IMG/VR virus record: IMGVR_UViG_3300028840_004051
Strand: one strand, 5' to 3'
DNA length: 35,962 nt
Origin: an uncultured virus (IMG/VR IMGVR_UViG_3300028840_004051)
Lineage: Duplodnaviria; Heunggongvirae; Uroviricota; Caudoviricetes
How positions within the stretch are numbered: the stretch's first letter is position 1; each line of letters starts with the position of its first letter. A program made the position numbers and the translations under genes. Positions 1-35,962 of this stretch are shown here, in pieces. The notes beneath the pieces were generated by a model. It ran no database searches. It was not told the origin of the DNA and was given only the letters and a program-made list of their open reading frames with translations.

Positions 1-1319
1 GATGATGATGAACTTGAACTTGAACCGCTTGATTCGGATGAAGAACTCGAACTTGAACTGCTTGATTCAGATGAAGATGATGAACTTGAACTAGATGACT
101 CTGATGAAGATGAAGATGAGCTACTACTCGATGATTCTGATGAGCTTGATGAACTCGAACTGGATGATTCAGATGAAGATGATGAACTACTACTTGACGA
201 TTCAGATGAAGATGAAGATGAAGAGCTACTCGACGATTCAGACGAAGATGATGAACTACTACTGCTGCTTGATTCAGAAGATGATGACGATTCTGATGAA
301 GATGAAGAACTACTACTGGATGATTCAGATGAACTTGAACTTGAACTACTACTCGACTCAGACGAAGATGATGAACTCGAACTTGATGACTCAGACGATG
401 ATGATGAAGATGAGCTTGCCGCCGCATACTCATCAAAGCCAATATCCCAAGCACTGCGGGTATCGCCATCTATGTCATCATCAAATGCGAAATTCCCATC
501 AGCCGAAAGATCGGTGCCGTTACCACGGCAAACCGTATCATCACTATCTAGATGATAATCGTCATTATCTGAATCTACATAGGTTGGATTTCCCTCTCCT
601 TCGTCTATGTTGGTCGTATCGGTTACTGTTCCGCTGATCCCAACTGTTGCTTTTAATACATTATTTGTTGCATAAATAGTTCCAGTGGTTGTACCTGATT
701 CGTTTATCCCTTTGTCTATAGTATGAATTGTATTGTTAAAAATATAAATATCGCCAGCTGGTTCTTGGCAACGTACACCCTCATTACTATCTAATAATAA
801 ATTATTGACAAAATATACTTCACCGGAATCAGGTCGGCCATATATACATCTATTGTCCACTCCTGCATTCGTACTTTCGTAAACCAGGCAACCAACAACA
901 GCCGAATAACCAGAGTTAGAATCAAATTGTATGGTATTAATATAATTATTACCCGAAGTTGTTTTTGCTACAAGGTCTTGAATATACTGATATTCTTCGT
1001 CACAATTAATGACATAATTTTCTGGTGCCGATCTATGAAATTCGGCGCAACTGCCATCACTTTTCGGAATACCGGAGTGTTTTGCCCCAGATGCAGGGCG
1101 GACAATACGGCAATAAGCAGCAGAATAAGTACCGCCACCCAGGATGACTCTATCATCATGCGCCCCGGCATAAACCTCTAAAACCTCTGAAACCTCAGAA
1201 GAAGTTAAATCATTATCAGTAGCCGCCTCCCATGTAGCAACAGACGAGTAGTCCTTACCACCACCAGAATCATAGCTACTGACATTTTCGTTTGTACCGG
1301 TTCTGCGACTGCTTGCCAT
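1..1319 (-). CDS. Beta-helix (pectin-lyase-like) adhesin or virion fibre protein followed by a long poly-Ser(Glu) tract; 3' end outside the window
   Basis: Not in the ORF track because there is no stop in the window. The ATG at 1319 overlaps the TAA of the upstream gene (TAATG). Translation: MASSRRTGTNENVSSYDSGGGKDYSSVATWEAATDNDL..., Asn-ladder motifs (YFVNN, YIFNNTI, YATNN), a closing motif NPTYVD..DDYHL...DIDGDTRSAWDIGFDE, then S10E repeats from 416 to the window edge. No signal peptide. Confidence 0.8.
   Translation of the reverse strand, partial: MASSRRTGTNENVSSYDSGGGKDYSSVATWEAATDNDLTSSEVSEVLEVYAGAHDDRVILGGGTYSAAYCRIVRPASGAKHSGIPKSDGSCAEFHRSAPENYVINCDEEYQYIQDLVAKTTSGNNYINTIQFDSNSGYSAVVGCLVYESTNAGVDNRCIYGRPDSGEVYFVNNLLLDSNEGVRCQEPAGDIYIFNNTIHTIDKGINESGTTTGTIYATNNVLKATVGISGTVTDTTNIDEGEGNPTYVDSDNDDYHLDSDDTVCRGNGTDLSADGNFAFDDDIDGDTRSAWDIGFDEYAAASSSSSSSSESSSSSSSSSSESSSSSSSSSSESSSSSSSSSSESSSSSESSSSSSSSSSSESSSSSSSSSSSESSSSSSSSSSESSSSSSSSSSESSSSSSSSSSSESSSSSSSSSSESSSSSSSSSSESSGSSSSSSS
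3..416 (-). repeat. Ser-rich coding repeat, about 11-codon period (S10E), at least 138 codons
   Basis: Glu codons (gattc/gactc on the + strand) recur mostly every 33 nt, sometimes 36 and once 18. Ser codons are mixed TCN/AGY. Confidence 0.95.
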
Positions 1320-1795
1320 TACAGGTAATTTCCAGTGACCTTATCAAACACAAGCCCTTCAACTCGAAAAGGCTTTCGAGGTGCAAGATAAGTTAGATTA
1401 TCTTCATCCAAAATCATAAATGGTTGATAGATATCATTCGGGTTTTTTGCTCGATCAATATCAAAATCAGGAAAGTATTCTTTTAAGGTTCTTAACGGAA
1501 TACAATAACGGCGCTTTTCATATCTTTTCCGCTTTTCCTCAAACCATCCTAAATATAGAGTTTTATCGTCAAATGCAGGCCCATCAAGTTTCCACAAATC
1601 TGTTTCTTCAAGCCCCTCAATTCTTAACCATATATAATCTTTTGTTTCCTTTGTACCGATCACATAATGAGGGTTGCGGACCGCAATAATATCTCCCACA
1701 CAAGCCCTTTCGCTCGCTGGTATGTCGGGGCGATTAACAGTCAACACCGCCACTTCTACAACCGGCCATTTTCTCCAACGATAACCCATGATCAA
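1319..1795 (-). CDS. Hypothetical protein
   Basis: 158-aa ORF translationally coupled at both ends (ATGA and TAATG overlaps). Confidence 0.75.
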   Translation of the reverse strand: MIMGYRWRKWPVVEVAVLTVNRPDIPASERACVGDIIAVRNPHYVIGTKETKDYIWLRIEGLEETDLWKLDGPAFDDKTLYLGWFEEKRKRYEKRRYCIPLRTLKEYFPDFDIDRAKNPNDIYQPFMILDEDNLTYLAPRKPFRVEGLVFDKVTGNYL

Positions 1796-2316
1796 TCATC
1801 CTTTGATATTCGATTAACTACCGCATCCTTTAAATCCTGCAATGTTTTATTCGGCAGATTTGGCAAGGCCGCAACACCCGTTTTTACATCAGCGAGATTG
1901 TTCGCATTTGCTATGACCGTCTTATAGTCCATCAGCCATTCACGGACTGCGTTAAACTGATGCTCGATTAAAACATCAAATGTAGCTACCAGCAATCGCC
2001 GCATCGCAGGGTTTATATTGATCATATTACGAGCGCTATCAGCCTCTTGCTCTTTTTCATCATCATCTTCATACGCCTGATAGCCGTCTATTTCCTGCTG
2101 AGTAGAGTTGCGCACCGTGGTATCGTCCCATTTTTTAGATATGCCGAGTATGCGACGTTCACCAGTTTCAATATCAATGTAATTTGTTCCGTCAGTAAAT
2201 GTAGGGTCAGTCAGCACTCCCCAGTATTTTGGGTCTGAATCAGCAAAGGTCTGCCCTTTTGTGGATATTTTGATTACTTCTCCAGATGACTTTCTATATA
2301 ATACGGTTGTTGCCAT
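1792..2316 (-). CDS. Hypothetical protein, cytoplasmic paralog of 4277-4774 (possible fibre assembly or chaperone protein)
   Basis: RBS AGAAGGAAAG. Shares ATTVLYR.SSGEV, Y.GVLTDP.F.DG, TVRN.TQQEIDG and NRIS.DD with 4277-4774. Confidence 0.8.
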   Translation of the reverse strand: MATTVLYRKSSGEVIKISTKGQTFADSDPKYWGVLTDPTFTDGTNYIDIETGERRILGISKKWDDTTVRNSTQQEIDGYQAYEDDDEKEQEADSARNMININPAMRRLLVATFDVLIEHQFNAVREWLMDYKTVIANANNLADVKTGVAALPNLPNKTLQDLKDAVVNRISKDD

Positions 2317-2358
2317 TTTACTTTCCTTCTGTTACAAATTTATATACAATTTTAGTGC

Positions 2359-2700
2359 TCATGGAACCGCGTGCATATTTTTCGGTCCTAATGGTTTCAC
2401 GAGCAATAGACAAGGGTCCGAATGCTCGCTTGTCCTCCCGTATTTATCCGTATATGTCGCAGTATAGACATGTTCCTCATTTGGTAGACCTGATATATCA
2501 TACCTGATTGACAAATCGTTTTCCAGTGCAATGTTATCAGCCACGATGATACCATCAGCGTATATGGTTGCCGATACGGGGCATTCAGTCAATTCCTCAT
2601 CCCCACAAGGTCCATAAGGATCACTAATTAGATACGGTCCAGCCTGGCATATACTTACCATCACCAATACTGCCAAAATTGCTAAGAATAGTTTTTTCAT
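2359..2700 (-). CDS. Small secreted beta-sandwich (FnIII/Ig-like) protein
   Basis: RBS AGGAGA. Sec signal peptide MKKLFLAILAVLVMVSICQA. C-terminal H.YTATYTDKYGRTSEHS resembles the last strands of FnIII. Confidence 0.7.
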   Translation of the reverse strand: MKKLFLAILAVLVMVSICQAGPYLISDPYGPCGDEELTECPVSATIYADGIIVADNIALENDLSIRYDISGLPNEEHVYTATYTDKYGRTSEHSDPCLLLVKPLGPKNMHAVP

Positions 2701-2709
2701 TTCTTCTCC

Positions 2710-4284
2710 TTAGTTTATCGAAACTCCCTGAAAAGATACGCCTTGGATGTTTGCATTTGTGCCATCTCCTTCCAACCCATAAGCCCCGATAATCCAAGTT
2801 GGATGCTGGTCTTCTTGAGCTTCGATTGTTACTGACGGTGGCGATGCTGTGTGATTTGTAATGTCGGGGTCAAGTAAATCATCGTAAGAATCTCCAAGGT
2901 CGTAGCCAGCATTAGCCACTACCCCATCAGCCGTACTTGTCGGCCAAAACTCGTCCGAAGCTGGATTTTTAAAGTCGGGATTATCGTCATAATTGTCGCC
3001 AGCATAGGACTGGCTGTTTAATTGAGTCGCAGTATAGTTTGATCCCTCAATTTCTGCAAAAGTATGTCCATCTGCATCTTGATTGTAGTCATCACAAATA
3101 TTATTATAAAACTCATAGCCAGACACAAGACCCTCAGTATCTACTACAAATATACATTCTCCACCGACCTTTTTGATAGCGTTATTATATATCTTATTTC
3201 CTATTACATCCCCAAGTCCACCGTCTATAGCACTAAGTTTTATGCCATGATTGTTTGAGTTGTTATCGTTATCATAGATAGTATTATTATAGATCAAATT
3301 ATTTGAGCTGTCATACGATGCATCTGTATACGATAGTATATCTATGCAGCCTTGATCTGATCTTGGGTGTTTAGCATTATTGCAAGACAAAACATTACCA
3401 TAAATTTCGTTACTGTCGCCGCCGTATATTTCGATACCTTGCCCGTGATTTTTGCAGTAGTTAAATCTTATAATATTGCTATCAGAATTATAGTTAAACC
3501 CAATGCAAAAATCCTCATGAGTAGATGACTCGTAAAAATAATTGTATTGTGTTGTATTATTCGTTCCATTTTGGTGCTGAACGCCCCCGTGGTCACTACC
3601 TGTACAATGGTTATATTGAAAAGTGTTGCTATCACCACATACCTGAAAACAATCACCACCAGAGGGAGCGGTTTCATCATCTTGGTCATCCAAATCAATT
3701 AAATTATATTCTATTAAATTGCTGTCTCCCCCATTGTCGCCATAACAACCGGCCTCTATACCTTCGCTGACATAGAAAATATAGTTATACCTTGCCTTGT
3801 TATTATTAGACCTAAACCGTATCCCATATTCTGCTGTATCCAATTTTAGAGAATTTATCTCTATATAAGTTGAAGTAGCACTATCGGGAGTTACAATAAG
3901 GTCGGTCGAATCATAAGTCCCATAGAATCGGGGCTTTGTTAGTCCCCCCGAACAGTTTTGCCCAAAAGTTTCGTTTCCGCCATCCTCGTGACTGCCGTCT
4001 GCGTTATAAGCGCCAATTATTATATAATCCCCGGAAGTACCGCTGTTCGAAATGGAGATGTTTCCGTTATAAGCCGTTCCGCATAATTGGCGGTAATCGT
4101 TACCAGTAGTGATAGTTAGGTCGGACCACTCATCAACAGGACCATCAGCCCCACCATCACATACATGAGTAGTGCCATCACCAGGAGTACCGCAATCAGG
4201 ATTGATATAGTAATCCGCTCCCCACCCAGGCAAAGCGAAAGCTAAAATAAGAAGTATATATATGTAAAGAAGTCTTTTAATCAT
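2710..4284 (-). CDS. Secreted right-handed parallel beta-helix protein (adhesin or polysaccharide-lyase-like)
   Basis: Signal peptide ending ...LPGWGA/DYY. Many N.I.YN/.GN Asn-ladder repeats. C-terminal NPDF.NP..DEF.P...IGAY motif. Confidence 0.8.
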   Translation of the reverse strand: MIKRLLYIYILLILAFALPGWGADYYINPDCGTPGDGTTHVCDGGADGPVDEWSDLTITTGNDYRQLCGTAYNGNISISNSGTSGDYIIIGAYNADGSHEDGGNETFGQNCSGGLTKPRFYGTYDSTDLIVTPDSATSTYIEINSLKLDTAEYGIRFRSNNNKARYNYIFYVSEGIEAGCYGDNGGDSNLIEYNLIDLDDQDDETAPSGGDCFQVCGDSNTFQYNHCTGSDHGGVQHQNGTNNTTQYNYFYESSTHEDFCIGFNYNSDSNIIRFNYCKNHGQGIEIYGGDSNEIYGNVLSCNNAKHPRSDQGCIDILSYTDASYDSSNNLIYNNTIYDNDNNSNNHGIKLSAIDGGLGDVIGNKIYNNAIKKVGGECIFVVDTEGLVSGYEFYNNICDDYNQDADGHTFAEIEGSNYTATQLNSQSYAGDNYDDNPDFKNPASDEFWPTSTADGVVANAGYDLGDSYDDLLDPDITNHTASPPSVTIEAQEDQHPTWIIGAYGLEGDGTNANIQGVSFQGVSIN

Positions 4285-4774
4285 CCGCGCTTATCCTGTT
4301 TCTAATTGCATTAAAAGCCTGTGAATAGTCTATTTGCGGCAGACCATGTTGCGCTCGTAAAACGTTTAGTTGATCGACAAGCTCTTTTATTAAAGCGATA
4401 AAAATTCTTCTATACTTCGGGTCGTTTTGCATTAAGCTTTTTGCATTTTCAGCTATTCGCGCGTTTTCATCGCTTTCAACATATAAATCGAATCCATCAA
4501 TCTCTTGCTGAGTTGCGTTTCTAACTGTTCCATTGTCATTTATTTTAGTATACCCAAGCCCTCTCGTTCCCTGTGGTGTTCTCCATTCATTTCCATCAGG
4601 GAAAGGAGGATCGGTTAGCACCCCAAAATAAGTAGCATCGAACTCTAAAAATTGACTATCGGACACACTTATATCACAAACCTCCCCGCTTGAAATGCGA
4701 TATAAGACAGTCGTTGCACTTGCGAAGTTAAACGATAAGAAAATAAAGATTGCAGCTAAAATTGTTTTTTTCAT
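4277..4774 (-). CDS. Secreted hypothetical protein, signal-peptide-bearing paralog of 1792-2316
   Basis: Start re-assigned to ATG 4774 (AAGGA RBS). Signal peptide MKKTILAAIFIFLSFNFASA; the mature part begins TTVLYRISSGEV. Confidence 0.8.
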   Translation of the reverse strand: MKKTILAAIFIFLSFNFASATTVLYRISSGEVCDISVSDSQFLEFDATYFGVLTDPPFPDGNEWRTPQGTRGLGYTKINDNGTVRNATQQEIDGFDLYVESDENARIAENAKSLMQNDPKYRRIFIALIKELVDQLNVLRAQHGLPQIDYSQAFNAIRNRISADD

Positions 4775-4785
4775 AGTATAAATCC

Positions 4786-5742
4786 TTATGGAGTATAACA
4801 AGTCCAGGTTCCCTGGTTTTCCCACACTACCCATGTGCCATCAGTACGGCCGCGTAGTACAACAAAATCCCCAGCGGCTTTAGCGCTGTTATTTGTGATA
4901 CCTTGCCCCTGTGTACAAGTAGTTCCATTAGGCAAAATAATGTAATCCGTTGCATTTGGCTTTATCTGTAATGCATAGGTATTATTTCTATCCATTGCTC
5001 GTAATGTGCTTCCAACATCTGTATCACATAAACCAGAATCAGGGGCGGTTATAGTCTGGACTGCTCCCGATCCAGTTGCATAAACCTCCTCATAGCAAAC
5101 AGTGGACGAAGACAGATCATAATCGCCTGTTTGTGCTGTGCTCTTTATACCTGCATCGATATACATTGCCTCAATCCCGGCAGAAGAGTCGATCTTTCTA
5201 TCTGTCTCCCAGGCATTATCACTTGCATCAAAACGAATTACTTCGGTATGAGTACCATTGATAACACATTCTATCCAAAAGTCACCGTACTCGGCATCCT
5301 CGGTAGTGGTAGTAAGATTAGAATATAGAGTGCAGGAAACCTCATCCGCATCATCGGCTCCTGCAGCATCACTATCTCGAAATGGTAATTGAGGATCAGT
5401 ATTACCCTCTGAATCTATACTTCCAACATTATTCAAATCATAGGTATTAACATCAAGATCCTGCCCAAGGGTGTGGAGAGCTTTAACGAGATTAGATACC
5501 TGGATCTTCTTAGATACCCCACCATCATTAATATAGATCTCATCCGAATCAGCAGGGATAGCAGCTAATTCCGTAAGATCAGAAAGCTTAGAGCTTGCTC
5601 CTACTCCAGCCGCAGCATCCAAATCCTCCTCAAGTTTGCTATCTTCTAAAGCCTCAATCCTGCGGTCAAGATCAACAATCATCTTAGGAGTAGCACAACC
5701 TGCCAATAACAAAATTAAAAATAATAAAAATAGTCTTTTCAT
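4786..5742 (-). CDS. Lipoprotein with fibre-like acidic C-terminal region
   Basis: Lipobox LAGC after MKRLFLLFLILL. Short coiled coil. C-terminal ...GDFVVLRG..DGTWVV resembles distal domains of phage fibres. Confidence 0.65.
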   Translation of the reverse strand: MKRLFLLFLILLLAGCATPKMIVDLDRRIEALEDSKLEEDLDAAAGVGASSKLSDLTELAAIPADSDEIYINDGGVSKKIQVSNLVKALHTLGQDLDVNTYDLNNVGSIDSEGNTDPQLPFRDSDAAGADDADEVSCTLYSNLTTTTEDAEYGDFWIECVINGTHTEVIRFDASDNAWETDRKIDSSAGIEAMYIDAGIKSTAQTGDYDLSSSTVCYEEVYATGSGAVQTITAPDSGLCDTDVGSTLRAMDRNNTYALQIKPNATDYIILPNGTTCTQGQGITNNSAKAAGDFVVLRGRTDGTWVVWENQGTWTCYTP

Positions 5743-6161
5743 GCTGGTATCCCCACAAAGAATATTTTATCGACTACACCGTCCGCTTCCCTGATAAGGT
5801 CAGTCTGTGGCTCAATGATCAGAATCTTCTCCTCCAATAAACAAATATTGCAGACATGAGCCCCTTGTTGATGTTTGAATGAATGCCCTTTCACCTGCCC
5901 GAAAGGAATAGGATTATTAAATTTTAGCTTTACATTCTGCCCTACTTCTCTACTCACAGAGGCGCATAGCTGAAGTGCGAAATCATCACAATCAAATCTA
6001 TAGCCCCTGAATTTAATTCTTTCTGTTTTATCATGCTTAACCAACCATCGCACATCATCCTCAGTCGGATATTCATATTCGTAATCATTCAGCCAGATAT
6101 TCTTGCAGTCTGGCCAAAGTTTCCTTATCCTATTTCTAATCTCTTTATACGATATTCCCAT
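5739..6161 (-). CDS. Papain/transglutaminase-like cysteine protease (MOA lectin C-terminal-like domain)
   Basis: FDCDDFA...HVCN...IIEPQTD gives a Cys-His-Glu triad pattern. Confidence 0.7.
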   Translation of the reverse strand: MGISYKEIRNRIRKLWPDCKNIWLNDYEYEYPTEDDVRWLVKHDKTERIKFRGYRFDCDDFALQLCASVSREVGQNVKLKFNNPIPFGQVKGHSFKHQQGAHVCNICLLEEKILIIEPQTDLIREADGVVDKIFFVGIPA

Positions 6162-6196
6162 ATTATAATATACCTTAGTACTAATTTAAAAAGAAA

Positions 6197-6235
6197 GTTT
6201 AATATAGGCTAAATGAGGCTGTTTAAAGCTATGTT
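6197..6235 (-). promoter_or_regulatory. 39-bp intergenic repeat, copy 1 (candidate late promoter or operator)
   Basis: gtttaatataggctaaatgaggctgtttaaagctatgtt, 38/39 identical to 16949-16987. Both copies are intergenic and in the same orientation. Confidence 0.6.
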
Positions 6236-6248
6236 CTAAAGCTTTCTA

Positions 6249-7313
6249 TTACCTCACATATATCCTATTTACAGATGTGATCCCTCTCTTACTGTCAATC
6301 AGTAGAAGGGATTGCTGAGGGCGTTCAAACCCGACCTTAGATGCAATCGAGTAAGCACTATAACCGATCACTGACCCATTCGCTAAGAATAGATCAGGGT
6401 TCATAAATTTATGCCAATGCCCCATTACATCCAAATCTGCTTTACGTCCTTTATTCCATTCCAAGATGGCTTTATTAGCAGGAATCGTCACACCACCTAT
6501 ACCTCCATAATAACGGATTTTATCACCATGATGGAATCGCAACATCACATCATAAATCTGTTTATAAAGGTGGTAGCCCTGCGCGATATCAAAACTAACA
6601 TTATCATCACCGGCATACCATAGCTCAAGGAATTTATACATTAGCCACTCATAGCTATGCTTCACCCTAGTAGATGCCCGGCTATAACCTTCCTTGCTGT
6701 CCCTGCCATGGTTACCATCACAGCCGATAATTATAATTTTATCAAACATCCCTTCTTCTTTCAAAAGACGGATACCTGATATAATCCTATCCAGGCAAAA
6801 CAGGATCTCTTCCTGAGGACTGCCTTCATTAGTCTCCTTCGCATCATCATAAAACATATTAGTAATTAGATCTCCAAGGAAAGCTAACACGAATGTATTT
6901 ATTTCAATTCTTGATCGAAGGACATCCACCCATGCTAAACATCCCTGAAAAAATCTCTCTATACTCTCCCTTGCAATCTTACTGTTATAAACATTCAAGC
7001 CGCTGACTGTGGCAGGATCAACCACCTCCAGTGAATGCCAATCAGATGCAATCCCAATAATAGTTCCTTCTGCCGTACCAGTCTTCTTAGATCTTGTAAT
7101 AGGTTTTGGCTCGACATATGATCTTGCCAGTAAATCAAGCCACGAGCTTGACTGCTTAAACTGTTCAAAATCATCCCTTAGCAAATTGTAATCATTATCC
7201 TTACGTCTTAATTGGCGCCTAAGGTTTTCAATCGCGGCATCTACCTCATGTTGTTTTGCGGCATCTACCTCTTCTTTAAATTTCTCAATAGGAGTCTTTT
7301 TTTCATCAGTCAT
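6249..7313 (-). CDS. Calcineurin-like metallophosphoesterase with N-terminal coiled coil
   Basis: Motifs SDWH, LGD, GNHG, HHGD, GHWH. GGAGGT RBS precedes ATG 7313. Confidence 0.9.
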   Translation of the reverse strand: MTDEKKTPIEKFKEEVDAAKQHEVDAAIENLRRQLRRKDNDYNLLRDDFEQFKQSSSWLDLLARSYVEPKPITRSKKTGTAEGTIIGIASDWHSLEVVDPATVSGLNVYNSKIARESIERFFQGCLAWVDVLRSRIEINTFVLAFLGDLITNMFYDDAKETNEGSPQEEILFCLDRIISGIRLLKEEGMFDKIIIIGCDGNHGRDSKEGYSRASTRVKHSYEWLMYKFLELWYAGDDNVSFDIAQGYHLYKQIYDVMLRFHHGDKIRYYGGIGGVTIPANKAILEWNKGRKADLDVMGHWHKFMNPDLFLANGSVIGYSAYSIASKVGFERPQQSLLLIDSKRGITSVNRIYVR

Positions 7314-7318
7314 ATGGA

Positions 7319-7780
7319 TTACCTCCACCCATTAATTATTTCTCTCATTTTATCAATTATATCAGGATGGCCCCATATAATAACTCCATCCTTGCGGACT
7401 TGAAGATGCTTATACTCCTCGGCATATCGCCTCCACTTACCAATCGAGACACCGCATTTAATCCTGAAATCTTTATCCTCCATGTAGCCAGGTTCATCAT
7501 TGATTACCAAGCACTTATCAATTCCTTCCTCTATCTTTTTAGGTATAATGTAGCCATCATCATACTTGCTTCTAAACTCATTTAGGGTTCCAGCTGAAAT
7601 ATCTCCCTTCTTAATAGTAGATTGAATAATTGATCCTTTCCTGAATTTATTGATCACTTTTCTAATTGTTGCCCTATGGACACCTAATCTTTTAGCTAAT
7701 TCGGTTTTATTGAGTGTTGGCCCATATTCATCATACTCGTCTAATATTTGATCTTTAATCTCATCCGGCAATGGTTTCAT
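7319..7780 (-). CDS. HTH DNA-binding protein
   Basis: NKTELAKRLGVHRATIRKVI is a typical HTH. Confidence 0.75.
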   Translation of the reverse strand: MKPLPDEIKDQILDEYDEYGPTLNKTELAKRLGVHRATIRKVINKFRKGSIIQSTIKKGDISAGTLNEFRSKYDDGYIIPKKIEEGIDKCLVINDEPGYMEDKDFRIKCGVSIGKWRRYAEEYKHLQVRKDGVIIWGHPDIIDKMREIINGWR

Positions 7781-8034
7781 TCTTCAGCCTCCATGAATTC
7801 TATCAGGTAATCCATGATGTCTCTCTTACTAAGCTCAAGCAAGAAAAATAAATCACTGATTTTTATTTCTCTATCTCGAGAGCCCATCTTTATTACTCTA
7901 TGAGATTCACCTTGAGCCATCAGTACAAAGTCATCAAACTTGTCATCGGAAATTATATCTTCAACCTCGGATAGGAACTCCTTGGCATTGTACATTCTGT
8001 GGTAATTTCTATAATCCGATAATTTTTCTACCAT
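7777..8034 (-). CDS. Hypothetical protein
   Basis: 85-aa ORF in a co-directional run, ATGA-coupled to the next gene. Confidence 0.6.
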   Translation of the reverse strand: MVEKLSDYRNYHRMYNAKEFLSEVEDIISDDKFDDFVLMAQGESHRVIKMGSRDREIKISDLFFLLELSKRDIMDYLIEFMEAEE

Positions 8035-8037
8035 TAT

Positions 8038-8274
8038 TTAATCACATGGAAACTGGAGCTTGGAGCTATATAAATCATCAATTACATACTCTGTATCATA
8101 ATCATAATCAATTTTATGTGATACAGAGATATTACCATAAAACCAATCTAACCAATCAGCAAAAGCCTCACTCTGTTTACAATCCTCGCAGGGTGGATAC
8201 CTTTTATCAAGATCCTTGTGCTGGCAGGTCTTGCACGGGCACCGTATCTCTTCCACAACTCGAAACAACTTCAC
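8038..8274 (-). CDS. Small Cys-rich (possible Zn-binding) protein
   Basis: CPCKTC...CEDC. Fills the gap in the operon. Confidence 0.6.
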   Translation of the reverse strand: MKLFRVVEEIRCPCKTCQHKDLDKRYPPCEDCKQSEAFADWLDWFYGNISVSHKIDYDYDTEYVIDDLYSSKLQFPCD

Positions 8275-9004
8275 TCGATAGCTCCTTTGCCAGATTCGGA
8301 TAATACTTTCTAAGGAGATTCTCCAGCCTTTCAGAAACCGCTATCTCACCCAGTCGATTTCTATCTAGCCCATGCGTTTCCCAACTGATTTTATTCATTG
8401 GATTGAAATGTAGGACCTTGACCGGTTTCTCAGATCGATTATATCTCTTGACGAACCCACTGCAACCGACATTATACGTATTATCGACTACGGTAACCCT
8501 ATCCCTAAATTTCTTCGATTTTAAAACTCTATTAATCGTTGGTTCTTCTTTCTCTTCCCCTTCCGATAATAAAAATTCTATTACATTAACTATATCCCTT
8601 GCCGAATACCTCCAAAAAATACTCCCTCCGTTAAACTTAGAGGTTGAGTATGTTGTAATACCAACATCCTTAATATCAGGTGGGCAATCGATTTGGTTAT
8701 TCTCCCAACAATCCAAATCATGTGACCATATGATTTCTCCCGCTAATCGGAACTCATTCTTATTAGAGAATATATGATCGACGCCAAACATCTTACTCCC
8801 AGTCCAGCAATGCTTGTTTGGTTGCCATTTTACAGTCTTTACACCCATAAATTCAAAATCAAAATTAGCGAGAATAAGGATAGAATCTGGATTCCATTCA
8901 AGGTCAAGACTATTTTCTATTTGAGCTTTCAGGATAGTTTCAACACTTTCCTGCCCGTACTTGTGGTGTCCTTTGCGGGCATTGGCAACCATGAAATTAA
9001 TCAT
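8207..9004 (-). CDS. Putative GT-A fold glycosyltransferase or nucleotide-diphospho-sugar transferase
   Basis: HDLD (DxD), FNGGSIF, YNVG and VLHF motifs as in GT8-like enzymes; adjacent to the glycosylation genes. Confidence 0.6.
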   Translation of the reverse strand: MINFMVANARKGHHKYGQESVETILKAQIENSLDLEWNPDSILILANFDFEFMGVKTVKWQPNKHCWTGSKMFGVDHIFSNKNEFRLAGEIIWSHDLDCWENNQIDCPPDIKDVGITTYSTSKFNGGSIFWRYSARDIVNVIEFLLSEGEEKEEPTINRVLKSKKFRDRVTVVDNTYNVGCSGFVKRYNRSEKPVKVLHFNPMNKISWETHGLDRNRLGEIAVSERLENLLRKYYPNLAKELSSEVVSSCGRDTVPVQDLPAQGS

Positions 9005-9005
9005 A

Positions 9006-9236
9006 TTATTTATTACCCATCCCTTTAATTATTTTATCACCGACTACTCTCACACCTGCATAAAGGCCAAGCATTGTCACTATATCAGATAGCAAGGTTA
9101 TGGCAGCTTCTGGAATATCTTTAACCCATATCGTAAGGCCACCTATAATAATCAATCCAGATATCGCCAATGTTCTATCAAGCTTAAATAGAGACATTTG
9201 AACTGGCTTTAATTTTTCCATCTTTTCTTTTTCCAT
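9006..9236 (-). CDS. Small two-TM membrane protein (holin candidate)
   Basis: Two hydrophobic segments and charged termini. Confidence 0.5.
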   Translation of the reverse strand: MEKEKMEKLKPVQMSLFKLDRTLAISGLIIIGGLTIWVKDIPEAAITLLSDIVTMLGLYAGVRVVGDKIIKGMGNK

Positions 9237-9242
9237 TTTATG

Positions 9243-9548
9243 TTAACCTAACCCTGTTAAATATATCTGAGGTAAATCAAGGAAGCCAATGAATTCTGGC
9301 TCCGTTGTTAGCGCTTTCCACCATGCATCATTCTTAGCGAATGGATGGCGACAGAAGTTCCCTTTCTTATCTTTTATTATTAGCCAATATCTACAATCGT
9401 GGTCAAGGCATACAACAAAACCAATGACGTTACATTTTATCAGTCGATATATTGGTATCATGCCAATGCTCATCTGAAAAAATCTCTCAGGTGATATTGT
9501 ATACGAGCTGCCTTTCATCTTAATTAAACCGAGTGAATTATTATCCAT
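9243..9548 (-). CDS. Hypothetical protein
   Basis: 101-aa ORF with GAGGAG RBS upstream. Confidence 0.55.
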   Translation of the reverse strand: MDNNSLGLIKMKGSSYTISPERFFQMSIGMIPIYRLIKCNVIGFVVCLDHDCRYWLIIKDKKGNFCRHPFAKNDAWWKALTTEPEFIGFLDLPQIYLTGLG

Positions 9549-9551
9549 ACA

Positions 9552-9713
9552 TTACTTCTCCTCTATGTCAAAAACAACCATCCAGACTGGGATGTATCTC
9601 TTGCAAAAACAATTCTTACTATCACTTAGACACTTACGGCAATCACCTGAATCATCAAACGGCTCCCTTGGCGGCCTTAATTGATGTATACAAACTTTCC
9701 TTGGCGCTTTCAT
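9552..9713 (-). CDS. Small Cys-rich protein (53 aa)
   Basis: Not in the track. ATGA overlap with the GT2 stop. MKAPRKVCIHQ...CRKC...CFCKRYIP...EEK. Confidence 0.55.
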   Translation of the reverse strand: MKAPRKVCIHQLRPPREPFDDSGDCRKCLSDSKNCFCKRYIPVWMVVFDIEEK

Positions 9714-10540
9714 ATCTCAATGTGCTCTGTGAAGTTTTTAATTAATTTCGCCTTGCCCCAATGCTTACCTTTGTTAGCTTGATATCGCTTATATTTAAGA
9801 TTCAGTAGGCTAATAAGAGTATTTTTCCTCTGCTGATATCTCCAATCCGTATGGGGGTAATTATCAGTAGGGTGTCTTTTATGATCATCAACATGAGAGA
9901 AGAATTTACCACCAAAGAATAAACAGGTAAAACCAGAGCAAAGGGCTCGATGGAGTAGATCAACGTCATCAAATCCATATCCTTCTATATCCTCATCATA
10001 ACCGCCAAGCCACATAAAATCCTTCTTGAAAAATCCCAGCCTTCCTCTGTTCTTCTGTTTGCTTTTTAAAAAAACAGGTTTCTTTATCCCTTGGTTAGCT
10101 AAGAAATTAATATATGATACGAAATCTTTTTTCACAAAATGATCAGCATCAACACTGTTAACGATATCCCCTTGTGCAAGCTTGAAGGCAATATTACGGC
10201 TATGAGTCATACTATAATATTTTGGTTCCGTAGTATGGTAGTAATTAACGATGCCAGCATTGATAAGCATCATCAACTCATCTTTAACCCATTCATCCAT
10301 ATCATCCTGGCTGTTATAATTAAGGAGGACGAACTCAGTCTTGCATTTGAAGCTATAGGAATCAGTAATGTTCTTCAGATAGGTCTTCTTCAGATTTTCG
10401 GTGCGACCCATACAGGTCGTACAGATAGATATCCGATAATACTTTTTAACTGGCTTATTATATGGACCGCGATCAAAACGCCTTGGTACAAAATCCCAAA
10501 CATCATCCCTTAATATTTCCTGCATCAAATTATCAGGCAT
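9710..10540 (-). CDS. Glycosyltransferase family 2 (with GT7-like C-terminal motif)
   Basis: ISICTTCMGR, SRN.AFKLAQGDIV.SVDAD, GGYDEDIEGYGFDDVD. Start placed at the TAATG overlap at 10540. Confidence 0.9.
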   Translation of the reverse strand: MPDNLMQEILRDDVWDFVPRRFDRGPYNKPVKKYYRISICTTCMGRTENLKKTYLKNITDSYSFKCKTEFVLLNYNSQDDMDEWVKDELMMLINAGIVNYYHTTEPKYYSMTHSRNIAFKLAQGDIVNSVDADHFVKKDFVSYINFLANQGIKKPVFLKSKQKNRGRLGFFKKDFMWLGGYDEDIEGYGFDDVDLLHRALCSGFTCLFFGGKFFSHVDDHKRHPTDNYPHTDWRYQQRKNTLISLLNLKYKRYQANKGKHWGKAKLIKNFTEHIEI

Positions 10541-11103
10541 TATCTCCTCACAAAACACATCAATGTATTTCTAAACCAATCAAAGTCAGCCGACAAACGA
10601 AACATTCTCGTCCTCATAACATCATGCTCATAACATCTCTTCCGAAACTCATCAATGACATAGTCATTAGGCTGGCAATTGACATGCCCTGATGCACTAT
10701 ATTGCCCCGGCACTGCCCAGCTTAAAACAAGATATTTACGAGATAATTTGCATACATTCTCAATAAACTGCTGCTCGTGCTTCTTAGGGATATGTTCACC
10801 CACCTCAAGACACAACGAGAAATCAAAATAATAGATATCATGAATTGGTTTAGATAAATCTACCTGGACTATATCCTCATAAATGCCAAGCATGGTGACA
10901 TCAGCGGTGCCTTCCAGCCCAACAATATCCCATCCCTTATCTGCAAAGTACCTGCAATACATTCCAGAGCCACATCCAATATCCACCGCCTTCATTGGCA
11001 GCGAATACAAATTATGGATTGCAGCGGCAAGTGACTCATCAAACTTATGCCGCTTCTTAGCTATTTTCAGGGACCATATCCCGGTTTCAGGATCTACATT
11101 CAT
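10540..11103 (-). CDS. Class I SAM-dependent methyltransferase
   Basis: VDIGCGSG motif I; FDFSLCLEVGEHIP; GHVNC. Confidence 0.9.
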   Translation of the reverse strand: MNVDPETGIWSLKIAKKRHKFDESLAAAIHNLYSLPMKAVDIGCGSGMYCRYFADKGWDIVGLEGTADVTMLGIYEDIVQVDLSKPIHDIYYFDFSLCLEVGEHIPKKHEQQFIENVCKLSRKYLVLSWAVPGQYSASGHVNCQPNDYVIDEFRKRCYEHDVMRTRMFRLSADFDWFRNTLMCFVRR

Positions 11104-11620
11104 TTTTTACCAACCAAACATGCTCCTCAAATGTTTCTATATTTTCTTCGCCGAATACTTCATCAACCGCTTGCTTCACCCCACTCCAATGATTTCCATA
11201 GTCATGCCCTGTAAACAAACCGTTCTTTTTAACCTTCGAAAGCCAGGCTTTTATATCAGCCATTACATGGCGGTAATAGTGATTGGCATCGAGAAAAGAG
11301 AGATCAAAGTAGGCATCAGGAAATATATTAGCAGATATAACCGAATTCATCCTTAGGACGTGCAACTGAGGATAATATCTCATCAAACGGCAGCAGTAGA
11401 AATACATCTCTTCCCAGTGCTCGCTTGAACGGTTGGATTGTTTGCCATGCCCATCACTCATAACTTTCCATTCATCCACCGCCCAGTATTCTTTTATACT
11501 CGGGCAGGTCTTAAGCAGGCGTTTAGTCGTATCGCTTTTCCAAATGCCTATCTCGATTACATTTTCACATTTATGCTTATTTATAAGCTCTATGAGTGCA
11601 TCTGAATGCCTAACTTTCAT
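11087..11620 (-). CDS. Class I SAM-dependent methyltransferase (Methyltransf_24-like, probable sugar O-methyltransferase)
   Basis: IEIGIWK, FLDANH.Y, GHDY and GVKQAVDE motifs. Confidence 0.85.
   Translation of the reverse strand: MKVRHSDALIELINKHKCENVIEIGIWKSDTTKRLLKTCPSIKEYWAVDEWKVMSDGHGKQSNRSSEHWEEMYFYCCRLMRYYPQLHVLRMNSVISANIFPDAYFDLSFLDANHYYRHVMADIKAWLSKVKKNGLFTGHDYGNHWSGVKQAVDEVFGEENIETFEEHVWLVKNECRS
11226..11290. repeat. 65-bp exact direct repeat shared by the two methyltransferase paralogs (other copy 11749-11813)
   Basis: tttttaaccttcgaaagccaggcttttatatcagccattacatggcggtaatagtgattggcatc occurs in both genes. Confidence 0.95.
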
Positions 11621-12179
11621 TCTTCTTTATCCATATACTTGATGGTCTCAGAAAGGTAATGCCATCTTCACTAAACATTTCATCCACCGCCTGCTTAACC
11701 CCTGTATGATTTGGTTCATTATAATCGTGGCCCATAAATAAACCGTTATTTTTAACCTTCGAAAGCCAGGCTTTTATATCAGCCATTACATGGCGGTAAT
11801 AGTGATTGGCATCAATATAGATCAAATCAGCGTATCGGTCAGGAAAGATAGAGGCTGCTTTAGCTGAATCACTCCTTATAACTCGTAGTTGAGGAAACCA
11901 CTTAACCATCATCTCACAAGCATAAAGATGAATAAGATCCCAATTATCTTGGGATCTCTCGCCCATCCTACCGTGACCGTCTCCAAGATACCGCCATTGA
12001 TCCACTGCATAATATTCCTTAATAATATTATAGCATACAGGATGCTTGCTCATAATATGCTTTATCAAACCACTTTTCCAGATGCCTACCTCGATTATCT
12101 TCTCACATTTATGATGTTTGATTATATTTGCGATCACAGAATGGTGGTGTTCGTTTGGCTTCCTAACTCTTGTACTCAT
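11610..12179 (-). CDS. Class I SAM-dependent methyltransferase (Methyltransf_24-like), tandem paralog
   Basis: IEVGIWK, YIDANH.Y, GHDY and GVKQAVDE motifs. Confidence 0.85.
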   Translation of the reverse strand: MSTRVRKPNEHHHSVIANIIKHHKCEKIIEVGIWKSGLIKHIMSKHPVCYNIIKEYYAVDQWRYLGDGHGRMGERSQDNWDLIHLYACEMMVKWFPQLRVIRSDSAKAASIFPDRYADLIYIDANHYYRHVMADIKAWLSKVKNNGLFMGHDYNEPNHTGVKQAVDEMFSEDGITFLRPSSIWIKKNES

Positions 12180-12199
12180 AACTTATACCTTATACCTTA

Positions 12200-13144
12200 T
12201 TATAAATTCTCTTCAACTAACTCTATAAATTTCTCTACCCGTTTCGTCATCGAGAACCTTTCTCTGACAAATCTCATGCCCTCACTAGCAATTCTTTTTC
12301 TTTCGTCAGGATGGTTTAAATAAAAATTAATCTTATCTACAAAGTCATCAATATTATCAAAATCAACAAAGTGTTTCCCTGGCTCATATCCAAGGAATGA
12401 GTAATCTGGTGCAGTACTATCAGAAATTAATAATGTGCCACAAGCCATTACCTCATTTACACGATTATTCAGAATACCTAATTTAATAGATTCATTTATA
12501 CAAATTTTAGATTGGTTAATCTTGACTACATAATCATCCCAACCCACCTTACTGGTAAAGGTCGTTATATTCGGGAGGTCTTTAATAGCACATATCATAC
12601 TTTTTCTATATCTATAAAAAGATTTTCGACTTGCATACATTGCAGAAACATCGAAAATCTTTTCAACATCTAACTTTCTAAATCTCTTTATCTCAACACC
12701 CGCTGGTAGTAAGAAAACCTTCTCTGATATACCTCGCTTTTTTAAATAGTCAACAGTAGGAATTACCTGTCCAAAAGCAATATCAAATTTATGGCTACTA
12801 AAAAAATACTCATGCTTTCGCCCATAACTACACTCAGGGTTAGCCTCAAAAAAGCCAGCGGAGATACATACCTTAGGAATTTTCACCTCATTAAATCCTG
12901 GAACTATTATCTCAGAATACGACCATAAAATAATGTCTGGTTTAGGCCACATCATATCAATGATATCTTGTAATAGCATTTTTTTATTATAAAATGCTGT
13001 ATATCCCTTGCCCCAAAAAGTTACATTATGATGGCGAGCTAATTCCTCACGAAATAATTCCTCATGCCAATCAATTCTCCGACCCTTCCTCATTCGATCA
13101 TAGACATCATATATACGTTTCGGGCCAATCAATAAAATATTCAC
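12200..13144 (-). CDS. GT-B glycosyltransferase, CgeB/Glyco_trans_1_2-like
   Basis: SKICIN...NNRVNEVMACGTLLISD...ER.RIA.EG..FV.ERFS. Confidence 0.85.
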   Translation of the reverse strand: MNILLIGPKRIYDVYDRMRKGRRIDWHEELFREELARHHNVTFWGKGYTAFYNKKMLLQDIIDMMWPKPDIILWSYSEIIVPGFNEVKIPKVCISAGFFEANPECSYGRKHEYFFSSHKFDIAFGQVIPTVDYLKKRGISEKVFLLPAGVEIKRFRKLDVEKIFDVSAMYASRKSFYRYRKSMICAIKDLPNITTFTSKVGWDDYVVKINQSKICINESIKLGILNNRVNEVMACGTLLISDSTAPDYSFLGYEPGKHFVDFDNIDDFVDKINFYLNHPDERKRIASEGMRFVRERFSMTKRVEKFIELVEENL

Positions 13145-14046
13145 TGATACATCTCTTTTTTAATTCTTTTAATAACTCTATTAATACCAGACCAAACATC
13201 AATAGATGGAGTAAATTTTAAAATATTCTCTTGGAAAAACAAATCAGGTATTTTAGTAAGTGTCATCCTATCTGGCAACTTCTTAAATTTTATCAGATCA
13301 TTATCAATACCCAATCCATGGGCTATAAATTTTGCTACTGTACTCATTTTAACAACTTTTGGATGCCCTATATTAATGACATTATATTTTATCAAAGAAA
13401 AATCAGTATTAAGTAAACGGCTAAATGCAACCATCGCATCATCAATATGCATCCAACTTCTTCTTGATCCACTATGAACTTTTATATCTCTTCCTGCATA
13501 TAAATCTGAAACAAATCTAATAATAGCGCTTCTATGATTACCAATAACTTCATTTCCCCCATAAATCATAAATGGTCTAACCGTAACACAACTCAAACCA
13601 TAATTCTTAATTTCATAATCTACTAACTGTTCAGCAAGATATTTGCTAATACCATAACGATTATTAGGATTAGGAGTTAATTTTTCTGACATAATTTCAT
13701 TAGTATTACCATAAACTTCAGATGTAGAAAAATTAATTAAAGAAGCACCATACTTTTTACAGATTTGAATAACATTATTTGTACCAGTAACATTAGTATC
13801 AATGGCTAACTGAGCCTCTTTTTCACACGTAACCCTGCTAACAAATCCAGCCATATGATAAACGAATTCAGGTTTAAAACTATCAATAATAGAACTAGAA
13901 CAAGGATATTTAATATCCCATTGAATATAATCATCTTCATGCAAAGATACGATATCTACCCTCAATACATCATGTGAAAGAGATCTTAAATAAGGAACAA
14001 GTTCGCAACCAATATTACCCTCACTGCCAGTTACTAATATCCTCAT
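13141..14046 (-). CDS. NAD-dependent NDP-sugar epimerase/dehydratase (extended SDR)
   Basis: ILVTGSEGNIG, FSTSEVYG, YGISK (YxxxK). Confidence 0.92.
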   Translation of the reverse strand: MRILVTGSEGNIGCELVPYLRSLSHDVLRVDIVSLHEDDYIQWDIKYPCSSSIIDSFKPEFVYHMAGFVSRVTCEKEAQLAIDTNVTGTNNVIQICKKYGASLINFSTSEVYGNTNEIMSEKLTPNPNNRYGISKYLAEQLVDYEIKNYGLSCVTVRPFMIYGGNEVIGNHRSAIIRFVSDLYAGRDIKVHSGSRRSWMHIDDAMVAFSRLLNTDFSLIKYNVINIGHPKVVKMSTVAKFIAHGLGIDNDLIKFKKLPDRMTLTKIPDLFFQENILKFTPSIDVWSGINRVIKRIKKEMYQ

Positions 14047-14049
14047 TGC

Positions 14050-14148
14050 CTACAAAATTATCCAAATCTTATACAGTATATATCCACCAATTCCGAATAT
14101 AACCATAAGCAACAAAACGATTATCAAAAGGGTAAATTCAACACTCAT
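14050..14148 (-). CDS. 32-aa single-TM microprotein
   Basis: Not in the track. ATGA overlap with the upstream stop. MSVEFTLLIIVLLLMVIFGIGGYILYKIWIIL. Confidence 0.5.
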   Translation of the reverse strand: MSVEFTLLIIVLLLMVIFGIGGYILYKIWIIL

Positions 14149-14306
14149 ATCATCCAACATAGCCAAATAAAGAAGGCGACTGCCATCAGGCAAGCCGCTA
14201 CCCTGCAAAACCCTGCCATCCACTTAATAAAGTATTCTAACCCTCCACCTTTCCCATAATAGTCAGACAGATCAGGATCAGGTTCTGGCAAATTAGTAAT
14301 CAACAT
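14145..14306 (-). CDS. Small membrane protein
   Basis: GGAG RBS before ATG 14306. C-terminal hydrophobic helix. Confidence 0.5.
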   Translation of the reverse strand: MLITNLPEPDPDLSDYYGKGGGLEYFIKWMAGFCRVAACLMAVAFFIWLCWMI

Positions 14307-16939
14307 AATAACTCCTCTAATATTGATACCCACCTGGTGGGATCGAGGTTATCCTTTGCCCACTGCTTAGCGTTCATCCCCATTGCCAAGCGGTATGTTT
14401 CTTTCCTTTCCATCAGCTTCAAAGCATACTGAAAACCGTCATAATCTATGCATTGGAATCCGGTATCACCATGAACCACGCGATCGGCTGTTCCATCCCT
14501 TGGCTCAGTAAGTACTGGTAATCCGGCGGCCAGAGCCTCCGCCACAACTCTTGGATATTGATCTCTCCACCGGTTGCTAGTTCGATAGAGATACACATGG
14601 CCTCTTGAAAGGAAATCTGTGATGGGCATTGCGTTCCATTCGTAAAACTGCATCCTTTTATTTCCTCGGAAATGATTAACCAGTTCAGATGGTGCGGCCA
14701 TAAATTCAAATCTTGCTGACTTGACATTCTTCAATAACCTCTCATAGAATTTCGTATCAAGATCTTTATCAAGGCATTTCTGCCATACATGGATTTTATC
14801 GCCCCCTGTGGATTCTGTGGTGACAAACTTTCGCTTATCGGGTTTACAGTGCTTAAGGACTACAAGCTCATCATCCTTACTTCTCTTCGACGGTTCAATA
14901 TCAAGGAATTTATTCAGATCTATTGCGCCGAAAAGGACAATCTGCTTTGTACTGTCAAATCCAATCTGATCCCTTGCCCATTCCTGCTGCTTCTCTTTAT
15001 TCTGAAAGATGACGGCTTTCAACTTTCCAGACTCACTCAACCAATCACATTTTGGTAATGGACCGTTGACATAATTTATACCAACTATCAGCGAGCGACA
15101 TCTATCAACTAGTTGCCTCGATATCGGGTTCTTGACGAAATCCCATACTCTATCATTGGCATAAAATAGGATAGGCGAATTATCGATATGATTGATCATT
15201 CCTTCTTTAAAACTGCATGGCTCAGGTTTAAATAACGAGGCATTACGTTCATTCACTTTTCCCCAAGGGTATAGCTTAACTTGCCACCCAGCTTGCCTCA
15301 GCAAATTTGCAATCATACAAAAGGACTGCTCCCCACCACCATCAGTATTCATATTGCCAAGTAGATTAATCCTTTTATCTGTATAACTATTTATCTGCCT
15401 AGCTTTATCTCGGTCATAAATATAATCCTGCTTATCCTTGTCATATCCAACTGCATCATATTTATCACGATTATAAACATATGGTTCATTTGGACGACGT
15501 TGCCCAGGTTTAAGACTAATATCATTCTTTTGAGAAGTAGGAAGATATTCCGTATCTTCTTTATATAAATCTTCCGTCATAAAATCATGGTCTTTAGTCT
15601 CAGGCAGTGGAGTTATAGGGGCATCTTTTAATTCTTCCATCTCATCTTTTAATTCTACGACGGATTCCTTGACTTCTTTCATTTTATTTTTCAGCTCACT
15701 AGTGCCACTCCCAAGTGCACCATATCTATAAATCATCTTTAGTCTCCCACTTGTTCCATCTTGATATCGATACATATCTCCCTCATAGTATCGTTCTATA
15801 GCACGGATGACGTCATCCGCTTTTATTGTGTCCATACATGCCTGCACCTTTTTACCATCAACATCATGGGTTCTATAGCATAGACTCTTATTATGTTTCT
15901 CGTCCTTTTCAACTGGCTCAATCCTTGCTCTCCAGCACGCAGGCTGGCAGCAGCTATGAGCTCCATTCGTATGAAGGATCTGGTGATTGCAATACCAAGA
16001 CCATGTCGTAGGCTCCCGACCACCAAATATTGATACACAAGGCTTACGGCCCTTACCTATCTTGGAGGGAATGGCGGCGGTAAGATGCATGAGAAATGAT
16101 GGCACGCAAACGGTGCCAGTAGCATGATAAACAAGGGGTATCAGCCCTCGAATATCATCGTTGAAATAATCAATAAGGTTAATTGTATTCTTAAGATCAA
16201 ATTGAATGTGTTCACTCTTGCCAATTACGACGAATTTTATTTTCCCTTCAAAATAATCAATAACATCTTGAAACCGCCGCCAATCCCACAGCTTAGCCGT
16301 AAAGTCCCACTTACCTCCTGGCGCGATGACCCAGTATTCCTTCACTCCATAATCACGTTCAATAAGATTGTTTTCTTTCTCTTCTGATGTTAGATGAATA
16401 TCACCTCTCTGCCTGGCAAACTCTTTACAATGTTTTTTATATCTCTCCCTCAGAGAGATGAATGGCTCTCTGGCGTTTTGGTTCTTCCCGGGGTTCCCCA
16501 AAGACGGATCACCTACTGACCCGTTGGCAAAGGACGCGCAAAACTCTCCGAGGGAGATTGGAAGAGGCTGGTGTAAGTCAGCGACGGCAATCATATCAAG
16601 CAAAAACATAGTAGTAAAATGAATAGCAGCATTATTCGCATTACCTACCGCTGGGTAACCAACCTCGTAAAACTCAACTCCTGGCTGATTCTTGTTTAAT
16701 CCACGTTCAAGATATGGATTGTTTTCCCATAAGAAATTATGATTCGATTCAGCATTAATCAAGATATCGGGGAAGAGTAATTTAAAATCCCTGATACCTG
16801 CTGTGAACATCAACGCATCGCCAATACAACGATCATGTTTGAAGACGATCCTACGTTTCTTAGTATCGATATCTGACTGCTTAATATTGGCTGTTTTTGG
16901 TACGATTTCTATCTGCATATACTTCTTAATATTACCCAA
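14300..16939 (-). CDS. Fused glycosyltransferase: N-terminal GT9 (heptosyltransferase-like) plus C-terminal GT4-like domain
   Basis: N-half IGDALM, K.WDW.RFQ, SFLMHL.AA and Cys motif CCQPACW...C...CMDTI. Charged linker. C-half GGGEQS...DQYPRVVAEALAAGLPVL...V.HGDTGF. Start uncertain (TTG 16939 or ATG 16918). Confidence 0.85.
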   Translation of the reverse strand: MGNIKKYMQIEIVPKTANIKQSDIDTKKRRIVFKHDRCIGDALMFTAGIRDFKLLFPDILINAESNHNFLWENNPYLERGLNKNQPGVEFYEVGYPAVGNANNAAIHFTTMFLLDMIAVADLHQPLPISLGEFCASFANGSVGDPSLGNPGKNQNAREPFISLRERYKKHCKEFARQRGDIHLTSEEKENNLIERDYGVKEYWVIAPGGKWDFTAKLWDWRRFQDVIDYFEGKIKFVVIGKSEHIQFDLKNTINLIDYFNDDIRGLIPLVYHATGTVCVPSFLMHLTAAIPSKIGKGRKPCVSIFGGREPTTWSWYCNHQILHTNGAHSCCQPACWRARIEPVEKDEKHNKSLCYRTHDVDGKKVQACMDTIKADDVIRAIERYYEGDMYRYQDGTSGRLKMIYRYGALGSGTSELKNKMKEVKESVVELKDEMEELKDAPITPLPETKDHDFMTEDLYKEDTEYLPTSQKNDISLKPGQRRPNEPYVYNRDKYDAVGYDKDKQDYIYDRDKARQINSYTDKRINLLGNMNTDGGGEQSFCMIANLLRQAGWQVKLYPWGKVNERNASLFKPEPCSFKEGMINHIDNSPILFYANDRVWDFVKNPISRQLVDRCRSLIVGINYVNGPLPKCDWLSESGKLKAVIFQNKEKQQEWARDQIGFDSTKQIVLFGAIDLNKFLDIEPSKRSKDDELVVLKHCKPDKRKFVTTESTGGDKIHVWQKCLDKDLDTKFYERLLKNVKSARFEFMAAPSELVNHFRGNKRMQFYEWNAMPITDFLSRGHVYLYRTSNRWRDQYPRVVAEALAAGLPVLTEPRDGTADRVVHGDTGFQCIDYDGFQYALKLMERKETYRLAMGMNAKQWAKDNLDPTRWVSILEELLC

Positions 16940-16948
16940 TAGGAGAAC

Positions 16949-16987
16949 GTTTAATATAGGCTAAATCAGGCTGTTTAAAGCTATGTT
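16949..16987 (-). promoter_or_regulatory. 39-bp intergenic repeat, copy 2 (candidate late promoter or operator)
   Basis: One mismatch to 6197-6235. Lies directly upstream of the glycosylation cluster. Confidence 0.6.
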
Positions 16988-16994
16988 TTAACCA

Positions 16995-17459
16995 TTAATA
17001 AAGACTTAATTCACTAACCTCTTCTTGCAAATAATCAATCAATGCTAAGACCAGCTCGACATCTTTTGGCAAAAATAATCCTTGTTCATCAAATAGAAAA
17101 ATATCGCTGCTGATGATTAGGAATACTCCACCCACTCTTCTATTCAGTTTAGCAACCTCAACAAGTATGAGGTCTTGAAAATCAGAATAGGTTACATTGC
17201 CTTGAACGAATTCCTCCACTTTTGTCGACCACTCATTAAATTTTTCAACATAATCATCGTCAAACAAAGCTGGGCTTTTAGCCGCCACAGTTATAAGTCT
17301 TAATGCACGACATGGATTCTCGATCTTTTCAGCAATCAATGAATTCCAAGGATTAGCATCATACTTGTCATAAAGATCACAATCACGATCATTATATATA
17401 AACGATGATCCACATGATGATAGCAACAATATACTCAAAATAACAGCTAGTGTTTTCAT
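16995..17459 (-). CDS. Lipoprotein
   Basis: Start re-assigned to ATG 17459 (AAGGA RBS). MKTLAVILSILLLSSC lipobox. Confidence 0.75.
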   Translation of the reverse strand: MKTLAVILSILLLSSCGSSFIYNDRDCDLYDKYDANPWNSLIAEKIENPCRALRLITVAAKSPALFDDDYVEKFNEWSTKVEEFVQGNVTYSDFQDLILVEVAKLNRRVGGVFLIISSDIFLFDEQGLFLPKDVELVLALIDYLQEEVSELSLY

Positions 17460-17469
17460 ATCCTTCGCC

Positions 17470-17628
17470 TTATCCTTTAATATTATCAATCCTTCCATCT
17501 ACAAAACATCCTAATATTCTTCTACCAACTTTGGTGAATATAATAAATCCAAATAAGAATCCGCCGACCGGAACAGCAAAGCAGACCAAAAAATTCCACC
17601 AACTTCTTCTTATCCATTCTTTAATCAT
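17470..17628 (-). CDS. 52-aa single-TM protein
   Basis: Not in the track. ATGA overlap with the upstream stop. MIKEWIRRSWWNFLVCFAVPVGGFLFGFIIFTK... Confidence 0.55.
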   Translation of the reverse strand: MIKEWIRRSWWNFLVCFAVPVGGFLFGFIIFTKVGRRILGCFVDGRIDNIKG

Positions 17629-18188
17629 TTTGGTTTAGGCAGCATCTCATGAGGCGTTAATATTTTAAAAGGTGGCAACTTATCATCCATATCTGTACCA
17701 TCACCTCTTCTGGATGATTTTTTAATACCCTCTTTGCCTGTCATCATAGCGGAGCCACCGCGTTCTCCTTTTTTCTTCATAGCCTCAATTATTTTCCTAT
17801 GCATCTCCTCCGAATATTCTATCTCGTACGCACGTGGTCGTCTGGAACCAGAATAGACGAAAGCCTTTTTAGGATTCATTAAATTGGACAGATCCTGCCA
17901 GTGATTGGGCTCCGTATTAATCCAAAAGTAAATCGCACCGTCATTGCTTGGAGAAGGTTCAACGATAAGAGGAGGACTGATGACTTTCGCATTCGGTGGG
18001 ATATCTTCTTTAACTGGCCAACCCATCATATTCGGCAGGGCAAGGAACAATATGAGGCTATAATAGATCATCATCAAAATAATTGGTACTCGAATTATAT
18101 AGCTCCCTTTTGTTTTAATAAGATCCCAAATCAACACCGTAGCAAGCAGTATATATCCAACTATTAAACTCCAAGTTATATCAAACAT
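17625..18188 (-). CDS. Two-TM membrane protein with soluble C-terminal domain
   Basis: Two N-terminal hydrophobic helices, then GWP...IYFW...PRAY. TGATG-coupled to the upstream gene. Confidence 0.75.
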   Translation of the reverse strand: MFDITWSLIVGYILLATVLIWDLIKTKGSYIIRVPIILMMIYYSLILFLALPNMMGWPVKEDIPPNAKVISPPLIVEPSPSNDGAIYFWINTEPNHWQDLSNLMNPKKAFVYSGSRRPRAYEIEYSEEMHRKIIEAMKKKGERGGSAMMTGKEGIKKSSRRGDGTDMDDKLPPFKILTPHEMLPKPK

Positions 18189-18775
18189 CAATTCACCAAC
18201 CCTTTCGGAAGATCACTGATAGACATAATCTTACCTTGAGCAGTCATCTCCAATCGAGCAACGGTCGCCTCTTCCCATGATTCACTAAGAATGATCTTCT
18301 TGTTAAATATTGGTGTGAGTTTAGGATTCAGCTTATCCATCACCACACTCACCTCTGTCGGCTTATTGGTATTATCCATATAGCGGTGAATATTGATAAT
18401 CCATTCACCTTTGATAAATCCCCTTATTGTCACAATCTCTTGATTATATGGATATACCACCGTGTCACCACTTGGCAGAAAGACGATATCGTTTATATGC
18501 CCTTTATCATCACGATCAATATGGATCAACCCCTTCTCTTTATTTCTGAATGATGCCACATTACCTGCGGGATCGCTTATCCATATATCAATGTCGTCTG
18601 ACTTCTCATCACTCTCAGGCCAAGTCATCTTGATAACAAACTCAGCTTTTGTTGACAAATCATGCTGTTTTTCTATGATAGGCCGGATCAAAAGAAATGA
18701 AATAATAAATAGAAAACCAAACCCCAGTAGAAGGTTGAAAAGAAGATCTGTGAATGCGACATTATCGGTTTTCAT
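18188..18775 (-). CDS. ExbD/TolR/MotB-like single-TM protein with YfaP(DUF2135)-like periplasmic domain
   Basis: TM AFTDLLFNLLLGFGFLFII carries the conserved Asp. Then TW...DDIDIWISDP.G...DRDD.G...EIVTI...GEW.INIH.Y. Confidence 0.7.
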   Translation of the reverse strand: MKTDNVAFTDLLFNLLLGFGFLFIISFLLIRPIIEKQHDLSTKAEFVIKMTWPESDEKSDDIDIWISDPAGNVASFRNKEKGLIHIDRDDKGHINDIVFLPSGDTVVYPYNQEIVTIRGFIKGEWIINIHRYMDNTNKPTEVSVVMDKLNPKLTPIFNKKIILSESWEEATVARLEMTAQGKIMSISDLPKGLVN

Positions 18776-19190
18776 TGTTATAAACCTGTATCTGTAATAG
18801 AATACTTGCAATCAAGCCAGCAGCCGTGGTGACCAATGCTGTTGACATACCGTGGCTCATTTGACTCAATACAGACTGCATACATTTGACATCCTGGACG
18901 TTCACATCCGATAAAGCCACCGATAACATTTTCATAAAACCAAGCACTGTTCCAGTCATACCAAGTTTAGTCATCAACCCGGTACAAAACTTAGGAAAGG
19001 TATCATCACCATATTTACGATAGGTAATCGCTCCCATCTGTATCGAGCAGTAAATAAATATGCCAAGGATTAGGAACGATATCTTTGTGAAGTCAGCTTG
19101 GTTGACATATTTAAACCCACCATTGATTGCAAAGAATGTCAATCCAACACTTGTCAGAACAACGATTAACCACCATCTTAAAAATTTCAT
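18762..19190 (-). CDS. MotA/TolQ/ExbB proton-channel family protein
   Basis: LGMTGTVLGF and GMSTALVTTAAGL signature helices; four TM segments. ATG 19190 overlaps the upstream TGA. Confidence 0.88.
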   Translation of the reverse strand: MKFLRWWLIVVLTSVGLTFFAINGGFKYVNQADFTKISFLILGIFIYCSIQMGAITYRKYGDDTFPKFCTGLMTKLGMTGTVLGFMKMLSVALSDVNVQDVKCMQSVLSQMSHGMSTALVTTAAGLIASILLQIQVYNNENR

Positions 19191-19849
19191 TTTTCTTCCT
19201 TTATCAGGCCCCACTCAATCGCTTCATGGGTCCAAAAGTAAGTTGTATCCTCAATCATATCGCTCCATTTCTGCCGTGGTAGATTTGAGTTTCTGCAAAG
19301 GACATCAAGGTAGCGTTCTGTCATTAGATCAAACATTCGATCCAAACTCTTAACATCGCCTGCTGACAACTTCGAAGATTCAGAGGATGGGTTGAGCCCA
19401 ATCTCATGTACCATGAACATTGTATTAGGCAGGGCTGATCTTTTTTCCACTGATAGGAAGATCATCATAGCTGCCGACGCCACAATCCCCGACGCCTCAA
19501 CCTCCACATTATATTCCTTCTGTAATGCTGCCAGCATATCCCCTACCGCAAACCCACTCTTTGCCACCCCACCGTAGCAGTCAAGGTATATTTTGTAGTC
19601 TGTCACATTAGGGTAAAGCTCTCGAATTAATTGGATATCTGACCAAAGGTATACTTCATCCGTTCCTGCTAATGTATAGATTATCTTCACATATGCCGTA
19701 TTGTTGATGACCTTTGTAATCGAAGAAAGGGTGGGCTCATTGTAAGGAACTTCCATTGTTTTTGTCACTATTTCATCGGCTTTTATTACTGATGGAAAGC
19801 TGACAAAAAGAATAATTAATAATGATGGAATAATATTTTTTAATTTCAT
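19187..19849 (-). CDS. ClpP/crotonase-like serine protease with N-terminal signal peptide
   Basis: IYLDCYGG...G.A..D.L, GIVASAA (Ser), FMVHE (His), D.YF...EAIEWGLI. N-terminus MKLKNIIPSLLIILFVSFPSVIKA. Confidence 0.85.
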   Translation of the reverse strand: MKLKNIIPSLLIILFVSFPSVIKADEIVTKTMEVPYNEPTLSSITKVINNTAYVKIIYTLAGTDEVYLWSDIQLIRELYPNVTDYKIYLDCYGGVAKSGFAVGDMLAALQKEYNVEVEASGIVASAAMMIFLSVEKRSALPNTMFMVHEIGLNPSSESSKLSAGDVKSLDRMFDLMTERYLDVLCRNSNLPRQKWSDMIEDTTYFWTHEAIEWGLIKEEK

Positions 19850-19901
19850 TTTATTTACCTTTATCTATCTTTATGGTTTAGGTATTATTTGCTTGATTCA
19901 A

Positions 19902-20291
19902 TTAATACAAACCTATCCCTGGATAATAACCACCAGGGCCTTTTTTCTTTTTCTTATTACATTTTGTATCATCTTCTGAATCGCTTGATTTAACTTCTGG
20001 ATTCATACTCCCTTGATCCTTTTGGGCTTCCATATCATTCCCTTTTTCGTCTTTGAAGGACAGCCCGATATCAGTCTCTGAACAGATCGCGCGGAGCATC
20101 TCTATTATAATTGGTTCATTCTTAATGGGACCGTGGACGTGGATATGCCCATCGGCTCTTTTGAATACAGTCATATGATCCATGATCCCACGGCTACTGA
20201 GGAACTCCTTGCCTTCCTCTGAACAGTACCAGCAGTCACCAAATGGTTTAACGTTTAGATTTAATTTCTCTCCCATTTTCTTCTCTCCCAT
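19902..20291 (-). CDS. Hypothetical protein
   Basis: Co-directional ORF with two in-frame starts (20291 and 20276; MGEKKMGEK). Confidence 0.65.
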   Translation of the reverse strand: MGEKKMGEKLNLNVKPFGDCWYCSEEGKEFLSSRGIMDHMTVFKRADGHIHVHGPIKNEPIIIEMLRAICSETDIGLSFKDEKGNDMEAQKDQGSMNPEVKSSDSEDDTKCNKKKKKGPGGYYPGIGLY

Positions 20292-20295
20292 TTCT

Positions 20296-20631
20296 TTAGT
20301 TATGGTTTTTGATATACTGATCAAATGAGCCGATCAGGTTACTGAGCCTTGAATTGGTTATGGATAAGGAGTTGACGGCGGAATCAAGCCTTATCCTCAC
20401 CGCCTCTTGCTCTTTCCTTAGCTGTTCTATCTTGTCCCTGTTTGTTCTATCCATCGATTCTATCTTACCACAGATCATTTTATTACAGGCGGTTTGGGTA
20501 GCTTTACAGTGCTCTTTAAAATCATCCTTTCTGACGAAGACATTACCAGACCAGACCTTCAATATACCGCCTACGGCAAGGGCGACCGCTCCGAGTGTCC
20601 AGCCCCACAAATTCAATATCTTCTCTGGCAT
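20296..20631 (-). CDS. Single-TM plus coiled-coil membrane protein
   Basis: TAATG-coupled start 20631. TM helix, then F.EHC...Q.AC and a heptad-like tail, a pattern often seen in phage holin-like or XhlA-like proteins. Confidence 0.65.
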   Translation of the reverse strand: MPEKILNLWGWTLGAVALAVGGILKVWSGNVFVRKDDFKEHCKATQTACNKMICGKIESMDRTNRDKIEQLRKEQEAVRIRLDSAVNSLSITNSRLSNLIGSFDQYIKNHN

Positions 20632-20846
20632 TATTTCTCTCCTTCCAATTTCAACTTGTGTTTCCAAACATTATTTCGCTCACCGGGATAGTCACAGCGG
20701 TCACCATATTGACGACAGAAATAAAGACAACAATCACCATGCAGCGATTTAACGGCAGCAGGGCAGGTCTTTTGCCCATCTTCCCAATTCTTCTTATTGC
20801 ATCTCCATATGCCATCGTAATGACATATCAGCTCTCTATCGTCCAT
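20631..20846 (-). CDS. Small Cys-rich protein
   Basis: 71 aa with 7 Cys, in the operon. Confidence 0.55.
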   Translation of the reverse strand: MDDRELICHYDGIWRCNKKNWEDGQKTCPAAVKSLHGDCCLYFCRQYGDRCDYPGERNNVWKHKLKLEGEK

Positions 20847-20861
20847 TATTTTTGTTGAATC

Positions 20862-21383
20862 CTAAACATCAATGACTTCCTGTTCTTGATTCTTTCTCTC
20901 GATAATTGACTTCTGACTCAAGTAAGTAGTCCGCTTAAGCCCCAATCGCCTTGCTTTTTCAGCATTGGAACGCCCCCGTCTCTCCACGATCTCAAAACAC
21001 TTCCGATGGACTAATTCATCGATTTCTTTTAACTCCAATAACCGCCTGAATAAAAGCTGTTCAAGCGCCTTTTCAAGCATATCCTCATCACCAGTAAGCC
21101 TCGACTGTTCACTATTATGCCGCATCTCAATGTCATTGAGGTACTTCAGGGCTTTGGCTGAATTTCTTACAACTTGATTGTTAATCTGGGCTGCTTGGAC
21201 GAGAACCACATTCCCTGAAATGCTGTTAGAGAGTTTAGATAGGACATCAGCCCCTTCTTGGTCGACGATCATGCTTTGGGTAATATTGCTGTTACGAGAA
21301 TGGCAAGGGTTATCAAGGATATTATTCAGACATGCCCTCAGGCAATCGATGCTATCCTTGACCGGAACTAATTGTTTTGTCAT
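20862..21383 (-). CDS. Transcription regulator with C-terminal Fis/NtrC-type HTH
   Basis: LKEIDE...GRSNAEKARRLGLKRTTYLSQK. AGGAGG RBS before ATG 21383. Confidence 0.7.
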   Translation of the reverse strand: MTKQLVPVKDSIDCLRACLNNILDNPCHSRNSNITQSMIVDQEGADVLSKLSNSISGNVVLVQAAQINNQVVRNSAKALKYLNDIEMRHNSEQSRLTGDEDMLEKALEQLLFRRLLELKEIDELVHRKCFEIVERRGRSNAEKARRLGLKRTTYLSQKSIIERKNQEQEVIDV

Positions 21384-21462
21384 TTTCTTCCTCCTCATAA
21401 TAAATTATTTTGCTCCTAACTTATTATAAGGATTTATAACAATATTTCTTTGATGCATAGGA

Positions 21463-21852
21463 TTACCTCGCCGCTGTCGCAGCCCACCCCGTAACAATCA
21501 GCGCCCATAGATTATCCGTGATGCAGGAAATCTGAATCTGATCACCACTTGTGAAAATCATCTTACAAGCTGACGGCGACCAGCGATACCAAACAGAATT
21601 ACTCAAAGCATAACTCAAAAACTGCATATCAAACGTGGTTGCAGTTGAGCCACTTTCAATCGCATCCAAAGTGGCCCGTAGATAGATATCCGCAGAGCAT
21701 ACCCCAGAAAAATTAACCATTATAGTCCCAAGTTCAAATGGTCCATCTATATCAACGGTCTCATCCATATTGCCAACCGCACCGTCACCATTAGCAAAAA
21801 AAGCAAACTGTTTATAGGTCCTATTGTCCAGCCATCGTTCTGTAAATGTCAT
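21463..21852 (-). CDS. Hypothetical beta-rich protein (possible virion decoration protein)
   Basis: AAAGGA RBS. Alternating hydrophobic pattern. Directly after terL. Confidence 0.65.
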   Translation of the reverse strand: MTFTERWLDNRTYKQFAFFANGDGAVGNMDETVDIDGPFELGTIMVNFSGVCSADIYLRATLDAIESGSTATTFDMQFLSYALSNSVWYRWSPSACKMIFTSGDQIQISCITDNLWALIVTGWAATAAR

Positions 21853-21873
21853 TTTTTATTGTCCTTTCATGAT

Positions 21874-23262
21874 TTATACTGAAACTATCCTCACCGTAGC
21901 GCCTGTCCCTATCCCTGACAGCTTCTCTAATGCACCACTCGCCGCATCAGCTTGATCAACAAAAGGACCATCAGGGGCTATATCAATCTCATCTAAGAAT
22001 GCTTCATTCCAAGGACCGCGGACAAGTAAGACATTTCCCGCCTCTGCCTGACTTGCCAACGGCCCCCATCGCTGTGTTTTAGCAATATGCACAGCATTCC
22101 CTCGAAATTCAAATCCTCTTAAAATATTCCTGCGGTAATAATCAATGACTGTCTTTCCAGATGACCCTGGCTCCTGCTCCATCCATATCGGTACCCCGGG
22201 GCCATCCATATCCGCCACTTGCCGCACGAGAGTTTCAACTCTCCTTGGGGTCAAACGGTCTCTTACCATTGATGTTATAAAAAATAAACCATCTGATGTC
22301 ATTGTCATCTTACAGCCAACGGTATAAGCAGGCTGATCACCTTCATCATCTGCTTTTTTGGGGTCTGCTTCAGTCGCTGCCATATCCCAATATCTAATAG
22401 TTTTAACTGACCTCTTTGGAGCTTCATCAACAATCGGAAACCAACTGCGGCTGAACATCCGCCCTTGTGCTCGTATTTCCCAGTCGCCTTTTTCAAGCTG
22501 CTGCCTTGTTATAGGATCAATACCACTTTCAGAAAACGTCGTTTTATATTCGTCAGTATCAAGATACGGATTATCATCCATATTAGCAGGGATGAATACA
22601 CGACTCCCTCTTGTGTATGGATTAACATATCTATCCTTTACCCATGCCCCTCTTGCCACTTGTTCTCTTAAAGGAGGATTAGAGGCGCAACGGAATCTAA
22701 TCGGAACCGGGCTATTCTCCAACCTCCTCATACGAGAAAACATATATAGAGCTTGATTCTCCCGTATGCCGACGACCTCATCGATGCCGACATACTGGAA
22801 AGCTGATGACATATAATTAAAATGATCTTGGGGGCCGCTGAGATAACCGAATGTTAAGGTGGCTGGAAATGAATTGGTAGGAAATTCCCAGTAAGAACCA
22901 TCCCTCCATCTGGCATCAGTGCCTTGAAGCCATTCATGTGATCTGGGGATTAGCCCTTCTGGCTTACTTAAATTGGTATAGGTATCTCTAATTAGGATAG
23001 CATTGTAGCCTGGAATATCAACATACTGGAGGGCTGCCATTAATAAGGCATCACTTTTGCCACCACCTACCGCTCCGCCGTAGAATGCATCACGACAATT
23101 GAGTAACAAAAAGGCCTGCTGCTTTGGAGTAGGTGCGTGTGCAATGTACTTAGTGAATCGAGGTATTAGCAGGCTTTTGAGCTTCGGCTGAGAGGACACC
23201 AGATTCAACCAGTATTCGGATGACCTCTGCGGTATGTTCTGAGCTACTCCTTGCAATCTCAT
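21874..23262 (-). CDS. terL: Phage terminase large subunit
   Basis: PTPKQQ (Q motif), YGGAVGGGKS Walker A, VGIDE Walker B, ASNP, RYWDMAAT and DQADA nuclease motifs. Exact start uncertain. Confidence 0.95.
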   Translation of the reverse strand: MRLQGVAQNIPQRSSEYWLNLVSSQPKLKSLLIPRFTKYIAHAPTPKQQAFLLLNCRDAFYGGAVGGGKSDALLMAALQYVDIPGYNAILIRDTYTNLSKPEGLIPRSHEWLQGTDARWRDGSYWEFPTNSFPATLTFGYLSGPQDHFNYMSSAFQYVGIDEVVGIRENQALYMFSRMRRLENSPVPIRFRCASNPPLREQVARGAWVKDRYVNPYTRGSRVFIPANMDDNPYLDTDEYKTTFSESGIDPITRQQLEKGDWEIRAQGRMFSRSWFPIVDEAPKRSVKTIRYWDMAATEADPKKADDEGDQPAYTVGCKMTMTSDGLFFITSMVRDRLTPRRVETLVRQVADMDGPGVPIWMEQEPGSSGKTVIDYYRRNILRGFEFRGNAVHIAKTQRWGPLASQAEAGNVLLVRGPWNEAFLDEIDIAPDGPFVDQADAASGALEKLSGIGTGATVRIVSV

Positions 23263-23893
23263 CCACCACGTGTGTATGGGTATGCTCTTTTGTACCCTTT
23301 ACGGTCTCAGTCCGCTCATCTTTCCTAACCCAATTAAAGCGGTTAGTCATATTCATCATCCACTGGACTGAATTAAAATTATTTTTTCCAAGACCTAGTG
23401 CATTTCTCCCCATATCCAACCACCATGTCTCAGAGAGGGTCTGCCCTATCTGAACAGCCACCGCGAACTCTGGATGCTTATTCATCCAGGCTTCCATCGT
23501 GTCTTTAACAACACCTATTTCACCAGCTACCTCAGTCAACCCTCTGCCAGTTGACATCAACTGGATAACTTGAATGCAGGTCTGATCGCCTTTATATTTC
23601 GTAGGGGCGCCATAATTGTTTCTACGGCGTCTTGGCGGTGGTGAAGTTCCATTAGCTGCGGCAGCGGTAACTTCTTTTTGATACTTTTCTTCTTCTATTG
23701 TATCGAATTCTCTTCTTTTTTCTTCTATCTCTCGTTGATGGGATTCGAATAGAAAACGAGCTTTATGAGCCGACATAAATTCAAAAGGATTACCGTTACC
23801 GTCACCGTTCTTTTTATTCTTTGAACCAGGTGGACGGCCTCGACCTCTTTTTTGCCCATTTATTGGAGCTTTACGCTGTCTTTTAAAAGCCAT
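23150..23893 (-). CDS. terS: Phage terminase small subunit with N-terminal AT-hook extension
   Basis: Immediately upstream of terL. GAPTKY, HTH (EVAGEIGVVKDTMEAW), W...HPEF. N-terminal KRGRGRPPGSKNK. Confidence 0.8.
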   Translation of the reverse strand: MAFKRQRKAPINGQKRGRGRPPGSKNKKNGDGNGNPFEFMSAHKARFLFESHQREIEEKRREFDTIEEEKYQKEVTAAAANGTSPPPRRRRNNYGAPTKYKGDQTCIQVIQLMSTGRGLTEVAGEIGVVKDTMEAWMNKHPEFAVAVQIGQTLSETWWLDMGRNALGLGKNNFNSVQWMMNMTNRFNWVRKDERTETVKGTKEHTHTHVVDEIARSSSEHTAEVIRILVESGVLSAEAQKPANTSIH

Positions 23894-24120
23894 TTTCTAA
23901 GAATTTCCAATCAGGTTACTTTAAATTATAATATAGTACCTAAAATAATTAAATAAATTTCTATAAAAAAATTAAAAATCAAAGGAAATCGTAGAAAATA
24001 GCTAAAAATATATAAAAAAAATTAATTTGGGGCAATATATCCTGATAATTATTTATAATCTAATCTAATTAGATCGTACAAGATTAGGAAATTTTTATTT
24101 TATATATTATATTAAGGGCA
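23894..24120. promoter_or_regulatory. AT-rich divergent promoter region
   Basis: Strand switch of all genes. TATAAT on the minus strand at 23925-23930 and on the plus strand at 24054-24059. No clear -35 hexamers. Confidence 0.6.
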
Positions 24121-24140
24121 AATGAAAACAAAACCAAATA

Positions 24141-24428
24141 AAAAACGGCAGGGGGCGAAACAAGGACCCATTAAAAACGATCAGATCACCGGCTGTTTTT
24201 TAGACTGCGCAAATAGCGCGGTATCCGTCATCGAAAGATAAGTGAACGGAATCAAGACACTTTAGGGCGGAAATTGAGGACAATCCCTTAATTGGCTGAA
24301 TCGAATCAACGATCAGGGTTCAGTAAGCCAGTTTAAATTGCTAATTGATTAACCGAGCGAAAAATACGTGGTTGATATGGATGAGCTATCCTTTTATATA
24401 TAAAGGATGTCTGATCGATATTAACCAT
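24141..24428 (+). ncRNA. Candidate structured 5' leader of the early operon (multiple hairpins)
   Basis: Stems aaaaacggc/gctgttttt, tgcgc/gcgcg, tccgt..atc-gaaa-gat..acgga, taggg/ccctta, tggct..ctgaa/ttcag..agcca and tggttgatat/atattaacca enclosing atccttt/aaaggat. Confidence 0.45.
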
Positions 24429-24451
24429 AATAAATAGATAGGAGGTAAAAA

Positions 24452-24868
24452 ATGAAGCACTCTACGGATATCTATTCATTCTTTCAAATATGGAAGGATG
24501 GAAAGATAAAACCAACTCCCTATGAGGGCGGTGATTCAACCCTTCCTAAAGGCGAAAGCGTTATTTTCGCCTTTAGGGATAGAAGGGTTTTAGGAGCAGA
24601 GGTCGTGATTACTATACCAGATAATATCCCCCATGAGGTTGGGGGTTATTATGCGTATGGTTACGATAATGCTCTTCACATCAAAGAGGAGCTTTATATC
24701 AGGCAAGAAGTTCCTCTGTCAATCTGCGATGTAGAAATAGATGAAATCCCAGAAATAGATGATTTCGTCTACGATTGCCCTGAAAAAATTACAGGCAATC
24801 CTTTTACGGTTAGTTTTCGTAAAAAATCGCTTGCCTTTTTATCAACATATCAAAGGAGGGAAAAATGA
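24452..24868 (+). CDS. Hypothetical early protein
   Basis: Strong TAGGAGGT RBS. First gene of the rightward operon. Confidence 0.75.
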   Translation: MKHSTDIYSFFQIWKDGKIKPTPYEGGDSTLPKGESVIFAFRDRRVLGAEVVITIPDNIPHEVGGYYAYGYDNALHIKEELYIRQEVPLSICDVEIDEIPEIDDFVYDCPEKITGNPFTVSFRKKSLAFLSTYQRREK

Positions 24869-25566
24869 AAACTATTAGTAGCATCAAATTAGAAGGGCTA
24901 ACGACCGAGGTAGGGTGCCATGACGACGTTCCCCTACCGTGGGGAACTGTAAACGTCGAAACCTGCCGAATTAGCGGTAGGTTGCATTCTACTCGTGGAG
25001 GCGCGTGGTATTGGCGTCTTCCGGAAGATGCCATAATCGGCTATGGAGAATTTTGCCCGTATGTCGATTTCTATTTCTCCGGACGGGTAGAGAGGACCTC
25101 TCGCCGAGATGACATCCCCGAAGATGGATGGGGGATGCGAATCGGCGACAGGTGCTGGCTTTATTTGGAAGGCGAGATCTCGCCGTGCTGGTTGAAAAGG
25201 TTAGAGAACCTGCTCGTGTGCGATCAATTCGGAGTAAATTCCGAAAAAGCTCAACGGCAAGGGCATCTAACAGTGGAGGATATTAGCATGACACCTGCCC
25301 GGTTGGTAGCCCAGAACTTTCCGCTATGGAAAGACACCGGTCATCAAATGGACCTGCTAACCAGGCGAAAAATATACAATCACCAGTTTTTCGGGGATTG
25401 TAGGATTTTCTTCGTCGATGATCGCAGATACAGAGTTGAACCGTGGGTTTGGCTCGTCTATTGCGTGGATTCGACATGGGTGGTTAGCCCGGACCACCCT
25501 GATGATCCAATCTTATTGTCACCGGGATGGTACAGAGCAGAGCATCCGGTTAAATCTTACAGATAA
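24865..25566 (+). CDS. Hypothetical early protein
   Basis: GGAGG RBS and ATGA coupling. C-terminal SPDH...I.L.PGWY motif. Confidence 0.75.
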   Translation: MKTISSIKLEGLTTEVGCHDDVPLPWGTVNVETCRISGRLHSTRGGAWYWRLPEDAIIGYGEFCPYVDFYFSGRVERTSRRDDIPEDGWGMRIGDRCWLYLEGEISPCWLKRLENLLVCDQFGVNSEKAQRQGHLTVEDISMTPARLVAQNFPLWKDTGHQMDLLTRRKIYNHQFFGDCRIFFVDDRRYRVEPWVWLVYCVDSTWVVSPDHPDDPILLSPGWYRAEHPVKSYR

Positions 25567-25585
25567 TGATGGAATCCTTTTGGAC

Positions 25586-25651
25586 CAGCAAGATAGCCAT
25601 TAAGACTTGTGCGTTGCTGGTCGGCTTGGAGGACCGATCAGCAGGTTGGCT
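25586..25651 (+). ncRNA. Repeat A1: pistol-ribozyme-like structured RNA (P1-less)
   Basis: AGCCA-UUAAG-ACUUGU-GCG-[11-bp stem]-GU-UGGCU, with upstream GCAAG complementary to CUUGU. Confidence 0.65.
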
Positions 25652-25678
25652 TTTAACTTTTAACAAGGGAGGTACAAA

Positions 25679-25936
25679 ATGGCATGGACACCAACAAAGT
25701 GGGCATGTGGTCACGAGGGCCACATGCAATTATACGGAAAACATTCAGCTCGGGAATCGAAGGTGGCATATGAAGCCGGCAGGGTTTGCATGGTATGCTG
25801 GCTGATTGACGAGTGGGCCGAATCAAATGACCCGCGTTCGAAACGAGATGACCGCATGCAACTAGCGGAGAAGATAGCTGGAGGAAAAGGTATTCGGATT
25901 GATATCACAAAAGATTGCTCATATATGAGCACCTAA
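25679..25936 (+). CDS. Small early protein with probable Zn site
   Basis: GGAGGT RBS. CGH...CMVC. Confidence 0.8.
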   Translation: MAWTPTKWACGHEGHMQLYGKHSARESKVAYEAGRVCMVCWLIDEWAESNDPRSKRDDRMQLAEKIAGGKGIRIDITKDCSYMST

Positions 25937-25938
25937 AG

Positions 25939-25990
25939 GTTAACCTCAGTTTAAGCCCTATGGAAACATAGGGCTTATGCGGATGTTAAC
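25939..25990 (+). ncRNA. Repeat B1: long irregular hairpin (RNase III-site-like)
   Basis: gttaac-ctcagtt-taagccctatg-gaaa-catagggctta-tgcggat-gttaac. Confidence 0.6.
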
Positions 25991-26014
25991 TCAAAACAAG
26001 GGGAGGTAGGAAAA

Positions 26015-26281
26015 ATGAAATACAAATCAAAATGCTTACAACATTTAAATGCAACGCCAAAACCTTTAGTTGAAGGATTAATTACAATTAATGCAAAATT
26101 TGAAGTAAATACAAAACAAAAACAGAGAATCATATTATTCGAAACAAAAAAAGGCGGGTACGTTCTCCCTAATGAATTTTCTGTCGTAATTTACTACCAT
26201 ACAAACACAATTGGATTCAATAATCTTACATATGCTAAGGCATCGGCAATTTTCTGGGCATTGGCTTCTAATTTAGATTAA
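26015..26281 (+). CDS. Hypothetical early protein
   Basis: GGAGGT RBS supplied by the repeat B cassette. Confidence 0.7.
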   Translation: MKYKSKCLQHLNATPKPLVEGLITINAKFEVNTKQKQRIILFETKKGGYVLPNEFSVVIYYHTNTIGFNNLTYAKASAIFWALASNLD

Positions 26282-26294
26282 TCTGAATCTCTAA

Positions 26295-26360
26295 CAGCAA
26301 GATAGCCATTAAGACTTGTGCGTTGCTGGTCGGCTTGGAGGACCGATCAGCGGGTTGGCT
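26295..26360 (+). ncRNA. Repeat A2: pistol-ribozyme-like structured RNA
   Basis: 65/66 identical to A1; the single change converts U-A to U-G in the stem. Confidence 0.65.
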
Positions 26361-26390
26361 AAAACATTTAAATAGATAGGAGGTAGGAAA

Positions 26391-26648
26391 ATGACAAATT
26401 TGCATGAATTACAAAAATCTGGAATTAACATAGAATTTGGCAGGTGGTCCGGACAACACCCAGGCCTAAACAAATCATTTCTGGTTCATAATTCCACTGC
26501 AAAAAAAATAATGGAATATCATAATTCTGGCTACAAAATTATAGTCGGTAACTCGCCATATGGACCTGGAATTATGATATCTCAATTCAATTCCCGATAT
26601 CATGGGCATTCAATCAGAACTATCAGAGCAGTCAAAAAATCAAGCTAG
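26391..26648 (+). CDS. Hypothetical early protein
   Basis: TAGGAGGT RBS. Confidence 0.7.
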   Translation: MTNLHELQKSGINIEFGRWSGQHPGLNKSFLVHNSTAKKIMEYHNSGYKIIVGNSPYGPGIMISQFNSRYHGHSIRTIRAVKKSS

Positions 26649-26697
26649 CCTCAGTTTAAGCGCCATGCTCAGGTATGGCGCTTATGCGGATGTTAAC
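26644..26697 (+). ncRNA. Repeat B2: long irregular hairpin
   Basis: Same flanks as B1 with a different but still paired apical stem (taagcgccatgc/gtatggcgctta). Confidence 0.6.
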
Positions 26698-26720
26698 TCA
26701 AAACAAAGGGAGGTAGGAAA

Positions 26721-26942
26721 ATGACAAATTCAGAAAGACTCGAACTGGCAGAAAGAGTCAGAAAAGCAATTGAATCAAAAAGCCTCGATCATGCCCTATT
26801 AAAAGAACGAGATGAAATCGAGCGATTCTTGAACGTTAAAGCTGATGAATTACCCATTAATGTTTTGGTTGATTGCCATGTGGCAGTAGCAAGTGACGAT
26901 ATGATGGAATTACATCATATCGGATATGGGGTGAGAAGATGA
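26721..26942 (+). CDS. Hypothetical early protein
   Basis: GGAGGT RBS. Confidence 0.7.
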   Translation: MTNSERLELAERVRKAIESKSLDHALLKERDEIERFLNVKADELPINVLVDCHVAVASDDMMELHHIGYGVRR

Positions 26943-27058
26943 AAGGGGCGATCACAAAAAAGAACTTTTTCGGGATTTGGAGGGCTTTTGGATTGAAGAA
27001 AGCCATTAAGGTTCTTTTTTCCAGAAGCCCAGTGGCATTGAATTTACTGATGTTATAA
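26939..27058 (+). CDS. 39-aa basic amphipathic microprotein
   Basis: Not in the track. ATGA coupling. MKGAITKKNFFGIWRAFGLKKAIKVLFSRSPVALNLLML. Confidence 0.55.
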   Translation: MKGAITKKNFFGIWRAFGLKKAIKVLFSRSPVALNLLML

Positions 27059-27072
27059 GGAGGTAAAAGAAG

Positions 27073-27312
27073 ATGAAAAAAGGTCAAATGGTAAGAATTA
27101 TAAGTGTACCAACCTCAACCGACGAATACTTAATAGGTCAGGCCGGTAAGATTATGAAGGTCGAAAAAGGCAAATGCACGCTTTTTCATGTCAGCATCCC
27201 AGGGCAGCATCGTAACCTGAGAATGTTTGAGGATGAAATCGAACCGGTCAGAGAAGATAGATATTTGCCACCAAATATGCTATCAGCAATAGCTGAAATA
27301 AACGGAGGTTAA
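27073..27312 (+). CDS. Small SH3/KOW-like beta-barrel protein
   Basis: GGAGGT RBS. MKKGQMVRII...IGQAGKI...F.DEIE pattern. Confidence 0.7.
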   Translation: MKKGQMVRIISVPTSTDEYLIGQAGKIMKVEKGKCTLFHVSIPGQHRNLRMFEDEIEPVREDRYLPPNMLSAIAEINGG

Positions 27313-27314
27313 AA

Positions 27315-27452
27315 ATGCGATCCTTTTTGTATGCGTTACTTAGGATTTTAAATGATCTGAATGCAGTCAAAAAAAACAAGGTAGGTCGGCGGATCGGTAG
27401 ACGAGCCGCTGGCAAGGTTACACAGAAAATGATGAATAAAATTTTTAAATGA
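27315..27452 (+). CDS. 45-aa highly basic protein
   Basis: Not in the track. GGAGGT RBS. MRSFLYALLRILNDLNAVKKNKVGRRIGRRAAGKVTQKMMNKIFK. Confidence 0.7.
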   Translation: MRSFLYALLRILNDLNAVKKNKVGRRIGRRAAGKVTQKMMNKIFK

Positions 27453-27464
27453 AGGGAGGTAAAT

Positions 27465-27737
27465 ATGAAATCTGACCTACAAAGAGTATTAGAAAGCGAA
27501 GGATGGGTTGATGAATCATGGAAAACCGAGTTCATCTGTGACTACCTCGAAGAAAGAGGCCACTATGTTAATTATTCTGATCTGTCAGAACCCGTCATCG
27601 AATTCCTGATGGGTGAAATCGGGCTTGAAAGCTATATGTATGTATCGGTCCGATATGGTTTAGAACCACTGACAGCAAAGGCAATGATCAGAGATATGCT
27701 GAAAGCCGAAAAACTAATGGAGGATAAAAATGTCTAA
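27465..27737 (+). CDS. Hypothetical acidic early protein
   Basis: GGAGGT RBS. Confidence 0.7.
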   Translation: MKSDLQRVLESEGWVDESWKTEFICDYLEERGHYVNYSDLSEPVIEFLMGEIGLESYMYVSVRYGLEPLTAKAMIRDMLKAEKLMEDKNV

Positions 27738-28032
27738 ACCTACTTTCACCTTTAAAAAAATGATTCATACCGGCAGGTACAAAGGCTTCGAAAAAGACTT
27801 TACCGATATAAAACTTAAAAGAAAAATCGTCGGCTACATTCGTGAAGTTGAATTTCGTAAATATAAAATTAGTTTTGCTGTTAAAAAAGAACCAACAAAA
27901 GAAGATCCTGCACCTTTCAGATGGGTCAGATTAGTTATTCAGTTTAAAACAGAAAAAGAAGCAAGAGAATTCCTAAAAGAAAGAGCAGAAGATATCATCA
28001 ATAAATATGATCTTTATTCTTTTGATGACTAA
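27730..28032 (+). CDS. Hypothetical early protein
   Basis: GGAGGA RBS; overlaps the upstream gene. Confidence 0.7.
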   Translation: MSKPTFTFKKMIHTGRYKGFEKDFTDIKLKRKIVGYIREVEFRKYKISFAVKKEPTKEDPAPFRWVRLVIQFKTEKEAREFLKERAEDIINKYDLYSFDD

Positions 28033-28040
28033 AAATCAAA

Positions 28041-28107
28041 CAGCAAGATAGCCATTAAGACTTGTGCGTTGCCAGTGAGCTTAGGAGGACTTACTGGCGG
28101 GTTGGCT
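28041..28107 (+). ncRNA. Repeat A3: pistol-ribozyme-like structured RNA with covarying stem
   Basis: Core identical to A1/A2; stem rewritten as gccagtgag/cttactggc. Confidence 0.65.
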
Positions 28108-28148
28108 GTTAAACTTTTAATTATTAAATAATAGGAGGTTGCACAACT

Positions 28149-28679
28149 ATGGATATGAATAAGTTATGGGAAGAAAACGAAAAAACAATCAATTACCTAT
28201 CAGGTTCTTTTTGGAACAGCTACCCAAAGATAGATAAAGAAGAGTATCGGGATAATGCTATTGACTGCTTCATCAGATGCTGTGAAAGATATCAAGAAGA
28301 AAGCAATAATGGAGCCTGTTTCAATACCTACCTACACACCAGCATTAAGCAGTATTTCAAAGGGATGATCGTCAACCACAGCCAGCAGCAGCATGATATA
28401 ACAGAGTACAGTGAAGAACAGGCAATAAACAAGCTATCGCCAGAAAAAATGGTAGCTTTTAAGAATCAACTTGAATGCCTGAGCCAAGATGCTATCAACG
28501 TCATTAACCACATCCTTTTCGCCGCAGATGAAGTGAATAATACCGGCCGCTATGCAGCGACTCATGCCAGCATAACGAAAGGAGAGCTTAGAAAGAAGCT
28601 TCAAAAGAAGTGGTTCGGCAGAGGTGGGCAAAAAAGGGTAAATAAAGCATTTAAGGAAATCAAATCAGCAATGGCTTAA
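28149..28679 (+). CDS. Phage sigma-70-like factor (region 2)
   Basis: DKEEYRDNAIDCFIRCCERY....GACFNTYLHTSI matches the sigma region 2 pattern. Region 4 is not clearly recognisable. Confidence 0.65.
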   Translation: MDMNKLWEENEKTINYLSGSFWNSYPKIDKEEYRDNAIDCFIRCCERYQEESNNGACFNTYLHTSIKQYFKGMIVNHSQQQHDITEYSEEQAINKLSPEKMVAFKNQLECLSQDAINVINHILFAADEVNNTGRYAATHASITKGELRKKLQKKWFGRGGQKRVNKAFKEIKSAMA

Positions 28680-28727
28680 TAATTTTTCCTATTAGATAGT
28701 TATAATATTTAAAGGAGGTTTAAAAAA

Positions 28728-30761
28728 ATGTCTGATAAAAGACAAATATATCAGATGATCGATGAAAGTGATGAATTCACCATTGGCTGTCTTCTTGAGC
28801 TTCATTCAAGGCAGACATGGGATGAGCAGTACAGTCGATCAACCGATGAAGCAAACAGTGTAGGATTTAATAAAATCGATGCTTCCCCAATGTCTAACAT
28901 CGCAGAATTCTATATTCAAAAAGAATTCATAACTCCAAAACAGATCGCCTTTGTAAAGAAGATAATCAAGAAGTATCATGGGCAATTAAGCACTAACATC
29001 ACACCAAGACCAATCAAAAGATTACCGCAGCAGCCCCAAGCAGACGAGGAATACAAAAAAGTCGAAAAGATGAATGGAAATAAATTGGCCATCATCTTCC
29101 GTTTCCCTCGTGGTGATAAGAGATTCAGGGAAACGGTTGCAGATATCAAAAGCAAGGTTGCAGGTCGACGGTGGGAGCCGGAGCTACCAGGCAAACCCTG
29201 GACTTGCCCTCTATCTATTGAAAATATTGAGGCTCTTAATAATCTGGGATTTGAGATCCCAAATGACCTTAAAGAATGGCAGCAGCAGATGACCGCACCA
29301 ATCGATGATATCCCAGAGGTCGATATCCCAGGTTTAAAAGGAGAGTTATATCCCTTTCAGAAGAAGGGGGTTGAGTGGATTGAAAGCAGAAACGGCCGGG
29401 CACTAATTGCAGACGAGATGGGTCTGGGGAAAACAGTTCAAGCTCTGGCTTGGCTACAACTCCACCCTGAAGCTCGCCCTGCCCTTATTATCTGCCCTGC
29501 ATCAGTAAAGCTGAATTGGCATAGGGAGGCACATCGTTGGCTTGATAAACCAAATGTCACCGTCTTATACGGTAGATATGATAAAGATAAACCTCTCAAA
29601 ATAGATGATGATTCAATCATCATCTGCAATTACGATATACTACCTAACCAAACAATCCGCGAAAAAAGAACCGGTATGAAAGATAGAATCGTTGAGCTGC
29701 CAAACACAGGCTGGGCTGATGCGCTAAAGAAAGTAGGTTTAAAAGTAATCGTGACGGATGAATCTCACTATACCAAAAACAGCAAAGCCCTAAGAACAAA
29801 GGCGGTAAAAAAGCTTGCTAAATATGCAGACAATATGATCGCCTTATCAGGGACGCCAATCACGAATCGACCAGTTGAATTCTTCAATACGATCAATATG
29901 GTCAACCCTAGGATATTCCCTAAATTCTGGGATTACGCTAAGCGATATTGCGATGCAAAGAATAATGGATTCGGTTGGGATTTTAGCGGAGCAACTAATA
30001 CAAAGGAGCTACATGATAAACTAACAAAAACTTGCATGATCCGCCGCAAAAAGGCTGAGGTCTTGCCTGATCTACCAAAAAAGGTTAGATCAGTAGTGCC
30101 GCTTGAGATTGATAACAGAGAGGAATATAACAGAGCAGCTGCAAATATTATCAGATGGATCGAAGAAAATGAAGGCTTGGAGCAAGCAAAAAAGGCGAAG
30201 CAAGCCGAGGTATTGGTTGAATTTGAAAAACTGAAACAGCTTGCTGTGAAAGGCAAACTTGATCAGGCCATCAAGTGGATTGAGGACTTTATTGACATAG
30301 ATGGTAAATTAGTTGTATTCGCCGATCACCAATTCACAATCAATGCCCTGATGAAAAAGTTCGGCAAAAAGGCAGTGAAGATTGATGGCTCCACCCCTCA
30401 GAAAGAAAGGCAAAATGTAGTTGATCGATTTCAGAATGATGACAGCATCCGCCTATTTATTGGAAGTAAGGCCGCGAAGGAAGGGATCACATTAACTGCA
30501 TCGAGCAATACTTGTTTTCTTGAACTTTGGTGGGTCCCCGGCGATCACAGCCAAGCTGAAGACAGAGTCCATAGAATCGGCCAGGAAGCTGATTCCGTTA
30601 ATGCATGGTACCTAATCGCAGAGAGAACAATCGAGGAAGGGCTTGCCACTATCCTCGATGAAAAGCAAAAGGTATTATCGTCGGTTCTTGACGGAGAAGA
30701 TACTGACGATTCATCAGTTTTAATCGAACTTTTAAATCATTACAAGAAAGGAGGTTATTAA
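28728..30761 (+). CDS. SNF2/SMARCAL1-like DEAD/DEAH helicase
   Basis: LYPFQ, ADEMGLGKT, DESH, LSGTP, QAEDRVHRIGQ. TATAAT at 28701-28706 and GGAGGT upstream. Confidence 0.95.
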   Translation: MSDKRQIYQMIDESDEFTIGCLLELHSRQTWDEQYSRSTDEANSVGFNKIDASPMSNIAEFYIQKEFITPKQIAFVKKIIKKYHGQLSTNITPRPIKRLPQQPQADEEYKKVEKMNGNKLAIIFRFPRGDKRFRETVADIKSKVAGRRWEPELPGKPWTCPLSIENIEALNNLGFEIPNDLKEWQQQMTAPIDDIPEVDIPGLKGELYPFQKKGVEWIESRNGRALIADEMGLGKTVQALAWLQLHPEARPALIICPASVKLNWHREAHRWLDKPNVTVLYGRYDKDKPLKIDDDSIIICNYDILPNQTIREKRTGMKDRIVELPNTGWADALKKVGLKVIVTDESHYTKNSKALRTKAVKKLAKYADNMIALSGTPITNRPVEFFNTINMVNPRIFPKFWDYAKRYCDAKNNGFGWDFSGATNTKELHDKLTKTCMIRRKKAEVLPDLPKKVRSVVPLEIDNREEYNRAAANIIRWIEENEGLEQAKKAKQAEVLVEFEKLKQLAVKGKLDQAIKWIEDFIDIDGKLVVFADHQFTINALMKKFGKKAVKIDGSTPQKERQNVVDRFQNDDSIRLFIGSKAAKEGITLTASSNTCFLELWWVPGDHSQAEDRVHRIGQEADSVNAWYLIAERTIEEGLATILDEKQKVLSSVLDGEDTDDSSVLIELLNHYKKGGY

Positions 30762-30982
30762 TGGCCAAAAAGCAGATGGTAATAACATTAATGAAAGAAA
30801 AGGGTTTGGTGCAGATCGAAGGATTCAAAACACCCATAGAAATCAAAAAGCCAGAAGGTTGCATTGGCATCATGTACGCATGGGAATCAAAAGCAGCTGC
30901 ATATCATTGGTATGGGAAAAAGGTACCAACAGTTAGGATTGAATATGATAAGAGTAAGAAAGGCAGCAATAAAGAGAATTAG
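30761..30982 (+). CDS. Hypothetical protein
   Basis: GGAGGT RBS and TAATG coupling. Confidence 0.65.
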   Translation: MAKKQMVITLMKEKGLVQIEGFKTPIEIKKPEGCIGIMYAWESKAAAYHWYGKKVPTVRIEYDKSKKGSNKEN

Positions 30983-31151
30983 AAAAGCACCAGTTAAGCA
31001 AAAAATAAACCGCTGGTGGCATTATAATCTAACAAGAGACAATCTATTAGAGTTCGGGATATATAGGGATTGGATGATACCCTATATATCCTTTGATAAA
31101 GCGATGAAGTTAGCTGGAGAAAAATTTACAGACAAAAGGAGCAACCAATGA
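30945..31151 (+). CDS. Hypothetical basic protein
   Basis: Start likely ATG 30945 (AGGA upstream). ATGA-coupled to the next gene. Confidence 0.5.
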   Translation: MIRVRKAAIKRIRKAPVKQKINRWWHYNLTRDNLLEFGIYRDWMIPYISFDKAMKLAGEKFTDKRSNQ

Positions 31152-32335
31152 AAATATTCAGTGTAAAAAATGATCTTATTTTTATTTATCAAGATAATGA
31201 ACCAACCCTGAAAAGGACAATTGAAAATGCTGTCAAATCTGGCATTAGCTTAAATTATGCCGAGCTGAATAATGCCGAGCTGAATGGTGCCAAGCTGAAT
31301 GGTGCCAAGCTGAATAATGCCGAGCTGAGTAATGCCAAGCTGAATGGTGCCAAGCTGAATAATGCCAAGCTGAATGATGCCGATCTGAATGATGCCGAGC
31401 TGAATTATGCCGATCTGAATGATGCCGAGCTGAATGATGCCGATCTGAATGATGCCGATCTGAATGGTGCCGATCTGAATGGTGCCGAGCTGAATGGTGC
31501 CAATCTGAATTATGCCAAGCTGAATTATGCCAAGATGAATGGTGCCAAGCTGAATTATGCCAATCTGAATTATGCCAAGCTGAATGATGCCAAGCTGAAT
31601 GATGCCAAGCTGAACGGTGCCAAGCTGAATGGTGCCAAGATGAATAATGCCAAGCTGAATGATGCCGAGCTGAATGATGCCGAGCTGAATGATGCCAAGC
31701 TGAATGGTGCCTGGATGAATGATGCCAAGATGAATAATGCCAAGCTGAATGATGCCGAGCTGAATGGTGCCGAGCTGAATTATGCCAAGCTGAATGGTGC
31801 CAAGATGAATGATGCCAAGATGAATGATGCCGAGCTGAATTATGCCGAGCTGAATGGTGCCGAGCTGAATGATGCCAAGCTGAATTATGCCAAGCTGAAT
31901 GATGCCAAGCTGAATTATGCCAAGCTGAATTATGCCAAGATGAATGATGCCGAGCTGAATGGTGCCGAGCTGAATGGTGCCAATCTGAATGGTGCCGAGG
32001 GGTTATTAGATCCATCTAAATGGCTGGAAGAAAACTTCAGATATATTTCAGATGGATTAATCACCTACAAAGATGTTCAATCCACTTTTCACAAAAAACC
32101 TGAATCATGGAAGATTGAACCTGGAAGCTATTTAGCAGAAATATGCAATCCAAACAGAACAACTGATTGTGGCAGTGGCGTTAATTTTGCAACATTGGAT
32201 TGGCTGAGGAAATACTCACACCATGAAATATGGGAATGCATTATCGAATGGAAAGACCTCCCTGGAATCATTGTACCGTATAATACAGATGGAAAGGCAA
32301 GATGTCATCGCCTTAGATTAATTAGAAAAATATAA
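31148..32335 (+). CDS. Pentapeptide-repeat protein with phage-type C-terminal domain
   Basis: About 50 A-[KEDN]-[LM]-N-[DGYN] repeats. C-terminal NPNRTTDCGSGVNFAT...GKARC domain. Confidence 0.92.
   Translation: MKIFSVKNDLIFIYQDNEPTLKRTIENAVKSGISLNYAELNNAELNGAKLNGAKLNNAELSNAKLNGAKLNNAKLNDADLNDAELNYADLNDAELNDADLNDADLNGADLNGAELNGANLNYAKLNYAKMNGAKLNYANLNYAKLNDAKLNDAKLNGAKLNGAKMNNAKLNDAELNDAELNDAKLNGAWMNDAKMNNAKLNDAELNGAELNYAKLNGAKMNDAKMNDAELNYAELNGAELNDAKLNYAKLNDAKLNYAKLNYAKMNDAELNGAELNGANLNGAEGLLDPSKWLEENFRYISDGLITYKDVQSTFHKKPESWKIEPGSYLAEICNPNRTTDCGSGVNFATLDWLRKYSHHEIWECIIEWKDLPGIIVPYNTDGKARCHRLRLIRKI
31259..31996 (+). repeat. 15-bp tandem repeat (consensus gccaagctgaatgat), about 49 units
   Basis: Directly visible. 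The gcc, tg and aat positions are almost invariant. Confidence 0.95.
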
Positions 32336-33240
32336 TGCTATTTAACGCTAAAAAATTCTGTCAAGATCATCATATCGAGATGAGCCCTCCAGGGCATAAA
32401 CATACCCGCCCTGGCTGGGTTCATATTCGATGCCCTTTTTGCAGTGGAAACCCAGGGTGGCATGGCGGGTTCAATATTAAAGAGGGATACTACAACTGCT
32501 GGCGTTGTGGGTATCACTGGATTGTTAAGGTAGTAGTAAATCTACTTAGTATATCCTATCAAGAGGCAAAATTAATCATCTATAATAAGGGGTATTCATC
32601 CGAGCAATTCAGATTTCAAAAAAGTAAAACATCAACCAGAATAAATTTTAAAAAAGAAATATCCCTCCCACCGATGACCCAATACAATCTCACAAAACAG
32701 CATATCGATTATCTACTATCACGCCGCTTTGATCCAATAGAATTAAAAACCAAATGGAATCTAATGTCAACAGGTAACATAGGTGCATATAGTCATAGGA
32801 TACTTGCGCCTATTTATTTTAGAGGCCATATGGTTAGCTATCAATGCAGGGCTACAAAAATAGGCCAGAACCCACCTTATTTAGCCTGTGCTGGTCATGA
32901 TGAGCTTATAAAGCATAAAGATATTATATATGGGTTTGACGCCGCTATAAGGCTAAATCAGTGCATTGTGGTTGAAGGGATAACAGATGTATGGAGATTA
33001 GGATATGGAGCGGTGGCTACATTCGGGAAGTCTTTCACTAAAGCACAACTGCTGCTGATTGCAAACAATTTTAAACATATTTTTATTTTACCAGATAGCG
33101 ATGTTAAAGAAGAAGAAACAATGACAGAACCCTTAGCCGGGCTTGGAAAGGAGGTTGAAGAAATAAGATTGGATAAAGGTGACCCTGGTGATATGCGCCA
33201 GGGTGATGCAGACTATTTAATGAAGACATTAGGATTTTAA
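32335..33240 (+). CDS. DnaG-type DNA primase (Zn finger plus TOPRIM)
   Basis: CPFC...CWRC; VVEGITD; LPDSD (DxD); DPGD. Confidence 0.9.
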   Translation: MLFNAKKFCQDHHIEMSPPGHKHTRPGWVHIRCPFCSGNPGWHGGFNIKEGYYNCWRCGYHWIVKVVVNLLSISYQEAKLIIYNKGYSSEQFRFQKSKTSTRINFKKEISLPPMTQYNLTKQHIDYLLSRRFDPIELKTKWNLMSTGNIGAYSHRILAPIYFRGHMVSYQCRATKIGQNPPYLACAGHDELIKHKDIIYGFDAAIRLNQCIVVEGITDVWRLGYGAVATFGKSFTKAQLLLIANNFKHIFILPDSDVKEEETMTEPLAGLGKEVEEIRLDKGDPGDMRQGDADYLMKTLGF

Positions 33241-33254
33241 GAGAGGAAACAATT

Positions 33255-33881
33255 ATGGAAGAAATAAATTTAAATTGGTTTAAAAAAAATAGAAAGGGGC
33301 TCGATAACTATATCAAATCTACAATTCAAGAATGTGATCTCGATCAACTTACATTCAGTGATATCCACGATGCGGTTCTTAATAACATAGGAGTGATAAA
33401 TTACAATAATCAAGGCCCCGGCTTTCCGAAGTGGATTACAAGAAGAGTCAAGAAGCATGCTGCCGATCTTGGCATAGCTGTCCCGTATTACAGTGGGGAG
33501 AAAGGGACAAGAGCGGTCGGGATAAAGTTTATCAAACCGCCACCACCTTCCGAACAGACGCTACCTGAGAAAGAAACAACAGAACCCATTCACCAAGAAC
33601 CAACGAATGATGAGCTCGATCTGCTGACAATCGGGAAAGCGATTGACCGTTATATCGATGAGCTAAAGACAAGAATCAAATTAGTAGAAGAGGAAGCAGA
33701 AATATCAAGGAATAAATTCAATCGCACTGTTAATGATCTCACTCAGGCCAATAAAGATAAAGATAGAACGATTGAAAAGCTAAACCAAAGGATCGCTAAT
33801 CTTAATAATCTTGTTAAGAGTGATTCTCAAAAAAATAGATCGGCAACTTTTAAGTTTTCTGAGCTGGCAAATTTTAAATAG
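33255..33881 (+). CDS. Hypothetical protein with C-terminal coiled coil
   Basis: GAGG RBS. Pro-rich linker and heptad-like tail. Confidence 0.75.
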   Translation: MEEINLNWFKKNRKGLDNYIKSTIQECDLDQLTFSDIHDAVLNNIGVINYNNQGPGFPKWITRRVKKHAADLGIAVPYYSGEKGTRAVGIKFIKPPPPSEQTLPEKETTEPIHQEPTNDELDLLTIGKAIDRYIDELKTRIKLVEEEAEISRNKFNRTVNDLTQANKDKDRTIEKLNQRIANLNNLVKSDSQKNRSATFKFSELANFK

Positions 33882-33930
33882 TAAAAAATTTTCTTTAAAA
33901 TTAAAATTAAATAATATATAATTCTTTTAC

Positions 33931-34012
33931 CTGATTGAGCTTGGCCTCTCGATCAGCTTCCACCAGGGCGATTCCACGGTAGGGTGCCGTTAACACCCTA
34001 CCAAGCCCAATC
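33931..34012 (+). promoter_or_regulatory. Structured leader upstream of the replication initiator
   Basis: TATAAT at 33917-33922, then a GC-rich segment with hairpins ctgattgag/ctcgatcag and ggtagggtg/caccctacc and an alternative pairing gattgagcttgg/ccaagcccaatc. Confidence 0.5.
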
Positions 34013-34097
34013 TAATTGATACCTTTTAACGGGAGGTTAAAAATCACAATTCAAAAAGCCAACCAGAACGTATTCAATTCAAGGAGAGGTCTCTCTT

Positions 34098-35234
34098 ATG
34101 GAAACAGAAAAGCATGGATTGTACATCCCACCAGAAGCATGGCATTCCCAAATCCCAAACTCTGCAAAAATCCTATACGGACGATTATGCACATTACCTT
34201 CTTTTAGCGTTGATGGCTCCTTTGCATCCCGAGAATGGATGGCAAGTGAGATCGGAGTCAGCAAACAGCGGATCACACAATTAATCCGAGTATTAATTGA
34301 TGCAGAATTGATACTGGATAATGGTTGGCATATCGGAAAAAATAGACAGAAAACGAGAATCTTGAAGCGGAATTCATTAGAGATAACCAATAGAAAATTG
34401 ATGGATAACGACACAGCGACAGGTAATAATAAATTATTAGGTGTCATGACAGGTAATAAAAAATTATTAGGGGGGTGTAATAATAAATTATTAGGTGTCA
34501 AGGAAGAAAATGATAAGAAAGTAGAAGAAAATCAAGAAGTTATAGGCGAAAGCGGGCGATCTAATAATAAGAGTATTAATAATAAGAGTATATATTCCTT
34601 TGCCTCGCCTGACGGCGAGGGACAAAGGGACATAAATCCTTCCCTTCCTTCCTATTATCAGAACAGGAATGGAGTCCGTCCTCATATCATCCGATTCACG
34701 AAATCTATCCAAAAAGAAATCATAAAAAACCATCCTGATAAATTTAGGCAATATTCCTCAGAACAAATTGATAATAAGATCAAGGATGGCTCCTCCGTAA
34801 TCGATAAACTCATTCGTATAAACAACTTCGATTTTCAGACAGAAATAAAACCATGCCTACACTGGGCAATCAATGATGATTTTTGGACAGATCAGATCCG
34901 TTCCTTGGTTCCATTAAGAAATAAATCATCAAATGGGGAGATGAAGTTTACAAATATATTTGACTCCTGGAAATCAGATCTAAAGAAGAAAAAGAAAAAA
35001 CGGAATGATGATAATCAACCTCCGACCATAGGTAAACCTTGGACGGTTGAAGAAATCAACAGATACAATGAAGAGCAAGACAAAATACTCAAGATTGAAC
35101 GTGAAGAAAAACTTAAAAAGATTGCCAAGATGTCCTATGGTGAAATAGTTAGGCATAATCAGTCATGCAGGAGAGGGCATAAGATAACTGAATATGAAAT
35201 GAAGGAAGCGGAAAAATATGGATATAGCGGATAA
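34098..35234 (+). CDS. Phage replication initiator (lambda-O-like, N-terminal winged HTH)
   Basis: AKILYGRL...FAS.EWMASEIGVS.QRI.Q.I..L. Internal iterons. C-terminal W..DDFW..QI.S...LR.K motif. Followed by a helicase. Confidence 0.8.
   Translation: METEKHGLYIPPEAWHSQIPNSAKILYGRLCTLPSFSVDGSFASREWMASEIGVSKQRITQLIRVLIDAELILDNGWHIGKNRQKTRILKRNSLEITNRKLMDNDTATGNNKLLGVMTGNKKLLGGCNNKLLGVKEENDKKVEENQEVIGESGRSNNKSINNKSIYSFASPDGEGQRDINPSLPSYYQNRNGVRPHIIRFTKSIQKEIIKNHPDKFRQYSSEQIDNKIKDGSSVIDKLIRINNFDFQTEIKPCLHWAINDDFWTDQIRSLVPLRNKSSNGEMKFTNIFDSWKSDLKKKKKKRNDDNQPPTIGKPWTVEEINRYNEEQDKILKIEREEKLKKIAKMSYGEIVRHNQSCRRGHKITEYEMKEAEKYGYSG
34418..34499. repeat. Three iteron-like repeats (candidate replication origin)
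   Basis: gtaataa(t/a)aaattattagg three times, with internal dyad symmetry. Second repeat taataataagagtat twice at 34562-34591. Confidence 0.75.
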
Positions 35235-35962
35235 AGTATGGCGTCGTAGGAAGAGGGTCAATCTTACTCCATTAAAACGAATAGTCATCTTGATGGCAAT
35301 CAATGACGAATTCCTTCTTTCCATTACCCCTCTATTTCAAGATACCTCATTTTTCCCCAATACTCCATATCTCCTAACAGTAGCAAAATGGATTATAAAG
35401 CATGGCAAAGAATACGGTCGAGCTCCAAGAGAATACCTTGATACCAAATTCAATGATTATCAGGCGGAGATTGGCAGTGATGAACCAGATGTAGAGCTGA
35501 TTGCAAAGTTCCTAAAACAACTGAATGATGAATACCATAGAGGTGATTTCAACGATGTTAATGTTAAGTATGAATTGGAAGTGGCTGAGGAGCTTCTCCA
35601 ATCCTACGCATTGATGAAGAATTCAAATGATGTTATTGAAGCCATTAAAGCTAACGCAATCAAAGAGGCGATTGAAATTAGAAAAACGTTCACCCTTCCC
35701 GCTATTAAAATAATCGAACGTCCTCCATCTGAAATAATCGAAAAGAAAGCCATCACATCCACCGACCTCATTAAAGCTGACATCAGTGAGCCAAGTCCAA
35801 TCATAACCCCATGGCTGCATGATGGCAGCATTACGATGATATACGGTAAGAGAGGGGTTGGGAAGACATGGATATCCTCAATCATCGCCGTATGTGTTAC
35901 AAGAGATAATAATGTCGATGTGCCAAAGATAGGAAATTGGAATGTAAAGAGGCAAGCGGGGG
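35218..35962 (+). CDS. RecA-fold (AAA_25/RepA/DnaB-like) replicative helicase, truncated by the window end
   Basis: Not in the track. Open from ATG 35218 (MDIADKVWRRRKRVNLTP...) to the edge. PWLHDGSITMIYGKRGVGKTW Walker A. Confidence 0.85.
   Translation, partial: MDIADKVWRRRKRVNLTPLKRIVILMAINDEFLLSITPLFQDTSFFPNTPYLLTVAKWIIKHGKEYGRAPREYLDTKFNDYQAEIGSDEPDVELIAKFLKQLNDEYHRGDFNDVNVKYELEVAEELLQSYALMKNSNDVIEAIKANAIKEAIEIRKTFTLPAIKIIERPPSEIIEKKAITSTDLIKADISEPSPIITPWLHDGSITMIYGKRGVGKTWISSIIAVCVTRDNNVDVPKIGNWNVKRQAG

Follow-up and report, generated by a model that had tools for sequence, protein, structure and literature searches.

The window, by which we mean the whole stretch of 35,962 nucleotides analysed from an uncultured Caudoviricetes virus, has its genes for the terminase and structural proteins on the - strand and, divergent from them, a co-directional array on the + strand. 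This array comprises small ORFs, an SNF2 helicase, a pentapeptide-repeat protein and an AAA_25 helicase-like ORF; its best promoter-like site lies at 23904-23932. Three elements of 66-67 nt are situated between the early genes, beginning 20, 14 and 9 nt past the stops of the upstream ORFs (ends at 25566, 26281 and 28032). The features are given below, with scores from the Rfam Pistol model and from our own covariance model of the family.

24452..35961, + strand: co-directional gene array containing all three elements
25586..25651, + strand: P1-less pistol copy 1; Pistol 25.3 bits, own model 73.8 bits
25679..25936, + strand: 85-aa ORF of no known family; ATG 33 nt past the predicted cut of copy 1, GGGAGGU before the ATG
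26295..26360, + strand: P1-less pistol copy 2; predicted cut G26354/U26355; Pistol 20.6 bits, own model 80.4 bits
26391..26648, + strand: 85-aa ORF of no known family; ATG 36 nt past the predicted cut of copy 2, UAGGAGGU before the ATG
28041..28107, + strand: P1-less pistol copy 3; predicted cut G28101/U28102; Pistol 24.0 bits, own model 70.1 bits
28149..28679, + strand: 176-aa ORF; ATG 47 nt past the predicted cut of copy 3; adjoins the SNF2 helicase gene on its upstream side
28728-30761, + strand: SNF2 helicase gene

The 176-aa ORF shows a weak likeness (E 2e-4) to a 177-aa ORF at the equivalent place in a relative, L010.

All three copies were re-read directly on the + strand, and their letters agree with those given at 25586, 26295 and 28041 by an earlier interpretation made without database searches (the sequence-only reading); the distances from its predicted cuts to the ATGs at 25679, 26391 and 28149 are 33, 36 and 47 nt, in keeping with its range of 33-47 nt. 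A repeat search of the window returned a single 66-nt family of three copies, and a 25-nt core probe gave three matches in the window, without mismatches, at the three elements (0 of 100 shuffles had any match). In a three-way alignment the copies were identical from CAGCAAG to GCGUUGC, and again from GGUUGGCU to the 3' end, with no difference in the 5' 34 nt or the last 9 nt; the flanks on both sides were unalignable. Copies 1 and 2 are 98% identical, a single A to G replacement changing a U-A pair of P3 to U-G. Copies 1 and 3 differ by 10 substitutions and one inserted base, 11 of 11 in P3 and its loop and none in the remaining 34 nt; the core of copy 3 is unchanged, and its P3 (loop CUUAGGAGGA) has been rewritten by compensatory changes. 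Because the differences are confined to P3 and its loop and the flanks cannot be aligned, CAGCAAG was taken as the start of the conserved module, which lacks P1. The parts of copy 1 are as follows.

25588-25592, + strand: pseudoknot 5' strand GCAAG
25593-25594, + strand: linker AU
25595-25599, + strand: P2 5' strand AGCCA
25600-25604, + strand: UUAAG
25605-25610, + strand: pseudoknot 3' strand, paired part 25606-25610
25611-25613, + strand: GCG
25614-25644, + strand: P3, 11 bp, loop CUUGGAGGA
G25645/U25646, + strand: predicted cut
25647-25651, + strand: P2 3' strand UGGCU

P2 (AGCCA/UGGCU) has 5 bp in all three window copies. P3 is an 11-bp helix in 3 of 3 copies, with four pairs changed on both sides and one G-U replaced by G-C, so that the covariation proposed from the letters was upheld. 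Its G-U and U-G pairs exist on the + strand only, and all differences between copies fall inside the P3 hairpin, the single-stranded parts outside the apical loop being invariant, also as first described.

Pistols, a class of self-cleaving ribozymes reportedly due to Weinberg in 2015, have as their defining features three stems and a pseudoknot in which the loop of P1 takes part. Structural and mechanistic work on them has, to our knowledge, all been carried out on this three-stem form, and we know of no established natural role for the class. The proposed match of the elements to the pistol core (P2, UUAAG, pseudoknot strand, GCG, P3, GU and P2') was borne out, positions 21-68 of the Rfam Pistol model (RF02679) being aligned in 3 of 3 copies. 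The AG of UUAAG, corresponding to purine 32 and G33, and the GCG, corresponding to G40, C41 and G42, matched the model consensus letter for letter in all three window copies, and the GU steps at 25645-46, 26354-55 and 28101-02 were aligned to its two-nucleotide junction. In the available part of PMC4604425, this P3-P2 junction is usually GU, is strictly conserved in length and contains the cut site. The available part of PMC6795133 gives catalytic roles to G40, purine 32 and G33, and the equivalent letters are kept in all copies. The search with the Rfam model that the sequence-only reading had suggested found all three copies, but every score (25.3, 24.0 and 20.6 bits) lay below the gathering cut-off of 34.5 bits.

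A pattern scan indifferent to P1 identified at least 33 distinct pistol cores. Twenty-eight or more, on at least 20 records, were P1-less, with the complementary strand 0-1 nt before P2 and no flanking stem; the other 5 of 33 among the matches listed were ordinary pistols, in which the partner lies 12 nt upstream within a 4-6-bp hairpin. A covariance model, which had likewise been suggested, was built from those 28 elements and raised the total to at least 30. The window copies scored 80.4, 73.8 and 70.1 bits with it, where no other match in the window exceeded 14.1 bits, the three copies being inside the training set and their match thus partly by construction. With the Rfam Pistol model P1-less members scored 22.4-29.1 bits, against 48-62.3 for ordinary pistols in the same searches; at E <= 1 it gave no match in L013 (an ordinary pistol) or L129, though both should carry one. 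In the family alignment, which was fitted to the model, takes in one ordinary pistol and has the window copies one column off in the pseudoknot, 9 of the 11 pairs of P3 show changes on both sides among the matches listed, and 94.7% of cells are paired overall (98.1% in P2), compared with 81.1% in shuffles and 28-43% with slid partners. The collection patterns fix UUAAG, GCGUUG and GGUUGG, so that an invariant core is in part to be expected from the way in which the family was collected. The contig of L035 alone holds five strong elements and one degenerate, two of these copies having been found by the model and not selected by the patterns.

The window copies are a rare subtype of P1-less pistols among the matches listed. 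The majority subtype (loci L035/L036, L129 and L185-L295) has GCAGGG/CCCUGU where the window copies have GCAAG/CUUGU, and the window copies differ further in having 1-2 nt more (AU) to separate P2 from the pseudoknot strand, where the majority has nothing, and a junction strand that begins with A. This spacer and leading A are common to the window copies and L267 alone among the matches listed. Both subtypes share the architecture, the P2 sequence AGCCA/UGGCU, the core, the order stop, ribozyme, SD, start, and an SD-like purine motif (GAGGA) in the P3 loop; among the matches listed, this motif occurs in 28 of 29 elements; counted by distinct loops it is present in 19 of 20, where shuffles gave 5.4.

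A distant blastn search of INPHARED phage records with positions 24000-29000 gave no match. The exact core ATTAAGACTTGTGCGT matched once in viral contigs (L007), inside apparent coding sequence, and this was read as chance. Patterns freed of P2 or of the pseudoknot found P1-less elements in only two other viral contigs, both of phages, among the matches listed, the remaining matches being chance, coding or ordinary pistols. In the genome collection, a first pattern scan had no P1-less element among the matches listed, and two tighter patterns found one 4.9-kb contig only (L431, identical with L436), binned in an archaeal MAG. No RNA runs containing the element sequence were listed, the two matching records being DNA contigs, which may represent the source samples.

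Neither a conserved P1 nor an A-rich linker was found, in agreement with the sequence-only reading. Positions 1-20 of the Pistol model were unmatched in copies 2 and 3; the full-length alignment of copy 1 included a forced, weak 4-bp UUUG/CAAG stem, which is not present in copies 2 and 3 and would take CAAG away from the pseudoknot. Among the matches listed, the upstream flanks are A/U-rich and unconserved in 28 of 28 aligned P1-less members. A scripted check found a stem of 0-1 bp flanking the pseudoknot partner in P1-less elements versus 4-6 bp in ordinary pistols, the exception being L267, with 2 bp beside an alternative upstream site. A literature search found no description of a natural P1-less pistol, in line with the sequence-only reading, which knew of none, and no test of removing P1 or the A-minor linker. 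In the available part of PMC4604425, P1 and this linker are defining, covarying parts in all 500 published pistols, and the available part of a deep mutational study (PMC9901934) contains no pistol data. According to the available part of PMC11300833, P1, P3 and the pseudoknot of pistols share one axis, P2 lies alongside, and the linker docks on P1 by an A-minor triple. In our view, P1 and its linker may therefore plausibly be lost together.

Of the usual pistol pseudoknot the junction strand is present, and its partner is a linear strand in place of a hairpin loop: in 30 of 30 P1-less elements among the matches listed, a single strand 0-1 nt upstream of P2. The pairing first proposed, GCAAG with CUUGU, gained support from a compensatory change seen in the relatives, most of which have GCAGGG/CCCUGU in the equivalent position. 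Over the six positions, pairing is complete in 23 elements, 5/6 in six and 4/6 in one (30 elements among the matches listed). Again among the matches listed, 26 elements have G-C at position 4, where the three window copies have A-U; the pairs seen are G-U or A-U at position 1 and G-C or G-U at position 6. This amounts to one compensatory change and two compatible one-sided changes, with few independent events, and the window subtype provides the sole both-side change backing the pairing among the matches listed. Four members (L193, L240, L035 copy 1 and L267) carry one mismatch among the matches listed. The window pseudoknot, 5 bp including one G-U, was the weakest of all computed, with a duplex energy of -4.1 kcal/mol compared with -4.8 to -11.6 for five standard pistols. 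Together the pairing changes suggest, with modest support, that the pseudoknot forms. An alternative in which CAAG pairs with CUUG in the P3 loop was rejected, as this pairing is lost in copy 3 and L129.

Past the predicted cut, an SD-like motif and then a start codon follow in 29 of 30 elements, the start codon at 25-47 nt and once at 66 nt (29 elements), both among the matches listed. A simple terminator scan flagged 25634-25649 in copy 1 only (UUUU), copies 2 and 3 having no U run, and the elements were accordingly not read as terminators. Long imperfect hairpins of the RNase III-site type were seen in other spacers of the early operon.

On balance, the window elements are fairly likely to be active minimal pistols that punctuate the early operon, and throughout the family P1-less pistols probably cut a long phage message into single-gene pieces. 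Each element would be a minimal form of pistol-type self-cleaving ribozyme, with P2, P3 and the catalytic loop residues arranged as in the canonical form. The 6-nt junction strand would pair with the free GCAAG two bases 5' of P2 in an H-type pseudoknot and not in a kissing contact with a P1 loop, P1 being missing together with its docking partner, the A-rich linker. The element would be transcribed within the early polycistronic message, and we infer that the RNA is cleaved at the GU step. The upstream message would then keep the ribozyme at its 3' end and carry a 2',3'-cyclic phosphate there, and the downstream message would begin with a 5'-OH and a leader of 33-47 nt with a ribosome-binding site before the start codon.

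An unlikely rival is that the pistol-derived fold no longer cuts and serves as a structured intercistronic element, bound by a protein or ribosome, stabilising a 3' end or offering a target to a nuclease of the host or phage. The loss of P1 and its docking linker, the sub-threshold Rfam scores and the RNase III-type hairpins in other spacers all fit such a role, and the conserved SD-like P3 loop suggests a sequence-specific partner unnecessary for catalysis. Yet every letter with a catalytic role and the two-base junction are kept in the window copies although P3 has diverged at 11 positions, and the same holds for the two copies of the L035 contig found by the model and not by the patterns. 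A plain hairpin would have no need of P2, a pseudoknot strand or UUAAG and GCG, and true hammerhead cores are similarly placed in related phages. It is improbable that the elements are selfish or neutral intergenic repeats with ribozyme remains and no role for the phage. Their several copies per genome (three in the window, five strong and one degenerate in the L035 contig) and sharp module boundaries would suit a repeat, but among the matches listed 29 of 30 elements have a fixed orientation and a fixed position from stop to SD, the core is under constraint and P3 drifts in a compensated manner, and the window flanks, read directly, have no terminal repeats or target duplications. That these are normal pistols whose P1-like partner comes from a non-conserved upstream hairpin or a strand in trans is highly improbable: the forced stem of copy 1 speaks for it, but that stem is peculiar to copy 1 and competes for the CAAG that pairs with CUUG, the flanks and flanking stems are as described above, and the complementary strand adjoins P2 in every member among the matches listed.

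A further proposal that we regard as rather improbable is that the P1-less pistol is a complete 'cut-and-translate' cassette, in which the conserved SD-like P3 loop would capture a 30S subunit, or a ribosome terminating on the upstream gene, and so couple self-cleavage to loading on the next gene. The cassette would be the smallest natural pistol, at about 60 nt, with an H-type pseudoknot replacing the P1 kissing loop, and the ribosome would load onto the next gene 25-47 nt downstream. If so, phage pistols would acquire a defined job in gene expression.

If a natural family without P1 and linker is confirmed, it would reveal which parts catalysis really requires and offer a smaller scaffold for engineering. 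It would also mean that standard annotation overlooks an entire subclass, the Rfam cut-off leaving out every member among the matches listed. The window adds a second P1-less subtype. With the fixed placement from stop to element to start, and several copies in one operon, the idea that self-cleavage punctuates the operon can be tested directly.

Like pistol RF02679, the P1-less elements are associated with phages and have P2, P3, a 6-nt junction strand between UUAAG and GCG and a strict 2-nt GU junction with the cut site, here predicted. Unlike it, they lack both the P1 hairpin and the A-rich linker, their junction strand pairs with a free 5' strand 0-2 nt from P2 in an H-type pseudoknot instead of a loop-loop contact, and the P3 loop motif GAGGA is conserved. 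The pseudoknot-containing hammerhead (Zhan 2024; available part of PMC11300833) similarly stacks a 6-bp pseudoknot between two helices with a third alongside, but its core CUGAUGA/GAAA is absent from the P1-less elements and it retains a P1-equivalent helix.

Type III hammerheads occur in two phages that encode a related SNF2 helicase (42-44% identity), on the same strand as the helicase gene and upstream of it.

L010, 3415-3470: type III hammerhead, 43.5 bits against a cut-off of 48.5
L009, 809-865: type III hammerhead, 40.7 bits against a cut-off of 48.5

One of these ends 15 nt ahead of the first early ATG, directly before the SD. They resemble the P1-less pistols in strand and in their similar place in the early operon of phages that share the helicase, but belong to another ribozyme class, are single-copy and score below threshold; the genes downstream of the two kinds of ribozyme show no similarity and are not homologous. 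RNase III sites between the early genes of phage T7 convert a polycistronic early transcript into single-gene messages. Those sites are intercistronic, as the P1-less elements are, but need a host protein enzyme, whereas the RNA of a P1-less element would cut itself.

The three pistol-like elements that a sequence-only reading had described in the window, which belongs to an IMG/VR virus record of 44.7 kb, were all found as described. A 25-nt core probe matched only these elements in the window and gave 0 matches across 100 shuffles:

25586-25651, + strand: P1-less element, copy 1 (sequence reading, core probe, repeat search)
26295-26360, + strand: P1-less element, copy 2 (sequence reading, core probe, repeat search)
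28041-28107, + strand: P1-less element, copy 3 (sequence reading, core probe, repeat search)

In a three-way alignment the copies are identical from CAGCAAG to GCGUUGC and again from GGUUGGCU onward; their borders are sharp, with unalignable flanks outside the module. Relative to copy 1, copy 3 has 10 changed positions and one inserted base, all within the long hairpin and its loop. This hairpin is an 11-bp helix in all three copies, with four pairs altered on both sides and one changed from G-U to G-C, and its wobble pairs are possible in + strand RNA only, bearing out the covariation and strand-specific G-U pairs claimed for it. The elements begin 9-20 nt past upstream ORF stop codons, and the GU steps precede the next ATGs by 33, 36 and 47 nt (copies 1, 2 and 3), matching the range of 33-47 nt put forward for the start codons.

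Rfam at gathering thresholds reported no family anywhere in the window. With E-value reporting, Pistol (RF02679) was the top family for all three copies, which scored 25.3, 24.0 and 20.6 bits where the cut-off is 34.5. The alignments span model positions 21-68, comprising P2, UUA-G, the 6-nt junction strand, GCG, P3, the two-base GU junction and the P2 return strand, and the consensus letters agree, which upholds the proposed match to the pistol core. Model positions 1-20 were aligned in copy 1 only, through a 4-bp UUUG/CAAG stem that is absent from copies 2 and 3 and would consume the CAAG complementary to the junction strand; the proposed absence of P1 and its linker therefore also holds. 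As judged from sequence, the window elements are the catalytic half of a pistol, without the P1 hairpin and A-rich linker, and the interpretation as P1-less pistols is supported. Harris et al. (PMC4604425) describe P1, P2 and P3 as common to all 500 pistols known, together with a P1-loop pseudoknot, ten nucleotides of high conservation and a cut-site junction whose length is strictly conserved.

The exact window core did not occur in any other IMG/VR contig, so a looser pattern was scanned that fixes only UUAAG, GCGUUG and GGUUGG and leaves P1 unspecified. It matched 27 stretches in viral contigs, at least 120 in metagenome contigs and at least 120 in genome contigs. A script then discarded matches with fewer than 4 of 5 P2 pairs or fewer than 5 P3 pairs, after which 33 distinct pistol cores remained among the matches listed. 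Five of these are ordinary pistols, with the partner strand 12 nt before P2 in a hairpin with a 4-6-bp stem; the remaining 28, the window's three included, are P1-less: the partner strand precedes P2 by 0-1 nt, and no stem flanks it. The 28 listed P1-less elements come from the window's record, IMG/VR contigs L035/L036 and L129, and 17 metagenome contigs; the only P1-less member found in the genome collection was on a 4.9-kb contig binned into an archaeal MAG. Because the pattern fixes core letters, core invariance across the family is partly by construction, and conservation free of this bias is that of the three window copies and two model-found copies only.

These two came from a new covariance model, built from the 28 elements, which recovered them on L035's contig, where the pattern had missed them. 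In one, the third P3 pair is a compensatory C-G, and the contig holds five strong P1-less copies by this model. The other, a sixth copy on it (L429 1501-1602, record position 4351-4452) is degenerate, with a long P3 bearing a 49-nt insertion, a mismatched P2 return strand (UGAUU) and neither SD nor start codon downstream; it may be a decaying or remodelled family member. In the window the model found nothing beyond the three copies above 14.1 bits. Rfam Pistol scores were 22.4-29.1 bits for P1-less members, starting at model position 21-23, and 48-62.3 bits for four ordinary pistols of the same scans; the missing bits correspond to P1 and linker, so that standard annotation overlooks the whole P1-less family. 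L129 and a further matched locus, L013, gave no Rfam Pistol match at E <= 1. L013 (also L071, L086, L156, L169 and L174) is an ordinary pistol whose P1, GUGG-ACUACU-CCAC, is clear and whose junction strand matches it.

Pairing was assessed in a model-made alignment that has 31 distinct rows, a single ordinary pistol among them. In this alignment, which favours the model's P2 and P3, 94.7% of cells were paired; shuffles gave 81.1%, and sliding the partners gave 28-43%. Two-sided changes were seen in 9 of 11 P3 pairs, and P2 was nearly invariant. The pseudoknot is not included in the model. The window copies hold one extra base before P2, so the pseudoknot was counted separately by a script that tried spacers of 0-2 nt before P2 and kept the best-pairing register. 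Among the 30 distinct P1-less elements listed, all six positions were paired in 23, five in 6 and four in 1. GCAGGG/CCCUGU is present in the majority; G-U becomes A-U in two elements with an ACAGGG strand, and G-C becomes G-U in some with UCCUGU. The window's GCAAG/CUUGU, in which the fourth pair is A-U rather than G-C, is the sole two-sided change among the listed elements. This change supports the proposed pairing at the level of sequence, with independent change events few and a mismatch in four family members (L193, L240, L035 copy 1 and L267). The computed duplex energy is -4.1 kcal/mol for the window pseudoknot and -8.7 for the stronger majority subtype, the former close to the weakest ordinary pistol pseudoknot computed (-4.8). 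With their AU spacer, common to L267 only among the matches listed, and altered pseudoknot, the window copies are, on these comparisons, a second P1-less subtype.

The window elements are probably active ribozymes. A pistol derivative that does not cut is rather unlikely, and the main reason for such a non-catalytic reading, or a dual-function one, is the conserved P3 loop (25625-25633, 26334-26342 and 28080-28089 in the window). The P3 stems covary freely, yet an SD-like GGAG/GAGG/AGGA purine motif is kept in this loop in 28 of 29 listed P1-less elements; of their distinct loops, 19 of 20 have it, as against 5.4 in shuffles. The P3 loops of ordinary pistols from the same scans are without it. 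No complementary partner for the motif was found nearby, and it may bind ribosomes or a protein.

The elements lie among small ORFs that belong to no known family and are co-directional; this array continues into an SNF2 helicase, a pentapeptide-repeat protein and a helicase-like ORF, and is divergent from the genes for terminase and structural proteins. Of the promoter-like sites, which are not enriched, the best lies at 23904-23932. An SD-like motif and start codon follow the predicted cut by 25-47 nt (once 66) in 29 of the 30 listed P1-less elements, the sole exception being the degenerate copy; beside this placement, a neutral or selfish intergenic repeat appears improbable. SNF2 helicase relatives were found at only four IMG/VR loci (41-44% identity), two of which, L010 and L009 (42-44%), carry a type III hammerhead with an intact core upstream of the helicase on the same strand:

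L010 3415-3470, + strand: type III hammerhead, 43.5 bits (Rfam cut-off 48.5)
L009 809-865, + strand: type III hammerhead, 40.7 bits (Rfam cut-off 48.5)

The L010 hammerhead ends 15 nt ahead of the first early-gene ATG, and the genes behind it showed no homology to those behind the window pistols. A second intergenic repeat in the window's operon (25938-25991 and 26643-26697, + strand; leaders ending at 26014 and 26720) forms an imperfect hairpin, about 22 bp long and interrupted by three 1x1 mismatches. Its inner stem shows covariation from one copy to the other, and the MFE is -29.2 kcal/mol for the first copy (z -6.4) and -26.9 for the second (z -4.8). Behind the hairpin comes a near-identical leader, CUCAAAACAA(G/A)GGGAGGUAGGAAAA, that extends to the ATG. 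The repeat had no meaningful Rfam match and looks like an RNase III-type processing site. Together, the SD and start placement, the relatives' hammerheads and the RNase III-type hairpins fit intercistronic cutting, in which a polycistronic early transcript would be split at cistron boundaries, three of the cuts being made by the RNA itself. The data sets listed as containing the stretch are DNA contigs, none of them an RNA run.

Elsewhere in the window, a sugar-modification block at 12200-16939 (- strand) encodes a 314-aa Glyco_trans_1_2 protein, a 301-aa NAD-dependent epimerase/dehydratase and a protein of 879 aa that carries glycosyltransferase domains of family 9 and group 1. The 395-aa protein at 31148-32335 (+ strand) consists almost wholly of pentapeptide repeats (Pfam E 1e-55); its gene is flanked by the SNF2 helicase and a 301-aa ORF that belongs to no known family, and the repeats also open a long spurious opposite-strand ORF (31245-32015).

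According to Zhan et al. (PMC11300833), P1 and P3 are coaxial with the pseudoknot of the pistol, P2 is adjacent and parallel to this pseudoknot, and the linker forms an A-minor triple with P1. From this geometry, P1 and linker would be an excursion leaving and returning near the same pseudoknot end; the two could be lost together, the pseudoknot strand then joining P2 directly. That a P1-like partner is supplied in another way is very improbable. No description of a natural pistol without P1 was found in the full-text literature searched, which includes few subscription journals, in keeping with the earlier claim. The type III hammerheads of related phages occupy a similar early-operon position, one per phage. 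In the ordinary pistol (RF02679) the P1 loop supplies the pseudoknot strand, whereas in the window copies a linear strand near P2 would take its place.
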